This document shows positions 1 through 64,000 of a stretch of 64,000 nt of DNA, one piece after another. Origin of the DNA: an uncultured Eggerthella sp. (GTDB taxonomy: Bacteria; Actinomycetota; Coriobacteriia; Coriobacteriales; Eggerthellaceae); contig UPYK01000004.1 in assembly GCA_900538545.1 (NCBI GenBank), positions 30,098 through 94,097 of the forward strand, in the 5' to 3' direction. The translations under genes and the position numbers were made by a program. A model generated the notes under the pieces. It saw only the letters and a program-made list of their open reading frames with translations. It had not been told where the DNA came from and searched no databases. How positions within the stretch are numbered: the first letter of the stretch is position 1; the number at the start of each line of letters is the position of its first letter.

Positions 1-19
1 CCTGCAAATAATACTTTCA

Positions 20-1003
20 TCAGCGCTTCTCCAGTTGATCAATGAGCGAAATGATCTCTCCATCTTCATCGAGACTCCATCGCATGGATGTATTTCCCTG
101 AATAGCATCAAGGAACGCCTCTAGTTCTGCTCGATAAGCGTCTTCCACAATGAAACGCGCATATCCATCAAGTTGGTCTGCGCTCTTACCCTCATAGACA
201 TCAATGTCGATCATCTCACGAGAATTCAAGTCGAGTTGTTTCAGTCCCATCGGTGAGCCATCCCACGTAATGAAACACTCTTCATTGGTGAAAGTAAAAT
301 CACGCACGGCAGTTCGGCATACAACATCGATCAACAACATGCCTATTGCGCCGCTCTTATGTTTAATCGCTATTGCAATCGCATCATTGTATGAAACATC
401 GAGCTTACTTATCTTTTGAGCAACGTGATAAGCCTCTTCGATCGGCCCAAAAGTTTTCACAAGCCAAGGCAATTCGATCGCAAGCAGTTCTCGTATACCA
501 CTTGTCCTCTCTTCTGCAACAAAAAAGCTCTTGTAATCTTCCCAAGGATGCCAATCAGGAAGGTACTGCCCAACGTGATACGTCCAGGCACCTCGCGTAC
601 CACTTTCAGCAACTATCTCCTGAATAGCCTCGATCTCTCGGCGGTACACGAATGTTGAAGAAGGAAACCAGATTAATTCATTTTCTTTCGCTTTGGCTAT
701 ATTCTGGACATAACCGTCATCTACAAGATTCAATTCTGTAAAAACATGCAGTCCATTATCCAAACAATCACTCACTATGCTTGCGTGAGATAGCGGACCT
801 GTGGAGATTACTGCTGCTTCTGGATTCACGGCAGCAACCGCTGCCTCAAGAGATTCATAGGTGGAGATGTCGAGCTCTTTTCGAGCTTGCGTTTGCCGCT
901 CTTCACTAAGATCAACGCCTACCACCTCTTGACCGCCTATTTCCTGTAGAAGTCGCGCGCGACGTCGTCCCATAGAGCCTAATCCGACTATCACTATACG
1001 CAT
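20..1003 (-). CDS. Gfo/Idh/MocA-family NAD(P)-dependent oxidoreductase, probably acting on a sugar or nucleotide-sugar
   Basis: N-terminal Rossmann motif IVGLGSMGRRR. Start taken at the internal ATG at 1003 with a GGGAGGAG RBS; the 352-aa ORF extends further upstream with no RBS. The stop is ~105 nt from rmlB in the same operon orientation. Confidence 0.7.
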   Translation of the reverse strand: MRIVIVGLGSMGRRRARLLQEIGGQEVVGVDLSEERQTQARKELDISTYESLEAAVAAVNPEAAVISTGPLSHASIVSDCLDNGLHVFTELNLVDDGYVQNIAKAKENELIWFPSSTFVYRREIEAIQEIVAESGTRGAWTYHVGQYLPDWHPWEDYKSFFVAEERTSGIRELLAIELPWLVKTFGPIEEAYHVAQKISKLDVSYNDAIAIAIKHKSGAIGMLLIDVVCRTAVRDFTFTNEECFITWDGSPMGLKQLDLNSREMIDIDVYEGKSADQLDGYARFIVEDAYRAELEAFLDAIQGNTSMRWSLDEDGEIISLIDQLEKR

Positions 1004-1126
1004 TTGATCTCCTCCCGAAGCATTCTCGCAAGCACTTTTATGATTGCTCAAAACTATTTCTTTACTAAAGCTGATCACTTAAGAGCATTGTGGGATCAAA
1101 ATGATCGAAGCTAAATTGAGCGAGAA

Positions 1127-2185
<1,059 letters not shown>

Positions 2186-2280
2186 TTATTTGCGACCGCA
2201 ACAAAAGCAGCCGCTCTGCTCCTGTTGCACGCAATTAAGCTCTTCCATTATAAACAAGCGTTCCCGAGCAGCCTTGAAAG

Positions 2281-3360
2281 CTATTTCTTTGCGATCTTTT
2301 TCGCAAGCCAAAAGGCTTTATACATACGTAATCTCAAAAGAGAAACAAGTATTGCCGAATTAGTACATCCAAGATGCGATATCTCAAGCGTCTTTGATGC
2401 ATCGAAATAAGGTGCTGATTTAGCGAGAGAAATGAATTCAGCATAACGATCAGATTCTGAAAGCGGGTTTTGTGGATTGAGGAAATAGGTTTCCATCGAC
2501 TTATTTAAGTAGATGAACTTGCGAAGACTAAGGCCTTTCCTGAAATTCTCCCCTTTGTTGTTCGCATCAATGAACGACTCGATCGCACGGTAAACATTTT
2601 CGTACTTCGAGAATGGCGCGCCACCGAATTTGCGCGTTATCGAATTGGGAACATGCCGATAAAAATAGGTTGGACAGGAGATATATGAAACAGACTCAGC
2701 TTTCTCTAATACATTCAAAATGAAGGTGCCATCATCGAACAAGCCCTGAAGTGAAGGGTCGAATCGTAAGCCGTTCTCCCTGATCAGCGATCGCTTTATA
2801 AGGTAATGCCATGCAGCTCCCACACCGCGAAGCATGACAACGGCATTTCGTTCGATACGCGCAGGACCCATGTTGAACACTGCAAGCTGCACTGCATCGA
2901 TCTCATCTCGCGATTTGGTAGAGAACTCCTGACTCGCAACTTGATAAGTTGTTTTTCGCGCTTCCGAAAATGCAATATAATCGCTCAGAACCACATCGAC
3001 ATGCGTCTCTTGAGCTCGTTCATAAAGAACCTCCATCGCGTTTTCAGCCAAATAGTCATCGGCGTCAAGCAAGAATACATACTCCCCCCGCGCCTTCGCT
3101 AATCCATCGTTTCGGGCAGCGCTTACTCCTTCGTTCTTCTTATGAATAACCGTGAAACGCTCGTCTTTTGCCGCAAAAGAATCTGCAATCGCGCCACTTT
3201 CATCGGGACTACCATCATCAACTAGGACTGCCTCGATGTTTGATAAAGTTTGAGCCTGGACGCTCTCCAAACACTGTTCAAGGTAAGGTTCCACATTATA
3301 GATGGGAACGATAATGCTTATGGCGGGTGTAGATGAGTTCACTGGCGCTATAACTCCCAA
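2281..3360 (-). CDS. family-2 glycosyltransferase
   Basis: N-terminal ISIIVPIYNVEPYLEQCLESVQAQT...VLVDDGSPD GT-A fold signature and a DAD motif (LLDADDY). Confidence 0.8.
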   Translation of the reverse strand: MGVIAPVNSSTPAISIIVPIYNVEPYLEQCLESVQAQTLSNIEAVLVDDGSPDESGAIADSFAAKDERFTVIHKKNEGVSAARNDGLAKARGEYVFLLDADDYLAENAMEVLYERAQETHVDVVLSDYIAFSEARKTTYQVASQEFSTKSRDEIDAVQLAVFNMGPARIERNAVVMLRGVGAAWHYLIKRSLIRENGLRFDPSLQGLFDDGTFILNVLEKAESVSYISCPTYFYRHVPNSITRKFGGAPFSKYENVYRAIESFIDANNKGENFRKGLSLRKFIYLNKSMETYFLNPQNPLSESDRYAEFISLAKSAPYFDASKTLEISHLGCTNSAILVSLLRLRMYKAFWLAKKIAKK

Positions 3361-3464
3361 GACGACGAAAAGCTTTTTAGCAGATTCGTTATAAACATCA
3401 AACGACTTTTCGAGTCTATTCCATTCTAAAGCACCGCTTCCGACAAATCGGAACTTGGCAAATT

Positions 3465-4922
3465 CTATTTATGAAAACGCGCTTTCAAACCATTTGTGAA
3501 TTGCGCCATAAGAGGATTCTTCGTAACGACTCCCCACACGTAGGCAAGTATGCCGAAAACGAACACACCCACCACAATTTCCAAAATCAGGCCCTGAACG
3601 CTCAAGCCCCATAGAGCATCGAATGCCCCCGCTGAAGCACGAACTGCCAAGAACATCAGTGCACCACACACGATAAAAGGTAGTGAATTCTTCAAGTATC
3701 TCAAAAGCGGCAATTCCTTATGCGTCATAACAACTTGTGCTACCAGCACCGATATCTCTGCGCACACCGTCGCAATAGCAGCGCCCATCGCAGCAAAATG
3801 CGGGATCAGCGCGATATTGCAACATATATTCACCACTGCGCCAACACACACCGAAATCGTGAAGAGCTTGTCGCGGTCGGTTGGCAAAAGATATTGCCTC
3901 CCGAGCACGTTGGTCATCGAAACGATGGGGATGATAACAGCCAATACGCTCATCAGACTCCAACAGGAAGCAAATTGATCTCCTAAGAATACCGGAGCGA
4001 ACTCTGGTGCGATTGCAATGATCCCGAACATAAGCGCGAATGCCATAGCGAGCATCGCTCCTATTGACCCTTGCAAAAGATCAAGTGCTTTCTCATGATT
4101 CCCTGCATGCAATTCGGCAGTCATGCGCGGCAACATCACCGTTCCCATTGCCGTGATCACCGCCATAGGCATACGAGATAACTTCTCGGAATACTCGAAG
4201 AAGCCCGTTTGGGTCATATTGGTCATAGCACCCAGCATCACCTTGTCCAATGTCACATAGAAACTGATTGCAATAACTGGGATGAACAAGCGGAGATTGG
4301 GGCCCATGTGCTTACGCACGCCAGCAATCGAGGGTCGTGCGATGTCCACGTAACGCTTCAAGAATGGCCACAGAAGCACCTGGTTCACCAGATAGCTTCC
4401 TGCAATAGCCGCGCAGTAGATCCAAAGATCGTCCGGCGTACGAATGAACACGAAGATAACAACAAGGCTTGCAACTTTAGTAATGATGGAACGAATAGTG
4501 GGTATCTTGAATTCCTCAACGCCGAAGAACAGCCATGTTATATCGAGAACAGCGGAAATAACCCACATGCCCCAAACGCAAGCAAGCAAGAATCCACCTT
4601 GAGGATCGGTAAACATATAGAGGACATACACAGCGACAACGATCGCACTCGCTAGAAGCTGGCAACTGAACATCCCCCAAAACGTCTCTGTTCGCTTTGC
4701 GCGATCTGCACCGCATGCTGCAATCTCGCGCACGCCATACGATGACATACCCAGCACGATGAACATCACGAAATAGTTAGTGATAGAAAACGTGTACGAA
4801 TACACGCCGACCTGCGATGCGCCCAACACGCGAGAAAGAAAAGGTGTCGTAATAAGCGGTGTTAATATGAGCAGCAACTGATACGTTGCTTGATACAGGA
4901 AGTTCTTCTTTATGCTCGCCAT
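3465..4922 (-). CDS. PST/MOP-family oligosaccharide flippase (Wzx-like)
   Basis: 485 aa with about 12-14 predicted TM helices. The N-terminus (QATYQLLLILTPLITTPFLSRVLGASQVGVYS) is typical of polysaccharide biosynthesis protein C / Wzx family. Confidence 0.7.
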   Translation of the reverse strand: MASIKKNFLYQATYQLLLILTPLITTPFLSRVLGASQVGVYSYTFSITNYFVMFIVLGMSSYGVREIAACGADRAKRTETFWGMFSCQLLASAIVVAVYVLYMFTDPQGGFLLACVWGMWVISAVLDITWLFFGVEEFKIPTIRSIITKVASLVVIFVFIRTPDDLWIYCAAIAGSYLVNQVLLWPFLKRYVDIARPSIAGVRKHMGPNLRLFIPVIAISFYVTLDKVMLGAMTNMTQTGFFEYSEKLSRMPMAVITAMGTVMLPRMTAELHAGNHEKALDLLQGSIGAMLAMAFALMFGIIAIAPEFAPVFLGDQFASCWSLMSVLAVIIPIVSMTNVLGRQYLLPTDRDKLFTISVCVGAVVNICCNIALIPHFAAMGAAIATVCAEISVLVAQVVMTHKELPLLRYLKNSLPFIVCGALMFLAVRASAGAFDALWGLSVQGLILEIVVGVFVFGILAYVWGVVTKNPLMAQFTNGLKARFHK

Positions 4923-6262
4923 GAGACGCGCCTATCCGCTATGCTCGCTCTATCCTTGCGACTCGAAACATATTTGATGATCCAGAAGATGATCAAAAGG
5001 TAAATAATTTTATAGATCATGCTTATCGTGAAGATATTCTCATAGAACTTGTTCGAAAAGAAACAGAGAATAAGAGCATAGGCAACCATCGTGTACACGA
5101 TCACCCAAAGCCCCGAATAGCTCCCGCTATTGAGCAACTTGCATTTTCTATAGGCCAGCTGGGAAATCGCTGCCATGAGTCCTGTCAGAACAACACAACC
5201 TACCACACCGAAGTCATACAAAAACGCATAGAACGTCGTGTATACATTTCCTGTACTTACGCCATTCACCGTATTGAATGGCAAATCATACTGATAGATA
5301 AATTCGGGAATAGAGAACTGTAAGCCGATCCATCGAATCGAATTGCGAAATGTCATGTATCCAAAAATGCCACTACTGCCATATTGAGGATCAGACTGAA
5401 TGAACGTATCCAAATTAGGCAATTGAGCACCGATATATGACGATAAGTAGCCCAAACCGTCTGAAGAAGTAGTTCTTCCTTGCAAAACCGCAGCGACCGA
5501 TTGAAACGAAACCAAGAAAAGCACTGCAACACAAACCAGCGCGAAAACTGCTCTTACATCAATAACGGGTCGATCGTTTTCAAGCTTTCGCTTAAGAATG
5601 AAGAAAGCGAGCACAAAACAAAAGATATATCCTGCCGCTACGGTTCGATTCGCACTTGTCAGTTGCAGTGCGCAAGCAAGTAAGAGACCAAGTAATTGGA
5701 TCCAACGGCCCTGGTTTTTCTTCAGAACAAACGATTGCGCAAGATAGAACGCAAAAACATAGCCAAGCATACTCACTATGCTGCGCAACTGGCTCAAAGG
5801 CGTATAGAAAATATTGGCACCTTCATCGGTGAACTTGATCGCCGAATTATACCTGCTGATCGAACCTGGAATCGTCTCTGCTGGAAAAGCTGCTAGGATC
5901 TCCACCATCGACCAATAGAGAACAACCGCTTCAAGTACCACAAAAGCAAGCAACAACCCTTTATTCACAGGAAGTATCCAGCTTCGTTCGTCGCTGCTCG
6001 CAGAGACGGCCTCTTTCTTCTTGCCCGCAACAGAACAGAGATATGAAACTGCAACAAATACCGCAACACCCAGTAAAACGATTCCGAACACTTCAGGCGA
6101 CATCTCATAAGCCCATCGATCGGTAAAGAACACTGCTGAAAGAGCACAAAGCGCGAACCCGATCACGAACAAGAAAGCAGGAGAAAGCATATCTTGACCG
6201 TTCAAGATATAAATAGCCACACAGCTGCAGAGGAGAATGATGAAAAGAAAGAGCTGAATCAT
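4910..6262 (-). CDS. polytopic membrane protein, Wzy/EpsG-like repeat-unit polymerase candidate
   Basis: 450 aa, many TM helices with a large periplasmic-looking loop and no soluble catalytic motifs. It overlaps the wzx-like gene by 13 nt. Confidence 0.45.
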   Translation of the reverse strand: MIQLFLFIILLCSCVAIYILNGQDMLSPAFLFVIGFALCALSAVFFTDRWAYEMSPEVFGIVLLGVAVFVAVSYLCSVAGKKKEAVSASSDERSWILPVNKGLLLAFVVLEAVVLYWSMVEILAAFPAETIPGSISRYNSAIKFTDEGANIFYTPLSQLRSIVSMLGYVFAFYLAQSFVLKKNQGRWIQLLGLLLACALQLTSANRTVAAGYIFCFVLAFFILKRKLENDRPVIDVRAVFALVCVAVLFLVSFQSVAAVLQGRTTSSDGLGYLSSYIGAQLPNLDTFIQSDPQYGSSGIFGYMTFRNSIRWIGLQFSIPEFIYQYDLPFNTVNGVSTGNVYTTFYAFLYDFGVVGCVVLTGLMAAISQLAYRKCKLLNSGSYSGLWVIVYTMVAYALILCFFSNKFYENIFTISMIYKIIYLLIIFWIIKYVSSRKDRASIADRRVSWRA

Positions 6263-6273
6263 AAACCTGAAGA

Positions 6274-7344
6274 CTACATACTCCCAAAGGTCTCATCGAC
6301 AAGGCTTCGTATCCCCTGTCCCTTGGAAATCTGGGGGCCAACAAATTGCCCCCCGCTGTTCCCCTCGACGAGAACCCATCCTTTTGTTTCGGAAAGCGCT
6401 AGATCCCAGCCGACATACTTTTGTTCAGGAAGCACGGTAGGTAGCTCTTTGACGAGCTTGAGCAATTCCTCCCACTCGGGAATCTGAAAGCCCACGAGCG
6501 GGATACCAGTATCAGGGTGCACTTCAATCACTTCGCCATATTCGGTTTTCCCCGGTGTTGTGATCTTACCAGTGGCTTCGTCTATCGCTGCAAGAAAGCC
6601 TCCTGCACCACCATTGTCCACTACGCTCTCGCCACGTCCGATCTTGATAAAGCACGCGATCGTATGCAGCTGTTCACCATTAAGATAGGTAGCATAGCGA
6701 ATCGTGTTGACGCTCTGCGGATGTAGCTGCGCAATCCGCTGATCCTGATCGATCAGCTCCTCGACCACGCAAGCGCCCGCTTCCAAAAGCGCTTTGAATG
6801 CTGCTCGTATCTCTTCTTCTGTTCGGGGCGAAGCCTCTTTCCTGATGCCGTTTCCACGCGATGCTGCAACTGGTTTAGCCATATAGTGGTCATGACGCGA
6901 AACGAATTGTTTGAACGCTTCAAAGTCCGCTTCGCTTTTTACTTGAACCACATCACGCTTGAAGTATTTCTGGAAACTCTCGTAGGTCTTCATCTTATCC
7001 ATGAACACCATGCCTGCAGGATTGCTATTGTAGAGTCGAGCACACAATACCGTACGCTCTAGATCTCCTACAAACTCATGTTTCTCAGCTTCTGTCTTCG
7101 AAGCGAAATCATACAAGAAGTACTCGTCAGGCGTTATAAGGTGATTGCGCATGTCCCTCTGAACTGCTCTTTCCAGTTTGCTGCGCTCGGGAAAAGGAAG
7201 GCTGGTGCCACAAAACACATCAATGACCTGAGCGATCTCTTCGGAGTGGGACGCTTGTCTGCGCGCCACCACTATCCTTCGAAGAAGCGGGGTTGGAAGG
7301 CTCAGCACAGCTCTCTTCAACGCTTGTTTCACGCCTGAACTCAA
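6274..7344 (-). CDS. ATP-grasp-like protein (sugar-transfer-associated ATP-grasp type)
   Basis: 356 aa soluble protein. The central region (AKPVAASRGNGI...) resembles ATP-grasp_ST proteins found in polysaccharide loci. The OCD-like gene stop is 2 nt upstream of its start. Confidence 0.45.
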   Translation of the reverse strand: MSSGVKQALKRAVLSLPTPLLRRIVVARRQASHSEEIAQVIDVFCGTSLPFPERSKLERAVQRDMRNHLITPDEYFLYDFASKTEAEKHEFVGDLERTVLCARLYNSNPAGMVFMDKMKTYESFQKYFKRDVVQVKSEADFEAFKQFVSRHDHYMAKPVAASRGNGIRKEASPRTEEEIRAAFKALLEAGACVVEELIDQDQRIAQLHPQSVNTIRYATYLNGEQLHTIACFIKIGRGESVVDNGGAGGFLAAIDEATGKITTPGKTEYGEVIEVHPDTGIPLVGFQIPEWEELLKLVKELPTVLPEQKYVGWDLALSETKGWVLVEGNSGGQFVGPQISKGQGIRSLVDETFGSM

Positions 7345-7346
7345 GA

Positions 7347-8411
7347 CTACCTCTTCTGAGCGTTCCCGGGCGAATCGTTGACCTTCCCAAGATCAAACAC
7401 ACTGAACGGAACATCTTCTAAGGACTGACCCAGTCCCAACTTCTTGCAGGCATCGATCAGAAATGCTGTCATATACACATCGGTAAAAGCCAGACCGATA
7501 GAATTAAAGTACACGATCTCTTCCGAAGATTCTCTGCCAGGTTTCTTACCTGCAACCACCTCAGCCAGCTCTGCGTAGATATCCTCATCGGCAAGTAGGC
7601 CATCTTGATACATGTGCGAAATGGTGGGAGAACCGCGATGCTTGAGCGCCTCCCATGAATCACACACGATCTTGTCCGCCTTTAAGGCCACCGCATATTC
7701 GTCTTCTATTCCGCCAACATGGCAATAATAAGCGCCTGGTTTTACCCAATCCGCTTTGAGCAAAGGAACTTGACCACTAATAGCAGTTACGATGATATCT
7801 GCCCCACGGGCCGCCTCTTCGTATGACGAATTGCAACACTGAATATCCAGATCAGGAAAGAGAACTGCAGCCGCAGACGCAAAACGCTGCTCATTTTGCG
7901 GATTGCGCGAGGCAACGCGACATTCTTTAAGGCTCGGGAATAGTTTGGCCAGGACAAACAGATGCATAAACGCCTCTTCGCCCGACCCCAACAGCCCAAT
8001 GCTCTTCGGCTCGTGCGGAGCAAAATACTTTGCGCCCAGTGCCCCTACGAGCGCTGTCCTCAGCGCTGTTGGAAAGCCCGCATCAAGCACAGCAAGGGGG
8101 GCTCCGTTTTCCGCACTCAAGGCGAGTATCATTCCCGACACATTAGGCAAACCAGTTTTCGCATTGCCAGGAAAGACCGATACGAGCTTCACGCATGAAT
8201 ATCCTAAGGAAGGCACTGTGCAAGGCATGCAATTCACACGCGACTGGTCAACCTCATTAAGTATTTGCGAAGCCTTTTCAGGAAGAATAACCTGTCCATC
8301 TTCGTACGCCTGAAATCCCTTTTCGAGGCAATCCAGCATAACAGCTACATCTGATGAGAGTGCAGCCTGGGCCAGATCTTCATTATTAAAAAACCGTACG
8401 TTAGCCATCAT
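7347..8411 (-). CDS. ornithine cyclodeaminase / mu-crystallin family NAD(P) enzyme
   Basis: Rossmann segment IGLLGSGEEAFMHL...VASRNP and family-typical length and architecture. Start taken at ATGATG at 8411/8408, 5 nt after the upstream gene stop; the ORF also allows a GTG at 8423. Confidence 0.65.
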   Translation of the reverse strand: MMANVRFFNNEDLAQAALSSDVAVMLDCLEKGFQAYEDGQVILPEKASQILNEVDQSRVNCMPCTVPSLGYSCVKLVSVFPGNAKTGLPNVSGMILALSAENGAPLAVLDAGFPTALRTALVGALGAKYFAPHEPKSIGLLGSGEEAFMHLFVLAKLFPSLKECRVASRNPQNEQRFASAAAVLFPDLDIQCCNSSYEEAARGADIIVTAISGQVPLLKADWVKPGAYYCHVGGIEDEYAVALKADKIVCDSWEALKHRGSPTISHMYQDGLLADEDIYAELAEVVAGKKPGRESSEEIVYFNSIGLAFTDVYMTAFLIDACKKLGLGQSLEDVPFSVFDLGKVNDSPGNAQKR

Positions 8412-8416
8412 GTCCC

Positions 8417-9709
8417 CTAACACGCTGCATCAAGCGGTCGGTCAACAAAGCAAGATAATGCCTCGTTATCCCGCGGGTCGAAGAGCGAGAAGAGCATATC
8501 GTTGCCATCAGAATCGACAACCTGAATACTATCAAGAATCGACCTCATCGAATCAAGCAGTGCAGGTAGATTCTCGCCCTTCAAGTGCACATAAGCGAAC
8601 ACCTGCTGAGCGGAACCCCAATCGGCGATCTCATCGCCAACGTAATGAACTTGGACGAGAGCGATGTATTCCGGTAGATTTGGAAGCTGGTCGATCCCAG
8701 AGATCTGCGCGATCTTACCTGCATGAAGATGCAGCGGCCAAATCGCATATACTCCATCGAAACATGGCTTTACCTGGAGCTCTTCGTCTTTGTTACCCAT
8801 CGCATGGCTAATCTCCAGCTTAAGTTGATCTACACCATAGAGCTCGCGCACAAGATGATAGGTAAGCGATCCGCCAAAACGATATCCGATTTCGTTCACT
8901 ATGAATTTGCCGCCCGCATAGAAGAGCTCGAGCCAGATAGGACCTTCCTTCATGCCGAGCGACGCAAGCAAACATCGCATCTTCTCATCTGTAGTATCGA
9001 GGTATTCCTGGGTGTGAACAGAGGGCGCAATCTGAAGCGACATGATCGGCGCACCTTCCACTCCCATCTTCTGCGAAGCTTTGTCGGTAAGCCCGCAAAA
9101 ATAGATACTCCCCTCATGGGCGGTATATTGAACGATCAACGCATCAGAATCGACGAATTCCTCGATCAGCGCTTCGCCACAGAACGAATGCTCCTTCGCA
9201 AATAAGATAGCCTCGGCAAGCTCTTCGGGCGTTTTGCATTTTGTGAAACCTCTGCTGCCACTTCCATCACGCGGCTTTACTGCAAGAGGATAGGCTGAAA
9301 GAGGCAGGTCGTATGCCTCAGCTTCAGTATATTCATCCGAAACAGCAAGGCCAGCTCCACGGCAAGCTTCCTTAAAACGAGGCTTATCATCGCACAGATC
9401 TTGCTGCGCCTCAGTGCAATAACAAGGCAATTCGAGCATCTCGGACAACGCCGCCATTTTGCGCAAGTTGAATTCATGTACGCCAGAAAGAACGCCATCG
9501 ATCTTTTCCTCGATACAGCGCTGTTTCAATGCACCAAGATCTGCAGTGCTGAGTTCCCAACTTGCATCAGCGATCTGTTTCGCAGGCGAAGCCGCAACGG
9601 GCAGATAGTCTGCTACTACGACATAAAACCCTTGGTCTTGAGCCGCTCGAACAAGCTCGCACGAGCCTATGGGCTTTCCCCCTAAAACAAGAAGTTTTCG
9701 CTTGCTCAT
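8417..9709 (-). CDS. ATP-grasp domain ligase (carboxylate-amine ligase type)
   Basis: N-terminal KLLVLGGKP pre-ATP-grasp fold and a central LAVKPRDGSGSRG ATP-binding region. Start at the ATG at 9709 forms an ATGA overlap with the stop of the upstream sugar transferase gene; the longer ORF to 9742 is less likely. Confidence 0.65.
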   Translation of the reverse strand: MSKRKLLVLGGKPIGSCELVRAAQDQGFYVVVADYLPVAASPAKQIADASWELSTADLGALKQRCIEEKIDGVLSGVHEFNLRKMAALSEMLELPCYCTEAQQDLCDDKPRFKEACRGAGLAVSDEYTEAEAYDLPLSAYPLAVKPRDGSGSRGFTKCKTPEELAEAILFAKEHSFCGEALIEEFVDSDALIVQYTAHEGSIYFCGLTDKASQKMGVEGAPIMSLQIAPSVHTQEYLDTTDEKMRCLLASLGMKEGPIWLELFYAGGKFIVNEIGYRFGGSLTYHLVRELYGVDQLKLEISHAMGNKDEELQVKPCFDGVYAIWPLHLHAGKIAQISGIDQLPNLPEYIALVQVHYVGDEIADWGSAQQVFAYVHLKGENLPALLDSMRSILDSIQVVDSDGNDMLFSLFDPRDNEALSCFVDRPLDAAC

Positions 9710-10515
9710 ATGGCCTTTCCGTCCTGCAATGATCTTACCCATACAAGATATTCTTCAGGGATCTGAGCATCGTTGATCGCGCAGCCATCAAGGTCGTATC
9801 CCATGAAACTTCCTCTCTTGGCAACCGATCGAGCATTCGCGCTCTTGCGATCGAGTGCGAATCGAACAAGATTGATGAACATAGAACAGTCTACCTTAAA
9901 TGAGACGTTCTCCACATACCAGACATCGTTTTCAAGTTGATCATTCCACGTCCATACACCATGAGACAAATCGCGCGGCGGGCATTCTAAGCCAGGACGC
10001 ACATCAAGCCGATGCATATGACGCTTGCTATAACGATCAAGGTACACCTCAGGAAGCGGACGGGGGCCGATCAGGCTCATATCACCCTTCAGGATGCTCC
10101 AAAAATTCAGAAGCTCGTCGAGAGAGGTTTTTCGTACAAATCTCCCCCATTTCGTCACGCGCTGTTCCGGTGGCAGAAGATCGCCGTTTTCTCCGCGCTC
10201 GTTGGTCATATTCCGGAATTTCAAGATAGTGAACGGCTTGCCGTTACGCCCAATACGCTTCTGCCTAAAGAACAGAGGTCGGCCAACATCGAAGAAGGTA
10301 ATGCACCCGATCACAAGATTGATCGGTAAAGTTATGATGAGGGCAATCAAAGAAACAAGGACGTCGAAAAAGCGCTTACCGTACTTCGAATAAAGATTCG
10401 ACGAGGGCGCAATGGGCGCTTGTAGAGCATCGATTCGATCAAGCCGATCATGAGCAAGCTGTTGCCCGATCGCTTTGATCTGTTCTGCAGTTAGATCGGG
10501 TTGGTATGTACTCAA
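9706..10515 (-). CDS. initiating undecaprenyl-phosphate sugar-phosphate transferase (bacterial sugar transferase, small PglC/WbaP-C-terminal type)
   Basis: One N-terminal TM helix, then KRFFDVLVSLIALIITLP...RPLFFRQKRIGRNGKPFTILKFRNM...GPRP, the hallmark of the bacterial sugar transferase family. Confidence 0.85.
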   Translation of the reverse strand: MSTYQPDLTAEQIKAIGQQLAHDRLDRIDALQAPIAPSSNLYSKYGKRFFDVLVSLIALIITLPINLVIGCITFFDVGRPLFFRQKRIGRNGKPFTILKFRNMTNERGENGDLLPPEQRVTKWGRFVRKTSLDELLNFWSILKGDMSLIGPRPLPEVYLDRYSKRHMHRLDVRPGLECPPRDLSHGVWTWNDQLENDVWYVENVSFKVDCSMFINLVRFALDRKSANARSVAKRGSFMGYDLDGCAINDAQIPEEYLVWVRSLQDGKAI

Positions 10516-10555
10516 TCTATTCCCTTACCTGCAACGAGCAGCTCTCCGATCAAAG

Positions 10556-12112
10556 CTACTTCCCTATTGTCTGCGCAAAAAACGAATCGCGGTAATTTGG
10601 CGTTACGAAGTTAGCGTCGAGTCCCTCGCTTAAAGTCTTCACCTTATCGCAAGGTGCAGGGATTTGCTGCATCTCGATCATCTTCACTGGCCCACGCGCA
10701 ATCTCAACCAGCGGTGTTACTGCTCCGACTACCAAACATATTACAAGAATAACTTCAATAGCTTTTGAATGCGCTTTGGCAACCACTGAATCAACAGGTT
10801 TTTTCCGGCGCTCCCTCAGCCACTGGTAGTACGATTGGAGATCCTTATTCAATAAGCGTTTAGTTACCATAACTGCTAGTACCATCAGACCCGGAATCGA
10901 AGCTCGCATCGAAAAATCTGGAGAAGGCCCCATGCGCACCACATTCGCGACCATCAACAAAATAAGCGTACTCCACCAATAGGGGTTTTTTCGCTCACTC
11001 GGTAAAAGCAATAGAAGCAATATACCGCACTCGAGCATAAAGAACACCACAAGCTGTAAAACACGAGTAGGAGTGAAGCCTCCGATGAACGTATGAAAAA
11101 GCAAGGACGATTCTCCCGAATCAGTCAGAGTTGCTCTCTGACTCAGCATCAAGAACAATGCTATGGCGACGAGCGGAATCAGGGCGATCAAGTTCTGCGG
11201 AGAGAAGGCTGCCTTAGCTGTTCTTCGGACACCCTCATCTCTTACTTCACCAACAAGCTTCGCCACTCCAATAAAAAGTAAGCCCATTGTTGGCAGTGGA
11301 CACAAAAATGCACTGAGCGTGCCAACAAAAATATCATTGCTTATCCTTGATGTTGAAAGAACGAGCAACGTAGCTATCCAGGCGGGTATTGCCTGGTTGA
11401 ACACCCAGAACAATTGTGTAGTAAAGCTGCTGAACTGATAGAACCTCGCCCACCATTCTATGTGCACCTTTTCACATAAACGCGTTTCGATAGCTGTAGG
11501 ATTGCCCGTAAGAAGTAACCCGACTATATCCATGCCACTGAAGAAAATGAATATAGCAACAGCTGCAATAATCGCTTTGTGATTAGAGCGCTTGATCAGT
11601 TGCAAGAACAACGTTATTGCAAGAAAAACCCCAAGTGCCACCCAGAACAAAAGCGCAATGTTCGCAACGGTCCATGCAATCTCAAGGCCAAAGTTCATCC
11701 ACAAACACAATTTACCGAACAATGCTGGCAGGAGCCAAAAGCCAAAGTAGTAGCAAAGCGCACTATCATTCCCATACACTACTGGCCAATCGTAGGTTAT
11801 AAGGTCGCGAAAGATCGCATTTCTCGCATTCCAGTCGGAAGACTGATAGAGAAAACCTCCATGGCCTCCTAAAATACACCAGAAAAGAATTGCAACTGCG
11901 ATGCCGACAACCAACGGTATCGAGATATTGATATCGGAAGAACGGAATGCCTCCGTGTTTGTCCTTTTCCAAATGAAGACTAGCCCCACCACAAGCAAAC
12001 CGGCTACCACTAAGAAATAAGGAGCTTTCAACCAGCCAAAAGACCAAATCAATAAAGGCAGCACAAGAAAAGTCAAACCTGCAAAATATGTTTTTCGAAC
12101 AGATAACGTCAT
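10556..12112 (-). CDS. large polytopic membrane protein (GT-C-like or polymerase-like), function unclear
   Basis: 518 aa with at least 12 predicted TM helices. No soluble domain is recognisable. It is embedded in the glycan operon. Confidence 0.4.
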   Translation of the reverse strand: MTLSVRKTYFAGLTFLVLPLLIWSFGWLKAPYFLVVAGLLVVGLVFIWKRTNTEAFRSSDINISIPLVVGIAVAILFWCILGGHGGFLYQSSDWNARNAIFRDLITYDWPVVYGNDSALCYYFGFWLLPALFGKLCLWMNFGLEIAWTVANIALLFWVALGVFLAITLFLQLIKRSNHKAIIAAVAIFIFFSGMDIVGLLLTGNPTAIETRLCEKVHIEWWARFYQFSSFTTQLFWVFNQAIPAWIATLLVLSTSRISNDIFVGTLSAFLCPLPTMGLLFIGVAKLVGEVRDEGVRRTAKAAFSPQNLIALIPLVAIALFLMLSQRATLTDSGESSLLFHTFIGGFTPTRVLQLVVFFMLECGILLLLLLPSERKNPYWWSTLILLMVANVVRMGPSPDFSMRASIPGLMVLAVMVTKRLLNKDLQSYYQWLRERRKKPVDSVVAKAHSKAIEVILVICLVVGAVTPLVEIARGPVKMIEMQQIPAPCDKVKTLSEGLDANFVTPNYRDSFFAQTIGK

Positions 12113-12131
12113 TGCCTTATTGCTCTTCTAC

Positions 12132-13469
12132 CTACTGCTGCCTCTCTTTGGGAACATGCTTCAAGGCTGCCCCTTGCCGATAACTACTATAGAAGATAGC
12201 TGCAAACCAAACAGCAAGAGCAAGCATGCAAAATAAATAGCACCATGACGCACCAGTAATGCCCCATGCCCGCACGCAAGGATTTGCAATGACCAGCGCA
12301 ACTAGAGCAACAGAAACATAGCCCCAAACAAGCTTGCGCTGTTTGCGCATGATAGTGATTCCCATGGTGAACAAGCTTGCCAGTGCTAAGAACCCTCCGC
12401 CTGTCACCAGGATAATGAGCTCGACCAAGAATGGCTGCAAATCCGTCGCGTAAAGCCACTCCAACACAGGAATACCTAAAAAGAACGCAGCGATATCACA
12501 ACCCAGCGTAATCAAAGCCACTATCCCAATCTGCAGACCAAATTCACGAAGAAATGCAGGGCATTCTCCACGCGACCATTTTGCCGAAAGAGGCTCAACT
12601 AGCGGCATATAAACAAATTGGGCAAGTAGGCTCACTATAAAGACCGGCATCGCAATAAAGCCATACTGAGCCTGCGCAATATCATTCATAAGGGAATCAA
12701 TCGCATATTTTGGAGCATTTCCCACGTAGAAAAGAAGGAACGCCGCTAAAAAGAGCGGGAAGCAGTCTTTCAGCAATCGCTTGACCGATGTACTTAAGGC
12801 TTGCTCCTTTCCCCCAAGGACTTTGCCTTCAGCGCGACCAAGTGGAACTCCCGTGTCTTTTACTGGCATTCCGAACAATCGATATATCAATACGAGACCC
12901 ACAATAAGGAACAGTAATGAATAGATAGTGGCTATCGCCAAAGCAGTGATCAAGCTGCCTGATATCAACACGCCTATGCAAAAAACGATGATCGTGGTGC
13001 CGACACGTCCTGTTTGAAGGCGGCCTCCAACATCAAGCCTGCCATGCTGCTGGAAGTTTCCATCGAAAATATCTTCTGCAGTATCGACCATTTTGAAGAG
13101 AGTCATCAAAATAATCGCTGCAATCTTGTCTGCCGAATAGCCGATCGTAAGGGCTGAAAACGCAAGAAAGACAAGAGATCCGACTAGCATTGCAAAGCCC
13201 GTAAAGATGCGGGAACGATAATAGGTCTTGAATGTAAACTGCGGGCGAATATCGGAAGCCTGGAAATTACGCATTCCGTAATTTCCGACGTTTAGAAACA
13301 AATTCGCATTCGCATAAGCGATGGTAAAGATGCCCGCTGTAACTAGATCGCAAACGCGAGTAAGAACCATGAGCATGATAACACTCTGGAAAGCATTAAG
13401 CATACTTCCGGCAGTATTCCAGATGTATGCATTGCGATTTATCTTTTTTGCGTTATACAACGAGACCAA
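12132..13469 (-). CDS. second PST-family membrane protein (flippase-like)
   Basis: 445 aa polytopic protein. The N-terminal block (NAYIWNTAGSMLNAFQSVIMLMVLTRVCDLVTAGIFTIAYANANLF) is typical of lipopolysaccharide/polysaccharide biosynthesis PST proteins. Confidence 0.55.
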   Translation of the reverse strand: MVSLYNAKKINRNAYIWNTAGSMLNAFQSVIMLMVLTRVCDLVTAGIFTIAYANANLFLNVGNYGMRNFQASDIRPQFTFKTYYRSRIFTGFAMLVGSLVFLAFSALTIGYSADKIAAIILMTLFKMVDTAEDIFDGNFQQHGRLDVGGRLQTGRVGTTIIVFCIGVLISGSLITALAIATIYSLLFLIVGLVLIYRLFGMPVKDTGVPLGRAEGKVLGGKEQALSTSVKRLLKDCFPLFLAAFLLFYVGNAPKYAIDSLMNDIAQAQYGFIAMPVFIVSLLAQFVYMPLVEPLSAKWSRGECPAFLREFGLQIGIVALITLGCDIAAFFLGIPVLEWLYATDLQPFLVELIILVTGGGFLALASLFTMGITIMRKQRKLVWGYVSVALVALVIANPCVRAWGITGASWCYLFCMLALAVWFAAIFYSSYRQGAALKHVPKERQQ

Positions 13470-13487
13470 GCTTGAAAAACTGCAATA

Positions 13488-14177
13488 TCAACAGATCTCA
13501 ATATCAAAATAGGACTGAGCAAAGCAATTTTTGCTCTTTCTTTCTCGCACTGTCGGTTTTCCTCCTTGCAGAGTAACCGTGCTATTGTCTGGAAGCGCTG
13601 TATTATACAGGCAAACATTGGCGCCGATCGAGCATCCATTTCCAATAGGCTCTTTGCCGATAATGGAACTACCTGCTGCCATAAACAAGCCTTTGCCGAT
13701 CTTTGGAACCAGTGTTCCTCCCAAATCGTCACCTGTGTTCACTGTAACATTTTGAAAAAAGACAGCAAAATCGCCATAATCGGCATTCCCAATAACAGTA
13801 CCGACTGCATGAGCAAATAGGAAATGTGGCGGCAAGGGGCACTTGTACGATACAAAAGTTCCTGATAAAGCTCTATTCAATATCATCAAACGGCGAGCAA
13901 AGTCTTCATTTTCGGCCGTTTTCCATAGTGAATTCGAGTAAAGATACAAAAACTGCGAATACTGGTCGGAGTGAAGATGCGAGAAAACAGCACCGTTCTC
14001 ATCAGTGTAATTTCGCAATGTTATATGTTGAAAGCATTCTTCGGTACGAAACAGAGCTTCTTCATATGCAATTTCGGTTTTAGAAGCTTCATAGCAGGTA
14101 CTATCATCAGGAAAATAATACTGACATTGACGCTTAACGTATTCCCTTAGACCGTCTGTGGTAAGACTCATTTTCAC
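13488..14177 (-). CDS. hexapeptide-repeat acetyltransferase (serine-acetyltransferase-like), probable sugar O-acetyltransferase
   Basis: The C-terminal half is made of left-handed beta-helix hexapeptide repeats (IGNADYGDFAVF...VNTGDDLGG...IGKEPIGNGCSIGANVCL). ATGA overlap with the upstream gene. Confidence 0.6.
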   Translation of the reverse strand: MKMSLTTDGLREYVKRQCQYYFPDDSTCYEASKTEIAYEEALFRTEECFQHITLRNYTDENGAVFSHLHSDQYSQFLYLYSNSLWKTAENEDFARRLMILNRALSGTFVSYKCPLPPHFLFAHAVGTVIGNADYGDFAVFFQNVTVNTGDDLGGTLVPKIGKGLFMAAGSSIIGKEPIGNGCSIGANVCLYNTALPDNSTVTLQGGKPTVRERKSKNCFAQSYFDIEIC

Positions 14178-15136
14178 TGTATATCACCTATTTCTTTTTC
14201 CCAGTTCAGCCTCTCTTCTTCAATAACAAGAGGCGCAGATCGAGTCCATTCAAAAGTTAAAGCTACATAAGTTCCAACGATGCCGAGCGCCAGCACCGCT
14301 AATGATAGCCCCAAACAAACCAAAGAAGCAGCTAACAAGCCATAGAAAATCGCCGATCCTTGAACTATAGAGAGAACTAGCATCACAATAAACATAACAG
14401 CAAAAAGAACTGCCGAAAATGCTCCCGCAAAAGCAATCATGTAAATAGGCTGGCGAGACACCGTCACAACAGACTCAAGCGCCAGTCCAAAGTATGAGAA
14501 AAAGTTATAGCTTGATTTTCCTGCTGTACGTTCGGGTTTTTTGAAATCAATATACTCGGGCGTATATCCATAGCGCATGAAGGTCAAACGATAATTCGGA
14601 CAGGGGTCTCCGCTTTCCCTCAATCTATCAACTACGCTCTTATCATAAAGCCCAAAACCAGAAACATGCTTATAGCCTTCTGTTCCGCAGAACCCTTCTA
14701 TTAAATCGTAATACCAATTCCTAAAATGCGTTATGATTCCGCGTTCTTCGCTTTCTGGGTTCCGACCTAAAACGATCTTACTGCCGTTTTCCCATCTATC
14801 GATAAACTGAGGAATCAGCTCTGGAGGATCTTGCAGATCGCATGCCATACCTACCACAACATCGCCTTCACACGCAAGAAGCCCATGAGCGCTCGATGGT
14901 CCCGGGCCAAAATTCCCCTGATTGAGAATTACCTTTACCCGCTTATCATTAGCAGCAAGCTTCTTCAATATGTCGCGGCTGTTGTCAGTCGACTTATTAT
15001 CAATGAATACAAACTCATATTCGTACTCAGGCAGAGTTTCCATAACCTTGTTAACACGTCGATAAAGCTCTTCTATATTGCCCTCTTCGTTGTAGCAAGG
15101 CACAGCGACACTGATTGTCTTTGTCTTCAAAATCAT
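14174..15136 (-). CDS. GtrB/ArnC-like polyprenyl-phosphate glycosyltransferase (GT2 with C-terminal TM anchor)
   Basis: ISVAVPCYNEEGNIEELY...FIDNKSTDNS...DLQDPPELIPQF GT2 signature, followed by two C-terminal TM helices. This is the architecture of Und-P-sugar synthases. Confidence 0.8.
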   Translation of the reverse strand: MILKTKTISVAVPCYNEEGNIEELYRRVNKVMETLPEYEYEFVFIDNKSTDNSRDILKKLAANDKRVKVILNQGNFGPGPSSAHGLLACEGDVVVGMACDLQDPPELIPQFIDRWENGSKIVLGRNPESEERGIITHFRNWYYDLIEGFCGTEGYKHVSGFGLYDKSVVDRLRESGDPCPNYRLTFMRYGYTPEYIDFKKPERTAGKSSYNFFSYFGLALESVVTVSRQPIYMIAFAGAFSAVLFAVMFIVMLVLSIVQGSAIFYGLLAASLVCLGLSLAVLALGIVGTYVALTFEWTRSAPLVIEEERLNWEKEIGDIQ

Positions 15137-15221
15137 CTTCTCCTTTGTGCTCGGCTATCTCAAACAGCACGAACCAATTGCAATACATCTGCTTGCGAAC
15201 ATGGCCAATCACAATGAGCCA

Positions 15222-16373
15222 TTATAAGTCATAAAATCCCTTTTGAAGTTTTATTGGGTGTTGCAATGCCTGTACGATTATCGCAGCTGCTTTTTTTGAC
15301 GTATCTCCCAAGCCGTAGGGGTTATCCATCTCTTTTATGCTGCCCTTAAATGCTTGATTGAGAGCCTTGTCCATAGCACGAGAGATCGATCGAGCATCTT
15401 CTGCGCAATCGATTACACTTTTTGTCCTTGTCCTACCTTTTTGGCGCGGTCCAATATTTATGGTTGGAATATAAAATGCTGGCGCTTCAAGAAGCCCACT
15501 CGAAGAATTACCAATAACGAATTCAGCTTGCGCTAGTGCGCTAAGATAGCGAAGCGATCCCAGAGAATCAAAAAGAACGAAATTCTCATTTGAATCAGCA
15601 AACTCCTTGAGCGCATCATTGATCGCGCCACCTCCAGCATCAGCATTTGCTTTAGTTGCAATGAATAGGATATTCTGTCGCTCTTGGATAGCTAACAAAA
15701 GTTGCTGGAGTTTTTCAGTTGGATCTTCATGATCCAGTGTAACCGGATGATAGGTCATAACCGCATAGGGCCGAGAAAGTTCAACACCAAGCGAGTCACT
15801 GAGCTCTGCAACGCTTAACAGAGTGGTGTTTAGAGCGTTTTCAATTCCCACAGCCCCAACATTAAAAACTGTTGAAGGGTCCTCACCAAGCTGAATGACA
15901 CGATTGCGATATTCTTCCGTGCTCGTAAAATGCAAAGAACTGAGCTTGGTTATACAATGTCTTATCGCATCATCGATCGCTCCTTCAGTGACCTCTCCGC
16001 CATGAATATGAAAAATAGGAATACGAGCAAGAAAAGCTGCTTCTGCAACTCCTAGCGTTTCGTAACGATCTCCAAGCAAAAGCAACGCATCAGGTCGTTT
16101 TCTTTCAAAATACTCGCTAAATCCCAGGAGAGCATTGCTCATGGTGCGCGCCTCAGCTTTAGCATCATCTCCTGTTGCAAGTATTGGAATCTCGACATCA
16201 ATCGGCAGCTCGGAGTCTTGGACCTCTCGAATGGTAAGACCGTGCTCTTCTGAAAGATGGGTTCCACTGACAATAACCCTAACTTCGACTCCGGACCTTT
16301 GCAAAGCTTCTCCAAATGGTCGTAAAAGCCCCCATTCTGCTCGCGTTGTAGTTGAGATAGCAATGGAACTCAT
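15222..16373 (-). CDS. neuC: hydrolysing UDP-N-acetylglucosamine 2-epimerase
   Basis: Full-length resemblance to the NeuC/LegG epimerase_2 family (IHGGEVTEGAIDDAIRHCITKLS, GNSSSGLLEAP). Start at the ATG at 16373 (MSSIAIS), overlapping the neuB stop; the longer ORF to 16436 is unlikely. Confidence 0.85.
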   Translation of the reverse strand: MSSIAISTTTRAEWGLLRPFGEALQRSGVEVRVIVSGTHLSEEHGLTIREVQDSELPIDVEIPILATGDDAKAEARTMSNALLGFSEYFERKRPDALLLLGDRYETLGVAEAAFLARIPIFHIHGGEVTEGAIDDAIRHCITKLSSLHFTSTEEYRNRVIQLGEDPSTVFNVGAVGIENALNTTLLSVAELSDSLGVELSRPYAVMTYHPVTLDHEDPTEKLQQLLLAIQERQNILFIATKANADAGGGAINDALKEFADSNENFVLFDSLGSLRYLSALAQAEFVIGNSSSGLLEAPAFYIPTINIGPRQKGRTRTKSVIDCAEDARSISRAMDKALNQAFKGSIKEMDNPYGLGDTSKKAAAIIVQALQHPIKLQKGFYDL

Positions 16374-17386
16374 AGGAATATCTTTTCCTCCGCTTCGTAG
16401 GAATACGGAGCAACCGTACCTATTAGCGTAGGCCATAGCATAGGATCAAGACCATCACCTGGGCGTTTTGTTGTAAGGTTCTCTTCAGTAAACTCTTCTC
16501 CAGCTTGTATATCCCTCTTTGCAACAATGCTTCGTCTTGCAACGCTGCGATTGGCTAACTCCGAATCCGTAACCCTCTTCTCGGCACAACCGAGTGCCTT
16601 TTCGATATGCCTAATCGAAGAAATCATTTCACGGAGCTCATTGGGATCAAGGCTTGCCAAATGGTCAGGCCCCTCCATAGTCTTATCAAGCGTAAAATGT
16701 TTCTCGATAACACGCGCGCCGAGCGCAACTGCAGCTATTGGAACCTCAATACCAGACGTATGATCAGAATAACCAACATCAACACCTAATTCATAGTGTA
16801 GTTCGTTTAGAACAAGAAGATTCACGTCTTCATAAGGCGTTGGATATTGCGTGTTGCAATGAAGAAGTGTTATGGAATCGCCGCCATGTTCTTTGAGAAC
16901 ACCCAATGCGGCCTTGATCTCTGGAAGAGTAGCCATACCGCACGACATGATTATCGGAAGACCATAAGAAGCTGATTGTACTAAGTATGGATAATTATTC
17001 AATTCTCCTGAGGGTATCTTGATAAAAGAAATACCGATATCCTCAACAAGAAATCGCGAACTATCTTCGTCGAATGCGGTTGCTGAAAACTCAATACCTA
17101 TCAAGTCGCAGTAATGCTTGAGCTCAGCAAAATCCTCATAGCTCAATTCGAGCCTTTTTAACATATCCAATTGGCTCTCATCGCCACCAGTTGTCTTTTT
17201 CTGATAATCAGCTTTCTCAGCCTGTCTTGAAACAAGTGCTTCAGATTTAAATGCTTGAAATTTAACTACATCGGCACCGGCTTCTTTGGCAGCCATCGCG
17301 AGCTGTTTCGCCAGACTAAGACTACCGTTGTGATTTACGCCAGCTTCCGCAATCACCAATGTATGGCGAGCATTCGTATCAGCCAT
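16370..17386 (-). CDS. neuB: N-acylneuraminate-9-phosphate / nonulosonic acid synthase
   Basis: VIAEAGVNHNGSLSLAKQL...VKFQ, the NeuB TIM-barrel signature, plus a C-terminal SAF/antifreeze-like domain. Confidence 0.9.
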   Translation of the reverse strand: MADTNARHTLVIAEAGVNHNGSLSLAKQLAMAAKEAGADVVKFQAFKSEALVSRQAEKADYQKKTTGGDESQLDMLKRLELSYEDFAELKHYCDLIGIEFSATAFDEDSSRFLVEDIGISFIKIPSGELNNYPYLVQSASYGLPIIMSCGMATLPEIKAALGVLKEHGGDSITLLHCNTQYPTPYEDVNLLVLNELHYELGVDVGYSDHTSGIEVPIAAVALGARVIEKHFTLDKTMEGPDHLASLDPNELREMISSIRHIEKALGCAEKRVTDSELANRSVARRSIVAKRDIQAGEEFTEENLTTKRPGDGLDPMLWPTLIGTVAPYSYEAEEKIFL

Positions 17387-18008
17387 AAATCCCCACTACC
17401 TTTTGGTTCTCTTTAACATCACCCAAAACAACAGCTCCTGCTCCAACGAGCGCTGAATCGCCGAGTGTCACGCCTTGGATAACAACCGCGTTGGCCCCAA
17501 CAAAAGTGAATTTTCCTGCCTGTACGTTCCCACATAATGTTGCATTGACTGCCACATGGGAAAAATCGCCTAAACAGCAGTCATGCTCGATGACTGCACC
17601 CGAATTAACAATGGTCATAGCACCTATGTTCGTATTTGAATTGACGACCGCAAGCTTGCCGATGAAAGAGCCTTCCTCAATAATCGCATCATTCGCAACA
17701 ACGGCCGATGGATCTATGATAGGGGGAAATGCGAAACCAAGGCTTTTAGCACGGCTAAACAACGTCTCTCTTAATCTTGACTTGCCCAAGTAACCAACAG
17801 TGACCGCAGCGAGCGTGATTCCGCTCTTGAATATCGCATCTAAATCATCATCGGAGCCAATCGTTGTATACTCTTTGTAACTTGTAGTAGGTTCCTGATC
17901 GATAAACCCCGCAATTTCATACTGCCCCATTCGTTCGATAGCGTCGACCACTGAGTGGGCATGTCCCCCGCCGCCAATAAGTACTATCTTTTCTTTTCCT
18001 GTACTCAT
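17379..18008 (-). CDS. NeuD/PglD-family sugar N/O-acetyltransferase
   Basis: N-terminal IVLIGGGGHAHSV Rossmann-like part followed by hexapeptide repeats. Typical size of about 209 aa. Confidence 0.8.
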   Translation of the reverse strand: MSTGKEKIVLIGGGGHAHSVVDAIERMGQYEIAGFIDQEPTTSYKEYTTIGSDDDLDAIFKSGITLAAVTVGYLGKSRLRETLFSRAKSLGFAFPPIIDPSAVVANDAIIEEGSFIGKLAVVNSNTNIGAMTIVNSGAVIEHDCCLGDFSHVAVNATLCGNVQAGKFTFVGANAVVIQGVTLGDSALVGAGAVVLGDVKENQKVVGIYG

Positions 18009-18076
18009 ATTTTTCCTAGTTCAATATTGTGCCTCTATTGCATAAATTAAATAGATTCCTCACGGCTGCTCTACTG

Positions 18077-19249
18077 CTATTGCTGAGAGCTGATCTCTTT
18101 GAGAACTTGCACAACACGATCGATCTCTTTTGCAGTCAAATTCGTACTACAAGGAACATTGACAATTTGTGTGCGATACTTTCTTGCTTGTTCAACGCAA
18201 TACTCTAAAGAACCCGCATATGGTTTTTGATCTGGAATGATACCCCAGATAGGGCGCGATTGGATGTTGTTCGAACTTAGCTGCTCGATAATGTCATCTC
18301 GGGAAAAATCGTCCCCTTCGCAAACAATGCTATAGAACCATTTATTACTCCGGATATCTGGGCGGAATCCTAGAACAGCTAGATTCTCTAGAGGAGCAAT
18401 TTCGTGGACATAGTATTCATGATTCTTGTTTTTGGTCTCAATAAATGATTCCAGCTGTTCAAGCTGCGCGATGCCCAATGCCGCCTGCAAATTGGTCATA
18501 CGGTAGTTATAGCCGATCTCATCATGCTCAAAATATACAACATCGCTTTTCGCTTGCGTAGTAAGATGCCTGGCATGATCAAGAAGTTCTTGATCATCGG
18601 AGACGATCATTCCACCACCCCCCGTGGTGATGATCTTATTCCCATTGAACGAATAAACCCCTATAGTTCCTATCGTTCCTGCATATTTTCCTTCGTATTG
18701 ACCTGTTGTGTAGTACGAACCTAGCGCTTCTGTTGCATCTTCTATTACCTTGATATTGTACCTATCGGCAATCGCCATGATCGCTTCCATATCAGCCATG
18801 TTCCCAAAAACATGCACCACCACCAGCACGCGCACTGGCCGATCAGTTTGATCGTGGATCAGCACTCCATCTGTGAACGTGCATTCTTCTTCGCAGAATC
18901 GCTCAAGCTTAATAGGATCTATACACAAGGAAGAATCGCAATCGAGAAACATCGGTTCAGCATTCATATACCGAATTGGATTTGCTGCAGCGATGAATGT
19001 TAGAGCTGGCACAAGAACTAAATCGTCAGATGTAACGCCAAGGACCATGAGAGCTATATGAAGACCTGCGGTGCCGCTTTGACAAGCGACGGCCCCTTTC
19101 GCATTGACATATTCAGAGATATTCTCTTCAAACTGGCTCACATAAGGTCCTCCAGTCGATACCCATTCAGTTTCAACAGCCGTTGTTACCAGTTCAAGCT
19201 CTCTGCCCTTCAGATTAGGAACTGATAAAGGAATGAAGTCGGTAGTCAT
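18077..19249 (-). CDS. DegT/DnrJ/EryC1/StrS-family PLP-dependent nucleotide-sugar aminotransferase
   Basis: Family-typical sequence throughout, including the conserved lysine region (SFNGNKIITTGGGGMIVS). Confidence 0.85.
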   Translation of the reverse strand: MTTDFIPLSVPNLKGRELELVTTAVETEWVSTGGPYVSQFEENISEYVNAKGAVACQSGTAGLHIALMVLGVTSDDLVLVPALTFIAAANPIRYMNAEPMFLDCDSSLCIDPIKLERFCEEECTFTDGVLIHDQTDRPVRVLVVVHVFGNMADMEAIMAIADRYNIKVIEDATEALGSYYTTGQYEGKYAGTIGTIGVYSFNGNKIITTGGGGMIVSDDQELLDHARHLTTQAKSDVVYFEHDEIGYNYRMTNLQAALGIAQLEQLESFIETKNKNHEYYVHEIAPLENLAVLGFRPDIRSNKWFYSIVCEGDDFSRDDIIEQLSSNNIQSRPIWGIIPDQKPYAGSLEYCVEQARKYRTQIVNVPCSTNLTAKEIDRVVQVLKEISSQQ

Positions 19250-19290
19250 ACTGGTCTCCTTGCGCTCGATTACAAATCGGCAAGCCGTGA

Positions 19291-20280
19291 TTAGATATTG
19301 TAGATGTCTGTTTTGTAGCGATCGATATTGTCCCTAAGAAAGTCAATCGTTTCAGCAAGACCCTGCGTAAAAGAATACTTTGGCTGCCAATCAGTCAGCT
19401 TCAAAATCTTTTCATTTGACCCGAGCAAACGGTTGACCTCGCTTTTTTCAGGACGAAGGCGCTCCTCATCACATACGATGCACGCATTTGGATTAATCTG
19501 CCTGATCAACTCTTCCGCAAGCTCGCCAATGGATATTTCCTGTTGAGTAGCAATGTTGATCTCTTCGCCTATGGTCTTCGGTGATTCGTATATATCGATA
19601 AACCCATTTGCAGTGTCTTTGACGTAATTAAAATCTCTTGTTGGAGTCAATGACCCTAGTTCGATCTCCTCTTTCCCTGCAAGCAATTGCGTGATGATCG
19701 TTGGAATAACAGCACGTGCCGACTGTCTTGGACCATAAGTGTTGAACGGTCGAACAATGGTCACAGGCAGATCAAAGGAACGGTAAAACGATTCAGCCAA
19801 TCTATCTGCACCGATCTTGGTCGCAGAATAAGGCGATTGCCCCTGGTAAGGATGATTCTCATCAATAGGGACGTATTGTGCTGTTCCATATACTTCCGAA
19901 GTTGACGTTACTAACACTCTGTCTAAATCAAGCTTTCTTGCTGCTTGAAGGACATTCAAAGTGCCTTTGATATTCGTGTCCACGTATGTATCTGGAGAAT
20001 GGTAACTAAACGGAATCGCAATAAGAGCCGCAAGATGGAAAACCGCATCGCAGCCCTTCATCGCCTCCAAAACGCCATTAGGGTCACGCACGTCACCAGC
20101 AAAGACTTCCACATGCTCCATAATGTCGTTTGGCAGATCCTCAAGCCATCCCCAATTATTGAACGAGTTATACAGAATGAAAGCTCTGACATCATAACCA
20201 CGCTTGACTAGCTCTTCAGTCAAATGGCTTCCGATAAATCCTTCTGCTCCTGTAACAAGAATCTTTTTTGGCATGTTCAT
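19291..20280 (-). CDS. NAD-dependent nucleotide-sugar 4,6-dehydratase/epimerase (extended SDR)
   Basis: ILVTGAEGFIGSHL, TSTSEVYG, YSATK motifs. Sits immediately upstream of the aminotransferase, as in LegB/PseB-like or CDP-sugar dehydratase arrangements. Confidence 0.8.
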   Translation of the reverse strand: MNMPKKILVTGAEGFIGSHLTEELVKRGYDVRAFILYNSFNNWGWLEDLPNDIMEHVEVFAGDVRDPNGVLEAMKGCDAVFHLAALIAIPFSYHSPDTYVDTNIKGTLNVLQAARKLDLDRVLVTSTSEVYGTAQYVPIDENHPYQGQSPYSATKIGADRLAESFYRSFDLPVTIVRPFNTYGPRQSARAVIPTIITQLLAGKEEIELGSLTPTRDFNYVKDTANGFIDIYESPKTIGEEINIATQQEISIGELAEELIRQINPNACIVCDEERLRPEKSEVNRLLGSNEKILKLTDWQPKYSFTQGLAETIDFLRDNIDRYKTDIYNI

Positions 20281-20317
20281 CTCCTTGCTCTACTTCATTG
20301 AGTCGAAAATATTTGCT

Positions 20318-22135
20318 TTATTCGTCGAGCTCATAAAGGGAAACGCTGCGTTTTTTTCCAAAGGTTTGATAAGCCCTTTCAAACTGCTCAACTTCCCTGA
20401 TCTGCTGGTAGATACTTTCTGGATCTTTGCTAAAAGACCTCGCATTCGAATAATCGAAATACAACAGATCAGGGTTATCTTTTAAATATTGCGCTAAGGT
20501 CTCAGAAGTATTCAAGAGAGGAAGGATATCGTTATAAAGCGTAAACCCATTCTCATATTCTCCTGCGACAATCTTCCCATCTGCAATTTCTCCAAGCTCA
20601 ATCATAGCCTCTTTCTCAGTATAAGTCTGATTAAGAACGTTGTAATTCAAAACTAGACCAGTATTAATAGCAATACAGATCAAAACCGAAGCAAAGAGCG
20701 AACAAACTTGAATCTTGTATTTCTTCGTTAACACACCGCCCGCAAACACCACAACGATTATGCTCGAAAGTATGCAATTGATCAGCAACAACACAACATC
20801 AAAATCAGAATAGTCAAGTCGCGAAAAAGTCGGACTGTTCGCACGGAACAGACGATAATACGTCACATAGATCATTACCACGAGCGAAACAGCCGTCATC
20901 AAGCAGACAGCGATCTTACCAACTGGACTACTTTTGCTGGTTTTGTTCATTTTCGTAAGACCCAAATAGCAACAATAGAACAATAATAGTAGCGTTGGAA
21001 GAATCACAACTGCTTTCCGAAGAACAAAATCATCACTTACAACCGTCTGAGCAAAAAACCCGACCATGGTCATCAGCAACACTAAAATCGGCCCACCTGT
21101 GGCTTTAAAAGCCTGTCTAAACAGAGGGATGAGGCAAACGAATACTATGCCCATTATTGGGAGAAGATAGAATAACGCATTCGACAGGAAAAACGCACGA
21201 ATGTTCCTCAGCAGATTCTCTGCCCCCATTGCATATGCTCCTGCACTTTGTCCCGAGGATTCAAAAATAAGAACGCTGTTTATCGCATTAGCTATCGGCG
21301 TAGTATCCCAGACGCACCAGTAGTAAATACTTGCCAAAAATAAAGCTAGACCAGCACCGATAAGACCAAAAAGGACCAACGACCCGCCTGCACGCTTACC
21401 TTGAGTTGCAAAAACATAAGCAGCATAAGCCAAAACAGGTATGCCGATGAATAGATTCGTCACATAGACGAAAAGAATCGAGGCAAAAGCAAGGAATCCT
21501 ACTAATAGACCCTTCATACGGATCGAAATGCTTGGCTTAATCAAGCAATAGATGATCAGTTGAACCAACAAAAGCCGAGAAATACTTGGCTCAACAGCCT
21601 TGGTTGCATTGAAAAAGACAAAGCTTGCTAGCAAAGCAACGACCAGAAGAAGCGCCATTATTGCGGCATTCTTATCTTCTCTACCATAAGCTTTTCGTAA
21701 CTCATTGATGGTCAAGCAGAAGAGAATCAAGATAAGATAGCCAATAAAGACAACGCCTATTCTCAATCCGAAATAATTATCTCCGAAGATCAATAAAGAT
21801 AACGCTGTGAAAAAATTCCCCACCACATTGCAGATAACATGAGACTGCATAAGGAATTCATATTGCCCGGCATAATAATCATTAGGATTGATCGAGCCAA
21901 AATTGATCAGATTCAATGCAAGGTTCGCATAGGTACCTTCATCTATTGGTTGATAGGCTGCAACACCCCAAGGTGGCAAATCCGATTCGAGAAATAGAAC
22001 ACGAGAAAAATATACCAGAGTTATCAGTGTATAAAACGCAATGCTCTTCCAGTTCTTCTTCATGCTGCCAACCAAACCAGCAGAAGACGACCTAGCATGT
22101 TTCCCATGAGTCTTATGTATCGAAAAGCTATTCAA
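20318..22135 (-). CDS. GT-C-fold membrane glycosyltransferase (PMT/ArnT/GT39-like) with C-terminal soluble domain
   Basis: 605 aa. The N-terminal ~450 aa are polytopic with loop features of dolichyl/undecaprenyl-phosphate-sugar-dependent GT-C enzymes, and the C-terminal ~150 aa are soluble. The start is uncertain: TTG at 22135 or ATG at 22063. Confidence 0.5.
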   Translation of the reverse strand: MNSFSIHKTHGKHARSSSAGLVGSMKKNWKSIAFYTLITLVYFSRVLFLESDLPPWGVAAYQPIDEGTYANLALNLINFGSINPNDYYAGQYEFLMQSHVICNVVGNFFTALSLLIFGDNYFGLRIGVVFIGYLILILFCLTINELRKAYGREDKNAAIMALLLVVALLASFVFFNATKAVEPSISRLLLVQLIIYCLIKPSISIRMKGLLVGFLAFASILFVYVTNLFIGIPVLAYAAYVFATQGKRAGGSLVLFGLIGAGLALFLASIYYWCVWDTTPIANAINSVLIFESSGQSAGAYAMGAENLLRNIRAFFLSNALFYLLPIMGIVFVCLIPLFRQAFKATGGPILVLLMTMVGFFAQTVVSDDFVLRKAVVILPTLLLLFYCCYLGLTKMNKTSKSSPVGKIAVCLMTAVSLVVMIYVTYYRLFRANSPTFSRLDYSDFDVVLLLINCILSSIIVVVFAGGVLTKKYKIQVCSLFASVLICIAINTGLVLNYNVLNQTYTEKEAMIELGEIADGKIVAGEYENGFTLYNDILPLLNTSETLAQYLKDNPDLLYFDYSNARSFSKDPESIYQQIREVEQFERAYQTFGKKRSVSLYELDE

Positions 22136-22176
22136 ATATAAGTTCTACCGATGCCGGCACTACGACTCCAGCTTTA

Positions 22177-23958
22177 TCACCATTCTGGCATAAATGCTTT
22201 CTGTTGTTCGTCTGGCAAGAAGGGATACATCTCTTCCAGCGCTGGGGTTGAAAACGATCCATCTTCTAGCATTTTGCTCATTAGTTTGGGTACGAGCGGA
22301 TCATTGATGCGCTGATCGATCTCCAACAGCACTCTTCCATTGTATTTGGCAAAATCAGCAAGTGTGCTATTAAGTTCCATATTCGTTCGGCAATGCAAAT
22401 ATCCAAACCCGAACAACTCAGCTACAGATTTAAACGATGGAAAGCTCACTCCTGTTTCCTTAGTACATCCGATAAAGAGCCCATCAAAATAATTTAAACT
22501 TGTCTGACGAATTGCACTGTACCCCTCGTTTGCAAAAATAACGATCTTGATGGGCAGATTATAATGGCGAATAGTCTGTAGCTCTTGAAGGTTCATCATT
22601 ATTGTGCCATCACCTGTGACACATATCACTTCACGACCTGATGCAACACAGGCACCAATAGCCGAAGGCAAATCGAAGCCCATCGCCCCTGCGCCGTAAT
22701 TTGTAATGACGCGCTGATCTTTTTTCTCTTTTCCAACTTGAACCTTCACAGAACAAGCAGTGTTCATGCCCAAGCAGACAATTGCATCATCGGACATAAC
22801 ATCATTGAGCTCCTGCCAAAACCGATAGGCGCCAACACGCTCATCATCCTCAGTATTCTTGATTCCCTCGAACGGATCGAGCGCATCATAGACCGTCTGA
22901 CAATAATCCAACCATTGCGAAGGAGCCTCCAGCCTTTGATCGAGATCGTTCATGTTCTGCAGGAATTGTTTAACATCTGTGCATACTACATGGTCAACAC
23001 TAAGGCCTGGCTTCTTCGACTCTGTTTCATCGACATCTACCATGATGATCTTTGCATTTGGTGCAAATTTTTCTTGCACGAACCCTGTCTGCTTAAAACC
23101 AAGACTGTTCCCAACAGCTATTATCAAATCAGCATTCTGAAGAATATAGTTTCCTGCACGAGGTCCAATATTGCCCGATAAGCCAAAGAATAGAGGATGC
23201 TCGTTATAGTAAATATCTGCCACATGTGCCCCGCCCACAATAGGGACATTATTGGCATTGATGAACGCATCGAGCTCATCTAGTGCATCTCCCGCAATTA
23301 CACCCGATCCCACAAGAACGCAAGGGCGTTCCGCGTTCAGAATCTCTTCAACAACATAATCCAACTCTTTATCTGAAAGCGAACTAGGCTCATTGGAGGG
23401 AACGTATTCGACAAGATCGTCAGTTTCGACAAGGGCGCTTTGCACATTAAGCGGAATATCAAGCCAAACAGGCCCTCTGCGACCCTCCATCGCAATCGCA
23501 TACGCTTTCTCGACTTCTGCCTTAATCGTGAGTGGGTCGATTATGGTTTTGGCATATTTTGTCATATTGCGAACAGAAGATACGATATCGCACTCTTGGA
23601 CCCCACGATACCTTAACGGTAAACCCGAACTGTATACTGAGATGTCATATCTGACCTGCCCTGACAGCACAATCATTGGAATACTATCGGTCCAGGCACC
23701 CAATACCCCAGTGATAGCATTCGTAGCGCCAGGACCACTCGTGACACATACAAGTGCAGGCCTTCCACCTATACGTGCGTAGGCATCAGCCGCCATGGAG
23801 CAAGACTGCTCATGATGCATGAAATACTTATTTATGTCATCGTTAAGAGCCAAAGCATTATCAAGATGCATGGCTCCGCCACCGACGACAGCGAAGCAAT
23901 CCGTGACCCCCAAATCGGACAAGGTACTCATCACGATATCGGCTGCACGTTTTTTCAT
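22177..23958 (-). CDS. thiamine-pyrophosphate-dependent enzyme, acetolactate-synthase-large-subunit-like
   Basis: N-terminal TPP_enzyme_N (GVTDCFAVVGGGAMHLDNAL...CVTSGPGATNAITGV), a central domain and a C-terminal TPP-binding domain (GDGTIMMNLQEL). 593 aa. Confidence 0.8.
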   Translation of the reverse strand: MKKRAADIVMSTLSDLGVTDCFAVVGGGAMHLDNALALNDDINKYFMHHEQSCSMAADAYARIGGRPALVCVTSGPGATNAITGVLGAWTDSIPMIVLSGQVRYDISVYSSGLPLRYRGVQECDIVSSVRNMTKYAKTIIDPLTIKAEVEKAYAIAMEGRRGPVWLDIPLNVQSALVETDDLVEYVPSNEPSSLSDKELDYVVEEILNAERPCVLVGSGVIAGDALDELDAFINANNVPIVGGAHVADIYYNEHPLFFGLSGNIGPRAGNYILQNADLIIAVGNSLGFKQTGFVQEKFAPNAKIIMVDVDETESKKPGLSVDHVVCTDVKQFLQNMNDLDQRLEAPSQWLDYCQTVYDALDPFEGIKNTEDDERVGAYRFWQELNDVMSDDAIVCLGMNTACSVKVQVGKEKKDQRVITNYGAGAMGFDLPSAIGACVASGREVICVTGDGTIMMNLQELQTIRHYNLPIKIVIFANEGYSAIRQTSLNYFDGLFIGCTKETGVSFPSFKSVAELFGFGYLHCRTNMELNSTLADFAKYNGRVLLEIDQRINDPLVPKLMSKMLEDGSFSTPALEEMYPFLPDEQQKAFMPEW

Positions 23959-23988
23959 AAGTGATACCCCTGTTCAGTATTAGTCATC

Positions 23989-24900
23989 TTATTGATATCT
24001 TTGTACCCATTCGGGCATCGTCTCTTTTTCAAACTCAATCTGCCGTTTGATACCCTCATTTAATGAGGCAAATTCTGCAGGTAAACCAGTTTCGTCGTTT
24101 AGTCGATTCACTGACGCAGTATATTCTTTGTTCAGGCCTGGACTAGAGACTTGCACGCTCAAATCCGAGTTCATGGCATCTATAACCGTTTGCGCTATCT
24201 CACTCAAGAGCACTGGGGATCCTGATGCCACGTTATAATCACGGTATTGAGGCTTATTGTGAATAAAATAGCCTATGATCTTGGCAAGATCATAGACATG
24301 AAGATAATCGAATTTGCAGTCTTGCCTGATCGTTATATCTCTCCCCAGCAAGATGCTCCGAATACAATGGGTTATGAATTTTGAATCGTGATCATAAGGA
24401 CCAAAGCAAGCAAACAATCGCAAGTTGGTCACGTTATCGCTGCTCTGAGCCAAGGAATTCATGATGAATTTTGCTTCGCCATACGCATCAACAGGAACCG
24501 AATTCGCTACTTCTTCTTCTTCAATCTGTTGAATATCACGACGCTTGTCATATTCCGCGCCTGAGCCCAGATATAAGATATGCGAGCAAGAATTTCGTTG
24601 TCGAAAGATATTCATGAAGCTCTTCAGCGAGGCTTCGAACATATCTTTATCGCCGTCGGCTTCAGGATTCTTAACAGGATTCGGATTTGCTAAATGCACT
24701 ATCACATCTACCTGATGATCATCAACATAACGAGCTATCGCATCTGCGTCGAGTAAATCAAGCTCAGCTCGAGGTGGAGTCAAAAGATTGCAATTCTCGC
24801 CGATAAGGGGTGCAATATTGCGTCCAACAAATCCTGAACCGCCGGTTAGTAATACGACTGGCCGATCTAGAAACTGCCTCTCCTCGGCTTCTTGAATCAT
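23989..24900 (-). CDS. NAD-dependent epimerase/reductase (SDR family)
   Basis: LLTGGSGFVGRNI Rossmann motif. ~300 aa, typical of nucleotide-sugar 4-ketoreductases and epimerases. ATGA overlap with the upstream gene. Confidence 0.7.
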   Translation of the reverse strand: MIQEAEERQFLDRPVVLLTGGSGFVGRNIAPLIGENCNLLTPPRAELDLLDADAIARYVDDHQVDVIVHLANPNPVKNPEADGDKDMFEASLKSFMNIFRQRNSCSHILYLGSGAEYDKRRDIQQIEEEEVANSVPVDAYGEAKFIMNSLAQSSDNVTNLRLFACFGPYDHDSKFITHCIRSILLGRDITIRQDCKFDYLHVYDLAKIIGYFIHNKPQYRDYNVASGSPVLLSEIAQTVIDAMNSDLSVQVSSPGLNKEYTASVNRLNDETGLPAEFASLNEGIKRQIEFEKETMPEWVQRYQ

Positions 24901-25982
24901 AACTTGCCCTCCAAGCGCTGGGTTGCGACCTGCATCTTATTAAGCTCACCAATGTCTATCCAAGAGTTCTCAGGGATGGGGAATACTCCCACTTTTCCGC
25001 CCCCTTGCATACAGCGTTTTACGATATCGGGGAAATCAATCGCCTCTTCTTCCCCAATGCAATCCAAGACATGGGGCTCCACAATATAAACTCCCGTACT
25101 AACGAGGAATGAGAACTCAGGTTTTTCTTTCAAACCTGTTACATATCCATCGTCATCTGTCTCGATAACCCCATAAGGAATAGAAGTGTTGACCATGGCG
25201 CTCACATAAGTGATATCGTCTCCAAGTTCTTTATGGGTCTGATAAGCGCACGCCAGATCATCGTCGATCAAGATGTCACAGTTCGAAACGATAAACGTTG
25301 AGTCTATATGCCCTTTAAGCAAAGCCAGTCCGCCACCCGTACCTCTAAACTCTTTTTCAGTGAGGAAATGTACGGAGTAATCCGTATCGGCCCCTTCAAA
25401 ATACGACTTGACCATGTCGGCCTTATGATTCAGGATGAACCAAACTTCTCTGCACCCTCGAGAATAGAACTGTTCGATGATGCGCTCAGCAATGCTTGTG
25501 TCTCCAATAGGCACCAAAGCTTTAGGCAGGATCTTCGTATAAGGATAAAGACGCGTGCCTTTACCTCCTGCCATAATCACTAGAGGAACGCCAGCTAGAG
25601 CTTCCTCCAACATCATCAAATCGTCTTCACTATTGAATGCCAGCATGAGAAGCTTTTTTGCTTCATCAACAAGAGGATAAACAATATAGGGATGGGTCTT
25701 TTTTGCTGAATTGATCTCAGCTTCAGATTTAAAACAGACTGGGTTTGGGTTCATCGCTTGAACAACAGGACTTGCCAAATCGCCATCTTCTAAGAAAAAA
25801 TGACGCATGTCGCCGTTGGTAAACAGACCCAAAAGACTATTGTCTGAATCAATAACAGCAACAGCAGGAGCATGATTTTTGCTCATAAGCTCTATCGCGT
25901 CACGAACACTTGCGTCTTTGCCAACCGTATTATCTAACCCATTTTGCATAATCTTAATCCTCGAACTTACAGCACTTGCCAA
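24897..25982 (-). CDS. CBS-domain-containing sugar-phosphate nucleotidyltransferase (PtmE-like)
   Basis: Two N-terminal CBS repeats (VRDAIELMSKNHAPAVAVID...) fused to an NTP-transferase domain (LVIMAGGKGTRLYPYTKILPKALVPI). Confidence 0.75.
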   Translation of the reverse strand: MASAVSSRIKIMQNGLDNTVGKDASVRDAIELMSKNHAPAVAVIDSDNSLLGLFTNGDMRHFFLEDGDLASPVVQAMNPNPVCFKSEAEINSAKKTHPYIVYPLVDEAKKLLMLAFNSEDDLMMLEEALAGVPLVIMAGGKGTRLYPYTKILPKALVPIGDTSIAERIIEQFYSRGCREVWFILNHKADMVKSYFEGADTDYSVHFLTEKEFRGTGGGLALLKGHIDSTFIVSNCDILIDDDLACAYQTHKELGDDITYVSAMVNTSIPYGVIETDDDGYVTGLKEKPEFSFLVSTGVYIVEPHVLDCIGEEEAIDFPDIVKRCMQGGGKVGVFPIPENSWIDIGELNKMQVATQRLEGKL

Positions 25983-25991
25983 GCGCGGTTA

Positions 25992-26768
25992 TTACCACAC
26001 TTTCCAAGGAGCACGGCGGCCGGTCCAAAGTTCCTGAAGCTGCTCGCGCTCGCGCTGCGTATCCATGCACTTCCAGAAACCAGGATGACGATAGCAAGAC
26101 AGCTTGCCTTCGTCGGCAAGAACAGCAAGGACATCCTCTTCAAAGACTGAATCATCGCCGCCAATATAGTCGAACACTGCTGGCTCGCAAACCATGAAAC
26201 CGCCGTTGATCACCGAGCCATCAACATTCTTCTTCTCTCTGAAGGTCGATATCTTTCCATTGTCGTCGATATCAAGAATGCCTTTGCTCTGCCCAATCGA
26301 TACACCACTCAGCGTAACGATCGAATCAGATTTCTCGTGCGTCTCGAGCAGTTTCGCTAAATCGATATCTGCAACGCCATCACCGTAAGTGAGCATGAAC
26401 GGCTCATCGTTCACGTACTGCTTGATGCGTTTGATGCGCCCACCGGTCATGGTGCTATAGCCCGTATCAGCCACGGTTACACGCCATGGTTCAGCCTGGG
26501 AGGAATGTACGGTAACTTCTTTTGATCCGCCGCGATAATCGAAGGTGACATCGGTATGCTGCAAGTAATAATCATCGAAGTACTCTTTGATCTTGTGCTG
26601 CTTATAACCTGCACAGATGATGAAGTCAGTAAAACCCTGTGCTGCGTAGATCTTCATGATGTGCCAAAGAATAGGCCTGCTTCCGATTTCGATCATCGGC
26701 TTAGGGCGCAGGTGGCTCTCTTCTGAGATCCTTGTTCCAAATCCGCCTGCTAAGATTACTACCTTCAT
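25992..26768 (-). CDS. rfbF: glucose-1-phosphate cytidylyltransferase
   Basis: VVILAGGFGTRISEESHLRPKPMIEIGSRPILWHIMKIY is near-identical in pattern to enterobacterial RfbF/DdhA. 258 aa. Confidence 0.85.
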   Translation of the reverse strand: MKVVILAGGFGTRISEESHLRPKPMIEIGSRPILWHIMKIYAAQGFTDFIICAGYKQHKIKEYFDDYYLQHTDVTFDYRGGSKEVTVHSSQAEPWRVTVADTGYSTMTGGRIKRIKQYVNDEPFMLTYGDGVADIDLAKLLETHEKSDSIVTLSGVSIGQSKGILDIDDNGKISTFREKKNVDGSVINGGFMVCEPAVFDYIGGDDSVFEEDVLAVLADEGKLSCYRHPGFWKCMDTQREREQLQELWTGRRAPWKVW

Positions 26769-26789
26769 GTGTTTTCCTTTAGCTCCGTT

Positions 26790-27995
26790 TCATCGAACCA
26801 AAACGTGAATATGTTCGTTGATACCTGCCATATTATCGTTCATCTGCTGTAATGAATCAAATCTCATGAATATGATTCCGAGTGCTTTATTCGCACCATC
26901 AAAGGATTCGATCTGCTCGCCTTCTTGTTCATAAAGAACCGTACGATAGACGCTTGGCGAAAGAACCTCATCGATCTCTATACCATCGAAAATGCCGTCT
27001 TGAAGAGAATGCAAGACATGGGTCGCATAGGCGTCATGCGACAGATCGTAATCGAGGTTTTCGGGCGTTTCTCCCATTGCGCAGAGAACGTTAGCTTCAA
27101 CAAGGTCGATTCCCGATGCGTCGCTCAATTGCACGGGAATCATATTGCCCCCTGCACGTGAACCTAGCTCGATGATATAGGGAGTATTCTCTTTTCCCAG
27201 TATCACTTCCACATTCATCTCACCAAAACGTATACCAAGCGTCCTCACGAGACGCTGAAGAGCATCTTTTATGCTCTTCTTTTGCTCAGCAGAAAGGTTC
27301 GTGGGTGTTTTCTTACCTGTCGGAACTAATTCCACAGCCGCATCACGCACGCAATCCATAAGTCCCCAGAAACGAACCTCTCCATCAATAACGAAGATAT
27401 CGCCCCCGATTACGCAAGGGTACTCCTTCTCGATATACTCTTCAGCAATAAGAACACCGTTATTGTTGATCTTATCGGCAGCTTCTACCGCCAAGACGAA
27501 CGATGCCTGGTCTTCAACAATGGAAACGCCTTTGCTTCCTGATGAATCGGTAGGCTTCACCACGATCGGAAGAGTGAAGCTCTGGAGCGATTCCCATGTC
27601 TTTTCTAGGTCGTCTTTTGCCGAGAACGCCATCGAAGCGGGGCAAGGGAAGCCCTGTTGCTTTAGGTGTTCGCGAAAAAGATGCTTCTGAGACATCGTTT
27701 CGACCGCTGAGAGCGGATTGGTCGGCAAGCCCAATTCTTCGGCAACAGCAGCCGCGATAGGACTTGCGGGGTCAGTCGCATACGCCAGAACGCCTTCGAC
27801 GCGCTCCTTACGAGCAACTTCAAGAACAGCATCTCTATCGGTAGTGCTTACCGGATAATAAACATCTGCGATGAATTGCCCTGGATTATCAGGCAGATAA
27901 TCGCAGAGAACCGTACGATAGCCGAGACGCTTCGCCGTCTCGATCGCAATAAGCTGATGAGGCGATCCTCCGAGCATGAGCAAAGATCTAGTCAT
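26790..27995 (-). CDS. ATP-grasp domain ligase
   Basis: LLMLGGSP pre-ATP-grasp region and a PIVVKPTDSSGSKGV ATP-binding block. Start at the ATG at 27995 with a GGAGG RBS 6 nt upstream, 4 nt after the aminotransferase stop; the longer ORF to 28055 is unlikely. Confidence 0.65.
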   Translation of the reverse strand: MTRSLLMLGGSPHQLIAIETAKRLGYRTVLCDYLPDNPGQFIADVYYPVSTTDRDAVLEVARKERVEGVLAYATDPASPIAAAVAEELGLPTNPLSAVETMSQKHLFREHLKQQGFPCPASMAFSAKDDLEKTWESLQSFTLPIVVKPTDSSGSKGVSIVEDQASFVLAVEAADKINNNGVLIAEEYIEKEYPCVIGGDIFVIDGEVRFWGLMDCVRDAAVELVPTGKKTPTNLSAEQKKSIKDALQRLVRTLGIRFGEMNVEVILGKENTPYIIELGSRAGGNMIPVQLSDASGIDLVEANVLCAMGETPENLDYDLSHDAYATHVLHSLQDGIFDGIEIDEVLSPSVYRTVLYEQEGEQIESFDGANKALGIIFMRFDSLQQMNDNMAGINEHIHVLVR

Positions 27996-29130
27996 GCGCT
28001 GCCTCCAACAGGATCTCGCATATCCGGTCAACGTCTTCGAGGGAAAGATCGGCATACAGAGGCAAGGTTATGACCTTAGAAGCTACTCGCTTGGCGATTG
28101 GCGTAGTATCGCTCGAGTACATCTCTCGATAACAGGCAAAATCAGTAACGAGAGGATAGAAATACTTGCGTGCTCCTATGCCCTGTTCGGCCAACTTATC
28201 GAATATCTCATCGCGCGAGGCTCCAAAGGCGTCGGAATCCACCACAACAGGAAGGTAGGCGTAATTGTGTTCCACATTCGCTGGAGGGATACACAAAGAC
28301 AGTCCCGGCACATCTGAAAGAAGTTCGTAATACCTTTCGGCGACCTGTTTGCGTTTCGCTATCTCACTTGCCACGTGGTGCAGATTGCAAAGCCCCATTG
28401 CAGCAGCAAATTCGTTCATCTTCGCATTGCCACCCACAAAATCACACGACTCAGAGTCTTTCATGCCAAAGTTCGCATGACTTACCAGCTCTACTGCAAG
28501 CTGGGGATCCTTAAAAGAAGCTGCTCCACCTTCAATGGTGTTGAACACCTTCGTAGCATGGAAGCTGAACATGCTCGCGTCGCCAAAACGCGCTACCGAA
28601 ACACCATCTTCCTTCACGCCAAAGGCATGCGCCGCATCATAGATGACTTTCAAATCGTATTTTTTTGCAATGCGCTCGATCTGTTCATGATCGCAAAGAT
28701 TCCCGTATACATGGACGGGCACGATCGCGCAGGTGTTCTCCGTAATAAGCGACTCGATCTTCTCAGGGTCGATCGTATAATCGCTCGAACGAATATCGCA
28801 AAAAACCGGCTTGAGACCTTTGCGAGCCAATGCATTGGTCGTGCTCACAAAGGTAAAAGGAGTGGTGATAACTTCATTACGCCCATCATGCCCCAATTCA
28901 AGGGCTTCAACAATGTTTTCGAGCGCCAAATGCCCATTGGTGAAAAGCGCAAGATTTGACGTGTCCAAAAAACCTTGCAAGGCAGTTTCGAGTTCGCGAT
29001 GTTTTTCCCCTCGGTTAGTAAGCCATCTGCTCTCCCAAAGCGACGCTATTTCAGCGCAATACTCTTCATAAGGAGGCATCGAAGGGCGTGTTACTACTAT
29101 CTGCGAACTAGAAATCGGTATCATCCTCAT
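27988..29130 (-). CDS. DegT-family PLP-dependent aminotransferase, probably dTDP-4-keto-6-deoxyhexose 4-aminotransferase
   Basis: DegT/DnrJ family sequence. Positioned between rfbA and the ATP-grasp gene. Start uncertain: ATG at 29130 or 29124. Confidence 0.8.
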
Positions 29131-30025
29131 AAGAATCGGAAAGAAGGCTTCCGCGCACCCTGCGCTCATATACCGCATAGAGATATTGGCCGTAGGGAGA
29201 TTTCGCATATTTGTCGGCTGCGGCTTTCAGGGTATCGCCGTCGATCCAGCTGTTGTTGTAAGCGATCTCTTCTAGCGATGCGATCTGAATGCCCTGGTTC
29301 TTTTCTACAACACGTACGTATTCCGTTGCCGCATAGAGGCTTTCCATGGTGCCAGCATCGAACCAAGCAGAACCGCGATGCAGCAGCTCTACCGACAACG
29401 AGCCATCTTCCAAATACATGCGATTCAGGTCAGTGATCTCAAGCTCCCCACGAGAAGAAGGAAGGATCTGTTTCGCCCATTCAACTGCGCGGCTATCGTA
29501 AAAATAGAGCCCTGTCACTGCATAATTACTTTTAGGATTCTCCGGCTTTTCCTCAAGAGACACAGCCATGCCATCCTCATCGAACTCAACGATGCCAAAA
29601 CGCTGCGGATCAGGGACATAATAGCCGAATATCGTTGCGCCATAGTCTTTTGTTGCAGCTCTCCTCAAGCGAGAAGTTAAGCCGCCACCGTAGAAAATGT
29701 TATCGCCAAGAGTAAGCGCAACAGAGTCATCTCCGATGAAATCCTCGCCGATGAGCAAAGCCTGTGCTAAGCCCTCAGGATCCAGCTGTTCTTTATATGA
29801 CAGACTCACCCCATATTGGGAGCCATCGCCGAGCAAGCGATGGAATTTTGGAAGATCGCGTGGCGAACTGATCACGAGAATATCTCGAATACCCGCCAAC
29901 ATAAGAATCGACAACGGATAGAAGATCATCGGCTTATCGTATACCGGTAGCAGTTGTTTTGAAGTGACCGAAGTGAGCGGATAGAGACGCGTTCCACTGC
30001 CACCCGCAAGAATAATGCCCTTCAT
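29108..30025 (-). CDS. rfbA: glucose-1-phosphate thymidylyltransferase
   Basis: [18 protein letters not shown]...[16 protein letters not shown]-type sequence. Full-length RmlA. Confidence 0.9.
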
Positions 30026-30092
30026 CGCGTTCCGCCTAAGTATTTTGCCTGTTTGTATAGCATTTTGTTTCTCTAACCCTGTTGCACACTGG

Positions 30093-31043
30093 CTATTTTG
30101 TCGCGAGGTACACCACGCCGATTATATTAGCTTTTGCCAAATGAAGCTCGTCGATCATATTCGAAAGGGCACTGCGCGAATCAAGCCATTCGCGCACGCA
30201 GAGAATCGTTATATCTGCTTCTTTTGCGATATAGACCGAACCTATGCCTTCCGAAAGAGAAGGACATTCAACGATCGTGAGGATTCCCGGAAGGGCGGCG
30301 CTCTTGAACCCTTCTGCATGCGGATTTCCCTTGGTGCGGCTTACTGCCACGCCAGAATGTTCGAAAACACTGGTGAGCTCCGCGCAAGTAAGGGTTGCAC
30401 CCGTAAGACCTGCGGGAATAACCGCTATGGTGCTGAGCGGCTCTTCGCTTAGGAAGCGGATGTTGGCAAGAAGCTTTTCGCCTCTATCACGATTAGGAAT
30501 TCTCCCGATGATAGGGAGATCGAAGAGCGTAACAATATCGTTCTCTGATTTGATCGGCTTCTTTATCGCATCGATCACGATAAGCGCACAGATCGAAAGG
30601 AATACTCCAAGAACAAGAGCTATCGCAATGAGCTTCAAAAGGCCAGGAGAAATGCGTTCGGCATAGGTCGCTTCATTTGTAGTGATCGTGAACGCGGCAT
30701 TGACTTTGCGTATTTCGTCAGCCGTAGCATTGATGGCTGAATTTGCAGCGGAGATACATCCGTTGTAGTCGGATCCTTCAGCAAATATAGTGATCGTGCG
30801 ATAAGCCGTATCGGCTTTGGAGGTTACGGTGATGCCATTTTGAGAGAAGAGCTCTGCTTCACTTTGGGCAAAACCGCCAGTTAAGGCAATGTCTGCATCA
30901 GTAATAAGGGTAGCTTTTGCTTCGTATGTTGAAGGTGCGAGCAGGGTTACGACAACCGTGATCACCGCACAAGCAATAGGGATGGCGATCGCTATCTTCA
31001 GATAATGACGAAGGAGTCTCAACAGATCAGAAAAGGTCATCAA
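30093..31043 (-). CDS. Wzz/CpsC-like polysaccharide co-polymerase fused to a degenerate CpsD/BY-kinase-like domain
   Basis: Two TM helices flank a periplasmic-type segment. The C-terminal ~120 aa resemble a P-loop kinase fold but the Walker A position reads [13 protein letters not shown] (no GK[ST]) and there is no C-terminal Tyr cluster. Confidence 0.55.
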
Positions 31044-31124
31044 TAGCTCCTGTCTGTTGCCAGATATTTTGTTTAGTTGCGTTCATTCTGCATTTCTCTA
31101 TCTTGTGTAGTACGAATAAGCTTG

Positions 31125-31643
31125 TCAATTATTTTTATGAACCACTTCGAGGCCAATCGTTGCGGTTGTAGTTCTACCGAACATAGTCATTTCGATCAAT
31201 GCTCGCCTTTTATGTCGGTCGATCTTCTTGATGATCGCTTCCTGCCCGAATAACGGCCCTTGGGTAACCGTGATGGTCTCTCCTTCGATATAGCCCTCGC
31301 TCATGCGCACACAATAGGCATCATCAGTGAAGGCAACGATCCAGTCTTTCTCCTCTTCAGAAAGAGGCGTGATCTCATTCTTCTGGCCGTTCTGTCCCAA
31401 AAGGCGTGTAGTTGCTGGGACTTTCTTGAGTTCGCTCAGAAGCGCGAGGATCGAATCGGTGACCATGAACAGATACCCTGGAAAAAGCATGCGACGCACA
31501 CGCTTCCATTCTCCTTGGATCTTGCGCATCGTTTCGTATTCCGGAAGGAAAGCATCCTGCAGAATAGCAGGATCGATCATCTGTTTACACATATCTCGCA
31601 CGGCTACTTCTTGTCCGCTATTGACTTGAGCGACATACCACAT
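31125..31643 (-). CDS. NusG-paralog transcription antiterminator (UpxY/LoaP-like)
   Basis: NGN domain (MWYVAQVNSGQE..., LFPGYLFMV) and a C-terminal KOW motif (GETITVTQGPLFGQEAIIKKID). It is the first gene of the minus-strand glycan operon. Confidence 0.75.
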   Translation of the reverse strand: MWYVAQVNSGQEVAVRDMCKQMIDPAILQDAFLPEYETMRKIQGEWKRVRRMLFPGYLFMVTDSILALLSELKKVPATTRLLGQNGQKNEITPLSEEEKDWIVAFTDDAYCVRMSEGYIEGETITVTQGPLFGQEAIIKKIDRHKRRALIEMTMFGRTTTATIGLEVVHKNN

Positions 31644-32172
31644 GTCTGTTCCTATCCTCGGGCCAAAGCACCGTGTTTGCCGAGAGTCTTGCGTGCATAG
31701 CTTCGCCCTTTTCAGGGGTCTGAATCTTTCAACACGCTCTTCAAACTCTCACGGCTCACGAAACGCGCTTGGCGACGATTTCGATTCCTTAAGATATGTG
31801 CGCGCATCTTGCGAAATACTGCATCCTATATCTGGGCGCAGTTCGAGCAAGATACAACAATATATGGTATCAGTTCATAGGTTTTCGGTAAACAAATTAG
31901 GGCTTCTACCAGCCAAACGGCATGCTTAGCTGCGTTAGTTTCACAGCTTGATGCGCAAGTGCTCCATCTTACGAAAATGCGCATGTAAAAGAAGCAGGAT
32001 TGGCGTAGCTGTAGCATGAAAACGGCAGCTCGGAGGCCGCCGTTTGAAGGATAAATAATGCGAGGTCCACGGTTGATGCACCACTTCGTTGCTTTGGTTG
32101 CGCGATTACAGCGCCATCCTGCGTCGAACGAAACCGATCTTTTCTAGCTTCTTAAAGGTGAAGACTGGATAC
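31644..32172 (-). promoter_or_regulatory. promoter and ~0.5 kb 5' leader of the glycan operon
   Basis: Non-coding stretch between the upstream terminator and the NusG-paralog start. The composition change between the two halves of the window falls here. Confidence 0.3.
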
Positions 32173-32210
32173 AAAAAAAGCGGCCAGGGTTTTGCTTTAC
32201 CCTGACCGCT
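32173..32210 (-). terminator. rho-independent terminator of the SNF transporter gene
   Basis: 11-bp stem (AGCGGCCAGGG / CCCTGACCGCT, one mismatch), followed on the minus strand by a U7 tract. Confidence 0.55.
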
Positions 32211-32251
32211 CTGCGCATGCGTTGCTACGTTGAATCCGCTCTTTCGCTCGG

Positions 32252-33634
32252 CTAGATCGTCATGAAGCCGAGGAATTGGGCGAGGAACGAGATGAACACG
32301 ATCGCGATCAGGATGGGCGCGATGTACTTGATCATGATGCGCCACGCTGCACGCCAACGGAACTTCGATGAGGCCATGATTTCTTCCTCGATGATCTTCG
32401 GCTTGATGCACCAACCAACGAAGATGCAGGTCAGGAATGCTACGATCGGCATCATGATGGTGTTCGAGACAAAGTCGAAGAAGTCGAGCAGCGAAGTGCC
32501 CGCACCCAACGGCTCGATGAACGAAAGACCGTTGTAGCCCAGGTTCACGAACACAGCCGCAACACCGATGATCACGAACGTGAGCACAGTTGCCTTCTTG
32601 CGCGAGCATTTCGCGCCGTCATGCATGATCGAAACGCAGGTCTCCATGAGCGAGATCGCCGAGGTGAGCGCTGCGAAGATAACGAGCAAGAAGAACAGCA
32701 CGCCGATAACGGGTGCGAAATCGCCAAACGATGCGAACATCTGCGGCAACACGATGAACATGAGACCGGGGCCGGAATTTTCGGTAACCGCCTCAGGCGA
32801 ACCCAGCGCAACGAATGCCGCTGGCACGATCATGAGGCCCGCCAAGAACGAAACACCGATATCGAAGCCCGCAACACGGATCGCGCTCGAAGTGAGCGAG
32901 TCGCGCTGCTTCATGTAGGAGCCATAGGTGACCATGATGCCCATCGCGATGGACAGCGAGAAGAACATCTGTCCCAGCGCCGCAACCACGAGCTCTATCG
33001 AGAACGCAGAGAAATCGGGCACCAGATAATAGGCAGCGCCATCGAGCGCGCCAGGCTGGCAGAGCGTGTAGACAACCAGGATGACCGTCATGATGATAAG
33101 CGCTGGCATCATGATCAGGTTAGCCTTCTCAATACCGCCCTTGATGCCGCGCGACACGACGAAGAACACGATAGCCATGAAGATGAAGAGCCAGATATAC
33201 GACTCAAAACTGCTGGTGATGAAGCTAGAGAAGTACGTACCGCCATCGCCGATCATGGTTGCGGGATCGAAGAAATACGCACCGACGTACTTCGCCACCC
33301 AGCCACCGATCACGCAATAGTACGGCGTGATGATGAACGGAACGAGCGAAGCCAGGATGCCAATGAAGGCATACTTCTTGCCGAACAGCTTGAACGCGCC
33401 GATGGTAGACTGGCGCGTCTTACGACCGAGCGCGATCTCGACAAGCAGAAGCGACAGACCAAAGGTGAACACGAGCACCAAGTAGGTGAGCAAGAACATA
33501 CCGCCACCATACTTCGCCGCCAGATACGGGAAGCGCCACAGATTACCCAAGCCGACCGCAGAAGCGGCTGCAGCCAAGATGAATGCCCATTTGCTTGACC
33601 AGGTGTCACGAGCAGCATGTGCAAGTTGAGACAT
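32252..33634 (-). CDS. sodium-dependent transporter, SNF (neurotransmitter:sodium symporter) family
   Basis: WSSKWAFILAAAASAVGLGNLWRFPY signature and 11-12 TM helices. Start at the ATG at 33634 with a GGGGGA RBS; the longer ORF to 33688 is unlikely. Confidence 0.85.
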   Translation of the reverse strand: MSQLAHAARDTWSSKWAFILAAAASAVGLGNLWRFPYLAAKYGGGMFLLTYLVLVFTFGLSLLLVEIALGRKTRQSTIGAFKLFGKKYAFIGILASLVPFIITPYYCVIGGWVAKYVGAYFFDPATMIGDGGTYFSSFITSSFESYIWLFIFMAIVFFVVSRGIKGGIEKANLIMMPALIIMTVILVVYTLCQPGALDGAAYYLVPDFSAFSIELVVAALGQMFFSLSIAMGIMVTYGSYMKQRDSLTSSAIRVAGFDIGVSFLAGLMIVPAAFVALGSPEAVTENSGPGLMFIVLPQMFASFGDFAPVIGVLFFLLVIFAALTSAISLMETCVSIMHDGAKCSRKKATVLTFVIIGVAAVFVNLGYNGLSFIEPLGAGTSLLDFFDFVSNTIMMPIVAFLTCIFVGWCIKPKIIEEEIMASSKFRWRAAWRIMIKYIAPILIAIVFISFLAQFLGFMTI

Positions 33635-33824
33635 AGATCCCCCATTCAGGTTCAATTCGTTCGCTCGCTGATCCAGTTCGATTCGCACTGGATCGGTTCG
33701 CGATATTGCTAGACACGTTGATTTGTATTGCTACGAAGAATAGCAAAAGAACCTTAAAATCTTCACAAGAATGACCGCGCAGGAGCAAGCGGCGAACGTG
33801 AACGGGCTGCGAACATTCCCAGCG

Positions 33825-35468
33825 CTACAGATTGCGCGCGCGGCGACGAGCACGCGCGGCGGCCGCAGAAAGCACCGTGGCAGAAGGCAGCGGCTCGGTA
33901 TTCTGCTCAGGCTGCTTCTTGCTATGCTTGCCTTCAGGTTGAGGGTCCTGTGCTGCGGCTTCGCTAGTGCCGCTCACGGCGGCAGCATGTCGGGCTCTTC
34001 GCTCCGATGAAGCCCGCGCCCCAGCATAGACTTGCGAGAAATCGAACTTGGTGGCTTCACTCGAGTCAGAAGTCTCGGCTGAAGCGCTCGATTCCCTTTG
34101 GCCAGTAGACTCATCAGCCAAAACCCGCTCTTCTGCAACCGGCTTCACAGGTTCAACTTTTGGCAATTCACGCTCGAGCGCTGCATGCGAAGCTGAAGGA
34201 GTTGCTTGGCTTTCTGCAAATGAAGAAGATTGGTCCGCTCCTGAAGAGCTTGCAGGGGCAGCCTCTGCGGTTTGGGTTTCTGCCGCGCTGGATGCCTCCA
34301 GCGAAGAGGCTGGCATCGTTGCCGCAGGCGCACTTATCGAATCGACCACAACAGCTTGAGCATCGCTCGTCATGAAAGCGCTGACAGCAGAGGCCTCTTC
34401 AGAAGAGCAGGCATCGAGATTCGGGCCACGAGGGATCACGATCTCGCGGTCTTGCTCTTTTTCCTGGCGCCACCGCGCCCAGCGCGCAGCAGGTGATGAA
34501 TCCGCTGCACCAGTGCGTTTCTTGGCCTTCTTCGAAGACTTCTTCCCCTTCTCCGTACTGGCCTTAGGAGTTTCTTCGACCACCTTAGGAGCAGGCTCTT
34601 CGAGCGTTGAAACCGGCGGAATATCCTCGATCGCATCGGAAAGGTGCTGATCAGGAGCAAGTTCACCGCGCAGCCCACTCGGGCGAGGATCGTAGTAGAA
34701 GTGCTGCTCAGCGTAGGTCACATGCCAGAGCACAAGTCCTTCAGCAGGCGCGTTCTGTCCTGCTGCCTGTCGGTTGCGCGCCGCGAGCACCTCGCCCACC
34801 CACTCGGGCGTGCGTTTCCCGCGACCAACCAACACGAGCGTACCCACCATCGTGCGCACCATAGAATGCAAGAACGCGTTCCCGATGACCGTGATCACGA
34901 TGAAGTTCGAATTCCAGATCTGCTCTTGCTTGAACGAGATATCGGCAACATAGCGATGCGTGGGCTTATCCTTCGCTGAAACCGCCATGCAGAAGCTCTT
35001 GAAATCGTGCTCGCCCAGCAGATGCGTAGAAGCCTGCTTCATCGCCTCAACATCGAGCGGCTTGCCCAGATGCCAGCAGAACTTCTCCATGAGCAGGGGC
35101 GCAGCCACATCGGTACAGATGTAGTAACGATATTCGCGCATAACGGCCGAGAACCGTGCCGAAAAATCCTCTGGCATAGGGCGCACTGAGCGGAACGAGA
35201 TCTCTTCATGCGTAAGCGCGTTGAGCGATTTCAGAAGTGAATCGGGCTTGCGGCGAAACCACTCATCGGGGAGCAGATCGAAGCTGATCACCTGGCAAAG
35301 CGCATGAACGCCAGCGTCGGTCCTGCCAGCGCACGTGGTATCGATGCGCCGACGAAACAGCAGCTCAAGGGCATCTTCGATATTTCCCTGAACCGTAAGC
35401 TGCCCATTCTGCCGCGCGAAGCCCGAAAAAGGCTCTCCGTTGTACGAAAACCACGCTGCGACCCTCAT
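33825..35468 (-). CDS. truA: tRNA pseudouridine(38-40) synthase with ~280-aa low-complexity C-terminal extension
   Basis: TruA core: MRVAAWFSYNGEPFSGFARQNG...RTDAGVHALCQV with the catalytic Asp. Start at the ATG at 35468; the 725-aa ORF 5' part is discounted. The frame then stays open through an Ala/Ser/Glu/Pro-rich tail to 33825. Confidence 0.75.
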   Translation of the reverse strand: MRVAAWFSYNGEPFSGFARQNGQLTVQGNIEDALELLFRRRIDTTCAGRTDAGVHALCQVISFDLLPDEWFRRKPDSLLKSLNALTHEEISFRSVRPMPEDFSARFSAVMREYRYYICTDVAAPLLMEKFCWHLGKPLDVEAMKQASTHLLGEHDFKSFCMAVSAKDKPTHRYVADISFKQEQIWNSNFIVITVIGNAFLHSMVRTMVGTLVLVGRGKRTPEWVGEVLAARNRQAAGQNAPAEGLVLWHVTYAEQHFYYDPRPSGLRGELAPDQHLSDAIEDIPPVSTLEEPAPKVVEETPKASTEKGKKSSKKAKKRTGAADSSPAARWARWRQEKEQDREIVIPRGPNLDACSSEEASAVSAFMTSDAQAVVVDSISAPAATMPASSLEASSAAETQTAEAAPASSSGADQSSSFAESQATPSASHAALERELPKVEPVKPVAEERVLADESTGQRESSASAETSDSSEATKFDFSQVYAGARASSERRARHAAAVSGTSEAAAQDPQPEGKHSKKQPEQNTEPLPSATVLSAAAARARRRARNL

Positions 35469-35515
35469 GAACGCCGCCCCGTTCTGTGGTTGTGCCTGCT
35501 TGCCATGATGCGCCT

Positions 35516-38500
35516 CTACGATGCTTTCCAGATCTCGCGTCCGAACAGATCGTGCAAGTCTGCCTTGAGCATATGATCGCGCGCATTGATGGTGAGCGGC
35601 AGCTCTGCGCGCATGCGGCTGCCGTCGGTCTGCGCCACGAAGAGCACGATCGGGTCGTTGCCGGGATGGGTCTTCAGGATGTCCAGCAGGCGCGAAGAAG
35701 AAAGCGCGTTCAGCTCGTTGGATTGCACCTGCAGCTCCATGCACACCGGCTTCACGTTCTGCTGCTCTTCGGTAAGTTCGAGCTTTTCGATCTCGTAGCC
35801 GATAAGCTGGTTCGCGCGGTCGCTCACCTCGAACTTGCCGCGCACGGTTACCACTGCATCTTCCTCGAGCACGCTGGAGACCTTCTCGTAGTCGAAGCAG
35901 ATGCACTCGATGCTGCCCGCCAGATCTTCCAGATTGAAGGTGGCCATGAGGGTGTTGCGCTTCGTGCGCTTCACGTTCACGTCGGAGACCATGCCCGCAC
36001 ATTTGATGTTCTTGATGCTCTCTTCGCGCTCGTTCAACTCCGTCATCGAGTATTTGTTCGTGCGCGAAAGATAGTTCTCGTACGGGCTTAAGGGATGATC
36101 GGAGACATACATCTTCAGGATCTCTTTTTCGAAGGTAAGCTTCGTGCGCTTATCCCATTCCACCCCATCGGGCTCAGGGATATCCTCGACGAAGCCCGCA
36201 TCCGGATCGTCCGCGAACATGTCGAACATGCTCACCTGACCAGCGGATTTATCCTTCTGGCGCTTGGCTGCATCGTCGAGCAGCGATGTTTCATCCACGA
36301 AATACATGAGCTGCTTGCGCGTGTAGCCGGTCGAATCGAACGCACCGGACTTGATGAGCGCTTCGAGCGTCTTGCGGTTATAGCATGAGGAATCCACGCG
36401 GTTCACGAAATCGTGAAGCGAAGTGAACGGACCGTTGGCCTCGCGCTCTGCGATGATGGCCTGCACCACCTTCTCGCCCACGCCACGCACGCCAGCAAGA
36501 CCGAAGCGGATGCCGCCATCAACCGGGGTGAATTCCAAGCTCGAAGAGTTGATATCGGGCGGAAGCACGGGGGTGCCGTTGTGGTTCGCGCTAGCAATAT
36601 AGCGAATGAGCTTGTCGTTGCTGCCCATGTAGCTGGTGAGCACCGCTGCCATGAATTCGTTGGGGTAATGCGCCTTCAGGTAAGCCGTGCGCATGACCAA
36701 GATGGCGTATGCTGCAGAATGCGACTTGTTGAACGCGTACTTCGCGAACTTCTCGGCATCTTGCCAGATCTGCTGGGCAACTTCGAGAGAATAGCCGTTC
36801 TCGACCGCACCTGAATCCCAGTCAGCCTGAAGGCCGCGCATCACGTCGATCTTCTTCTTACCCATCGCCTTACGCAGCTTGTCGGATTTGCCTGCCGAAA
36901 AACCGCTCATGACCATGGAGATCTGCATGATCTGCTCCTGGTAGACCATGGTGCCATGGGTCTCTTCCAAGATGCCGCGCAGACGGTCGTCGTAATAATG
37001 AACCGCTTCGGGATTCTTCGCCGCCTTGATGTAGTCTTCGACCATGCCTGACTCAAGCGGACCGGGGCGGTTGAGCGCGATAGATGCGACAACATCCGAG
37101 AATTGCTTTGGGGGGAGGCGCTTGAACAGGCTCACATAGAGCGCGCCTTCCACCTGGAAAAGACCATCCATGTTGCCCGATTGCATGAGCTCGAAGGCTT
37201 TTTCATCGTCGGTGGGGATCTCTTCAGGAACGATCTTCGTGCCGTAGCGCTCTTCGATGTTGCGACAAGCGATCGAAAGCACGTCGAGCGTACGAAGACC
37301 GAGGAAGTCCATCTTGAGAAGGCCCAGGTCGGGTGTGTAGTGGCCGTCGTATTGGGTGATGATGCCGCCGCCCTTGGTATCGCGCTTCATGGGCACATGG
37401 TCGGCCATGGGGTCGCGGCAGATGATGGTCGCGCAGGCATGCACGCCTTCACCGCGCACGTGGCCTTCGATGGATTTCGCCGCATCGATCACCGCATGCA
37501 CATCGGGCTCGTCTTCGTAAGCCTTAGCCAGATCAGGATTGGTTTCGAGCGCTTGGTCGATCGTGATGCCAAGCTCGTTGCCGATCATCTTGCAGATGCG
37601 GTCGCCCGTGCTGTAAGGATAGTCGAGCACGCGCGCAGCATCGCGTACGGCGTTCTTCGCCTGAAGCGTGCCGAAGGTGATCACCTGCGAAACGTGGTCT
37701 TCGCCATACACATCCTTGATGTGGTTGATAACCTCTTCACGCCTACCCTGCTCGAAGTCGACGTCGATATCGGGCATCTCCACACGCTCGGGAGAAAGGA
37801 AACGTTCGAACATGAGACCGTTGGGCAGCGGATCGAGGTCGGTGATACCCATGGCGTATGCCACGATCGCACCTGCCGCCGAGCCACGGCCCGGACCAAC
37901 GCCGATACCTTGGCTGCGCGCCCATTCGATGTATTCCTGCACGATCAAGAAGTACGCGGGGAAGCCTTGATCGATGATGACCTGCATCTCGTAGTCGGCC
38001 TGCTTCTGCACGTGCTCGGGAACGGGATCGCCGTAGCGCTTGATCAGGCCTTCCTGCACGCGCTTGCGGAACCATGATTCCTCGGTCTCCCCTTCGGGCA
38101 GCGGGAACTTCGGCAAAATGGGATCGCGCTCGAGCTCGACGTTGCACTTTTCCGCAACCTCGATGGTGTTATCGCAGGCCTCGGGGAAGTCCTTCAACGC
38201 CGCGCGCATTTCCTCTTCGGTCTTCATGTAGAACTGATCGTTGGGGAACTTGAAGCGCTTTTCCTGGTTGATGGTCTGGTTGGTGCCGATGCACAGCATC
38301 ACGTCCTGCGCCTGCGCATCCTCTTGCACGAGGTAGTGGAAGTCGTTCGTTGCGATGGTCTTGAGCCCCAGGTGGTTCGCAATTTCCGTGAGCTGTTGGT
38401 TGAGCTCGCGCTGCGTCTTGCCCGCATCGGAGGTGATACCCTGGTCTTGGAGCTCGATGTAGAAATCGCCCGGCTCATAGAGCGCGGAGAGCTTCTTCGC

Positions 38501-38983
38501 CCACTCAATGGCTTCGTCGATCTTGCCCGCGTCCACGCAGCGTGGGATGATACCCGCGATACAGGCGCTCGTGGCGATCACGCCTTCGGAATACTTCTCG
38601 AGCATCTCGAAGGTCGTGCGCGGGCGATAGTAGAAATTGTCCACATGCGATTCGCTCACGAGCTTCACGATGTTGTGATAGCCCGTGTTGTTCTTCGCGA
38701 GCAGGATCATATGATGAAGCTTCTGCTTACCTTCCTTCTTCAAGGAAGAATCCGTGGTGAAATAGATCTCGCATCCGAAGATGGGTTTTACCCACTTGCC
38801 CGTTTCTGCCTTCACCTTGTCGCATGCGTCCGCTAACTCTGGCACACCCGACATAACGCCATGGTCCGTAATGGCCACCGCCGGCATACCCAGGTCAGCC
38901 GCGCGCTTCACCATGTCGTAGACTTTGGTAGCGCCATCGAGCAGCGAGTATTCCGTATGGTTATGAAGGTGGACAAAAGCCAT
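35516..38983 (-). CDS. dnaE: DNA polymerase III alpha subunit
   Basis: PHP domain (HLHNHTEYSLLDGA), polymerase core and OB fold. ~1155 aa. Start at the ATG at 38983 with a GAAGGA RBS. Confidence 0.95.
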   Translation of the reverse strand: MAFVHLHNHTEYSLLDGATKVYDMVKRAADLGMPAVAITDHGVMSGVPELADACDKVKAETGKWVKPIFGCEIYFTTDSSLKKEGKQKLHHMILLAKNNTGYHNIVKLVSESHVDNFYYRPRTTFEMLEKYSEGVIATSACIAGIIPRCVDAGKIDEAIEWAKKLSALYEPGDFYIELQDQGITSDAGKTQRELNQQLTEIANHLGLKTIATNDFHYLVQEDAQAQDVMLCIGTNQTINQEKRFKFPNDQFYMKTEEEMRAALKDFPEACDNTIEVAEKCNVELERDPILPKFPLPEGETEESWFRKRVQEGLIKRYGDPVPEHVQKQADYEMQVIIDQGFPAYFLIVQEYIEWARSQGIGVGPGRGSAAGAIVAYAMGITDLDPLPNGLMFERFLSPERVEMPDIDVDFEQGRREEVINHIKDVYGEDHVSQVITFGTLQAKNAVRDAARVLDYPYSTGDRICKMIGNELGITIDQALETNPDLAKAYEDEPDVHAVIDAAKSIEGHVRGEGVHACATIICRDPMADHVPMKRDTKGGGIITQYDGHYTPDLGLLKMDFLGLRTLDVLSIACRNIEERYGTKIVPEEIPTDDEKAFELMQSGNMDGLFQVEGALYVSLFKRLPPKQFSDVVASIALNRPGPLESGMVEDYIKAAKNPEAVHYYDDRLRGILEETHGTMVYQEQIMQISMVMSGFSAGKSDKLRKAMGKKKIDVMRGLQADWDSGAVENGYSLEVAQQIWQDAEKFAKYAFNKSHSAAYAILVMRTAYLKAHYPNEFMAAVLTSYMGSNDKLIRYIASANHNGTPVLPPDINSSSLEFTPVDGGIRFGLAGVRGVGEKVVQAIIAEREANGPFTSLHDFVNRVDSSCYNRKTLEALIKSGAFDSTGYTRKQLMYFVDETSLLDDAAKRQKDKSAGQVSMFDMFADDPDAGFVEDIPEPDGVEWDKRTKLTFEKEILKMYVSDHPLSPYENYLSRTNKYSMTELNEREESIKNIKCAGMVSDVNVKRTKRNTLMATFNLEDLAGSIECICFDYEKVSSVLEEDAVVTVRGKFEVSDRANQLIGYEIEKLELTEEQQNVKPVCMELQVQSNELNALSSSRLLDILKTHPGNDPIVLFVAQTDGSRMRAELPLTINARDHMLKADLHDLFGREIWKAS

Positions 38984-39272
38984 GAGCAACATCCTTCTAT
39001 CGTGTGCGCGAAAGCTGGTTCTTCACCGCAAGATCGCGCGAAGAGCAATGCAGAAATCGAGGCGTTCAAGGACTTTCATTGTGCCATCTTCAGCCGTGAC
39101 TTGCTAGGGCAAAATGGGCGGTTTCGCATCGAAATCACGAACGGTTCGGGTTTGAAGGTGGAAGGAAGTCGTTTTAGAATCTCCATAACCCCAGTTCGGC
39201 TGTATACAAGATGTTGTGTTTTCCCAGGTTACAAATTGGATTTCGCCACAAAATATTGGTTTTTTCGGTTTA

Positions 39273-39301
39273 CACCAAATTGCGCATGGAGTAGCATGAG
39301 A
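39273..39301 (+). promoter_or_regulatory. candidate sigma70-type promoter
   Basis: TTTACA - 17 nt - TAGCAT, ~85 nt upstream of the 39388 start. Confidence 0.25.
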
Positions 39302-39387
39302 GAGGTAAGGTAATTGATACTAAGTTAGTAACAATTACAGGAGCACCAGCAGTACCGAATAAGGTTATGAATAACGGAGGGGGTATT

Positions 39388-39825
39388 ATGACCACGCTTG
39401 AAGCACCTGCATTCGCAGCACAAAACACAACATGGGATGCTAAAGCAAATCAAAGCCACGGAGCCGCAGAAGAAACACAGAAGCACACGCACCAGCCTGC
39501 CGCTTCATCCGAACATATGCATCTGCAAAATGTTTCGGTTTCTATCTCTTATTCTTCGCCTGACGACTTCCGCGTCACTAACGAAGAGATCGAACAGTAC
39601 ATCGCTCGAGGTCGCGAACTTGAGCCAAGCAAGGATCTTGCCTGGATCGATCTTGCCGTTGAAGCGGAAGATGTCGCAATTCACTATGGGTACCACGCTC
39701 AGCCGTTCGAGCGCATCCGTCGCATCACCGGCTACCTGGTTGGCACCCTCGATCGTTTCAACGACGCAAAGCGCGCCGAAGAGCACGATCGTGTGAAGCA
39801 CGACATCCCGTGCACCTGTCGCTAA
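39388..39825 (+). CDS. hypothetical protein (145 aa)
   Basis: Strong RBS (GGAGGGGG) 8 nt upstream of the ATG, followed by a clear terminator. It is the only plus-strand gene in ~25 kb. No recognisable domain. Confidence 0.5.
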   Translation: MTTLEAPAFAAQNTTWDAKANQSHGAAEETQKHTHQPAASSEHMHLQNVSVSISYSSPDDFRVTNEEIEQYIARGRELEPSKDLAWIDLAVEAEDVAIHYGYHAQPFERIRRITGYLVGTLDRFNDAKRAEEHDRVKHDIPCTCR

Positions 39826-39846
39826 ATAACGCTGCCTTGCCTAAAG

Positions 39847-39888
39847 AAAAGCCGCTCGCCTCTTGTTGGGTGAGCGGCTTTTTTGTTT
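39847..39888. terminator. bidirectional rho-independent terminator (hypothetical gene / cysS)
   Basis: Perfect 11-bp stem (AAAAGCCGCTC...GAGCGGCTTTT) with A-tract and T-tract flanks, between convergent genes. Confidence 0.55.
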
Positions 39889-39944
39889 CTCTGGTTTGTG
39901 GGAGTCGGTTAAGTGTTAGGGGTCGGGTAGTTTGTCACCTGCGC

Positions 39945-41546
39945 CTAAGCTTTTACGATGCGAGCGCCTTGCGGCGTGTCTTCGATGCGGAAACCGAGCT
40001 CGGCAAGTCCGTCACGGATCGCATCGGCAACCGCGTAGTTCTTGTTAGCGCGCGCGTTGGCACGGGCATCGAGCAACGCTGCCATCGCTGCTTTCACCGT
40101 TGCGGGATCCGCCCCATCGCCTGGCGCGAAGCCAGCGAACTCCATCGCGAGCACCATTACCTCAGCGGCGCTCTCCTCATCATCGAGCACGGTTGCTCCC
40201 GCTTCAGCTGCATCGTTTATCTCGATCGAAATGCCGAGCACATCCATGAGCTCGACCACTGCCTGTGCAGCCTTCTCGAACGTCTGAACATCCGCTTCTG
40301 TAACAGAAGCGCTTTGCTGGACATCGTTTAAGAGCGTGTTCGCATCGCTCACGAAGCTGAAGATGGCACCGAGTGCGGCAGCGGTATTGAAATCGTCGTC
40401 CATCGCTTCAGTGAACGAGTCTTTCATGTCCGCAATGAGCGTTGCGACCGCGATCGAAGTTGCAAGCGAGCCCGCATGAGCATCAGAGGCGTCGGGCGTA
40501 TGGCCGTCTCCTGCCTTCGCCTGCGATTGCTGTGCTGAACGCGCGAGCCAAAGCGCATTCGTGACGAAATTCTCCAAGCGCTCGAGCGCCGCCGCCGATT
40601 CCTGCAGACGCGCATCCGAGAAGTCGAGCGGGCTGCGGTAGTGCGTCTGCAACATGAGCATACGAAGCACTGCCGGATCGGTGGTCTCTAAGATGTCGCG
40701 CAACAGCAAGAAGTTGCCGAGCGATTTGCTCATCTTCTCGGAGTTAATCTGGAGCATGCCACCATGCATCCAGTAGTTCGCGAATGTGGTTTCAAACGCC
40801 GCTTCAGATTGCGCGCGTTCGTTCTCGTGGTGCGGGAAACACAGATCCGCGCCGCCGCCATGGATGTCGAAGGGCAGATGAAGATACTTCTCAGACATGG
40901 CCGAGCATTCGATGTGCCAACCAGGACGGCCTTCGCCCCACGGAGAAGACCAGCTCGGCTCACCCGGCTTCGCTGTCTTCCAAAGCGCGAAATCGAGCGG
41001 ATCGCGCTTGCGGTCTTCCAAGCCTTGGCCATCGGCGCGCAGTTCGCGATGACCCGATTCCATCTCGTCCACATTGCGATTCGAGAGTTCGCCATACGCT
41101 GAATAGGAACGCACGGCGAAGTACACATCGCCATCGACCTCATACGCATGGCCTTTGTCGATCAGGCGTTGCACGAGCTTGATCATCGTGTCGATCTCTT
41201 CGGTAGCCTTCGGACGGATATCGGGGTCCTGCACGCCGGCTGCATGCATGTCGGCGATGAAAGCGTCGGTATATTCTTCGGCGACCTCGGCAGCCGTTCG
41301 ACCTTCCTCGAGCGCCTTGTTGATGATCTTGTCGTCCACGTCGGTCACATTCTGCACAAAGGTAACTTCGAACCCGCGCCACGTGAGGTAGCGCCGGATG
41401 GTGTCGAACGAGATGAACGTGCGCGCATTGCCGATATGGATGTAGTTGTACACGGTCGGGCCGCACACATACATGCCCACTTTGCCCTCGTTCACGGGAA
41501 CGAACTCGCGCTTGGTGCGCGTTTTAGTGTCGTAGATCTTGATCAT
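39945..41546 (-). CDS. cysS: cysteine--tRNA ligase
   Basis: Class I HIGH motif ([17 protein letters not shown]) and KMSKS. Start at the ATG at 41546 (MIKIYDT). Ala-rich C-terminal tail. Confidence 0.9.
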
Positions 41547-41642
41547 GGTGTTCCTATCTTGATGGTATCGGTGGTACTGGTCGTGATGATCGGCTTCAAC
41601 GGGACCCATCGTCAGCTTCGATGATAAGCGCGGTATGAAGCG

Positions 41643-42515
41643 TTACTGGTCTTGATCGATCTGATCGGCTTCTTGTTGCGCCGCACGCTCTGCCTGCTTG
41701 TCGAGCGCTTGCTGTTTCACCGCGAAGGCTTCGAGCTCATCGACGCGCTTGTAGAGATTGCGGATCGCACGTTCTACGGGATCAGGCAGGTCTTCGAGGC
41801 GTTCGCCCTGACAATCCCCGTTGTTGAGGAAGTAATCCTTGTGATCGGCGCGAATGGGAGGCAGCGTTGCTTCTCGCTGAGCATCAGGTGAACTTACGCT
41901 TGGCTCTTCAGCAGGAGACGATGGAATCTTCGCCGCCGCTGCTTTCTGCAGGTCGATCTCCTTGTCCTTCGCTGCACTCTTTGATGTTGAAACGCCATCG
42001 CGCACAACGATATGCCCGGGAACGCCTACCACGGTACAATTCGGCGGTACGTCCTTCACCACTACCGAGCCACCGCCGATCTTCGAGTTATCGCCGATGG
42101 TGATCGAACCGAGCACCGCAGCGCCCACACCCACCATCACGTTGTTGCCAAGGGTCGGATGGCGCTTGCCGGTTTCCTTGCCAGTGCCGCCCAGCGTGAC
42201 ATTCTGGTAGAGCACGCAATCATCGCCGATGATGGTGGTCTCGCCGATGATCACGCCCATCGCATGGTCAATGAAGAAACGGCGGCCGATCTGCGCGCCC
42301 GGGTGAATCTCAACACCCGTCCAAAAACGTGCGCACTGCGAAAGATAGCGCGCCAATCCGCGCAGGCCCTTCTTCCAGAGCCAGTGGTTGATCACGTGCG
42401 CCCAGCGTGCTTGAAGGCCGGGATAGGTGAGCCATATGAGGAACTTCGAAGGCGCCGCTGGGTCGGTTGCCTGAACGGTGCGAATGTCTTCTGCCATTGT
42501 TGAGAATATATTCAT
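41643..42515 (-). CDS. cysE: serine O-acetyltransferase with C-terminal coiled-coil/low-complexity extension
   Basis: SAT N-terminal region and hexapeptide repeats ([26 protein letters not shown]). Start at the ATG at 42515 with a GAAGGA RBS. ~100 aa Ala/Glu/Gln-rich tail. Confidence 0.85.
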
Positions 42516-42524
42516 GGGATTCAA

Positions 42525-42751
42525 TCCTTCTTGTCTTGCGAAATAGTACCATGTTTAGCTTGCATGGTGCGGGTAACGTTAAGAGCGTTACTCAGAAGCG
42601 AGATGGGCAGGTTGTGTAGGACGAGCCGACATCGAGCCAAAGCACTCCGAGAAATCCACTTTTGCAATCATTGTCTTTGCAAAAGTTAGTTCGAGGGCGC
42701 GACGCTATGAGGCGAGCCTGCACAATGTGCCCGTCTCGCTTCGTAGCAGCC
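42525..42751 (-). promoter_or_regulatory. ~230-nt leader between ispF and cysE, possible regulatory RNA
   Basis: Intergenic region in the ispD-ispF-cysE-cysS co-oriented cluster. No canonical T-box sequence was found by eye. Confidence 0.2.
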
Positions 42752-43306
42752 CTAACAACATCGACAGACAAGAGCGACGGCCTCAGCCGAGATGCCTTCT
42801 TCGCGGCCTTCGAAGCCGAGACGTTCGGTGGTGGTGGCTTTTACGCCGATATTTTCCGTTGCAATGCCGCATGCACGTGCGATGTTCTCGCGCATCGCCT
42901 CGCGATACGGAGAAAGCTTCGGGGCTTGCGCAGCGATAACGCAATCAATATCGAGGATCTCGAAGCCTTCTTCACGAAGCAGATTAGCAGCTGCTTCGAG
43001 CAGCTTGAGCGAATCGGCATCTTTATAGGCTGGATCGGTGTCGGGAAAATGCTTGCCGATATCCCCCAGGCGCGCAGCACCCAAAAGAGCATCGGCTATT
43101 GCATGGAGCAGCACATCGGCATCCGAATGGCCATCGAGGCCTTGGTGATGCGGAATATCCACTCCACCCAAAATAAGCTTGCGGTTGGGGGCAAAGGCGT
43201 GAACATCCATGCCGAACCCTACGCGCAGCTTGCGCAGCGCAGCCATCTCGGGGCTTGGGTTGGGAATGTTCGCCATGTCGGGAGCGTTCATATTCATCAG
43301 CGACAC
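42752..43306 (-). CDS. ispF: 2-C-methyl-D-erythritol 2,4-cyclodiphosphate synthase
   Basis: GFGMDVHAF...[18 protein letters not shown] IspF signature. The start is uncertain (GTG at 43306 or a nearby ATG) and is likely translationally coupled to ispD. Confidence 0.85.
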
Positions 43307-44149
43307 CTACTCGACACCTTCGCGCAGCGCCTGGCGCACCGCCGCTGAGATGATGAGATAGTCTTCGGGCACCGTGAGCTTGATGTTGTCGCGCTTGCCT
43401 TCGACCACCATCACGCGACCGCCCAAACGTTCGATGAGCGATGAATCATCCGTGCCCACGAAGCCATCGGAAAGCGCCGCCGCATGCGCACGACGATAGA
43501 TGCCCGCACGGAAGATCTGCGGAGTTTGCGCGTTCCAAAACACCGAACGATCGGGCGTTCCTTGGATGATGCCGTTCTCGACGATCTTGAGCGTGTCGAT
43601 GGAAGGATGGCCGACCACTGCGCCATCGCAATCGATGTTGCCCTTGAGCACGCTGATCGTATGGTCGACCAATTCACGCGAGATGAGCGGACGCGCACCG
43701 TCGTGCAGCATGACGTACTCGAAGTCATCTGGCACGAGCTCCAAGCCGGAAAATGCCGATTCCTGACGCGTGGCACCTGCAGGGGCCATGACGATAGGGG
43801 TAGCGAACGGAAAGGGATCGATCGCTTTCAAGAGGTATTCGCTCGTACGCTCTTCGGGGCAAACGACCACGATGAGCCCCACATCACCCACACTGTCGAA
43901 CACTTCAGCTGAGCGCGTGAGAATAGGCTTGCCTGCAATCTCAACGAGCTGCTTGCCGCCTTCGTGACCGAATCGCTCGCCGCTGCCGCCCGCCAAGATG
44001 ATGACCGCGGTCTGCGCGCCTTCATTCACCTTTCCCTGCAACTGCATCTGCTCACGCAAGGAACCGAAGGTGTCATCGTCGCGCATCTTGCTCAAGATAC
44101 CGTTGAGAGCCGAAGGGGCGAAGATGGGATCGATCGTTTGCTCTGGCAT
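43307..44149 (-). CDS. ispD: 2-C-methyl-D-erythritol 4-phosphate cytidylyltransferase
   Basis: [14 protein letters not shown] and the IspD fold. ~45-aa N-terminal extension. Start supported by an AAGAGG RBS. Confidence 0.85.
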   Translation of the reverse strand: MPEQTIDPIFAPSALNGILSKMRDDDTFGSLREQMQLQGKVNEGAQTAVIILAGGSGERFGHEGGKQLVEIAGKPILTRSAEVFDSVGDVGLIVVVCPEERTSEYLLKAIDPFPFATPIVMAPAGATRQESAFSGLELVPDDFEYVMLHDGARPLISRELVDHTISVLKGNIDCDGAVVGHPSIDTLKIVENGIIQGTPDRSVFWNAQTPQIFRAGIYRRAHAAALSDGFVGTDDSSLIERLGGRVMVVEGKRDNIKLTVPEDYLIISAAVRQALREGVE

Positions 44150-44176
44150 AGAGAACCTCTTATCAAGAAAGCTGCC

Positions 44177-44217
44177 TTATGCAGCAATAATTCAACAAAA
44201 TTGATTTTACTGCATAA
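44177..44217. promoter_or_regulatory. inverted repeat TTATGCAGCAA-N19-TTACTGCATAA upstream of ispD
   Basis: 11-bp arms with one mismatch, centred ~50 nt upstream of the ispD start. Candidate operator. Confidence 0.3.
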
Positions 44218-44249
44218 ACGCTCTTCATTGAAGCAAACGAATGATCCCA

Positions 44250-44288
44250 TAGGGAAAGAAAGAGGCTTGCCCGCAAGGACAAGCCTCT
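44250..44288 (-). terminator. candidate terminator downstream of clpC
   Basis: Perfect 9-bp stem (AGAGGCTTG...CAAGCCTCT) followed on the minus strand by a short U-rich run. Confidence 0.4.
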
Positions 44289-44312
44289 TGTCAGCGGTCT
44301 TGAACGACTGGA

Positions 44313-46889
44313 TTAGTCGGCAGCGGAATCTCCTGACGAGCCTCCGCGACCTGAGCCGCTGTAGGTGAGCCCTGCGCGCCCAAGATCGTAGTTGCTCAAG
44401 ATGAGCTCCGCTTCTTGCGCGATAGTATCACGCTTGCGCGGTGCCGGAATCGAACCCGTACCCTGGTTGAACACGAGCTTCTCGTCTTCCACATCGACAT
44501 CGATGACCGAGCCACTCGTCCATTTGCCTTCCAGGATCTGCTCGGAGATCGGATCCTCGAGCAGGCGCTGGATCGCGCGGCGCAACGGACGGGCACCGAA
44601 GGAAAGGTCGGTTCCTTCCTTGGCAATGAGACGATTCGCAGCATCGGACATATTGATGGTCATGTTCTGCTCGATCAGGCGATCGCGAAGATCAGCCACC
44701 ATGAGGTTCACGATCTCGACGATCTCGTCTTCCGTGAGCGACTTGAACACGATGATCTCATCGATACGGTTCAAGAACTCAGGACGGAACAAGCGCTTGA
44801 CCTCGCTCATGACGCGGGTCTTGATCTCGTCATCGTTAAGGCCGGTTGCTCCACTGGAAGAGAATCCGAGCGGTGCCGTAGTGGTGATCTCACGTGCGCC
44901 CACATTCGAAGTCATGATGATGACCGTATTGCGGAAGTCGACCATGCGTCCTTGCGCATCGGTCAAGCGACCTTCCTCCAAGATCTGGAGCAAGATGTTG
45001 AAGACATCAGGATGCGCCTTCTCGATCTCATCGAAGAGCACGACCGAATAGGGACGCTGGCGCACCGCGGTGGTAAGCTGGCCACCCTCGTCGTAGCCTA
45101 CGTATCCCGGAGGCGAACCGATCAGGCGCGACACCGTATGCTTCTCCATGTATTCCGACATGTCGAAGGAGATGAGCGCATCCTGCGAATTGAACAGGAA
45201 TTCTGCAAGCGTTTTCGAGAGCTCGGTCTTACCCACGCCCGAAGGGCCGAGGAAGATGAACGAGCCTGCCGGGCGCTTTGGATCCTTGAGCCCGGAACGG
45301 CTGCGACGAATAGCCTTCGAAAGCGCCGTTACTGCCTCTTCTTGGCCGATCACGCGCTCATGCAGCACGGATTCCATGCGCAAAAGCTTTTCGGTCTCGG
45401 CTTCGGTGAGGTTGGAAACGGGCACGCCGGTAGTCATCGAAACCACATCGGCAATATCTTCCACGCCGATCTCGTTAACGATCTTCTCCGTCTTGTCTTC
45501 CCACTCTACCTGGGCCTTCTTGCGCTCTTCGCGCACCTTGGCCTCGCGATCGCGCACCTCGGCGGCGCGTTCGAAATCCTGGTCGGCGATAGCGGCGTCC
45601 TTTTCCGCCCGTAACGCACGAAGTTTGTCATCGAGCTCCTGGATCTCGTCGGGCAGCACCATATTGCGAATGCGCATGCGTGCGCCCGCTTCGTCGATCA
45701 CGTCGATGGCCTTATCAGGCAAGAAACGATCTTGGATATAGCGATCGGAAAGCGAAACTGCCGCCTGCAGCGCCTCATCGGAGAAGTGCACGTGATGATG
45801 CTCTTCATACTTATCGCGCAAGCCTTCCATGATGCGAACGGCCTGCTCTTCATTGGGCTCTTTGACAACGAGCGTTTGGAACCTGCGCTCGAGCGCCGAA
45901 TCCTTTTCCAGATGCTTGCGATATTCATCGAGCGTGGTAGCCCCGATAATCTGGATCTCGCCACGCGACAGAGGCGGCTTCAGGATCGCAGCCGCGTCCA
46001 TCGAACCTTCGGCTGCACCCGCACCAATGATGGTGTGAAGCTCGTCGATGAACAGGATGATATCGTCCGCCTGCTCAACTTCCTTGATGCACTTCTTCAA
46101 GCGCTCCTCGAATTCGCCGCGATACTTCGAACCAGCAACGAGCGCCGAAACATCCAGCGTGACCAAACGCCTATTACGCAAGATATCGGGCACTTGATCG
46201 GCCACGATGAGCTGCGCAAGCCCCTCGACCACTGCCGTTTTGCCCACACCCGGCTCGCCCAAGAGCAGCGGATTGTTCTTCTGGCGACGGCACAGGATCT
46301 GCATCATGCGCTCGATCTCGCCTGCACGCCCGATAACCGGGTCGAGCTTCCCATCGGCTGCTTTCTTCGTAAGGTCAACGCTGAATTCCTTCAGCACGCT
46401 ATCCGAAGAGGATGCCTGCGGATCGAACTGCTGGCCAGCGAAGACCGAAGACTGCCCCACCAGATCGTTGAGCGCCGCACGCAGGTCATCCCCTGAAACG
46501 CCCATGCGCTCGAGCACCTCTATTGCGGTGCCTTCGTTTTCGCGGATGATACCGAGCAGAAGATGCTCAGTGGAAATATAGCTTTGCCCCATCTGCATGG
46601 CCTCACGCAGAGAATTCTCCAACACCCGCTTAACGCGTGGCGTGAAGCTCAAATGCCCGGACACATCGGTGGATTCATCGATCGTAACGATACGACGGAT
46701 GGCCGCCACCGTGGCCTCGTAATGCACCCCCAGGCGCTCCAGGGCCTGAGCTGCCAGACCATCTTCTTCCTTGAGTAAAGCCAAGAGCACGTGCTCAGTG
46801 CCAACGTAGGGCTGATGAAGCCCGCGGGCTTCCTCCTGCGCCAAAACCAGCACTTTGCGCGCCTTGTCAGTGAACTTGTCGAACGACAT
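44313..46889 (-). CDS. clpC: ATP-dependent Clp protease ATP-binding subunit ClpC
   Basis: Clp N-terminal repeats, two AAA+ modules with Walker A GEPGVGKT and GPSGVGKT, and a UVR-like linker. AAGGAGG RBS. Confidence 0.9.
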
Positions 46890-46909
46890 TTACGCGCCAC
46901 CTCCTTTTG

Positions 46910-48421
46910 TTACTTGGCTTCGTCGCGCATATGGGGGAACAGTAATACATCGCGGATCGTTGCTGAATTCGTAAGAAGCATGGTGAGGCGATCTATTCCA
47001 ATGCCCACACCGCCAGCGGGAGGCATTCCGTATTCCAAAGCGCGCACGTAGTCATCGTCGAATCCCATTGCCTCATCGTCGCCCATGTCCTTAGCAGCAA
47101 GCTGCGCTCGGAATCGCTCCGCTTGATCAACGGGATCATTTAGTTCATTAAAAGCATTAGCATATTCATGGCCGGAAATAAACAGTTCGAAGCGGTCAGC
47201 TACTTCATCTTCACCAATTTTCCTTTTTGCGAGCGGCGAAACCTCGATCGGATGGTCGGTGACGAAGATGGGCTGAATGAGCGTCTCTTCGACGCATTCC
47301 TCGAAGAGTTCGGAAATGATCTTGCCCGTGCCCCACCCTTCTTCGACATGAACGCCGTGCTTGTCTGCCACGGTGGCAGCTTCTTCGCGCGTCATGGCGA
47401 AGCTGATGTTCTCGCCCGTGACCTCATTCACGAGCTCGACCATGCTCGCCCGTCTCCATTCGCCACCAAGATGAATGGTCGTGCCCTGATATTCCACATC
47501 GAGCGTGCCGCAAGCCGCCATAGCCGCTGCTTGCACGAAGCCTTGCGTGAGCTCCATCATGCCCTCAAGATCGGAGAAAGCCTGGTAGGCTTCCATCGTG
47601 GTGAACTCGGGGTTGTGATACGGGTCCATGCCCTCGTTGCGGAACTGGCGGCCGATCTCGAAGACCTTCTCGAAACCGCCCACGAGCAAGCGCTTCAGAG
47701 GAAGCTCGGTTGCGATGCGCAGGAAGTAATCGCGATCGAGCGCGTTGAAATGCGTGGTGAAGGGCTTCGCGTTCGCGCCGCCCATGATCGAATGCAGGAA
47801 GGGCGTTTCGACCTCGTAGAAGCCCTGCTCTTCCATGTAATGGCGAATAGCCGAGATGATCTTCGAGCGCTTCACGAAGGTCTCGTGTACCTCGGGGTTC
47901 ACGATCAGATCGACATAACGCTGGCGATAACGCAGTTCCTTGTCGGCAAGGCCGTGGAACTTCTCCGGCAGGGGGCGCAGCGATTTCGAGAGCAGTTCGT
48001 AGGAATCGACCGCCACGGAAAGCTGGCCGCGACGCGTACGCATCATAAGGCCGGACACGCCGATCCAATCGCCCACGTCCAGATCCTTCATAGCCGCGAA
48101 GGCTTCTTCACCCAGCGCATTGATGCGGCAGAACAACTGGATCGAGCCGGTGGAATCGCGCAGCTCCATGAAGATGATCTTGCCCTGATCGCGCTTGGCC
48201 ATCACGCGACCAGCCACCTCTACGCGATCTTCGGTGTTCTCGCCATCTTCAAGACCAGCGTATTTTTCGTCGAGGTCGATGATGTGATGCGAATAGGCAA
48301 ACGCATGACCGTAGGGGTTCTCACCCGCCGCAATGAGCGCCTCGCGCTTGGCATGTCGCACCAGGATCGGATCGTCTTCGGGTGTTTCAGGTGTTGCGTT
48401 TTGAGTGGTGTTCTCGCTCAT
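46910..48421 (-). CDS. lysS: lysine--tRNA ligase
   Basis: Class II aaRS with an N-terminal OB fold and motifs 1-3. ~503 aa. Confidence 0.95.
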   Translation of the reverse strand: MSENTTQNATPETPEDDPILVRHAKREALIAAGENPYGHAFAYSHHIIDLDEKYAGLEDGENTEDRVEVAGRVMAKRDQGKIIFMELRDSTGSIQLFCRINALGEEAFAAMKDLDVGDWIGVSGLMMRTRRGQLSVAVDSYELLSKSLRPLPEKFHGLADKELRYRQRYVDLIVNPEVHETFVKRSKIISAIRHYMEEQGFYEVETPFLHSIMGGANAKPFTTHFNALDRDYFLRIATELPLKRLLVGGFEKVFEIGRQFRNEGMDPYHNPEFTTMEAYQAFSDLEGMMELTQGFVQAAAMAACGTLDVEYQGTTIHLGGEWRRASMVELVNEVTGENISFAMTREEAATVADKHGVHVEEGWGTGKIISELFEECVEETLIQPIFVTDHPIEVSPLAKRKIGEDEVADRFELFISGHEYANAFNELNDPVDQAERFRAQLAAKDMGDDEAMGFDDDYVRALEYGMPPAGGVGIGIDRLTMLLTNSATIRDVLLFPHMRDEAK

Positions 48422-48442
48422 CGATTGCCTTTCATTTTCTAG

Positions 48443-48472
48443 GAAAAACGCTGGTACGAAGGGTACCAGCGT
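48443..48472 (-). terminator. rho-independent terminator downstream of greA
   Basis: Perfect 10-bp stem (ACGCTGGTAC...GTACCAGCGT), followed on the minus strand by a U5 tract. Confidence 0.55.
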
Positions 48473-48534
48473 CTCGATTACAGCTGTTTCTTATGGTAGT
48501 TGAAGTTCGCCTGGCTTACAGCAGGTATGCACGC

Positions 48535-49002
48535 TTACTGCTCGATCTTCAAGACCTTGATATGGATATCGCGGCCAGTAGGACCTTGCAGGTCGATCTC
48601 GTCGCCCTTCTTGGTGCCAAGGAGCGCCGCGCCAACGGGAGACTCATTGGAGATCTTGCCAGCAGTAGAATCGCTCTCTGCCGCACCGACAATGGTGAAG
48701 ACGCGTTCGTTGCCACCCATGTCGACCGTGACCTTGCTGCCGATGTGGACCTTAGAAGATTTGGTGGGGGCGTCGACCACGGTTGCTTCGCCCAAGATGC
48801 GGGTGATCTCGGCGATGCGGCCTTCCATCATGGCCTGCTCGTTCTTTGCGTCATCATATTCGGAGTTTTCCGAGATGTCGCCAAATTCGCGGGCTACACG
48901 GATGCGCTCACCGATCTCGGCGCGCTTTTCGGTTTCGAGATAATGCAGCTCTTCTTCGAGCTTCGCTTTGCCTTCTTGGGTTAAGATGTAGTCCTTTTCC
49001 AT
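48535..49002 (-). CDS. greA: transcription elongation factor GreA
   Basis: N-terminal coiled coil (LTQEGKAKLEEELHYLE) and a C-terminal FKBP-like domain. 155 aa. Confidence 0.9.
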   Translation of the reverse strand: MEKDYILTQEGKAKLEEELHYLETEKRAEIGERIRVAREFGDISENSEYDDAKNEQAMMEGRIAEITRILGEATVVDAPTKSSKVHIGSKVTVDMGGNERVFTIVGAAESDSTAGKISNESPVGAALLGTKKGDEIDLQGPTGRDIHIKVLKIEQ

Positions 49003-49057
49003 GGAACTCCCCTTGTATTCGTTCGTTCGGTCGTTTTATGCGAGCATCGCCCGCGCA

Positions 49058-49087
49058 GAAGAAACGCGCTTGATCTGGCGCGTTTCT
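49058..49087. terminator. stem-loop between tatA and greA
   Basis: Perfect 10-bp stem (AGAAACGCGC...GCGCGTTTCT). The U-tract is weak, so this may be an attenuator or processing hairpin rather than a terminator. Confidence 0.3.
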
Positions 49088-49096
49088 CGTAAGTGT

Positions 49097-49438
49097 TTAT
49101 TCAGCCTTGTCCTTTTCCGGTTCGGTCTCTTCGAAAACGGCATCGGAAGTGGTGGTGTTCTGTTCGGCTTCTGCTTCGGCTGCAGCAACATCGGCCTTCT
49201 TCTGGCCCGGCTCAGGCTTGTCTACTACTTCAAGCTCTTCAGGCTCTTTGCCTTCAGCCTGCTTAGCAGCCTCTTCGGCTTCTTTCTTCTTCTTGCCGCC
49301 GCCGAGGCCCTCGCGCAAGTTCTTGACCGTCTTACCGATAGCGGTTCCGAGCTTGGGAAGATTTTTGGGGCCGAAGATGATAAGGATGACCACCAAGATG
49401 ATGATGATCTCGACAATACCGAAAGGTCCGATCTTCAT
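49097..49438 (-). CDS. tatA: twin-arginine translocase subunit TatA/E
   Basis: N-terminal TM helix plus amphipathic helix (FGIVEIIIILVVILIIFGPKNLPKLG), then an acidic/lysine-rich tail. Confidence 0.85.
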   Translation of the reverse strand: MKIGPFGIVEIIIILVVILIIFGPKNLPKLGTAIGKTVKNLREGLGGGKKKKEAEEAAKQAEGKEPEELEVVDKPEPGQKKADVAAAEAEAEQNTTTSDAVFEETEPEKDKAE

Positions 49439-49639
49439 GTTGTATGCACCTCCGCAGGGATTGCACGTACGTTGAGCGCGACACAGGGTGAAGCGCGGTT
49501 TATTCAGTATGAACCAAGGTATGAACTACCCTAGTGATACGCGCAGAAATTGTACCAAAAAACACATGCAGCGCTCGTACAATCCCTTTAAGCGGTTCAT
49601 GTTAGGTGGGGGTGGAGTTGCAGCCTGCGCCTGCTGCGC

Positions 49640-49900
49640 AGGCTGTCATCCCTAGGAAATAAAACGAGCCCCGTAGGGCTCGTTTGAATTTCTGGTCGGG
49701 GACAGAAGTTCATGCGCGTCAAGGCCGAGCCACTGCGTGGTTGCTTCGCAAGCCTTGACCCGCATGGCTGAAGTGCTTGAAATAGCACTTCGGTGAACCT
49801 TACGGTTCAAATCCTTGCAGGCATAGCCTGCACCAGCTGTGCTGGTGGTCATCCCTCACAAATAAAACGAGAGAGCGAATTGCTCTCTCGTTTAAATTTC
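49640..49900. repeat. hairpin-dense segment with a duplicated tRNA-Pro 3'-end and terminator unit
   Basis: Two similar ~60-nt units (49646..49710 and 49845..49913): CATCCCT, then AAATAAAACGAG-hairpin-CGTTT, then AATTTCTGGTCGGG(G/A). At least four further perfect 7-10-bp hairpins lie between them. Confidence 0.4.
49862..49895 (-). terminator. rho-independent terminator of tRNA-Pro
   Basis: Perfect 10-bp stem (ACGAGAGAGC...GCTCTCTCGT), followed on the minus strand by UUUUAUU. Confidence 0.55.
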
Positions 49901-49977
<77 letters not shown>

Positions 49978-50098
49978 ACATATGATGTGCCGTAAACGGC
50001 GTTGCCTATGGTATCACAGCCTGGTAGTGCACGGCAATAAAGCAAATCGCTCACGTACAAAGAATCCATCTGAGTGAGACTGGCACACCGGCAATCAC

Positions 50099-50128
50099 AA
50101 AAAAGGAACGGCCCTTGCGAGCCGTTCC
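50099..50128 (-). terminator. rho-independent terminator of the NlpC/P60 gene
   Basis: Perfect 8-bp stem (GGAACGGC...GCCGTTCC), followed on the minus strand by U6. Confidence 0.55.
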
Positions 50129-50157
50129 TTGATCATTTCGTATCTGCGCGGTGCGAA

Positions 50158-51240
50158 TTAGTAGCGGACATACCACATGTCGGAATGGACACCACTCACC
50201 TTCACCACATCACCCGTACGTGGAGCATGGATCATCTGGCCACCTCCGATATAGATGCCGGTGTGATGCGAGTTGATGCAAATATCACCGGGCTGCGGAT
50301 TGCTCACGCGCGTCCATCCTTGGATGGTGCCCGTGGTGCACCAGTGGCTGCCCATTTTGCCCGTGAGGCAGTAACCGACCAAGCCGGAGCAGTCGAAGCT
50401 GTTCGGACCTGCTGCACCCCAACCATAAGGCTTGCCCAACTGAGCATACGCGCGGTCAACGACAACGTTGCCCGTTACCGTCTGGGGCTTAGAGTTGTTC
50501 GCTGGCTTTGAGCTGCTTCCAGAATTGCCGCTATTGGAGCTGCCACCGTTGTTGTTATTAGCGATCGCTTGCTCAGCCGCAGCTGCTGCAGCAGCACTGC
50601 GCGCCTCTTCTTCTTGGCGCATGAGCTCTTGAACTTCAGCGTTCAGATTGTCGTAAGTTTCCTGCATCTGAGCGGTAGTAGCTTCAGCCTCGTCCTTGAT
50701 AGCCTTGGCTTCGCTCGCCTTCTGCGCTGCTACCTGCTCTTGCTGCTCGTATTCAGCCTTAGCAGCCTCTACCTTTTCGCGGGATTCCTTGGTCTTAGCA
50801 ACGAGCTCAGCATCATTCTCATTCATGGTGTTGAGGATGTTCCAGTTCGTTGCGAACTCTTCGAAGGTGGAAGCGCCCAAGATAACATCAAGGAAGGTGT
50901 TACCGCCGGTACGATACATGCTGCGCGCACGTGTTCCCAGCTCTTCCTGATAGCCCTTGATCTTCTCGGTTTCTTCCTGAATCTGGGCTTCAGCTTCAGT
51001 TACTTTTTTCTCAGCTTCGGCACGCTCTTCCTCCGCTTCGTAATAATTACTTGAAGCGGCATCAAGTGTTGCCTGCATATCGTTGAGTTTGTCGAGCGCT
51101 GCTTGTGCCTCAGCCTGTTTCGAAGACGAAGACGGCACTGCGGATGCAAGGGAGACGGGCAAAGAGAGCCCCACGGCCAGAACGACCGCCATAAATGCAA
51201 TGAGCAGCGTACGCTTCGGTGCTACATTTATATGCTTCAT
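50158..51240 (-). CDS. secreted NlpC/P60 (C40) peptidoglycan endopeptidase with N-terminal coiled-coil region
   Basis: Signal peptide, a long Ala/Glu/Gln coiled coil, a Gly/Ser/Asn linker, and a C-terminal NlpC/P60 domain (SFDCSGLVGY...H...). Confidence 0.85.
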   Translation of the reverse strand: MKHINVAPKRTLLIAFMAVVLAVGLSLPVSLASAVPSSSSKQAEAQAALDKLNDMQATLDAASSNYYEAEEERAEAEKKVTEAEAQIQEETEKIKGYQEELGTRARSMYRTGGNTFLDVILGASTFEEFATNWNILNTMNENDAELVAKTKESREKVEAAKAEYEQQEQVAAQKASEAKAIKDEAEATTAQMQETYDNLNAEVQELMRQEEEARSAAAAAAAEQAIANNNNGGSSNSGNSGSSSKPANNSKPQTVTGNVVVDRAYAQLGKPYGWGAAGPNSFDCSGLVGYCLTGKMGSHWCTTGTIQGWTRVSNPQPGDICINSHHTGIYIGGGQMIHAPRTGDVVKVSGVHSDMWYVRY

Positions 51241-51571
51241 ACTGTTTGAAAACCTCCCAATAGTGGCATAGGGTTCGTGTCTCAGCGTAAGCTGTAGTTG
51301 ATACTAGCAGAAAACGGGGCATTTATACAGAACTTCAAGCCTTTAAGCCCTGATAAACTGCCCTTCACGCGCTTTACCATGCGCAAGTGAAGCCCCTAAA
51401 TCCCATGTTCAACGCCTTATTGCTCGTATATACGCGCAATTGTGAAGAATGTGCGCTTTCTGTATGTAGAAGGGTCCTGCGCGCGAACAAAAGCGGTCGA
51501 ATCTTGCGAGAGATCACACCCATCCAAATCGCGCGATACCGACACGAATGATCCTTCAGCTTGCTCATGCC
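51241..51571 (-). promoter_or_regulatory. ~330-nt 5' leader of the NlpC/P60 gene, candidate riboswitch or attenuator
   Basis: Long non-coding stretch with several G-rich blocks (AGGGGC, GAAGGGC, TCAGGGC, GCCCCG) and a GGGAGG RBS 12 nt before the start. The only ORF in it is a weak 64-aa frame. Confidence 0.3.
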
Positions 51572-53275
51572 TCACGCATCTTTGCGAGATGAAGCTACCT
51601 GCCTATCCTCATCCGTTGGCACCGCCCTATGGGGAGACACCGTACGCACAGAAGCCTTTTGCCCGCTTTCGCCCGCCGAAGCTTCCTCGTGCTTATCATG
51701 CTTGCGACGTTTCACCTCATGAGCGGCATGGGCCTGCAAGTTCGCATTATCCAGAATAGGCTCTTCATAGGTAACGCCCTTGCGCATCGCGATGTTCGCC
51801 TGGAAGAGCAAAAAGAGGAAGCCGATGATGCCCGCAAGAAGCGAAGCAGACAGGATCGCAACCTTCGCCACCAGAATCTGCCCTGGATCGGCATACGCGA
51901 GATTCGCCACGAAGATAGCCATGGTGAAACCAACACCACCGAGCAGCGCTGCGCCGAAGATGTGCGCCCAATTCACGTTATTGGGAAGCGAAGAGATCTT
52001 GAGCTTCACGATGAGGAAGCTGAAGAGGAAGATGCCGATAGGCTTGCCCAAGAGTAGGCCAGCAAAAACGCCTAAGAACACCGGGTCGGCCACGATGGCA
52101 CCAAAGCTCGTTCCGCCCAGTGCCACATCGGCATTCGTCAGGGCGAACAGCGGCAAGATCGCGAAATAGACCCAAGGGTAGAGCATGCGCTCCAAGCGCG
52201 TTGCAGGTGGCACCACTTCTTTCGCCACGCGCGCAAGGTGCGAAACCTCTTTCAGGTAGTCGGACTGACCGAGCACAGGAGCATCGGGCTGGAAGTTCGC
52301 GCGTATCTCTTTGAGCTGCTTGTTCGACCAACGTCCGAATGAGAGCAGGTCAACACGCGAGCCAGAGGGGATCGTGAAAGCGAGCAGCACGCCGGCGATA
52401 GTGGCATGCACGCCCGACATGAACACGCAATACCAAAGCACCACGCCCAACAGCACATAGGGCCAGAGCGAGTAGAAGTGCAGGCGATTGAGCGCGGTGA
52501 GCGCGCCCGACACGACAGGCGAAGCCAAAAGCCACAGCACCGAAGGCGCATGGCCGTAGAAGACCGCGATGACCACGATCGCGATGATGTCATCGGCTAC
52601 CGCGAGCGTTGAGAGGAACACGCGCACGCCCGCCGGCACGCGCGAACCGAGCAGCGCTAGGATGCCGAGCGCGAACGCGATATCGGTCGCTGTCGGGACG
52701 CCCCAACCGCCCAACGTTTCAGGGCTTCCCTGGTTGAACGCCACATAGAAGATAATCGGCACCGCAACGCCACCGATGGCAGCTCCCACCGGTAGGATGG
52801 CCTGGCGGATATTCGTGAGCTCGCCGACGGTCATCTCGTATTTGATCTCGAGGCCCACCAGCAAGAAGAACAAGCACATGAAGATATCGTTGATGATGTG
52901 CGCGAGCGACATCGAAGTGTTCGTGCTGCCGAACCCCAACGTTATCTCGGTATGCCAGAATTCCAAGAACGAGCCATATGCGGGCGAATTCGCTATAACG
53001 AGCGAGAGAATGGCGCCGAGCAGCATGAAACCCGCCGCTTTGGTCGTGGAGTGCGTGAATTCAAGCAGCTTCAAATAGCGGCGATGATGCCCAGAAACTT
53101 CCGAGATGAACGGGGTCTTGTTTCCTTGAGAGTTCTCCACGGTACATGCAGCGCCTGTGGCATGCGCGCCTTCTTCGCCAGTCGGCGATGCATTGACGCT
53201 TTCCTCAACAGAGGCACCGGTTTGCTGCTTCTCTGCCGCATCTGGGTTCTGTGCTGAAGCTTTATCGGTTGCCAT
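51572..53275 (-). CDS. nhaA: Na+/H+ antiporter NhaA with N- and C-terminal extensions
   Basis: NhaA core (FLLVGLEIKYEMTVGEL...) with ~12 TM helices, an ~80-aa N-terminal low-complexity segment and a ~70-aa C-terminal charged tail. Confidence 0.8.
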   Translation of the reverse strand: MATDKASAQNPDAAEKQQTGASVEESVNASPTGEEGAHATGAACTVENSQGNKTPFISEVSGHHRRYLKLLEFTHSTTKAAGFMLLGAILSLVIANSPAYGSFLEFWHTEITLGFGSTNTSMSLAHIINDIFMCLFFLLVGLEIKYEMTVGELTNIRQAILPVGAAIGGVAVPIIFYVAFNQGSPETLGGWGVPTATDIAFALGILALLGSRVPAGVRVFLSTLAVADDIIAIVVIAVFYGHAPSVLWLLASPVVSGALTALNRLHFYSLWPYVLLGVVLWYCVFMSGVHATIAGVLLAFTIPSGSRVDLLSFGRWSNKQLKEIRANFQPDAPVLGQSDYLKEVSHLARVAKEVVPPATRLERMLYPWVYFAILPLFALTNADVALGGTSFGAIVADPVFLGVFAGLLLGKPIGIFLFSFLIVKLKISSLPNNVNWAHIFGAALLGGVGFTMAIFVANLAYADPGQILVAKVAILSASLLAGIIGFLFLLFQANIAMRKGVTYEEPILDNANLQAHAAHEVKRRKHDKHEEASAGESGQKASVRTVSPHRAVPTDEDRQVASSRKDA

Positions 53276-53446
53276 CTTGTCCTTCTTTCATTTACCGTGC
53301 ACACAATTGTAAACCACCTAACAACCTGTCAACTTTTCGGTTGGGTTTCAATAATCGTTCACACAAGCCTTAAAAGATGCGTTAGACTAGCTAGTTGTAA
53401 AAGTGCATTTGAACGTGCGCTCTTTAGTAACGAAGGGAAAATGACT

Positions 53447-54010
53447 ATGGATATCACCGTCACCGGTCGCCGTATGAACGTCTCCGACGCTCTGCGCGAT
53501 TATGCGGAAGAAAAGATCGGCAATTCGATGAAAGCGATGGATATCGCACCGCTTTCCGCAGAAGTCGTTCTGCAAGTTGAAAAGAACCCCGCGAACCCCA
53601 CCCCGTGCACCTGCGAAGTTACCATGCACGCTAAGGGTCATATCATTCGCGTCGAAGAGAACGAAGAGAGCCTCTTCGCCGCCATCGACGTTGCAGCCGC
53701 TAAAGTGCTTCGTCAGCTGCGTAAATACAAGACGCGCGTGCTCAACAAGCGCCTGAACGCCGAACCGGTCAACAAGCAGGCGACCGACGTCGACTATGAT
53801 GCGCTCATGCAGGAACTGTCCGGTGAGGATGAAGAGATCGTACGCGTGAAGGAGCTGGAGCTCCTGCCGCTCACGGAAGAAGAAGCGCTCATCGAGATCG
53901 ACCTTTTAGGTCACGACTTCTTCGCCTATATCGACCGCGACACCAGCGCGGTGCACATTCTCTATCGTCGTTCGAATGGCGGTTACGGCCTGCTCAAGCA
54001 CCAGGCATAA
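53447..54010 (+). CDS. hpf: ribosome hibernation promoting factor (long HPF)
   Basis: N-terminal RaiA/HPF fold (DITVTGRRMNVSDALRDYAEEKI) plus a C-terminal dimerisation domain. Start taken at the second ATG (53447), which has better GAAGGG spacing than 53441. Confidence 0.85.
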   Translation: MDITVTGRRMNVSDALRDYAEEKIGNSMKAMDIAPLSAEVVLQVEKNPANPTPCTCEVTMHAKGHIIRVEENEESLFAAIDVAAAKVLRQLRKYKTRVLNKRLNAEPVNKQATDVDYDALMQELSGEDEEIVRVKELELLPLTEEEALIEIDLLGHDFFAYIDRDTSAVHILYRRSNGGYGLLKHQA

Positions 54011-54030
54011 GCGCTCGCGAACATACCTTA

Positions 54031-54071
54031 GAATAGAAAACGGCCCGGATCACCCGGGTCGTTTTCTATTC
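54031..54071. terminator. bidirectional terminator between hpf and the ABC ATPase gene
   Basis: 18-bp stem (GAATAGAAAACGGCCCGG...CCGGGTCGTTTTCTATTC, one G-T) flanked by A- and T-runs, between convergent genes. Confidence 0.5.
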
Positions 54072-54099
54072 TCTCCCTGTGATCGGCGAAGAGGGCTCG

Positions 54100-54933
54100 C
54101 TAGTCGGTCACAGCGTCGGATTCGTAGCGGGAGAGGAAGGCCTTGGTGCGGTTGTGCTGCGGGTGGTTGATCACTTGGTCAGGCGTGCCCTCTTCGACGA
54201 TCACACCCTTGTCCATGAAGATGATCTTGTCGGACACATCGCGCGCGAATGCCATCTCGTGCGTCACGATCACCATGGTCATATGCTCTTCGGCAAGCGC
54301 TCGGATGACCTTCAACACCTCTTGCGTGAGCTCAGGGTCGAGCGCAGAAGTGGGCTCGTCGAAGAAGAGGATATCGGGCTGAAGGCAAAGGGCGCGTGCG
54401 ATAGCCACACGCTGCTGCTGACCGCCAGAAAGCTCACACGGATACGCATCCTCACGGCCTTCAAGACCCATCTGCTTCAAAAGCGTACGGGCAAGCTTTT
54501 CGATCTCCGCCTTATCCTTCCCCTCGACGATAACGGGCGCTTCCATCACATTACGCAGTACTGAATAGTGCGGGAAGAGATTGAAATTCTGGAACACGAG
54601 GCCAAAGCGTTTGCGCGCTTCCTTGGCAACGTCCTTACCGCTATATACCGTTTTGCCAGATGCATTGTTTTCTGCAACCGTTAGATCGCCATAGCGCAGC
54701 GCGCCCGACTCGAACGTCTCGAGCAAGGTGCAGCAACGCAGAAGCGTAGACTTCCCTGAACCAGAAGGCCCGATGATCGAGACCACTTCACCCGGATGAA
54801 CCCCAAAAGAGATATCCTTGAGCACCATCGCATCGCCGAAGCTCTTCTCAAGGCTCTCAACAAGAAGCACCGCTTTTTCCTGCTCGCTCGCTAATTCCGT
54901 TACCTGCGGGGTCGCTTGATTCGTGTCAGTCAT
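54100..54933 (-). CDS. polar amino acid ABC transporter, ATP-binding protein
   Basis: Walker [13 protein letters not shown] signature [15 protein letters not shown], Walker [13 protein letters not shown]. Confidence 0.9.
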
Positions 54934-54951
54934 ACCATGTCCCCTTTTCGC

Positions 54952-55605
54952 TTAATCGTGATAGTAGGCCAGGCGCTTTTCGATGCGCGAAATGGCGAAC
55001 TCGACCACGAAGGTGAACACCCAATAGAACAGTGCCGCCACCACGAAAGCCGTGAGCGTACCTTGCGCTGAAACGATGGCGCGCGCCGTGGTGAACATCT
55101 CCGCTACACCGATCGTGAACGCCAACGACGTATCTTTAACGAGCACGATCACTTCATTGCCAAGCGCGGGCACGATACGCTTGAAGACCTGCGGGAAGAT
55201 GATGCGCAGAAACGTTTGCGCTTTGCTGTAACCCAAGATCTCGGCAGCTTCATATTGACCACGCGGAATGGACTGGATGCCACTACGGTAGATCTCAGCG
55301 AAATAGGCCGAATAGTTCATGATGAAGGCGACCGCGCAAGCACCGAACTTCCAATCCATCGAGAGCTGCACGCCGAAGATGTAATACGGCGCGAAGAAGA
55401 TGAACATGAGCTGCAGCATGAGCGGCGTACCGCGCATGATCGAGATGTAGAGACGGAACAGATACGAGATCGGGCGAAAACGGCTCATGCGCCCCAGCGC
55501 CACGAGCACGCCGAGCGGAAGTGCGCCGATCAGCGTGACGAAGAAGAGCTGCAACGTAACGAGAAAGCCCTCGCCCAGCATTCCAAGCATTGTGGTGAAT
55601 TCCAT
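54952..55605 (-). CDS. polar amino acid ABC transporter permease
   Basis: HisM/GlnP-type five-TM permease with an EAA-like loop (EAAEILGYSKAQTFLRIIFPQ). Confidence 0.85.
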   Translation of the reverse strand: MEFTTMLGMLGEGFLVTLQLFFVTLIGALPLGVLVALGRMSRFRPISYLFRLYISIMRGTPLMLQLMFIFFAPYYIFGVQLSMDWKFGACAVAFIMNYSAYFAEIYRSGIQSIPRGQYEAAEILGYSKAQTFLRIIFPQVFKRIVPALGNEVIVLVKDTSLAFTIGVAEMFTTARAIVSAQGTLTAFVVAALFYWVFTFVVEFAISRIEKRLAYYHD

Positions 55606-55742
55606 ATGCGAACCTTATCGAAAACGGACCGTTAAAAACAAAGAGCAAAGAGAAAAGCCCTGGAACTTCGATGGTCTCGCTACGAGGAGCATCGGGGCAT
55701 CCAGGGCTTTACATTCAGCGTGCCGCCACTAGGGGCGCAAGA

Positions 55743-56597
55743 TTATTTGAGCACCCACTTATCGATGGAGATCTCTTCAGGATAGTGAGAGACGATCTCT
55801 TCAACCTTGCCATCGTTGTAGAGTTCGATGAGCGCGGACTGGATCTTCTCGATCAGTTCGGTGTTGCCCTTCTTCGCGCCAACGCCATAGTTCTCAGAAG
55901 AAACTACTTCGTCGAGGATAACGTAGCCGTCTTTACCTGCGATCAGAGACTGTGCGGTGGGATAGTCGATCGCAACTGCGTCGCATGCGCCGCTTTCGAG
56001 CTGCATGAGCGCGGTCTGATATTCAGGAGCGGTTTCGAGCTTACCGAGCGTAGAACCGATGGTGTCGTAGTAATCGCCACCCTCAGCGAGGTTGTCGTAA
56101 GCAGGTGAGTTGACCTGTGCGACTACGGTCTTGCCCGCAAGATCGGAAAGGCCCTTGATGTCGGAACCTTCACGAACAAGAATGACCTGGTCGTTCAGGT
56201 AGTACGGATCGGTGAACTCATAGGTGTCCTCGCGGCCTTCGATGGTGAAGCCATTCCAGATGACGTCGATCGTGCCGGAATCGATCTGAGCATCCTTGGT
56301 GTCCCAATCGATGGGGGTAAGCTCGATCTCCCAGCCGTTCTTTTCAGCAACTGCCTTGGCGAGCTCCAGGTCGAAGCCAGTGTATTCACCGTTATCGTCC
56401 TTATAGCCGAAGGGCTTGAAGGTCTCGTCGAAACCGACCACGAACTTGCCGTCTTCACCCAAGTACTCCGGAGCTTCGCTCGAAGACTTAGACTCGTTGG
56501 ACGAGCAACCTGTCATGAGACCAGCCGACAGGCAGATCGCAAACACTGCTGCGAAAAAACACAGTAATAGCTTTTTCATGTTTACCGCTTTGCTCAT
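55743..56597 (-). CDS. amino acid ABC transporter substrate-binding lipoprotein
   Basis: Lipobox (LSAGLMTGC) and a type-2 periplasmic binding fold (family 3 SBP). Start at 56597 supported by an AAGAGG RBS. Confidence 0.8.
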   Translation of the reverse strand: MSKAVNMKKLLLCFFAAVFAICLSAGLMTGCSSNESKSSSEAPEYLGEDGKFVVGFDETFKPFGYKDDNGEYTGFDLELAKAVAEKNGWEIELTPIDWDTKDAQIDSGTIDVIWNGFTIEGREDTYEFTDPYYLNDQVILVREGSDIKGLSDLAGKTVVAQVNSPAYDNLAEGGDYYDTIGSTLGKLETAPEYQTALMQLESGACDAVAIDYPTAQSLIAGKDGYVILDEVVSSENYGVGAKKGNTELIEKIQSALIELYNDGKVEEIVSHYPEEISIDKWVLK

Positions 56598-56694
56598 ATT
56601 TACCTCTTTGCTATAGATTTTCTACACTTATATCTGAAGGGTCGCACGATGCGCCCATCGGATATGCCACTTTAGCACTATGGAGCGTTAAAGC

Positions 56695-57378
56695 ATGACT
56701 ACTATAGCACGGAACACCGCGCGGGAAACGAGAATTCGACTGGCCTGCCCAGCTGATGCGGCGGCGGTTTGTGCTATCTATGCTCCCTATGTGCGCGATA
56801 CCGCAACCACCTTCGATCTCGAACCGCCCACCGTCGAAGAAATGGAGCAGAAGATCGCCACCATCTTGGAAGAGCGCCCGTTCTTGGTGGCGGAGATCGA
56901 ACGCGCCGATGCCAACACTGCGTCCACTACTTCTCGCGTTGAGACCTGCGATGACGAAACCTTCGCGGTTATCGGCTACTCCTATGCTTCGGCATTCAGG
57001 CCGCGCAAAGCCTACCTTCATTCGATCGAGACTTCGGTCTATCTTGCGCCTGAAGCGAAAGGCCACGGTCTGGGAACCAGGCTCTACGGCGCACTTGAGA
57101 GCATCCTGCGCCTTCAGAATGTGTACAACGCGAACGCTTGCGTCACCTATACCGAACCTGCCGATGAAACGTGCCCTTCCACGAGCCGCATCTTCCACGA
57201 ACGAAGGGGCTACGTTCAGTGTGCGCACATCCCGAACTGCGGGCACAAGTTCGGTCGCTGGTACGATATTCTCTGGCTGCAAAAGCAGCTCATCCCGCTC
57301 TCGCAAGAACCTGAAGAATTCATTCCGTTGCCGCAGGTGGACAAAGAGGCGATCACAGCGATCCTTGAGAAGGCCTGA
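56695..57378 (+). CDS. GNAT-family N-acetyltransferase
   Basis: Acetyl-CoA binding motif region (LAPEAKGHGLGTRLYGALE) and the GNAT fold size. Confidence 0.7.
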   Translation: MTTIARNTARETRIRLACPADAAAVCAIYAPYVRDTATTFDLEPPTVEEMEQKIATILEERPFLVAEIERADANTASTTSRVETCDDETFAVIGYSYASAFRPRKAYLHSIETSVYLAPEAKGHGLGTRLYGALESILRLQNVYNANACVTYTEPADETCPSTSRIFHERRGYVQCAHIPNCGHKFGRWYDILWLQKQLIPLSQEPEEFIPLPQVDKEAITAILEKA

Positions 57379-57444
57379 TTTTCGCATGATCTTCCTGTTG
57401 CGCAGGCGCTGCGGGTGCGAGTTATTGAGCGTGCCCACCCTGGG

Positions 57445-58833
57445 CTAGCGCACGCGCACGAGCGCGATAACGAACAGGGCAAGCGCAAACACGCCCGAAA
57501 GACCGAGCGCCAGCTGGAAGCCAAACAGAAGCGAGCCGAACGTCTGCGTGCCCAGCGTGATCGAAAACACCATGAGCGCTGTTCCCATTGAAGCGACCGC
57601 TTGGCGCACCGCCGTAGAAAACGATGATGCGTCGGTCATCCTGTTAGGCGCAAGCTCTTCCATGCTCCAAGAAGTAAGCGGGCTCACCAGACCCGATACG
57701 CCGCACGCGCGAATCCCCTGCAGCAGCAAGATGAGCCAAAACGGCGTTGAGGCGTCCATGAACGCCATCGCCACCGAGCCAAGCGCAAGACAAGCTCCGA
57801 AGAACACGATGACCGGACGCGCATGAAAGCGGTCGGTAAGATAGCCGGCAAGCGGATTGATGAAGAGCGCCGCGATGGTGCCCGGCAACAGCACCAAACC
57901 TGCTTCGAGCGCTGTTCCTCCCCATATGTTCTCGATGAACAGCGGCACGATGAGCGTGATGCCCATGAAGCTCGCGTAAAGGAAGTTCGACGCCCAGAAT
58001 CCCACCACGAATTGCTTTGATGCGAATATATCCATGTTGATGAGCGGATCGTCGATGCGTTTTTGTCTCCTGATGAAGAAAACGAGCGCAACCACGCCAA
58101 TAAGGATCGGTGCCCAGATCGACAGCAGCGCTGCGCCTGCATCTGAAGCGTTCGAAAAGCCGAGCAGCAAGAAGCCAAATCCAAGTGCCGAAAGGATAAC
58201 TGAGACCATGTCGAGCGTAGCCGTGCGCTTGATGCGCGGCGATCGCACGATGAAGACACATGCACAAACTATGAGCACGATCATGCAGATGGCAAGGATC
58301 ACGAACAAACTGCGCCAGCCCGACGCGGTGACAAGGTAGCCACCTATGGTCGGACCGATGTTCGGCGCAAAGCCCATGGCGATGCCTGCAACGCCCATGA
58401 CCGTTGCGCGCTTGTTCGGCGGAAACGAGGTCATGATGATGCTCATCATCATCGGCATGAGAATACCCGCAGAAACAGCCTGGAGCGCACGCCCTATTAG
58501 CAGCAAGACAAACGACGGCGCGAACATATCAACGATGCAGCCAAAGGCAAAAAGGCAAAGGGAGAAGATCGTGAGCCTTTTGAGCGCGAAACGTCGCATG
58601 AGATAGGTGACCACAGGGACCGTGATGCCGATCACGAGCATGTAGAGTGTGGTGACCCACTGGCCGAGCGCCATATCGACCTTGAAGTCTGCCGCGATGC
58701 CGCCGAACATCGCGTTCATTGCGGTTTGGGAAAGGTTGCCCAGCGCCGAACCCAAGATGATGATAACGACCGGAATGACAACCTGAGCACTCACGTGCTC
58801 TCTTGGTGCCTTGATAGGTGTGTCGGTCATCAT
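57445..58833 (-). CDS. MFS transporter (DHA2-like, 14-TM drug/H+ antiporter type)
   Basis: 462 aa with ~14 TM helices. The MFS motif A region reads GRALQAVSAG. Confidence 0.8.
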   Translation of the reverse strand: MMTDTPIKAPREHVSAQVVIPVVIIILGSALGNLSQTAMNAMFGGIAADFKVDMALGQWVTTLYMLVIGITVPVVTYLMRRFALKRLTIFSLCLFAFGCIVDMFAPSFVLLLIGRALQAVSAGILMPMMMSIIMTSFPPNKRATVMGVAGIAMGFAPNIGPTIGGYLVTASGWRSLFVILAICMIVLIVCACVFIVRSPRIKRTATLDMVSVILSALGFGFLLLGFSNASDAGAALLSIWAPILIGVVALVFFIRRQKRIDDPLINMDIFASKQFVVGFWASNFLYASFMGITLIVPLFIENIWGGTALEAGLVLLPGTIAALFINPLAGYLTDRFHARPVIVFFGACLALGSVAMAFMDASTPFWLILLLQGIRACGVSGLVSPLTSWSMEELAPNRMTDASSFSTAVRQAVASMGTALMVFSITLGTQTFGSLLFGFQLALGLSGVFALALFVIALVRVR

Positions 58834-58869
58834 ATCTCCCTGTGTTCGCTTCTTCCCCTTCTATCTTAG

Positions 58870-58960
58870 CGCATTGAAAAAATGCCTGTTCAATAGGGTA
58901 TTGAAGAAGATGAGCGCATTTCACGCCCTTGAGGAAATGCAACTATAATTCCTGTTCAAT
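58870..58960. promoter_or_regulatory. divergent promoter region with palindromic operator candidates
   Basis: Perfect palindrome TTCAATAgggTATTGAA at 58889..58905, extra ATTGAA/TTCAAT half-sites at 58873 and 58935, and a second palindrome CTTTTTgtagAAAAAG at 58944..58959. Confidence 0.35.
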
Positions 58961-59123
58961 GGGCTTTTTGTAGAAAAAGCTACGAAATCATTACAAAATT
59001 TCTCTCATTGTTTTCAAGCTGATACATAACCTTACACTGGACACTCCTGACAATCATAGAAACTCCTAAAATAGGTGTGTCCTGCGCGCGGAGGCGCATC
59101 GTTTTAACGAGCTGCTCCTACTA

Positions 59124-59552
59124 ATGAAAGCTGCATCCATGCTCTATCGCGAACGCATGAGTCAAGCGAACAAAGAAGCGAAGGTCACGCTTTTGGGCGT
59201 GGCTATCGTGATCGTATGCTGGCTTCTCTTCGGCTTCGGCTTATACGGCGTCGATATCAAGATATTCTCCACGCCGCTATGGATCGTGATGGGCTGCTTG
59301 GGCACATGGATCGTAGCGATGATCGTGAGCATCATCCTGGCAACGAAGGTTATCGAAGACTGCCCGCTCGACGAAGACGACTTTGGCAGAAAATACCAGA
59401 TCAGCGATGAAACCCCTGTACAGGTCACCCCTATGACGATTGATCAGGATCTTATCAAGACCATCGAGAAGACCTCGGTCACCCCACGAAAACCCATCAG
59501 CAATACCCCACATCGCTCGGGCGAACGCCGTAACGAAAAAGAGGCGCGATGA
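59124..59552 (+). CDS. small membrane protein, DUF997/YhdT-like
   Basis: Two TM helices. Stop overlaps the downstream SSS transporter start (ATGA), mirroring yhdT-panF arrangements. Confidence 0.5.
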   Translation: MKAASMLYRERMSQANKEAKVTLLGVAIVIVCWLLFGFGLYGVDIKIFSTPLWIVMGCLGTWIVAMIVSIILATKVIEDCPLDEDDFGRKYQISDETPVQVTPMTIDQDLIKTIEKTSVTPRKPISNTPHRSGERRNEKEAR

Positions 59553-61138
59553 CCTCGTTAACGCTGATCCCTCTTCTTGTCTTTCTTTTTGCCTGCCTTA
59601 TCGTCGCCTTCCTCATCAGGAAGCACACGCCAGGGGAAAACTTCGAACGCGAATATTTCGTAGCAGGGCGCAGGCTCGGCCCGATTGTGCTCGTCATGAC
59701 CACGATCGCCACGTTCGGCTCTATCACCGCTTTCGTAGGCATGCCTGGTCAAGCCTGGGAATACGGCTTTGGATGGGTATATTTGGCCGGTGCGCAGGTC
59801 GTTTCGCTCATACTGCTCTTCGGTGTGATGGGTAAGAAGCTCGCGCTCATCGCACGCCGCATCCACGCCGTCTCCATTATCGACATCATCAATGCGCGTT
59901 TCCGTTCGAGCATCCTCACGCTCATCCTTTCCTGCGCACTCGTCGTCTTCTTCACCGCGCTCATCGTTGCACAGCTCGTTGGGGCCGCAAAGATACTCGT
60001 TGCGGTAACGAATTACGACTACAGCGTTGGGCTCATCCTCATCACCGCAACTACCGCTATCTATACCGTCATCGGAGGTTTTCGCGGGGTGGCGATCACG
60101 GATACCATCTGCGGCATCGTCATGATCGTGAGTGCGTTGTTCTTAGGGTTCGGCATCATGAACACTGGTGGCGGATATGAGAACATCATGCAGACCATCG
60201 CCGTACAAAAGCCTGAGATGTTCGATATCTTCGCAGGCGGGGAAATGCCCATTGGGCTCTTCGTTACGCAATGGCTCATCTTGGGACTGCTCGTATTCGC
60301 GATGCCCCAGGTAGCGGTTCGCTGCTTGAGCTACAAAAGCACGAGAAGCCTCCGTCACGCACTCTGGATCGGCACCCTTATCGTAGGGCTCTTGCTAGTG
60401 GGGCTCACTGCGCTTGGCGCGCTTTCATATGGTGTTTTCCCTGATCTGCTGAACGAACATGGCGGCACCATCGATGACGTAGTTCCGCTCATGCTCGCCC
60501 AGGCGTTCCCCTCTTGGGCGGTGGATATCATCATCCTCGGTCCTATTGCTGCTGCGATCTCGACCGTTTCCACCCTCCTGATCAGCTCTTCGGTCAATAT
60601 CATCCAGGGCATCTACGCCAATTCTGCGCTTCGCCAGCGCAAGGCTCCCGAGCACGATCGCGTCCGTTTCGTTTCGCAGGCGTCTTCGATCCTCCTTTCG
60701 GTCGTTGCGCTCATCGTTGCTCTCACGCCACCTGACCTCATCTGGCGCATGAGCATGTATGTGTTCGGCGGCATCGAGGTAGCTAGCTGCTGGATCTTGG
60801 TGCTGGGATTGTTCTGGCATCGTGCGAATAAAGTCGGAGCCGTTGCTGGCCTCGCATCGGGCCTTGCCACCTATTTTCTTCTCGGCATCTTCGAAGTGAA
60901 CATCTTCAGCGAATTCGATGCCGTTATCTTCGCGCTCATCGTTTCGCTCGTGTTCATGGTTGCTGGCTCGCTCTTCTTCTATGTAAAACGTGATGCTCGC
61001 ATGCTCGAAGTGTTCTTCCCTGAACGCACGCCCTCAACTACGGCAGCAGTCTATGAGTTCGAAAGCGACACGCCTTCTTCGGGCAGGCCTCTCACGAACG
61101 AACGCGTTGGTTCCTCTTCTTCGAAGCGAGCCAGGTGA
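59549..61138 (+). CDS. sodium:solute symporter (SSS family, PanF/PutP-like)
   Basis: 529 aa with ~13 TM helices and SSS-family conserved blocks (GRRLGPIVLVMTTIATFGS, YTVIGGFRGVAITD). Confidence 0.85.
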   Translation: MTSLTLIPLLVFLFACLIVAFLIRKHTPGENFEREYFVAGRRLGPIVLVMTTIATFGSITAFVGMPGQAWEYGFGWVYLAGAQVVSLILLFGVMGKKLALIARRIHAVSIIDIINARFRSSILTLILSCALVVFFTALIVAQLVGAAKILVAVTNYDYSVGLILITATTAIYTVIGGFRGVAITDTICGIVMIVSALFLGFGIMNTGGGYENIMQTIAVQKPEMFDIFAGGEMPIGLFVTQWLILGLLVFAMPQVAVRCLSYKSTRSLRHALWIGTLIVGLLLVGLTALGALSYGVFPDLLNEHGGTIDDVVPLMLAQAFPSWAVDIIILGPIAAAISTVSTLLISSSVNIIQGIYANSALRQRKAPEHDRVRFVSQASSILLSVVALIVALTPPDLIWRMSMYVFGGIEVASCWILVLGLFWHRANKVGAVAGLASGLATYFLLGIFEVNIFSEFDAVIFALIVSLVFMVAGSLFFYVKRDARMLEVFFPERTPSTTAAVYEFESDTPSSGRPLTNERVGSSSSKRAR

Positions 61139-61620
61139 TGAAGCGCGCCCCTTCTACAAAATTCACGGTCTTGAGCTGGGCATGCGTTGCGGCAGTTGCA
61201 ATTCTCATCTTTTGTATGAGCGCCAAAACAGGCGATGCGCTCGATCATGATTCTGGCATCATCAGCTTCCTGCTCGAAGCCCTTCGCTCAGCAGCGAACG
61301 CGCTCTTTGGCCATCCGATCGATGTGTCGCCCGTGGGGCATTTCGCCGAGTTCTTTCTGCTGGGGCTCGCACTCATGAACGCCCTGCGCCTGCGCTTCAC
61401 CCTGCCTAAGGCGTGCGTGTTCTCCACGATCATCGCAAGTCTCTACGGAGCGAGCGACGAATTTCACCAGATCTTCGTCCCTGCTCGCACGTGCGATCCC
61501 GCTGATTGGCTCGTGGACACCGTCGCTGCACTTCTCGGCGCGTTGCTCTTTTGGGTGATCTTCACAATATGGCAAAAGCACCGCGATTCGCAGGCCAACC
61601 ACTCTGCGCATTCCCTATAA
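61138..61620 (+). CDS. VanZ-family membrane protein
   Basis: 4 TM helices and ~160 aa. Start overlaps the stop of the upstream symporter gene. Confidence 0.55.
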   Translation: MKRAPSTKFTVLSWACVAAVAILIFCMSAKTGDALDHDSGIISFLLEALRSAANALFGHPIDVSPVGHFAEFFLLGLALMNALRLRFTLPKACVFSTIIASLYGASDEFHQIFVPARTCDPADWLVDTVAALLGALLFWVIFTIWQKHRDSQANHSAHSL

Positions 61621-61677
61621 TGAAACAAGGCGAACACATTCGCCGCATTCATGTGCTTATTCGTTTGAGGAGTTATC

Positions 61678-62151
61678 ATGGCTTACCACTGCATCATCGT
61701 TCCCTTCGATGGATCCGATCACGCCCAAAGCGCGCTCAACGCGGCATGCGGGATTGCCAAAGGCCACGACACGCAGGTGCATGTGGTGAACGTGGTGCCC
61801 ATCAACATCTTCCCTGAAGTTGCCGCTTCCGATCCAGCAGCGGTCGTGAGCCCTTCCTACGTAACGCAGAAGACCTATTCGGAGCTTTTCGATGACACGC
61901 TCCTCGAGATCCACGCTGAAATGGTGAGCACCATCGGCGATGCGCTTTCTGAGCTCGATCCCAGCCAGGTTACTTACGAGGTGATCGCGCATCCTTCTGC
62001 CGTCGATGGCATCATCGACTATGCTTCCGATCATAGCTGCGATCTTATCGTGATGGGCAGGCGTGGCCTCGGGGCGATCCGCGGTCTGCTCGGCAGCGTG
62101 AGCTATGGCGTGATCCGCGCAACCACCACCCCAGTCCTTACCGTGAAATAA
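61678..62151 (+). CDS. universal stress protein (UspA family)
   Basis: ATP-binding motif GRRGLGAIRGLLGSVS and the Usp fold length. Confidence 0.85.
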   Translation: MAYHCIIVPFDGSDHAQSALNAACGIAKGHDTQVHVVNVVPINIFPEVAASDPAAVVSPSYVTQKTYSELFDDTLLEIHAEMVSTIGDALSELDPSQVTYEVIAHPSAVDGIIDYASDHSCDLIVMGRRGLGAIRGLLGSVSYGVIRATTTPVLTVK

Positions 62152-62158
62152 ATAGCGT

Positions 62159-63271
62159 TTAGCGGTTCGCTTTCAGGCGGGCGAAGAGATTGGTCGAATG
62201 CTGCTTCACGAAGGAGATGAAGCGGCTTTCCCACAGGGTAAGCGTTGCATTCTGCGCTCGATACGGCACGTAGAGCACCTTCATCATGAAGCTTCCCGGC
62301 ACCGCTTTTGCAAGCGCATCCTTCGCTTGTGGGGTCGAGATCATGCGGGCTATCTCGGCACGCTTCTCGCGCGCAGTAAGCGTGCAATTCTTATTGGTGA
62401 TATTCTCCACGCAGCCCACCAAGCGCTCAGCATAGCGACGCGCAAGAAATTCCTGGATAGCAGGGGAATCGATGCCCCATGCGGCGTAAAGCTCCTGCAG
62501 CCATCGATGCTCTTCTTCGCGCTTCTCATACATATCAGCACGGTAGCGCGTGTTCTCGCTTTCGGCGCGCGCACGCAAAAAATGGTAGAAATGCCCGTCT
62601 AGGGTGCCTACTCGTTCGATGTCGCGCACCACATCGAGATTGAACGGGAGATCGTCCCAGAACGTTTCAGGGAAACGAATGTTCTTCTCGTTCAAGTAAC
62701 TACGGCGGTAGAGCTTGTTCCAAGGTGCATAGAGCAATTGCGCATCGAAGAGTTCATGAGCGTGCTCTCGGAATTCCTCTTGCGAGGTAAAGATACGATC
62801 AGGAGCATTGCGCGCTTCACGGTAGAACTTCTCGGCGCTGTAATAGGTGTCGATGAAGAACCCGGTCACCAGCAGGTCAAGCTCGTTTTCGTGCGCAACA
62901 GCATGCATGCGCGCAAGCATATCCGGTTCGCACCAGTCATCGCCGTCCATGAAGTAAAGGAATTCTCCGCGCGCCACTTCGATGGCGGTATTGCGCGCCG
63001 CGGCAGCTCCGGCGTTGTTCTGATGGATGACCCGAATGCGACCGTCGGATAAGGCCAGCTTATCGGCAAGTTCGGCTGAACCATCGGTACTGCCGTCGTC
63101 CACCAGAAGTATCTCGAAATCGGAAAAGGTCTGAGCGGTAAGCGAGTCGACCGCACGTGCCAACCACGCAACAACGTTGTATACGGGAATGATGATGCTG
63201 ATAGCGACCTGTTCGCCGGTCAGAGCGCCTTGAGCTTCAGGAGAAAGATTCTGTTCGTGTGCTGTATTCAT
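62159..63271 (-). CDS. family-2 glycosyltransferase
   Basis: ISIIIPVYNVVAWLARAVDSLTAQT...LLVDDGSTDGS and a DGDD motif. Start at the ATG at 63271 with an AGGGAG RBS. Confidence 0.8.
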   Translation of the reverse strand: MNTAHEQNLSPEAQGALTGEQVAISIIIPVYNVVAWLARAVDSLTAQTFSDFEILLVDDGSTDGSAELADKLALSDGRIRVIHQNNAGAAAARNTAIEVARGEFLYFMDGDDWCEPDMLARMHAVAHENELDLLVTGFFIDTYYSAEKFYREARNAPDRIFTSQEEFREHAHELFDAQLLYAPWNKLYRRSYLNEKNIRFPETFWDDLPFNLDVVRDIERVGTLDGHFYHFLRARAESENTRYRADMYEKREEEHRWLQELYAAWGIDSPAIQEFLARRYAERLVGCVENITNKNCTLTAREKRAEIARMISTPQAKDALAKAVPGSFMMKVLYVPYRAQNATLTLWESRFISFVKQHSTNLFARLKANR

Positions 63272-63457
63272 AAACTCCCTGCGCGCCCGTATGCTGTTGT
63301 TCACACCTGTTTTCAGCACGGAGTCCGCGAAGATTCATTATAGCAGGATGGCTTATCTGTCGAAGATTTATAATAGTTGGTTGCGGATCGTGTCTTTTTT
63401 AAGCGCTGAATTCGCGCCCTCGACTATCGATACGCGAACAAGGAGCGTTTCTCCAAC

Positions 63458-64000
63458 TTGAATTGGATCGAATGCATCATTCTCTTTGCGGTTGCGCTCG
63501 GCGTTACCATTGTGCTCACGCCTCTTGCGCGCCGGCTTGCTATTGCGCTCGATGCGATCGACTATCCTAGCGCGCGCCGTGTGAACATGCAGCCCATCCC
63601 CCGTATGGGCGGTGTTGCGATCTTCGGCGGCATGGTTGCTGCTCTTGCGCTCGCACTGGTAGGTGCGCACTTTTGGGGGTGGACCACACCTCTGCAAGGA
63701 GGGCTCGGCAACAAGGTCAACTGGATCGGCGTTGCGGTTGGCGTCCTCATCATGTTCGGCGTGGGTATCGTCGACGATATCTACAATCTAAGGCCGAAGA
63801 CCAAGCTGCTCGGCCAGATCGTTGCCGCTTGCGTCGTAGCTTTTTCGGGATTGCTCTTCTCGAGCATCCACAACTTCATCAACGACGGCTATTTTGAATT
63901 TGGCTGGCTATCGTATCCCCTTACGGTCTTCTACCTGGTGGCCTTCGCGAACATCATCAACCTTATTGATGGCCTTGATGGACTTGCGGCGGGCATTACC
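63458..64000 (+). CDS. undecaprenyl-phosphate GlcNAc-1-phosphate transferase (WecA/TagO, MraY family), 5' partial
   Basis: TTG start with an AAGGAGCG RBS. MraY/WecA motifs IDDIYNL and NLIDGLDGLAAG. The ORF runs off the window end. Confidence 0.75.
   Translation, partial: MNWIECIILFAVALGVTIVLTPLARRLAIALDAIDYPSARRVNMQPIPRMGGVAIFGGMVAALALALVGAHFWGWTTPLQGGLGNKVNWIGVAVGVLIMFGVGIVDDIYNLRPKTKLLGQIVAACVVAFSGLLFSSIHNFINDGYFEFGWLSYPLTVFYLVAFANIINLIDGLDGLAAGIT

What the first reader, a model, noticed from the sequence alone, without database searches (positions are those of the whole stretch)
6274..10515. ATP-grasp / ornithine-cyclodeaminase-family / ATP-grasp trio next to the initiating phosphoglycosyl transferase
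Three consecutive, translationally coupled genes sit immediately downstream of the priming sugar transferase: an ATP-grasp ligase, an OCD/mu-crystallin family NAD(P) enzyme, and a second ATP-grasp-like (sugar-transfer-associated) protein. OCD/mu-crystallin enzymes make cyclic amino acids from diamino acids or act as ketimine/opine-type reductases. ATP-grasp enzymes form amide bonds. Together inside a glycan operon they look like a cassette that makes a non-standard amino-acid moiety and ligates it to a sugar carboxylate or sugar amine. I am not aware of a characterised polysaccharide pathway with this exact architecture.
Basis: partly seen in the sequence, partly recalled or inferred. Interest (0 to 1): 0.8.

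Follow-up and report, generated by a model that had tools for sequence, protein, structure and literature searches.

The report
Peptide-decorated amino-sugar cassette in glycan locus
Two amide-forming ligases and an ornithine-cyclodeaminase-family reductase in a gut Eggerthella-like surface-polysaccharide locus most likely build a short peptide side chain with an unusual N-alkylated residue on an amino sugar, using a gene module previously tied only genetically to Clostridioides difficile flagellin glycans.

Summary
On the minus strand lie a phosphoglycosyl transferase (9706-10515), an L-amino-acid-ligase-like ATP-grasp I call AG1 (8417-9709), an OCD/mu-crystallin enzyme (7347-8411) and an ATPgrasp_ST protein (6274-7344), with junctions of -4, +5 and +2 nt.

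The trio is not the evolutionary unit. In 31 loci the invariant core is AG1 directly upstream of the OCD, and the two are fused into one 780-aa protein in Collinsella. The core usually travels with a sugar aminotransferase and RmlA/RmlB. In the window these partners, plus a third ATP-grasp (AG3), sit at 26790-30025 and 1127-2146. ATPgrasp_ST, AG3 and the transferase are variable accessories.

The literature holds a partial precedent. In C. difficile type B flagellin glycosylation, an ATP-grasp, OCD-like and DegT gene run is required for a cap that is Fuc3N-Gly-[N-(2-sulfoethyl)alanine]. That last residue is an opine.

Best reading: the OCD is an NADPH-type imine reductase that makes an N-alkyl (opine-type) amino acid. 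AG1, AG3 and ATPgrasp_ST assemble a peptidyl amide on a 4-amino-4,6-dideoxyhexose of a Wzx/Wzy polysaccharide. No enzyme here has been tested, and orthology to the C. difficile genes could not be checked. I rate it a new variant of a known kind.

The parts
9706..10515 (-). Small (PglC/WbaP-C-terminal type) polyprenyl-phosphate phosphoglycosyl transferase, the priming enzyme.
   Evidence: PF02397 E 7e-48. TIGR03025 177.7 bits, below its cutoff of 295.55. Present in 17 of 30 related loci.
8417..9709 (-). AG1: L-amino-acid-ligase-like ATP-grasp carboxylate-amine ligase, the obligate partner of the OCD enzyme.
   Evidence: PF13535 and PF02222 just above cutoff, LAL_C2 weak. Best PDB match is L-amino acid ligase BL00235 (3vot), 1e-11. 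It is always immediately upstream of the OCD. All OCD-adjacent ATP-grasps form one clade. It is fused to the OCD in Collinsella. Its start overlaps the PGT stop as ATGA.
7347..8411 (-). OCD/mu-crystallin-family NAD(P)H enzyme of a distinct subfamily with the loop H-V-G-G-x-E-D-E-Y. Predicted imine (opine-type) reductase.
   Evidence: PF02423 E 4e-55. It is below the cutoff of every NCBIfam equivalog. Best PDB matches are archaeal AlaDH 1omo (4e-42), Pyr2C reductase 6t3e, CRYM 4bv8 and SbnB 4m54; the true OCD 1x7d scores only 5e-15. R57, K74, R117, S167 and R168 are invariant.
6274..7344 (-). ATPgrasp_ST ('sugar-transfer associated') ATP-grasp ligase, RimK/LysX-like, with a helical N-terminal region of about 128 residues. 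A variable accessory of the module.
26790..27995 (-). AG3: second LAL-type ATP-grasp ligase and paralogue of AG1. It overlaps the end of the aminotransferase gene.
   Evidence: PF02786, PF02655, PF13535, PF02222 and ATPgrasp_N. PDB 4dim 1e-22, 3vot 7e-20, BacD. It forms a clade separate from AG1. It sits directly after DegT in L005, L008, L016, L022, L029 and L030.
27988..29208 (-). DegT-family sugar aminotransferase, DesI-like. The true start is probably near 29130. Predicted to make a dTDP-4-amino-4,6-dideoxyhexose.
   Evidence: Best PDB match DesI 2po3, 1.5e-54. Best NCBIfam match TIGR04427 PLP_DesI, 277 bits, below its cutoff of 650. Orthologues at 55-63% identity flank AG1-OCD across phyla.
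29108..30025 (-). RmlA, glucose-1-phosphate thymidylyltransferase.
   Evidence: TIGR01207 460.8 bits, above its cutoff of 360.65.
1127..2146 (-). RmlB, dTDP-glucose 4,6-dehydratase.
   Evidence: TIGR01181 466.7 bits, above its cutoff of 365.1.
2281..3360 (-). GT2 glycosyltransferase that co-occurs with the module. Candidate transferase of the decorated sugar.
   Evidence: NCBIfam GT2 matches. This family is present in 17 of 30 loci, often directly after ATPgrasp_ST.
3465..6262 (-). Wzx flippase (3465-4922) and a 450-aa multi-pass Wzy-like protein (4910-6262).
   Evidence: Polysacc_synt PF01943 1.5e-30 for the flippase; no Pfam hit for the 450-aa protein. Both are conserved in L008, L010, L011 and L016.

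Best explanation
The window carries a Wzx/Wzy-type surface-polysaccharide locus (about 20-31640, minus strand) of a gut Eggerthella-like actinobacterium. Within it, seven genes form one biosynthetic module that hangs a short, non-ribosomally made peptide on the amino group of an amino-dideoxyhexose.

Proposed steps:
1. RmlA and RmlB make dTDP-4-keto-6-deoxyglucose. Both families pass their curated cutoffs.
2. The DesI-like DegT aminates it to a dTDP-4-amino-4,6-dideoxyhexose. This is inferred, and a 3-amino sugar is not excluded.
3. AG3, which sits where an N-acetyltransferase sits in bacillosamine pathways, adds a first amino acid to the sugar amine. Inferred.
4. The OCD-family enzyme acts as an NADPH-dependent imine reductase. 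It condenses a 2-oxo acid such as pyruvate with an amine to give an N-(1-carboxyalkyl) 'opine-type' residue. Inferred.
5. AG1, its obligate and sometimes fused partner, activates that residue's carboxylate as an acyl phosphate and joins it to the free amine. Inferred.
6. ATPgrasp_ST, which is RimK/LysX-like, adds a further amine or amino acid to a carboxylate left on the side chain, probably around the glycosyl-transfer step. Inferred.
7. The priming transferase, the GT2, Wzx and Wzy assemble and export the polymer.

The model reproduces the only solved product linked to this gene combination: Fuc3N-Gly-[N-(2-sulfoethyl)alanine] on C. difficile type B flagellin.
For: Family assignments.

The genome scan returned 80 loci. 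With three loci from exact-protein look-ups and the window, that gives 84 members of this OCD subfamily:
- 31 have an LAL-type ATP-grasp immediately upstream, and all of these lie in glycan loci of Coriobacteriia, Clostridia, Erysipelotrichia, Tissierellia and Bacteroidota.
- 53 stand alone in Planctomycetota, Verrucomicrobiota, Synergistales and other mostly environmental lineages.

AG1-OCD coupling:
- OCD-adjacent ATP-grasps form one clade, and AG3 forms another.
- AG1 and the OCD are one 780-aa protein in Collinsella, including isolate C. aerofaciens MCC356.
- Contexts reached independently through AG1 homologues give AG3-AG1-OCD-DegT and AG3-AG1-OCD-ATPgrasp_ST-...-DegT-RmlA-RmlB.

Link to an amino sugar:
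- DegT is present in 21 of 30 loci, often with RmlA/RmlB.
- In Anaerococcus the same module sits on a UDP-HexNAc 4,6-dehydratase / UDP-type aminotransferase / PglC-like transferase pathway. The common denominator is therefore an amino-dideoxyhexose.
- The window locus has no uronic-acid gene.

OCD features:
- R57, K74 and R117 align with residues conserved in the solved AlaDH.
- The beta2 motif V-A-S-R-N resembles NADPH-dependent CRYM (W-N-R-T) rather than the Asp-containing NAD enzymes.
- The catalytic loop is 4 residues shorter than in AlaDH and has the same length as in SbnB, which handles an N-alkylated amino acid.

Precedent:
- In C. difficile, CDR20291_0245 (ATP-grasp PF13535), 0246 (OCD/AlaDH-like) and 0247 (DegT family) lie in a run with rml genes nearby. 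Mutants of 0245 and 0246 lose the terminal peptidylamido-sugar (PMC5207246).
- NMR shows the cap is Fuc3N acylated by Gly, which is acylated by an alanine whose nitrogen is alkylated by 2-sulfoethyl (PMC5207245). That residue is N-(1-carboxyethyl)taurine, the opine tauropine. This is my chemical reading.

From my own knowledge, not checked here: a sponge tauropine dehydrogenase belongs to the OCD/mu-crystallin family.

Chemical precedents for aminoacyl and alanopine-acylated Qui4N in O-antigens: PMC10609480.
Against: - No enzyme of this module has been assayed anywhere. [quoted passage not shown]
- I could not obtain the C. difficile sequences, so orthology with AG1 and the OCD is inferred from shared families, gene order and context only.
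- The C. difficile sugar is a 3-amino sugar, and its first residue is probably added by a FemAB-like enzyme. No ORF scanned in the window locus gave a FemAB hit.
- The stand-alone sister clade in Planctomycetota and related lineages keeps the same loop. The subfamily's chemistry therefore need not involve sugars and could be ordinary amino-acid metabolism.
- The order of steps, the identity of the oxo acid and the amine, and the acceptor of ATPgrasp_ST are all guesses.
- In the window, DegT and AG3 lie about 17 kb from AG1-OCD, with other sugar pathways in between.
Confidence: 0.55

Rival explanations
1. The OCD enzyme is a plain amino-acid dehydrogenase of the archaeal AlaDH type. It supplies alanine or another standard amino acid from its oxo acid and ammonia, and the ATP-grasp ligases attach it to the sugar. 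Any N-alkylation is done by something else.
For: The best NCBIfam and PDB matches are archaeal alanine dehydrogenase. [quoted passage not shown] An NADPH-type site also fits reductive amination.
Against: - The score of 178 bits is far below the AlaDH equivalog cutoff of 409.
- The catalytic loop differs from AlaDH by a 4-residue deletion and an invariant EDEY.
- Alanine is abundant, so strict pairing and fusion with a ligase would be hard to explain.
- In C. difficile the alanine nitrogen is alkylated, and as described in PMC5207246 the locus contains no other candidate alkylating enzyme.
Confidence: 0.15
2. The OCD enzyme is a true cyclodeaminase or cyclic ketimine reductase. It makes proline, pipecolate or a related cyclic imino acid, which AG1 attaches as a prolyl- or pipecolyl-amide.
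For: Family membership is met. There are hits to Pyr2C/Pip2C reductases and CRYM. An SSF (PutP/PanF-like) transporter lies inside one related locus, L095. The Synergistales sister genes lie in an operon with a TRAP transporter and an enolase-superfamily gene, which I read as catabolic.
Against: True OCD and lysine cyclodeaminase are the weakest family matches (1x7d 5e-15, 5gzi 1e-12). The NADPH-type site argues against the tightly bound catalytic NAD+ of cyclodeaminases. The only known product of this gene combination contains an acyclic N-alkyl alanine, not a cyclic residue.
Confidence: 0.13
3. The ligases amidate a sugar carboxylate (uronic or nonulosonic acid) with an amine made by the OCD enzyme, as the Campylobacter jejuni Cj1438 C-terminal ATP-grasp domain does with glucuronate.
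For: Cj1438C is an ATP-grasp amidoligase fused to a GT2. ATPgrasp_ST often lies next to a GT2. In L094 an ATPgrasp_TupA gene is present and no ATPgrasp_ST gene was called in the stretch read. The window also encodes a NeuB-type nonulosonic-acid pathway.
Against: No UDP-glucose dehydrogenase family gene is present in the window locus or in the compact loci. The NeuB genes are absent from most related loci, whereas DegT is the constant partner. This rival may still hold for ATPgrasp_ST alone.
Confidence: 0.07
4. The trio is unrelated to the glycan and serves a small-molecule pathway such as a siderophore, peptide antibiotic or compatible solute. It merely sits inside the locus.
For: SbnB and CmnK (diaminopropionate for siderophores and antibiotics) are family members. 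L-amino-acid ligases make dipeptide antibiotics.
Against: All 31 ATP-grasp-linked loci are glycan loci. None of the neighbouring genes with Pfam annotation is an SbnA-like PLP enzyme, an NRPS or a small-molecule exporter. Junctions with glycan genes are 4-nt overlaps. The C. difficile mutants lose a glycan cap.
Confidence: 0.02

Closest known systems
Clostridioides difficile type B flagellin glycosylation genes CDR20291_0244-0247 (Valiente et al. 2016, PMC5207246; Bouche et al. 2016, PMC5207245)
   Same: An ATP-grasp (PF13535), an OCD/AlaDH-like protein and a DegT-family aminotransferase lie in a run, with rml genes nearby. L015, L021, L045, L089 and L094 have the same gene order. The product is a peptide containing an N-alkylated alanine, amide-linked to an amino-dideoxyhexose. 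The genes are required for that cap.
   Different: - The C. difficile glycan is a flagellin O-glycan, not a Wzx/Wzy polysaccharide.
- Its sugar is a 3-amino sugar with an FdtB-like aminotransferase; here the aminotransferase is DesI-like.
- It has a FemAB-like acyltransferase where the window has AG3.
- It has no ATPgrasp_ST.
- Its enzymology is unknown.
- Sequence orthology was not testable here.
Neisseria meningitidis PglB2 (ATP-grasp / phosphoglycosyl transferase; review PMC11130364)
   Same: An ATP-grasp is physically coupled to the priming transferase, in a pathway where a 4-amino-4,6-dideoxy-HexNAc receives a non-acetyl acyl group (glyceroyl). The ATP-grasp takes the place of the N-acetyltransferase.
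   Different: PglB2 is a single fused protein and its acyl group is a hydroxy acid. It has no OCD enzyme and no peptide. Here the genes are separate (4-nt overlap), and the top 120 ATPgrasp_ST homologues show no fusion to a transferase.
Campylobacter jejuni Cj1438 C-terminal TupA-like ATP-grasp amidoligase (PMC11800379 and its refs 38, 39)
   Same: It is an ATP-grasp that forms an amide on a growing capsular glycan, and it is physically tied to a GT2 glycosyltransferase. It is a plausible functional model for ATPgrasp_ST.
   Different: It belongs to a different Pfam family (ATPgrasp_TupA, not ATPgrasp_ST). Its acceptor is a glucuronate carboxylate, and its amine is ethanolamine or serinol phosphate.
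OCD/mu-crystallin enzymes acting on C=N bonds next to a carboxylate: A. fulgidus AlaDH (1omo), CRYM ketimine reductase (4bv8), SbnB (4m54), CmnK (7cxs)
   Same: The fold, the Rossmann motif and the Arg/Lys/Arg positions are shared. The NADPH-type beta2 motif resembles CRYM. The loop length matches SbnB.
   Different: The window enzyme is below every equivalog cutoff. It has its own invariant H-V-G-G-x-E-D-E-Y loop. It is paired or fused with an ATP-grasp ligase, which none of these enzymes is.
Aminoacyl and opine-acylated Qui4N in Gram-negative O-antigens, e.g. N-(1-carboxyethyl)alanyl (alanopine) in Providencia alcalifaciens O35 and N-(3-hydroxybutyryl)-D-alanyl in E. coli O123 (review PMC10609480)
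   Same: These are chemical precedents for exactly the predicted kind of product on a 4-amino-4,6-dideoxyglucose.
   Different: My literature searches found no genes assigned for these substituents. The organisms are unrelated, and no sequence link was tested.

Membership tests
OCD/mu-crystallin superfamily (PF02423) | Profile match above the gathering threshold over the full domain | tested here: met
   187.3 bits against a cutoff of 24, covering residues 28-324 of 358.
OCD/mu-crystallin superfamily (PF02423) | Rossmann G-x-G-x-x-A motif and the Arg/Lys/Arg carboxylate-binding positions | tested here: met
   G141, G143, A146, R57, K74 and R117 are invariant in 23 homologues. They align with R, K and R of AlaDH 1omo. 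Their role in carboxylate binding is from my knowledge of P. putida OCD.
True ornithine or lysine cyclodeaminase | Equivalog-level similarity | tested here: not met
   NF005762 OCD scores 93 bits against a cutoff of 350. PDB 1x7d scores 5e-15 and 5gzi 1e-12, the weakest family matches.
True ornithine or lysine cyclodeaminase | Canonical G-x-D-x-P-G-K-x-E loop (motif recalled from my own knowledge of the family) | tested here: inconclusive
   The loop was compared only with AlaDH AF1665 (IGADGPGKQELD), not with a cyclodeaminase sequence. Against AF1665 the window subfamily has a shorter HVGGxEDEY loop.
Archaeal-type alanine dehydrogenase (TIGR02371) | Score above the curated equivalog cutoff | tested here: not met
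   178.5 bits against a cutoff of 409.15.
SbnB/CmnK diaminopropionate pathway | Equivalog score, and a partner SbnA-type PLP enzyme in the locus | tested here: not met
   TIGR03944 scores 144.7 bits against a cutoff of 326.9. None of the neighbours with Pfam annotation in the related loci is an SbnA-like PLP enzyme; many ORFs in the 30-locus clustering were not scanned against a profile library.
ATP-grasp, L-amino-acid-ligase type (AG1, AG3) | ATP-grasp profile match, and similarity to solved L-amino-acid ligases | tested here: met
   AG1: PF13535 29.1 bits (cutoff 27) and 3vot 1e-11. AG3: several ATP-grasp families, 3vot 7e-20 and BacD 5e-9. The AG1 match is marginal at Pfam level.
ATPgrasp_ST (PF14397) | Profile match, and an ATP-grasp fold | tested here: met
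C. difficile type B 'peptidylamido-sugar' module | An ATP-grasp, an OCD-family gene and a DegT aminotransferase together with rml genes in a glycan locus | tested here: met
   All are present in the window. They are contiguous in many related loci. In the window itself DegT lies about 17 kb from AG1-OCD.
C. difficile type B 'peptidylamido-sugar' module | Sequence orthology to CDR20291_0245, 0246 and 0247 | not testable with these tools
   No C. difficile sequence could be fetched. None of the top 120 OCD or AG1 homologues looked like C. difficile, and the seven clusters I looked up were named Coprococcus comes or Odoribacter laneus, or were unnamed.
C. difficile type B 'peptidylamido-sugar' module | FemAB-like acyltransferase next to the ATP-grasp | tested here: not met
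   No FemAB (PF02388) hit among the ORFs of the window locus that I scanned. AG3 may fill this role.
C. difficile type B 'peptidylamido-sugar' module | Product is an amino sugar bearing an amide-linked peptide with an N-alkylated residue | not testable with these tools
   This needs glycan isolation followed by MS and NMR.
PglB2-type ATP-grasp/phosphoglycosyl transferase | ATP-grasp fused to the Bac_transf domain in one polypeptide | tested here: not met
   The genes are separate, with a 4-nt overlap. The top 120 ATPgrasp_ST and AG1 homologues show no PF02397 fusion.

The most novel reading that the evidence does not exclude
This OCD/mu-crystallin subfamily is the missing 'opine synthase' of bacterial glycans. 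It would make N-(1-carboxyalkyl) residues (tauropine in C. difficile; alanopine- or carboxyethyl-lysine-like residues elsewhere). Up to three ATP-grasp ligases would then assemble these residues, without ribosome or NRPS, into a peptide stem on an amino sugar. This would be a Mur-ligase-like logic applied to capsules and flagellin glycans, and it is widespread in human gut commensals (Eggerthella, Collinsella, Coprococcus, Holdemanella, Anaerococcus, Odoribacter).
Probability: 0.4. Interest if true: 0.72.

Novelty: new variant of a known kind. Interest (0 to 1): 0.55.

Why it matters
Amino acids and opine-type residues have been found on bacterial surface glycans for decades. They shape charge, antigenicity and phage and immune recognition. 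Yet my literature searches found no assigned enzymes for installing them on amino sugars, apart from genetic hints.

This analysis gives three things:
- It defines a portable gene module: an AG1-OCD core, a sugar aminotransferase, and optional AG3 and ATPgrasp_ST.
- It shows that the module is common in human gut anaerobes.
- It connects the module to the one solved product, which yields a concrete and cheaply testable chemical hypothesis: OCD as opine synthase, AG1 as its ligase.

If the hypothesis is right, it would explain the C. difficile sulfonated flagellin cap. It would also allow peptide-decorated glycans to be predicted from genomes.

Tried and rejected
1. Proline, pipecolate or diaminopropionate supply. 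True cyclodeaminases are the weakest family matches, and no neighbour with Pfam annotation is an SbnA-like partner.
2. Uronic-acid amidation by the whole trio. The locus has no UDP-glucose dehydrogenase family gene.
3. The trio as the conserved unit, or adjacency to the priming transferase as essential. The context tables show otherwise.
4. Using the stand-alone Planctomycetota and Synergistales relatives to read the substrate. Their contexts were orphan genes or an uninformative TRAP/enolase-superfamily operon.
5. Finding ATPgrasp_ST fused to a transferase as in PglB2. None was found in the top 120 homologues.
6. Finding the C. difficile orthologue among the homologue lists and clusters. It was not found. 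P0067 turned out to come from an unnamed gut-metagenome contig whose gene order matches the Holdemanella locus L031.
7. Literature searches combining ATP-grasp with OCD and polysaccharide, with viosamine, and OCD with O-antigen cluster all returned nothing. One query was malformed and one was wasted. Three papers could not be opened: Iyer 2009, Riegert 2022 and Chamot-Rooke 2007.
8. I did not model the OCD structure, because the tools return no coordinates for pocket analysis.

Full report
**What is at the coordinates**

The first 31.6 kb of the window is one minus-strand glycan locus. Its G+C is 0.42-0.50, against 0.53-0.58 for the rest of the window.

It opens with a NusG-like gene and a Wzz-like gene. 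It contains Wzx, two Pfam-less multi-pass membrane proteins, GT2 enzymes, RmlA and RmlB. It also has a NeuB/NeuC/PglD-like/DegT set and a few other sugar-nucleotide genes.

The finding's span holds four genes:
- Priming phosphoglycosyl transferase, 9706-10515, PF02397 7e-48.
- An ATP-grasp ligase I call AG1, 8417-9709. PF13535 and PF02222 are just above cutoff, LAL_C2 is weak, and the best PDB match is L-amino acid ligase BL00235 at 1e-11.
- An OCD/mu-crystallin protein, 7347-8411, PF02423 4e-55.
- An ATPgrasp_ST protein, 6274-7344, PF14397 2.4e-50.

The junctions are an ATGA overlap, a 5-nt gap and a 2-nt gap, each with a purine-rich stretch upstream.

**Organism**

The closest genome loci are uncultured Eggerthella MAGs from gut samples. 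L010 shows a mosaic pattern. Its Wzy, Wzx, GT2 and RmlB are 93-98% identical to the window, but its transferase, AG1, OCD and ATPgrasp_ST are only 71-81% identical.

**What the conserved unit really is**

I collected 80 genome loci encoding relatives of the OCD protein, plus loci found by exact-protein look-ups. I then mapped the window's proteins onto all of them and clustered their ORFs.

- Context split. In 31 loci, counting the window, an LAL-type ATP-grasp lies immediately upstream of the OCD gene, and every one of these is a glycan locus. They come from Coriobacteriia, Clostridia, Erysipelotrichia, Tissierellia and a Bacteroidota MAG.
- Stand-alone relatives. The other 53 relatives (41-45% identical; Planctomycetota, Verrucomicrobiota, Synergistales and other mostly environmental lineages) have no such neighbours. 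They form one clade beside the ligase-linked sequences.
- Two ATP-grasp clades. A tree of the LAL-type ATP-grasps splits cleanly. All OCD-adjacent ones form one clade (AG1). All others form a second clade (AG3), which includes the window's third ATP-grasp at 26790-27995.
- Gene fusion. In Collinsella, including the isolate C. aerofaciens MCC356, AG1 and OCD are a single 780-aa protein with the ATP-grasp at the N-terminus and PF02423 (1e-56) at the C-terminus. This is strong evidence that the two act on the same intermediate.

Partner frequencies among 30 non-redundant loci:

| Partner | Loci of 30 |
|---|---|
| DegT aminotransferase | 21 |
| ATPgrasp_ST | 19 |
| GT2 | 17 |
| Priming transferase | 17 |

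Several of these loci are truncated contigs.

Typical gene orders:
- RmlA-RmlB-DegT-PGT-AG1-OCD-ATPgrasp_ST-GT2
- DegT-AG3-PGT-AG1-OCD-ATPgrasp_ST
- AG3-AG1-OCD-DegT-RmlA-RmlB
- the minimal DegT-AG1-OCD

Two contexts reached independently through AG1 homologues show the same pattern.

In the window the other parts, DegT (27988-29208), AG3 and RmlA (29108-30025), are present but lie about 17 kb upstream. RmlB is at 1127-2146.

**Which sugar**

- RmlA and RmlB pass their curated equivalog cutoffs.
- The module's DegT is closest to DesI, the dTDP-4-keto-6-deoxyglucose 4-aminotransferase (PDB 2po3 1.5e-54; TIGR04427 277 bits, below cutoff).
- Its orthologues at 55-63% identity accompany AG1-OCD across phyla.
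- One compact locus even carries a dTMP-kinase-like gene.
- In Anaerococcus and related Peptoniphilaceae the same AG3/AG1/OCD/ATPgrasp_ST set is grafted onto a different pathway: a PglF-like UDP-HexNAc 4,6-dehydratase, a UDP-type aminotransferase and a PglC-like transferase.

The shared feature is an amino-dideoxyhexose. The window locus has no UDP-glucose dehydrogenase family gene. The acceptor is therefore most likely a sugar amine, probably at C4. A 3-amino sugar cannot be excluded.

**The OCD-family enzyme**

- It is below the cutoff of every characterised equivalog.
- Its nearest solved relatives are archaeal AlaDH (4e-42), a pyrroline-2-carboxylate reductase, CRYM ketimine reductase and SbnB. 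Genuine ornithine and lysine cyclodeaminases are the most distant (5e-15 and 1e-12).
- R57, K74 and R117 are invariant and align with conserved residues of AlaDH. These are the family's carboxylate-binding positions.
- After strand beta2 it has invariant S167-R168 (V-A-S-R-N). This resembles NADPH-dependent CRYM (W-N-R-T). The NAD enzymes AlaDH, the Pyr2C reductase and SbnB have an Asp at this point.
- All 84 members of the subfamily share H-V/I-G/A-G-x-E-D-E/D-Y/F. This loop is four residues shorter than the AlaDH loop. It has the same length as in SbnB (ungapped alignment). From my own knowledge, SbnB oxidises an N-alkylated amino acid.

I read this as an NADPH-dependent reductase of an imine next to a carboxylate, with room for a larger N-substituent. 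In other words, it looks like an opine-type synthase rather than a cyclodeaminase. This is inference.

**ATPgrasp_ST**

In the DSSP trace of the model, residues 1-128 contain only helices.

The gene usually lies next to the GT2 or the priming transferase. Elsewhere it occurs in glycan loci with dedicated small-acid enzymes, or as six tandem paralogues. In L094 an ATPgrasp_TupA gene, the Pfam family named for the Cj1438 C-terminal domain's fold, is present and no ATPgrasp_ST gene was called in the stretch read (PMC11800379).

**The precedent**

My last literature search surfaced two linked papers. In C. difficile RT027/023, downstream of fliC and three glycosyltransferases, lie:
- CDR20291_0244 (FemAB-like)
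- 0245 (ATP-grasp PF13535)
- 0246 (putative OCD with an AlaDH-type domain)
- 0247 (DegT family, FdtB-like)

rmlD, A, C and B lie nearby. Mutants of 0245 and 0246 lose the terminal 'sulfonated peptidylamido-sugar' (PMC5207246).

NMR and MS show that this cap is alpha-Fuc3N whose amine is acylated by glycine. The glycine is acylated by an alanine whose nitrogen is alkylated with a 2-sulfoethyl group (PMC5207245). N-(1-carboxyethyl)taurine is the opine tauropine. [quoted passage not shown] From my own knowledge, a sponge tauropine dehydrogenase is an OCD/mu-crystallin homologue.

An opine synthase plus a ligase explains that structure with the genes at hand. It also matches what the sequence features of the window enzyme suggested independently.

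Other precedents:
- Neisseria PglB2, an ATP-grasp fused to the priming transferase, gives a glyceroyl-acylated 4-amino sugar (PMC11130364).
- O-antigens carry Qui4N acylated with N-acetylglycyl, N-acetylaspartyl, N-(3-hydroxybutyryl)-D-alanyl and alanopine groups (PMC10609480).

**Proposed mechanism**

Only steps 1 and 2 rest on family assignments; every catalytic role below is inferred, as set out in the best explanation.
1. RmlA and RmlB make dTDP-4-keto-6-deoxyglucose.
2. DegT converts it to a dTDP-amino-dideoxyhexose.
3. AG3 adds a first amino acid.
4. The OCD makes an N-carboxyalkyl residue from a 2-oxo acid and an amine.
5. AG1 ligates that residue.
6. ATPgrasp_ST caps a remaining carboxylate.
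7. The transferase, GT2, Wzx and Wzy assemble and export the polymer.

ATPgrasp_ST needs a carboxylate acceptor, and the C. difficile locus as described in PMC5207246 (genes 0244-0247) does not include one. The amine partner in the window may therefore be an amino acid rather than taurine. That would leave a second carboxylate on the opine. This is speculation.

**Limits**

- I could not fetch C. difficile sequences, so orthology to CDR20291_0245/0246 is untested.
- The stand-alone sister clade shows that the subfamily's chemistry is not intrinsically sugar-linked.
- No biochemical data exist for any member.
- The rivals are AlaDH-type supply, a cyclic imino acid, and carboxylate amidation. 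They remain open at the probabilities given in the rival list.

**Verdict**

The cassette is a new variant of a genetically known but biochemically uncharacterised kind. It is common in gut commensals and comes with a sharp, testable hypothesis for the OCD-family enzyme.

Noticed in passing
window 1-31643 versus 32000-64000: The glycan locus has G+C 0.42-0.50 and the rest of the window 0.53-0.58. In Eggerthella MAG L010 the Wzy, Wzx, GT2 and RmlB genes are 93-98% identical to the window, but the PGT, AG1, OCD and ATPgrasp_ST genes are only 71-81% identical. This suggests allelic exchange of the decoration module within a species.
   Followed up: partly
window 15222-20280: A nonulosonic-acid (legionaminic/pseudaminic-type) gene set: Epimerase_2 (NeuC-like), NeuB, a PglD-like hexapeptide acetyltransferase, a second DegT and a 4,6-dehydratase-like SDR. 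It is absent from most related loci, so it is a separate decoration.
   Followed up: partly
window 22177-26768: A thiamine-diphosphate acetolactate-synthase-like enzyme (333 bits, below the ALS cutoff), an SDR, a CBS-domain nucleotidyltransferase and a second NTP-transferase sit inside the glycan locus. This could be a branched-chain or other unusual sugar pathway.
   Followed up: no
window 10556-12112, 4910-6262 and 20318-22135: Three large multi-pass membrane proteins (518, 450 and 605 aa) have no Pfam or NCBIfam hit. They are presumably Wzy-type polymerases or glycan-modifying transferases. The 518-aa and 450-aa proteins are conserved with the module in Eggerthellaceae loci.
   Followed up: no
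L040 6621-8963 and L083 8651-10993 (Collinsella): AG1 and OCD are fused into one 780-aa protein directly after DegT. L040 is from a cultured isolate (C. aerofaciens MCC356), a convenient experimental entry point.
   Followed up: yes
L090 2610-11798: Six ATPgrasp_ST paralogues lie almost in tandem with LicD, a choline-kinase/NTP-transferase fusion, an SSF transporter and an LAL-type ATP-grasp, in a teichoic-acid-like locus.
   Followed up: no
L092 3698-14422: A glycan locus holds a small phosphoglycosyl transferase with fumarase subunits, a 2-hydroxyacid dehydrogenase, an MmgE/PrpD dehydratase, ATPgrasp_ST, a C-C bond lyase, another ATP-grasp and a PGA_cap protein. This looks like a dedicated organic-acid pathway feeding ATP-grasp ligases.
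   Followed up: no
L002, L005, L012, L026, L030, L092, L094: A PGA_cap (CapA-like, PF09587) protein recurs next to ATPgrasp_ST, ATPgrasp_TupA or GT2 genes in these loci, but it is absent from the window.
   Followed up: no
L046 5227-13245 (Acetomicrobium) and other Synergistales loci: The stand-alone sister OCD sits in what looks like a catabolic operon: a TAXI-TRAP transporter, an NAD dehydrogenase, this OCD, an SbnB-like second OCD and an enolase-superfamily enzyme. It may be an opine or imino-acid utilisation system.
   Followed up: partly
L095 12334-13926: A sodium:solute symporter (PutP/PanF-like, below all equivalog cutoffs) lies between ATPgrasp_ST and DegT in one related locus. It may import a side-chain precursor.
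   Followed up: partly
window 49901-49977: A single tRNA-Pro (CGG) gene on the minus strand, outside the glycan locus.
   Followed up: no

Follow-up and report, generated by a model that had tools for sequence, protein, structure and literature searches.

A YerE-like ThDP-dependent carboligase in a legionaminic-acid-type gene cluster, with an SDR–carboligase pair in the place of the CMP-synthetase and a possible nonulosonic acid donor

The window, by which we mean the whole 64-kb stretch of DNA analysed, carries a glycan locus with tightly packed genes (gaps of 0–45 bp), all of them on the minus strand, and the order of transcription is therefore RfbF, CBS-domain nucleotidyltransferase (CBS-NTase), SDR and ThDP enzyme. 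The first-pass annotation had correctly recognised a three-domain ThDP enzyme within a glycan operon, with RfbF and CBS-NTase upstream, but had placed the SDR gene directly downstream of it: the SDR gene lies immediately upstream, overlapping the CBS-NTase gene by 4 bp. Directly downstream of the ThDP gene follow a 605-aa membrane protein and then LegB. In order of transcription, the predicted features are:

25992..26768 (−): RfbF, glucose-1-phosphate cytidylyltransferase, 258 aa (TIGR02623, 355 bits against a cut-off of 300; 1TZF, E = 6.9e-84)
24897..25982 (−): CBS-NTase, PtmE type (Pfam CBS and NTP_transferase)
23989..24900 (−): extended SDR, 303 aa (GxxGxxG and YxxxK motifs; Pfam Epimerase, E = 4e-30)
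22177..23958 (−): YerE-like (JanthE-type) ThDP-dependent carboligase, 593 aa
20318..22135 (−): GT-C-like membrane glycosyltransferase, 605 aa (by hydropathy, about 13 TM helices and a C-terminal soluble domain)
19291..20280 (−): LegB, NAD-dependent NDP-GlcNAc 4,6-dehydratase, 329 aa (TIGR04180, 516 bits against 475)
18077..19249 (−): LegC aminotransferase, 390 aa (TIGR04181, 467 bits against 420)
17379..18008 (−): PglD/NeuD-type N-acetyltransferase, LegH role (Pfam PglD_N and Hexapep; TIGR03570, 199 bits against 161)
16370..17386 (−): NeuB/LegI nonulosonic acid (NulO) synthase (TIGR03569, 465 bits against 400; Pfam NeuB and SAF)
15222..16436 (−): NeuC/LegG hydrolysing NDP-sugar 2-epimerase (TIGR03568, 436 bits against 236)
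14174..15136 (−): GT2 polyprenyl-phosphate glycosyltransferase, ArnC/GtrB/PgfS-like, with a C-terminal TM segment (Pfam Glycos_transf_2)
13488..14177 (−): CysE/EpsC-like O-acetyltransferase, 229 aa (NCBIfam EpsC, E = 3.5e-14, below cut-off)
20..1078 (−): Gfo/Idh/MocA oxidoreductase, with 42% identity to the GFO genes found beside CBS-NTase in related loci

The ThDP protein matches all three Pfam domains of its superfamily (TPP_enzyme_N, E = 7.5e-33; TPP_enzyme_M, 1.4e-26; TPP_enzyme_C, 3.7e-30) and contains the catalytic Glu50 in an HHEQ motif as well as G449-D450-G451...N477. It shares superfamily, three-domain architecture and about 30% identity with the large subunit of acetohydroxyacid synthase (AHAS; IlvB/G/I), TIGR00118 is its best NCBIfam model by score, and public annotations of its relatives read ‘acetolactate synthase’. 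That a genuine anabolic IlvB/IlvG/IlvI has come to lie in a glycan locus by chance is nevertheless extremely improbable, being contradicted by a TIGR00118 score of 333 bits against the curated cut-off of 538, by the absence of a regulatory subunit and of ilv genes (ilvN, ilvC and ilvD) from the 64-kb window, and by the higher score of JanthE (Janthinobacterium sp. HH01; PDB 8rph, 8rpi, 8rpj), the best solved relative, which at 353 bits (8rph) outscores every AHAS by 130 bits (plant AHAS, about 220). The glycan context is, moreover, kept in more than 80 genomes. Clustering with IlvB/IlvG, which the first-pass annotation had named as the outcome that would count against it, is not what the neighbour-joining tree gives: the window enzyme and its clade stand beside JanthE and enzymes from RfbF-RfbG-RfbH contexts, away from plant AHAS. 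Distant homologues are found in RfbF-RfbG-RfbH(E1)-SDR-ThDP clusters. Given the sub-cut-off AHAS score and JanthE as best solved relative, the guess of a YerE-type family holds, and we assign the 593-aa protein, as judged by its sequence, to the YerE-like, JanthE-type carboligases rather than to the anabolic acetolactate synthases. The solved YerE-type chains compared were JanthE and 5AHK only, the latter probably P. protegens YerE. The similarity to JanthE (E = 2e-104, 33% identity over 580 residues) includes a common C-terminal tail with the active-site Lys, K567 in JanthE and K558 here (PMC12188165). JanthE differs in its unusual CDG ThDP motif, which is a canonical GDG in the window enzyme, and in its Y268 and P293, to which a role in stabilising FAD is ascribed and which correspond to I264 and K289 here.

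The SDR scores well under every NCBIfam dehydratase/epimerase cut-off (53 bits against 365), and in 45 of 52 close-clade loci the gene immediately before the ThDP gene encodes a homologue; homologues occur in classical RfbF-RfbG-RfbH loci too. It is a candidate YerF-like reductase of a new side-chain ketone. No Fe-S/flavin E3-type reductase is found among the Pfam matches of the locus proteins, in agreement with the first-pass reading.

LegB, LegC, the PglD-like acetyltransferase, NeuC, NeuB and CBS-NTase together constitute a predicted legionaminic-acid-type pathway, with the LegB, LegC, NeuB, NeuC and NeuD/PglD families each scoring above the curated NCBIfam cut-off. LegB, whose product by family assignment is a 4-keto-6-deoxy sugar, is 68–98% identical among 80 metagenome relatives and 67–81% identical in most of the ThDP loci that carry it. 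CBS-NTase (361 aa from a TTG start, 350 aa according to gene callers), which we liken to PtmE of the C. jejuni pathway, presumably supplies NDP-GlcN/GlcNAc; it is found alongside LegB/LegC/NeuB/NeuC in ThDP loci as well as in canonical loci that have a CMP-synthetase. The Gfo/Idh/MocA gene, at the opposite end of the locus, is probably an early gene of the same pathway. These assignments undo the yersiniose-like sugar route initially read from RfbF, a dehydratase and a DegT protein, while leaving the ThDP family guess standing: the neighbours are legionaminic-acid-type genes, with LegB as the ‘dehydratase’ and LegC as the DegT protein. The check that had been suggested for the latter, a His-for-Lys substitution, rules out an E1 dehydrase, since the catalytic Lys (‘YSFNGNK’) is retained in alignment with RfbH-type proteins and the LegC model is matched; the His-for-Lys signature is seen only in DegT proteins from other loci.

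The window also lacks a CDP-glucose 4,6-dehydratase (RfbG) and an RfbH/E1 dehydrase anywhere in its 64 kb, which bears against the branched-sugar scheme set out below and leaves RfbF looking orphaned. RfbF is the last gene of a conserved 5′ block that is about 90% identical in DNA to a sister locus (L009), this identity breaking off precisely with the RfbF stop codon, past which it is about 72%; at that point L009 has RfbG. L009 combines NeuC, NeuB and the CDP-glucose dehydratase without LegB, and relatives carry a bona fide CDP-glucose 4,6-dehydratase together with RfbH (His-for-Lys confirmed by alignment).

Relative to the canonical CMP-legionaminic acid pathway of C. jejuni (PtmE, LegB, LegC, LegH, LegG, LegI, LegF), the window has every component but LegF: neither a motif scan nor tblastn (E ≤ 10) found a CMP-NulO synthetase in the 64-kb window, which instead has the SDR–ThDP pair, the polyprenyl-phosphate GT2 and the GT-C-like protein. 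In 28 metagenome loci the same Leg set is accompanied by a CMP-synthetase. Our comparison took in 163 related loci. Of the 40 loci with full flanks in the ≥50% clade, 39 have an SDR homologue, 34 NeuB, 35 NeuC and 35 CBS-NTase, and 30 have RfbG or LegB (LegB in 22); LegC-type aminotransferases are found in 14, and in several ‘LegC-less’ loci a DesI-like aminotransferase stands in. A CMP-synthetase accompanies only 2 of the 50 NeuB loci with SDR–ThDP, as against 28 of the 38 without (Fisher p = 2e-12, a value that ignores genome relatedness and compares two sets anchored on different genes); most of the 10 loci with neither ThDP enzyme nor CMP-synthetase are short contigs. At the level of the cluster, the SDR–ThDP pair thus fills the functional slot of the CMP-NulO synthetase, and it is placed between NeuB and the PtmE/GFO genes. 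In independent lineages, NeuB-family genes also adjoin divergent ThDP paralogues (L034, L033, L064 and L077). More distant ThDP relatives occupy classical RfbF-RfbG-RfbH contexts, and in two of these, from Nitrospirota (L071) and Zixibacteria (L073), the RfbF-RfbG-RfbH-SDR-ThDP cluster comes with a HAD phosphatase and a NeuB-family synthase. The NulO-associated and classical clades differ by fixed substitutions in the active-site region: Y117/Q, R118/L, I-V120/D, S285/R, M454/Q and S-C487/Q. SDR–ThDP without NeuB occurs in 6 of the 40 full-flank loci, from which we conclude that a different donor can serve this enzyme family; the two such loci inspected (L062 and L046) carry a radical SAM/SPASM gene after the pair. 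RfbF-RfbG-RfbH without a ThDP enzyme also occurs in some canonical CMP-Leg loci, so that its co-occurrence with Leg genes is unspecific.

GT2 and GT-C-type transferases are users of NDP-sugars. The GT2 here has PgfS and ArnC as its best NCBIfam matches, both below cut-off, and occurs in 15 of the 40 full-flank ThDP loci, whereas few canonical Leg loci have it; the GT-C-like protein and the 229-aa O-acetyltransferase co-occur with it in ThDP loci. PMT_2 (PF13231) matches the L009 homologue of the GT-C-like protein (40% identity) with 26.5 bits (E = 9e-6), and the window protein faintly (E = 0.88). The arrangement, in which sugar-synthesis genes lie beside those for a GT2 (C-terminal TM segment) and a PMT_2-like protein (about 13 TM segments), resembles the GtrB/ArnC plus GT-C systems (ArnT, PMT, PgfS/PgfM); unlike there, the cargo would be a branched product, and a GtrA-type small flippase is not found in the locus. 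No sialyltransferase-like or NulO-type transferase appears among the Pfam and NCBIfam matches of the locus proteins.

Because NulO-pathway genes surround that of the ThDP enzyme, its donor is probably not pyruvate. From this setting we infer a donor, an acceptor and a product, and tentatively favour a scheme that has somewhat less than an even chance of being right. The Leg genes would make a 3-deoxy-non-2-ulosonic acid, an α-keto acid; the ThDP enzyme would decarboxylate it and join the C8 acyl-anion equivalent so formed to an NDP-4-keto-6-deoxyhexose at its 4-keto group, which becomes a tertiary alcohol; and the SDR would reduce the new side-chain ketone. The product would already be nucleotide-activated via the acceptor, for which the LegB product, an RmlA/RmlB product and a CDP-glucose derivative are the candidates in the window. 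GT2 would then put it on polyprenyl phosphate, the GT-C-like protein would move the branched sugar to a cell-wall glycan, and the 229-aa acetyltransferase may O-acetylate it. NulOs are mostly cyclic hemiketals, and the open keto form that a ThDP enzyme requires counts against such a donor; no branched sugar whose side chain derives from a NulO is known to us, and a CMP-synthetase might be encoded at another place in these genomes. If correct, the scheme would be a variant of YerE-type branched-sugar synthesis, new in its NulO donor, and suggests that gut bacteria build a much larger branched sugar from a nine-carbon acid.

The scheme has precedents in part. YerE-like enzymes take functionalised C4–C8 α-keto acids, and a deoxy-octulosonic-type donor has been proposed for gastriose (PMC9306805, PMC12247030). 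A 3-deoxy α-keto-acid builder, a YerE-like ligase and a reductase are combined in ErwE/ErwF/ErwI (erwiniose), MMAR_2331/2332 (caryophyllose) and MyGE/MygF/MygI (gastriose) (PMC9306805), the same three-part logic as proposed here. In those systems a pyruvate aldolase makes a C4–C8 keto acid, as the ‘unifying scheme’ published for acyl-branched sugars has it, whereas here a six-gene NulO pathway ending in a PEP-dependent NeuB-type synthase would make a C9 acid with two acetamido groups, and the acceptor is probably not a 3,6-dideoxy sugar. YerE/YerF itself (Yersinia pseudotuberculosis O:VI, yersiniose A) likewise pairs a ThDP carboligase acting on a nucleotide-linked 4-keto-deoxyhexose with an NAD(P)H reductase, and distant homologues of the window enzyme lie in RfbF-RfbG-RfbH(E1) contexts; it differs in that CDP-glucose 4,6-dehydratase, E1 and E3 are all absent from the window, whose ThDP enzyme lies inside a NulO pathway.

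Ordinary YerE/YerF chemistry is a less probable reading that we still take seriously: pyruvate, the donor used by the founding member YerE (PMC9306805), would place an acetyl branch on an NDP-4-keto-6-deoxyhexose (the LegB, RmlB or CDP-sugar product), and the SDR would reduce it to hydroxyethyl, giving a yersiniose-like sugar, with legionaminic acid as a separate residue and its CMP-synthetase encoded elsewhere. By sequence and context the enzyme is indeed related to the YerE-like enzymes, some close-clade members have no NeuB, and Leg and 3,6-dideoxyhexose genes stand together in canonical loci of the same taxa; yet a pyruvate donor leaves unexplained both the missing CMP-synthetase wherever SDR–ThDP is present (2/50 against 28/38) and the pair's position between NeuB and the PtmE/GFO genes, and the lack of a NulO-type transferase in the locus and the fixed active-site-region differences from the classical-context clade also weigh against it. 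This is the first-pass idea with a changed acceptor.

An improbable variant would have the ThDP enzyme use pyruvate to branch the 4-keto product of LegB, with reduction by the SDR and conversion by NeuC and NeuB to a C-branched NulO. The unusual conservation of LegB and its excess over LegC-type aminotransferases (22 against just 14 of 40 loci) would fit, but DesI-like aminotransferases replace LegC in several loci, loci such as L009 dispense with LegB, and CMP activation would still be needed where the synthetase is missing. We consider it quite improbable that the enzyme is a non-ligating α-keto-acid decarboxylase which, with the SDR as aldehyde reductase, turns the NulO into a 2-deoxy-octose or octitol or an unusual N-acyl substituent: simple decarboxylases do occur in this superfamily, and the pair does replace the CMP-synthetase, but the locus offers no kinase or other activation route for such a product, the closest characterised relatives are carboligases that accept ketones, and distant homologues are grouped with keto-sugar-forming genes. 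The identical ThDP protein, in the same arrangement, is present on nine human-gut metagenome contigs.

The locus reads best as a legionaminic acid-type pathway in which a YerE-like carboligase paired with a reductase stands in for the CMP-activation step. It lies on the minus strand, as does every gene from ~31.7 kb to the window start, and has a GC content of 42–50%, as compared to 53–58% in the remainder of the window. An RfaH/NusG paralogue (31125–31643) is located directly upstream of this low-GC region, near the GC shift at 31.7 kb, a combination commonly seen where a variable surface-glycan locus is exchanged horizontally and controlled by an antiterminator. The other 32 kb of the window carry Gram-positive housekeeping genes (DnaE, CysS, ClpC, LysS and a PcsB-like hydrolase). 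Nine human-gut metagenome contigs encode an identical ThDP protein within the same gene order.

Genes of the glycan locus in transcription order, from the Wzz-like protein to the Gfo/Idh/MocA oxidoreductase
Minus strand: Wzz-like protein (first)
29108–30025, minus strand: RmlA (second)
27988–29208 (longest ORF), minus strand: DesI-like aminotransferase (third)
Minus strand: ATP-grasp protein (fourth, before RfbF)
25992–26768, minus strand: RfbF (TIGR02623, 355 bits, cut-off 300)
24897–25982, minus strand: CBS-nucleotidyltransferase
23989–24900, minus strand: extended SDR, 303 aa
22177–23958, minus strand: ThDP enzyme, 593 aa
20318–22135, minus strand: membrane protein, 605 aa (directly after the ThDP gene)
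Minus strand: LegB (TIGR04180, 516 bits, cut-off 475)
18077–19249, minus strand: LegC (TIGR04181, 467 bits, cut-off 420)
Minus strand: PglD/NeuD-type acetyltransferase (TIGR03570, 199 bits, cut-off 161)
Minus strand: NeuB (TIGR03569, 465 bits, cut-off 400)
Minus strand: NeuC (TIGR03568, 436 bits, cut-off 236)
Minus strand: ArnC/PgfS-like GT2 (after NeuC)
13488–14177, minus strand: CysE-like acetyltransferase, 229 aa (after the GT2)
Minus strand: flippases, more ATP-grasp enzymes, RmlB and the Gfo/Idh/MocA oxidoreductase (end of the order)

The ThDP enzyme contains all three Pfam TPP domains (N, M and C), the catalytic Glu50 in an HHEQ motif and the canonical cofactor motif G449-D450-G451…N477. 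We rejected an anabolic acetolactate synthase (AHAS) on score, phylogeny and gene context: the best AHAS model, TIGR00118, yields 333 bits against a cut-off of 538, all PRK AHAS models stay far under their cut-offs, no curated AHAS model passed, and neither ilvN/ilvH, ilvC/ilvD nor any other ilv gene was found in the 64-kb window. The top solved relative (353 bits, E 2e-104) is 8rph, that is, JanthE of Janthinobacterium sp. HH01, a ketone-accepting YerE-like carboligase (PMC12188165). It is followed by 5AHK (230 bits) and then by plant AHAS (~220 bits), the identities being 33% to JanthE, 29.5% to 5AHK and 30.5% to AHAS. The C-terminal tail with its active-site lysine (K567 in JanthE, K558 in the window enzyme) is common only to these two proteins, as compared to 5AHK and AHAS. 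In a neighbour-joining tree without bootstrap, where the YerE type is represented by JanthE and 5AHK (probably PpYerE, the YerE of P. protegens), the window enzyme falls into a large clade that is sister to JanthE plus the enzymes of classical RfbF-RfbG-RfbH contexts, with 5AHK and AHAS both outside. By sequence, the affinity of the enzyme is with characterised YerE-like enzymes rather than with AHAS, and we predict with considerable confidence that it is a YerE-like carboligase. In the FAD region the middle-domain GxG and DxD motifs are retained, the AHAS segment RFDDR reads SLGFK, and JanthE residues Y268 and P293 correspond to I264 and K289.

The SDR gene directly precedes the ThDP gene in the direction of transcription; the first-pass annotation, which had the coordinates and domain calls right, placed it downstream. 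The adjacency is kept in 45/52 loci. This makes the SDR protein a candidate NAD(P)H-dependent reductase in the YerF/ErwF role. We also considered it as the absent CDP-glucose 4,6-dehydratase and rejected this assignment: with 53 bits it stays far below the 365 of the dehydratase models, and where dehydratases have TDE/TDK it has GSGAEY, in a stretch where the alignment is uncertain.

From RfbF, a dehydratase, a DegT protein, the ThDP enzyme and the reductase, the first-pass annotation had proposed a yersiniose-like branched sugar. The YerE-like family assignment stands; the yersiniose-type pathway is at odds with the gene content of this window. Out of the set producing CDP-4-keto-3,6-dideoxyglucose – RfbF, RfbG, the RfbH-type PMP-dependent dehydrase (E1) and its Fe-S reductase (E3) – the window holds only RfbF, and tblastn queries with authentic CDP-glucose 4,6-dehydratase and RfbH sequences found neither orthologues nor remnants of RfbG or RfbH in the 64 kb. 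The DegT protein at 18077–19249, suggested earlier to be a dehydrase with a His-for-Lys substitution, keeps its Schiff-base lysine (YSFNGNK) and scores as a LegC equivalog, and we rejected an E1 role for it. Both DegT proteins of the window retain the lysine and are without the Cys-rich Fe-S insertion; the full E1 signature, with HH and a CxC...C insertion, is seen only in DegT proteins of two other loci, L007 and L008, the latter scoring 733 bits on the RfbH model NF011936.

The closest genome locus (L009, from a MAG labelled 'uncultured Eggerthella sp.') shares 90–96% DNA identity with the window from 33059 to exactly the RfbF stop codon (25992) and ~72% beyond it. RfbF thus looks as if it closes a conserved 5' block and lies outside the variable module. 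Just past this stop codon L009 has a CDP-glucose 4,6-dehydratase gene (6829–7998 of that locus), which the window does not have. The locus is a mosaic in which a recombination breakpoint appears to have orphaned RfbF.

LegB, LegC, the PglD-type acetyltransferase, NeuC, NeuB and the PtmE-like CBS-nucleotidyltransferase are, by sequence similarity, the enzymes of a predicted legionaminic acid-type nonulosonic acid (NulO) pathway; the legionaminic pathway of C. jejuni, with which we compare them, is well established. The sole member absent from the window is the CMP-NulO synthetase (LegF/NeuA, PF02348), for which neither a motif scan nor tblastn at E≤10 gave a match in the 64 kb, using a query that in canonical loci picks up homologues with identities as low as 23%. 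We asked whether the 229-aa ORF at 13488–14177 is a hidden CMP-synthetase and ruled this out, as the protein is CysE/EpsC-like. A CMP-synthetase could be encoded elsewhere in the carrier genomes.

We mapped the window proteins onto 80 species-level genome loci encoding ThDP homologues, and used the 40 loci of the close clade (≥50% identity) with both flanks of at least 7 kb for gene counts. Homologues of the SDR (39/40), NeuB (34/40), NeuC (35/40) and the CBS-nucleotidyltransferase (35/40) are found in most of these; LegB is encoded in 22, RfbF in 19, RfbG in 16 and RfbH (E1) in 13 of the 40. Two kinds of locus occur, cell-wall or capsule clusters with a trio of GT2, GT-C and acetyltransferase, and flagellar islands beside fliD and fliS; a typical order (NeuC, acetyltransferase, NeuB, SDR, ThDP, GFO, GFO, CBS-nucleotidyltransferase) places the SDR-ThDP pair inside the NulO gene set. 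In some Lachnospiraceae or Clostridium loci there are two divergent ThDP paralogues, each beside its own NeuB-family gene: the second copies in L034 (at 16899) and L033 (at 5411) are 43% and 34% identical to the window enzyme and, like the divergent paralogues in L064 and L077, adjoin NeuB-family genes.

As a control, we examined 80 metagenome loci anchored on LegB (68–98% identity), which are mostly canonical legionaminic acid clusters with a CMP-synthetase homologue and without the ThDP enzyme. A CMP-synthetase is encoded in just 2/50 NeuB loci with the ThDP enzyme (L028 and L048; in L028 it is part of another neu set, encoded on the opposite strand) and in 28/38 NeuB loci without it, the other 10 being mostly short contigs (Fisher p = 2e-12, for genomes that are related and two sets that are anchored on different genes). 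Even so, a locus tends to have either the SDR-ThDP pair or the CMP-synthetase. Four metagenome loci (L121–L123 and L129) combine canonical CMP-legionaminic clusters with RfbF, RfbG and an E1-type RfbH, without the ThDP enzyme; this gene content indicates that legionaminic acid and a 3,6-dideoxyhexose probably occur in one glycan in these gut taxa.

NulOs are 3-deoxy-2-ulosonic acids. We know of no glycan structure that matches the branched product predicted below. YerE-like enzymes can use functionalised C4–C8 α-keto acids from a clustered aldolase, ligating the keto acid to CDP-4-keto-3,6-dideoxyglucose, after which a clustered reductase reduces the acyl ketone (PMC9306805; PMC12247030). By our reading, the donor proposed in this literature for gastriose, as judged from the side-chain structure, is a deoxy-octulosonic-type acid (PMC9306805; PMC12247030). 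By analogy, the NulO would serve as the donor for the ThDP enzyme, the product would remain activated through the nucleotide of the acceptor, making a CMP-synthetase unnecessary, and the SDR would carry out a YerF-type reductase step; the acceptor may be the product of LegB or of RmlA/RmlB, or else a derivative of CDP-glucose formed by a promiscuous dehydratase. The NulO as donor is the most economical account of the CMP-synthetase replacement pattern, and we put the chance of this mechanism at a little under even. In its general form, the proposal is a tentative one: beside CMP activation, there may be a second fate for NulOs, in which a legionaminic- or neuraminic-type acid acts as an acyl-anion donor for a YerE-like ThDP enzyme in many gut Firmicutes, this Eggerthellaceae-like actinobacterium and scattered other phyla. 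The product would be a C-branched higher sugar linked to a nucleotide, in which a 6-deoxyhexose bears a C8 diacetamido side chain and the backbone counts 14 carbons, and it would decorate cell-wall glycans or flagellins. For a branch derived from Leg5Ac7Ac, we calculate monoisotopic residue masses of 436.206 with a 6-deoxyhexose acceptor, 420.211 with a 3,6-dideoxyhexose and 477.232 with a 6-deoxy-HexNAc, to which O-acetylation would add 42.011; C-4 would be quaternary. Among the papers covered by our literature search, none links YerE-like enzymes or acetolactate synthase with NulO, NeuB, legionaminic or flagellin-glycosylation genes.

The rival explanation is that pyruvate is the donor and the product is yersiniose-like. 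NeuB is absent from six close-clade loci, so the enzyme family is not tied to NulO donors; the two that we inspected, L062 and L046, pair SDR-ThDP with a radical SAM/SPASM gene, which is what a search for a substitute aldolase turned up there and which says nothing about the donor. In the 37–43% identity clade most contexts are of the classical YerE type, with RfbF-RfbG-RfbH, often along with the SDR, in 10/18 loci (carriers include Chlorobium, Sulfuricurvum, Zixibacteria and Nitrospirota), which supports the family assignment of the window enzyme. Active-site-region differences fixed between the NulO-associated and the classical clade, mapped through JanthE (Y117/Q, R118/L, I-V120/D, S285/R, M454/Q and S-C487/Q), are consistent with a substrate change, without telling which substrate. 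With the SDR-ThDP pair embedded among NulO genes, we consider pyruvate the less likely of the two donors. Further support for the link with NulO genes comes from independent lineages: two loci of the classical kind, L071 (Nitrospirota) and L073 (Zixibacteria), combine a complete RfbF-RfbG-RfbH-SDR-ThDP set with an FkbM methyltransferase, a HAD phosphatase and a NeuB-family synthase, and this looks like a ulosonic acid-phosphate synthase and its phosphatase feeding a YerE-type enzyme.

An NDP-sugar substrate is consistent with the transferases of the locus: the GT2 is similar to the polyprenyl-phosphate transferases ArnC and PgfS, and the 605-aa membrane protein has ~13 TM helices, its L009 homologue matching the GT-C family PMT_2.

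In genome surveys, NulO genes such as neuB and legB count as indicators of sialic acid-like surface decoration and host mimicry. If SDR-ThDP clusters make a branched higher sugar, dozens of gut commensals, mostly Lachnospiraceae and other Clostridia, have been misread in this respect. The product would then represent a new, as yet undiscovered class of surface or flagellin sugar, NeuB-family synthases would join the toolbox of branched-sugar biosynthesis, and biocatalysis would gain a ThDP enzyme that takes a large, densely functionalised keto acid. Cultured carriers of the cluster exist, making the prediction directly testable; among them are Dorea sp. 5-2 (KE159759), Butyrivibrio sp. XPD2006 (NZ_ATVT01000017), Faecalibacillus faecis SNUG30370 (NZ_PYLP01000019) and Paenibacillus sp. 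1011MAR3C5 (NZ_QZCF01000007).

Several further features of these loci deserve mention. The radical SAM/SPASM gene directly downstream of SDR-ThDP (11824–12831 in L007, 11814–12827 in L062 and 11790–12821 in L046) is a recurrent third partner of the pair in flagellar-type and NeuB-less loci. Some ThDP-NulO loci carry a DUF386 (YhcH-like) gene (14477–14938 in L008; also L040, L049 and L059); in E. coli, the gene for YhcH is part of the sialic acid (nan) operon, and by analogy the DUF386 protein could conceivably assist with the keto acid, either in opening its ring or as an anomerase.

The window itself holds a second sugar module (26790–30025), in which RmlA is followed by a DesI-like Lys aminotransferase and an ATP-grasp ligase, with RmlB (1127–2146) located 25 kb away at the opposite end of the locus. 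The stretch at 6274–9742 encodes two further ATP-grasp enzymes as well as an ornithine-cyclodeaminase/alanine-dehydrogenase-like protein. Taken together, these genes point to an amino-acylated 4-amino-4,6-dideoxyhexose. In its longest form, the DesI-like ORF overlaps RmlA by 100 bp, and its true start is probably internal, as gene callers chose shorter starts (363–393 aa) on the identical contigs. Finally, two 10-TM proteins without a significant family match (10556–12112 and 4910–6262, the latter with a faint Wzy_C match) are candidate polymerases or ligases, and along with the two Wzx-like flippases (12132–13469 and 3465–4922) they hint that the locus may serve two glycan units or two assembly lines.

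What the first reader, a model, noticed from the sequence alone, without database searches (positions are those of the whole stretch)
26790..30025. dTDP-4-amino-6-deoxyhexose branch coupled to a third ATP-grasp ligase, with rmlB displaced ~27 kb away
rfbA, a DegT aminotransferase and an ATP-grasp gene are contiguous and translationally coupled: stop and start are 4 nt apart with a GGAGG RBS. No rmlC or rmlD is present, so the dTDP-4-keto intermediate is probably aminated (viosamine or Fuc4N-type) and the amine then acylated by the ATP-grasp enzyme. Such an enzyme could add an amino-acyl or other carboxylate group instead of the usual acetyl or formyl. The cognate dehydratase rmlB sits at the far 3' end of the operon (1127..2146), so the pathway is split across the locus.
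Basis: inference. Interest (0 to 1): 0.6.

Follow-up and report, generated by a model that had tools for sequence, protein, structure and literature searches.

The report
Amino-sugar branch with ATP-grasp N-acylating ligase

Summary
On the minus strand lie rfbA (30025..29108), a DesI-like DegT aminotransferase (about 29124..27988) and a 401-aa ATP-grasp gene (27995..26790). The ATP-grasp ATG overlaps the DegT stop by 8 nt, with GGAGG 6 nt upstream. A true rmlB sits at 2146..1127. No rmlC or rmlD is in the window.

- Of 79 loci from three phyla that encode a relative of the ATP-grasp, 65 also carry a DegT of the same subtype, usually immediately upstream.
- Twelve loci carry rmlA and rmlB without rmlC/D, three of them with a thymidylate kinase. 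None carries nonulosonic-acid genes.
- The predicted fold matches L-amino-acid ligases, not D-Ala-D-Ala ligase or carbamoyl-phosphate synthase.
- Relatives occur fused to GNAT acetyltransferases and to a second ligase that resembles the locus's other ATP-grasp gene (9709..8417).

The mechanism has a characterised precedent: B. cereus Pat/Pyl, where an ATP-grasp enzyme ligates 2-oxoglutarate to UDP-4-amino-FucNAc. The window's version appears to use a dTDP-hexose instead. The acyl group is unknown.

Verdict: a plausible new variant of a known kind, of moderate interest.

The parts
29108..30025 (-). rfbA/rmlA, glucose-1-phosphate thymidylyltransferase (makes dTDP-glucose)
   Evidence: TIGR01207 scores 460.8 bits against a 360.65 cut-off; PF00483 scores 229 bits.
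27988..29124 (-). DegT1, a DesI-like PLP sugar aminotransferase. The start is ATG 29124 (or 29130) and overlaps the rfbA stop.
   Evidence: PF01041 scores 311 bits. The best NCBIfam model is DesI TIGR04427 at 277 bits, below its 650 cut-off. The best PDB match is DesI 2po3, E 1.4e-54, aligned end to end with the FSFHATK motif. The start is inferred from homologue N-termini.
28002..28006 (-). GGAGG Shine-Dalgarno sequence, 6 nt upstream of the ATP-grasp ATG and inside the 3' end of DegT1
   Evidence: Read directly from the sequence.
26790..27995 (-). AG1, a 401-aa ATP-grasp carboxylate-amine ligase with an L-amino-acid-ligase-like fold. It is the proposed N-acylase of the 4-amino sugar.
   Evidence: Generic ATP-grasp Pfam hits. 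By sequence it matches PDB 4dim (E 1.2e-22) and BL00235 3vot (E 1e-19). The AF2 model has pLDDT 86.8. Foldseek top hits are 4dim, BL00235, BacD and RizA, with TM about 0.8. It is linked to a DegT1-type gene in 65 of 79 loci.
1127..2146 (-). rmlB, dTDP-glucose 4,6-dehydratase, about 25 kb downstream of AG1 (about 27 kb from rfbA) in the same orientation
   Evidence: TIGR01181 scores 466.7 bits against a 365.1 cut-off. It holds the same 3'-end position in all variants of the locus retrieved.
8417..9709 (-). AG2, a second L-amino-acid-ligase-like ATP-grasp and a probable partner of AG1. Its start overlaps the stop of the sugar transferase by 4 nt.
   Evidence: PF13535 and LAL_C2 hits. It is 25% identical to AG1, E 4e-25. 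AG2-type genes sit near AG1 in 19-21 of 79 loci. The natural fusion P0131 joins an AG1-like half to an AG2-like half. Metagenome gene callers give a 430-aa product.
9706..10515 (-). Small phosphoglycosyl transferase (Bac_transf). In related Coriobacteriia loci it lies directly between AG1 and AG2.
   Evidence: PF02397 scores 163 bits. The gene order is DegT1-AG1-BacTr-AG2 in L010 and L033; in L012 and L013 other genes intervene.
6274..7344 (-). AG3, a sugar-transfer-associated ATP-grasp (ATPgrasp_ST). Its relation to AG1 is unknown.
   Evidence: PF14397 scores 171.7 bits. ATPgrasp_ST genes occur in 33 of 79 AG1 loci.
31125..31643 (-). LoaP-type NusG paralogue, the first gene of the operon (processive antiterminator)
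   Evidence: NF033641 scores 178 bits against a 125 cut-off. A strong terminator-like hairpin at 32212..32177 closes the upstream gene.

Best explanation
The three genes form a branch that supplies a modified sugar to a long, LoaP-controlled surface-polysaccharide operon of a human-gut Coriobacteriia bacterium.

Proposed steps:
1. RmlA makes dTDP-glucose.
2. RmlB, encoded near the 3' end of the locus as found in the window, converts it to dTDP-4-keto-6-deoxyglucose.
3. The DesI-like aminotransferase DegT1 aminates C4, giving a dTDP-4-amino-4,6-dideoxyhexose. It is probably the gluco isomer, viosamine.
4. The ATP-grasp enzyme AG1 activates a carboxylic acid as an acyl phosphate, using ATP and Mg2+. 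It then transfers the acyl group to the sugar's 4-amino group to form an amide. The acid could be an amino acid or a 2-oxo or hydroxy acid.

The paralogue AG2 probably adds or extends a second acyl or aminoacyl unit.

Shown here: the identities of RmlA and RmlB, the DegT family and its nearest relative, the ATP-grasp fold class, and the conserved gene linkage.

Inferred: that dTDP is the carrier, the C4 stereochemistry, that the sugar amine is the acceptor, that acylation happens at the nucleotide-sugar stage (by analogy with B. cereus Pyl), and the identity of the acid.
For: **Enzyme identities**
- RmlA and RmlB pass curated equivalog cut-offs.
- DegT1 is closest to DesI, at 189 bits and full length with the PLP-lysine motif.

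**Coupling.** The DegT1 stop and the AG1 start overlap, with a GGAGG upstream. Thirteen of 31 other adjacent pairs overlap by 4 nt.

**AG1 fold**
- The AG1 model has pLDDT 86.8. It best matches the L-amino-acid ligases BL00235, BacD and RizA, with TM about 0.8.
- The ATP-grasp motifs (VVKPTDSSGSKG, EE, E..ELGSRAGGN) are invariant across the family.

**Conservation in 79 loci from other species, in three phyla**
- A DegT1-type gene (at least 40% identity) is present in 65 and lies immediately upstream of AG1 in 35.
- Pairwise identities of AG1 and DegT1 co-vary: Mantel r 0.78, p 0.001.
- rmlA and rmlB without rmlC/D occur in 12 loci, against 3 with the full rmlABCD set. A thymidylate kinase lies within the rmlA-rmlB-DegT1 block in L010, L013 and L033 (between rmlB and DegT1 in L010 and L033).
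- Minimal modules of DegT1-AG1-RfbA-RmlB occur in L007 and L008, with no other acyltransferase nearby.
- NeuB-, LegB- or LegC-like genes are present in 0 of 79.

**Fusions.** AG1-like domains occur fused to GNAT acetyltransferases (P0140, P0144), to a methyltransferase (P0186) and to second ATP-grasp ligases (P0125, P0131, P0206, P0221).

**Precedents**
- Enzymatic: B. cereus Pat/Pyl. [quoted passage not shown] 2014).
- Chemical: Qui4N carrying N-acetylglycyl, N-acetyl-D-alanyl or hydroxybutyryl-alanyl groups (PMC3210612).
Against: - There is no biochemical evidence.
- DegT1 scores below the DesI equivalog cut-off (277 against 650 bits), so its substrate and stereochemistry are not fixed by homology.
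- 56 of 79 AG1 loci have no rml gene within 10 kb. About 7 carry a PglF-, PseB- or FnlA-type UDP-GlcNAc dehydratase instead or as well. The family as a whole may therefore not be dTDP-specific.
- The order DegT1-AG1-PGT in some relatives mirrors the UDP-based Pat-Pyl-PGT layout. PGTs normally use UDP-sugars.
- rmlB is about 27 kb from rfbA, so the claim that it is the cognate dehydratase rests on absence of an alternative in the window.
- The window also encodes LegB, a second source of an NDP-4-keto-6-deoxy sugar.
- The most frequent neighbour of AG1 elsewhere, a protein of about 320 aa with no Pfam hit, is missing here.
- The Pyl sequence could not be retrieved, so homology between AG1 and Pyl is untested.
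Confidence: 0.55

Rival explanations
1. The chemistry is the same but the carrier differs. DegT1 and AG1 act on a UDP- or GDP-linked 2-acetamido-4-keto/4-amino-6-deoxy sugar, exactly as B. cereus Pat/Pyl do, or on the LegB product. RmlA and RmlB then serve another sugar of the repeat unit.
For: - The Pat/Pyl precedent is UDP-based (PMC11626204).
- The order DegT1-AG1-PGT in L010, L012 and L033 mirrors Pat-Pyl-PGT.
- An E. hirae plasmid cps locus has a PglF-like dehydratase, a DegT, an oxidoreductase, a PGT and an ATP-grasp. That ATP-grasp is 28.5% identical to AG1, E 7e-38.
- About 7 AG1 loci carry Polysacc_synt_2 dehydratases.
- LegB is present in the window.
Against: - The window has no PglF- or PseB-type dehydratase.
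- LegB has its own LegC and LegH partners.
- rfbA overlaps DegT1.
- Loci with rmlA and rmlB only, some with a thymidylate kinase, are the commonest precursor context: 12 loci, against about 7 with mostly distant UDP-GlcNAc dehydratases.
- Nonulosonic-acid genes are absent from all 79 other loci.
- DegT1 is nearer to DesI (277 bits) than to PseC (221) or LegC (165).
Confidence: 0.17
2. AG1 is a true amino-acid ligase. It makes a free dipeptide or acyl-amino acid, or extends an aminoacyl group already on the sugar. The first amide to the sugar is made by a different enzyme, such as AG2, AG3 or an acyltransferase.
For: - The closest solved folds are dipeptide-forming L-amino-acid ligases.
- 54 of 79 loci contain at least one further ATP-grasp gene.
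- Tandem ligase fusions exist.
Against: - In 25 of 79 loci AG1 is the only ATP-grasp. In 8 of those there is also no GNAT, LbH, PaaK-like or 320-aa partner, yet most of these 8 still have a DegT1-type gene adjacent.
- AG1, not AG2, is the gene translationally coupled to the aminotransferase.
Confidence: 0.13
3. AG1 amidates a sugar carboxylate (a uronic or nonulosonic acid) with an amine or amino acid, as the Cj1438 C-terminal ATP-grasp domain does on glucuronate in the C. jejuni capsule.
For: - Cj1438C is a characterised polysaccharide amidoligase (PMC11800379).
- A nucleotide-sugar dehydrogenase lies just outside the window's left edge.
- A legionaminic-acid module lies in the operon.
Against: [quoted passage not shown] AG1 shows no such Pfam hit.
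- AG1's conserved partner is an aminotransferase, not a dehydrogenase.
- No nonulosonic-acid genes occur in the other loci.
Confidence: 0.08
4. The adjacency has no functional meaning. AG1 is a housekeeping-type ATP-grasp enzyme (Ddl, PurT/PurK or CPSase paralogue) that happens to lie in the operon.
For: Weak generic hits to the CPSase_L_D2, Dala_Dala_lig_C and PurT models.
Against: - All such hits are far below the curated cut-offs.
- Linkage to DegT1 and to polysaccharide genes is conserved across three phyla.
- One relative is fused to a Wzx-type flippase.
Confidence: 0.03

Closest known systems
Pat/Pyl of Bacillus cereus ATCC 14579 (UDP-yelosamine pathway; Hwang et al. 2014 J Biol Chem, as cited in PMC11626204; genes BC_5273/BC_5272 per PMC4595770)
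   Same: A DegT-type 4-aminotransferase is encoded next to an ATP-grasp protein that uses ATP to ligate a carboxylic acid to the 4-amino group of a nucleotide-activated 6-deoxy sugar. Both lie in a surface-polysaccharide locus near a small phosphoglycosyl transferase.
   Different: - Pyl works on UDP-4-amino-FucNAc, which derives from UDP-GlcNAc through a PseB/PglF-type dehydratase. Here the precursor genes are rmlA and rmlB (dTDP-glucose), with no such dehydratase.
- Pyl's acid is 2-oxoglutarate. The acid here is unknown, and GNAT fusions in the family point to amino acids in at least some members.
- Sequence homology between AG1 and Pyl could not be tested.
L-amino-acid ligases BL00235 (PDB 3vot), BacD/YwfE (3vmm) and RizA (4wd3), and the uncharacterised 4dim protein
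   Same: Best matches by sequence and by predicted fold, over the full length (E 1e-19 to 1e-22; TM about 0.8). They share the ATP-grasp acyl-phosphate chemistry that forms an amide.
   Different: - Identity is only 16-22%.
- Those enzymes join two free amino acids and lie in antibiotic or orphan contexts.
- AG1 is embedded in polysaccharide loci and coupled to a sugar aminotransferase.
dTDP-viosamine/anthrose-type N-acylation (VioA/VioB, AntC/AntD; own knowledge)
   Same: The same scaffold route: RmlA, then RmlB, then a 4-aminotransferase, then N-acylation of dTDP-4-amino-4,6-dideoxyglucose.
   Different: There the acyl group comes from an acyl-CoA via a left-handed beta-helix acyltransferase. 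Here no such acyltransferase is adjacent, and an ATP-grasp ligase takes its place.
Cj1438 C-terminal amidoligase of the Campylobacter jejuni HS:2 capsule (PMC11800379)
   Same: An ATP-grasp enzyme that forms an amide on a capsule sugar.
   Different: - The polarity is reversed: there the sugar supplies the carboxylate.
[quoted passage not shown]
- It is fused to a glycosyltransferase.

Membership tests
RmlA (glucose-1-phosphate thymidylyltransferase) | Score above the curated equivalog cut-off of TIGR01207 | tested here: met
   460.8 bits against 360.65.
RmlB (dTDP-glucose 4,6-dehydratase) | Score above the curated equivalog cut-off of TIGR01181 | tested here: met
   466.7 bits against 365.1 for 2146..1127.
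DegT/DnrJ/EryC1 sugar aminotransferases | PF01041 domain and a PLP-binding lysine (not the histidine of the E1/ColD dehydrases) | tested here: met
   PF01041 scores 311 bits. The FSFHATK motif aligns with that of DesI. The RfbH model scores only 113 bits against a 423 cut-off.
DesI (dTDP-4-dehydro-6-deoxyglucose 4-aminotransferase) equivalog | Score above the TIGR04427 cut-off | tested here: not met
   277 bits against 650. DesI is still the best-scoring model and the best PDB match, so DegT1 is 'DesI-like' only.
ATP-grasp superfamily | ATP-grasp fold with conserved ATP- and Mg-binding motifs | tested here: met
   Pfam ATP-grasp_3, ATP-grasp_4 and CPSase_L_D2 score above their cut-offs. The predicted fold matches ATP-grasp enzymes. 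Family-invariant residues include K147, E185/E186, E263, E276 and R280.
L-amino-acid ligase (LAL) group | Full-length structural and sequence similarity to LALs, including the C-terminal domain | tested here: met
   4dim, 3vot, 3vmm and 4wd3 are the top Foldseek hits, with TM 0.73-0.82. PF18603 LAL_C2 is recorded for many close homologues but does not pass for AG1 itself.
L-amino-acid ligase (LAL) group | Joins two free amino acids into a dipeptide | not testable with these tools
   This needs an enzyme assay. The genomic context argues for a sugar amine as the acceptor.
Pat/Pyl-type NDP-4-amino-sugar N-acylation | ATP-grasp gene adjacent to a DegT 4-aminotransferase in a polysaccharide locus | tested here: met
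   There is an 8-nt overlap in the window. The pairing is conserved in 65 of 79 loci.
Pat/Pyl-type NDP-4-amino-sugar N-acylation | Precursor from UDP-GlcNAc via a PseB/PglF-type 4,6-dehydratase | tested here: not met
   No Polysacc_synt_2-type dehydratase is in the operon. rmlA and rmlB are present instead.
Pat/Pyl-type NDP-4-amino-sugar N-acylation | Sequence homology of the ligase to Pyl (BC_5272) | not tested
   The Pyl sequence and the 2014 paper could not be retrieved. The only proxy is an E. hirae ATP-grasp in a Pyl-like gene layout, which is 28.5% identical to AG1, E 7e-38.
Pat/Pyl-type NDP-4-amino-sugar N-acylation | ATP-dependent amide formation on the 4-amino group of the nucleotide sugar | not testable with these tools
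   This needs in vitro reconstitution.
   Ddl TIGR01205 scores 38 bits against 246. CPSase TIGR01369 scores 60 bits against 1027.

The most novel reading that the evidence does not exclude
AG1 founds a large, uncharacterised family of ligases that act on dTDP- (or other NDP-) 4-amino-6-deoxyhexoses. About 540 clusters at 50% identity score E <= 1e-30. The family is spread by horizontal transfer among gut Bacteroidota, Coriobacteriia and Bacillota. Together with AG2-type ligases and GNATs, these enzymes would build aminoacyl, N-acetyl-aminoacyl or dipeptidyl side chains on capsule sugars. That would supply the enzymology for the aminoacylated Qui4N and Qui3N residues reported in O-antigens (PMC3210612), for which the literature searches here found no assigned enzyme.
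Probability: 0.35. Interest if true: 0.6.

Novelty: new variant of a known kind. Interest (0 to 1): 0.4.

Why it matters
If correct, this assigns a testable function to a very widespread and unnamed ATP-grasp family in gut commensals. It would also extend the single characterised example of ATP-grasp N-acylation of a nucleotide amino sugar (B. cereus Pyl) from a UDP-HexNAc scaffold to a dTDP-hexose scaffold.

Acyl and aminoacyl decorations on 6-deoxy-amino sugars are immunodominant epitopes and phage receptors. Knowing the enzyme would allow such decorations to be predicted from sequence and the modified nucleotide sugars to be made enzymatically.

It does not overturn anything. The chemistry, the product class and one enzyme precedent already exist.

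Tried and rejected
**Literature searches that found no characterised orthologue of AG1**
- ATP-grasp combined with viosamine, Qui4N, vioA, O-antigen, legionaminic or bacillosamine.
- The Pyl precedent surfaced only indirectly, through a paper on PGTs.
- The 2014 Pyl paper is not held.

**Attempts to obtain a B. cereus Pyl sequence, all unsuccessful**
- A homologue search seeded with an E. hirae ATP-grasp.
- Plasmid tblastn.
- The B. cereus plasmid hit turned out to be a natural-product-type cluster.

**Other leads that went nowhere**
- The SugarBase preprint contained nothing relevant.
- The afdb50 fold library was unavailable.
- Rfam found only a tRNA in the window.
- The promoter and terminator scan inside the three-gene block gave counts no higher than chance.

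**Ideas considered and rejected**
- A 3,4-ketoisomerase followed by C3 amination. No isomerase-sized gene lies between rfbA and DegT1. The 219-aa gene seen in relatives is a thymidylate kinase, not an isomerase.
- DegT1 as an E1-type dehydrase. It keeps the PLP lysine, and the RfbH model scores low.
- RmlB being a mis-named UDP-GlcNAc dehydratase like Pdeg. Pdeg is PseB-like, not RmlB-like (PMC4514872).


Full report
**What is there**

All genes from 31643 down to 20 lie on the minus strand. They form one long polysaccharide locus of lower G+C (42-50%) than its flank (53-58%). The locus opens with a LoaP-type antiterminator: NF033641 scores 178 bits against a 125 cut-off. A strong terminator-like hairpin at 32212..32177 closes the upstream transporter gene.

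The gene order is as follows:
- a Wzz-like gene
- rfbA (30025..29108)
- DegT1 (about 29124..27988)
- AG1, an ATP-grasp gene (27995..26790)
- rfbF
- a CBS-nucleotidyltransferase
- an SDR
- an acetolactate-synthase-like TPP enzyme
- a legionaminic-acid module (LegB, LegC, LegH, LegI, LegG)
- glycosyltransferases, flippases and membrane proteins
- a small phosphoglycosyl transferase (10515..9706)
- AG2, a second ATP-grasp (9709..8417)
- an ornithine-cyclodeaminase-family protein
- AG3, an ATPgrasp_ST protein (7344..6274)
- rmlB (2146..1127)
- a GFO/IDH/MocA oxidoreductase

The exact AG1 protein occurs on at least 23 human-gut metagenome contigs. Its closest named relatives are from Collinsella.

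**Check of the observation**

rfbA and rmlB pass their curated equivalog cut-offs: 460.8 against 360.65 bits, and 466.7 against 365.1 bits.

The AG1 start codon (27995..27993) overlaps the DegT1 stop (27990..27988) in the string ATGACTAG. GGAGG lies 6 nt upstream of the ATG.

N-termini of homologues place the DegT1 start at ATG 29124 or 29130. DegT1 therefore overlaps the rfbA stop by 17-23 nt.

tblastn with RmlC and RmlD from Bacteroidota loci found neither gene in the window. Three ATP-grasp genes are indeed present. rmlB sits at the 3' end of the locus in every variant of the locus I could retrieve.

**What the proteins are**

DegT1 has a full PF01041 domain. Its best curated model is DesI, at 277 bits; this is below the 650-bit equivalog cut-off but ahead of PseC (221), ArnB (183) and WecE (136-166). 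Its best solved relative is DesI, PDB 2po3, E 1.4e-54. The two align end to end and share the FSFHATK PLP-lysine motif. DegT1 is thus an aminotransferase, not an E1-type dehydrase.

AG1 gives only generic ATP-grasp hits, far below the Ddl and CPSase cut-offs. By sequence it is closest to the uncharacterised structure 4dim and to the L-amino-acid ligase BL00235. An AlphaFold model (pLDDT 86.8) matches 4dim, BL00235, BacD/YwfE and RizA best, with TM up to 0.82. The nucleotide- and metal-binding motifs are invariant in the family.

AG2 is a distant paralogue of AG1: 25% identity, E 4e-25.

**Comparative evidence**

The AG1 family is large. At 50% clustering, 543 representatives score E <= 1e-30 and 4458 score E <= 1e-10. 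I fetched 79 loci from species-representative genomes of Coriobacteriia, Bacteroidota and Bacillota. I classified their ORFs by BLAST against the window's proteins.

- A DegT1-type gene (at least 40% identity) is present in 65 of 79 loci. It lies immediately upstream of AG1 in 35. Among 31 same-strand adjacent pairs, the commonest spacing is a 4-nt overlap (13 pairs).
- Pairwise identities of AG1 and DegT1 co-vary, with Mantel r 0.78 and p 0.001. Shared ancestry contributes to this figure.
- rmlA plus rmlB without rmlC/D occur within 10 kb in 12 loci. The full rmlABCD set occurs in 3.
- In L010, L013 and L033 a 219-aa thymidylate kinase (IAIEGLDGSGK motif) sits within the rmlA-rmlB-DegT1 block; in L010 and L033 it lies directly between rmlB and DegT1.
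- L007 and L008 carry a minimal block, DegT1-AG1-RfbA-RmlB, with no other ligase or acyltransferase nearby.
- No locus carries NeuB-, LegB- or LegC-like genes. AG1 is therefore not a nonulosonic-acid enzyme.
- PglF-, PseB- or FnlA-type dehydratases occur in about 7 loci, mostly several kilobases away.
- 56 loci have no rml gene within 10 kb. The family as a whole may not be restricted to dTDP sugars.

**Partners and fusions**

Other neighbours of AG1 across the 79 loci:
- a conserved protein of about 320 aa with no Pfam hit and a faint resemblance to the DegT C-terminus (45 loci; absent from the window)
- ATPgrasp_ST proteins (33 loci)
- GNAT acetyltransferases (23 loci)
- AG2-type ligases (19 loci)

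Natural fusions join AG1-like domains to several partners:
- GNATs (P0140, P0144)
- a methyltransferase (P0186)
- a Wzx-type flippase (P0162)
- second ATP-grasp ligases (P0125, P0131, P0206, P0221); P0131 joins an AG1-like half to an AG2-like half (29.5% identity to AG2, E 4e-70)

The GNAT fusions fit an acid that carries a free amine which is later acetylated, giving N-acetyl-aminoacyl groups. The tandem ligases fit two successive ligations.

In related Coriobacteriia the order is RfbA-RmlB-(Tmk)-DegT1-AG1-PGT-AG2 (L010, L033). In the window, about 16 kb of other sugar genes separate AG1 from PGT-AG2, and rmlB lies near the 3' end of the locus as held in the window (only a GFO oxidoreductase gene follows it there). 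The locus is therefore a mosaic of a module that is compact elsewhere.

**Comparison with what is known**

The product class is known chemically. Qui4N and Qui3N residues N-acylated with N-acetylglycyl, N-acetyl-alanyl or hydroxybutyryl-alanyl groups are documented in O-antigens (PMC3210612).

In B. cereus ATCC 14579 the aminotransferase Pat and the ATP-grasp protein Pyl make UDP-FucNAc-4N-(2)-oxoglutarate. Their genes lie just upstream of a small PGT (Hwang et al. 2014, as cited and discussed in PMC11626204; locus tags in PMC4595770).

I could not obtain the Pyl sequence or the paper. Homology between AG1 and Pyl is therefore untested. The only proxy comes from an Enterococcus hirae plasmid cps locus with a Pyl-like layout: a PglF-like dehydratase, a DegT, an oxidoreductase, a PGT and an ATP-grasp. 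That ATP-grasp is 28.5% identical to AG1 over its full length, E 7e-38.

The window differs from Pat/Pyl in two ways. Its precursor genes are rmlA and rmlB, with no UDP-GlcNAc dehydratase. Its acyl donor is unknown.

The C. jejuni amidoligase Cj1438C works with the opposite polarity and has a different ATP-grasp fold (PMC11800379).

**Verdict**

The carrier nucleotide, the C4 stereochemistry and the acid remain inferred.

I put 0.55 on the statement that AG1 N-acylates the dTDP-4-amino-4,6-dideoxyhexose made by RmlA, RmlB and DegT1. The main rival, at 0.17, is the same chemistry on a UDP- or GDP-linked HexNAc-derived sugar.

This is a new variant of a known kind and of moderate interest. It offers a clean, testable function for a very widespread unnamed family, but no new principle.

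Noticed in passing
window 15222..20280 and 24897..25982 (minus strand): A legionaminic-acid module is present. LegB scores 516 bits against 475, and LegC 467 against 420. It also has a NeuD/PglD-type acetyltransferase, a NeuB-type synthase, a hydrolysing 2-epimerase and a CBS-nucleotidyltransferase of the PtmE type. No CMP-nonulosonate synthetase (CTP_transf_3) appeared among the locus genes scanned.
   Followed up: partly
window 25992..26768, 22177..24900; L002 12007..13089; L086 11203..12534: rfbF (CDP-glucose synthase, 355 bits against 300) has no CDP-glucose 4,6-dehydratase beside it in the window. A variant of the same locus has a true one there (416 bits against 278). An RfbH/E1 dehydrase (691 bits against 423) lies just outside the window's left edge on the other strand. 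Together with the acetolactate-synthase-like TPP enzyme and the SDR, this looks like a YerE-type pathway for a branched 3,6-dideoxyhexose, scattered or partly lost.
   Followed up: partly
L009 7575..8540 and 44 other loci (downstream of AG1): A conserved protein of about 320 aa with no Pfam hit is the commonest downstream neighbour of AG1 elsewhere (45 of 79 loci). It faintly resembles the C-terminal part of DegT1 (tblastn E 0.004) and has a DegT-like 'CRKWFG' stretch. The window has no copy.
   Followed up: partly
L010 8207..8866, L033 2431..3090, L013: A thymidylate kinase gene lies within the rmlA-rmlB-DegT1-AG1 block in polysaccharide loci, directly between rmlB and the DegT1-AG1 pair in L010 and L033. 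This is an unusual place for tmk and hints at local dTDP/dTTP recycling.
   Followed up: partly
window 6274..9709 (minus strand): AG2, an ornithine-cyclodeaminase/mu-crystallin-family protein and an ATPgrasp_ST protein form a tight sub-block after the phosphoglycosyl transferase. The cyclodeaminase-family gene was found in none of the 79 other AG1 loci. It may make or reduce the acid that is attached.
   Followed up: no
P0125, P0131, P0140, P0144, P0162, P0186, P0206, P0221: Natural fusions join AG1-like ligases to a second ATP-grasp ligase, to GNAT acetyltransferases, to a SAM methyltransferase and to a Wzx-type flippase.
   Followed up: yes
L095 (Brachyspira hyodysenteriae plasmid pBhyoB78, 6069..7268): The swine-dysentery spirochaete's plasmid of about 32 kb encodes an AG1 homologue (31% identity, full length). 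It sits among a DegT gene, an acetyltransferase, a radical-SAM gene, three 'ATP-grasp fold amidoligase' genes and rhamnan-synthesis genes.
   Followed up: partly
window 3465..4922 and 12132..13469; 4910..6262, 10556..12112, 20318..22135: The locus has two flippase-like genes and three large proteins with no Pfam hit (450, 518 and 605 aa). G+C is 42-50% in the locus against 53-58% in the flank. The operon may be a composite of two polysaccharide modules acquired horizontally.
   Followed up: no
window 49904..49977 (minus strand): A single tRNA gene is the only Rfam match in the window at the gathering threshold.
   Followed up: no
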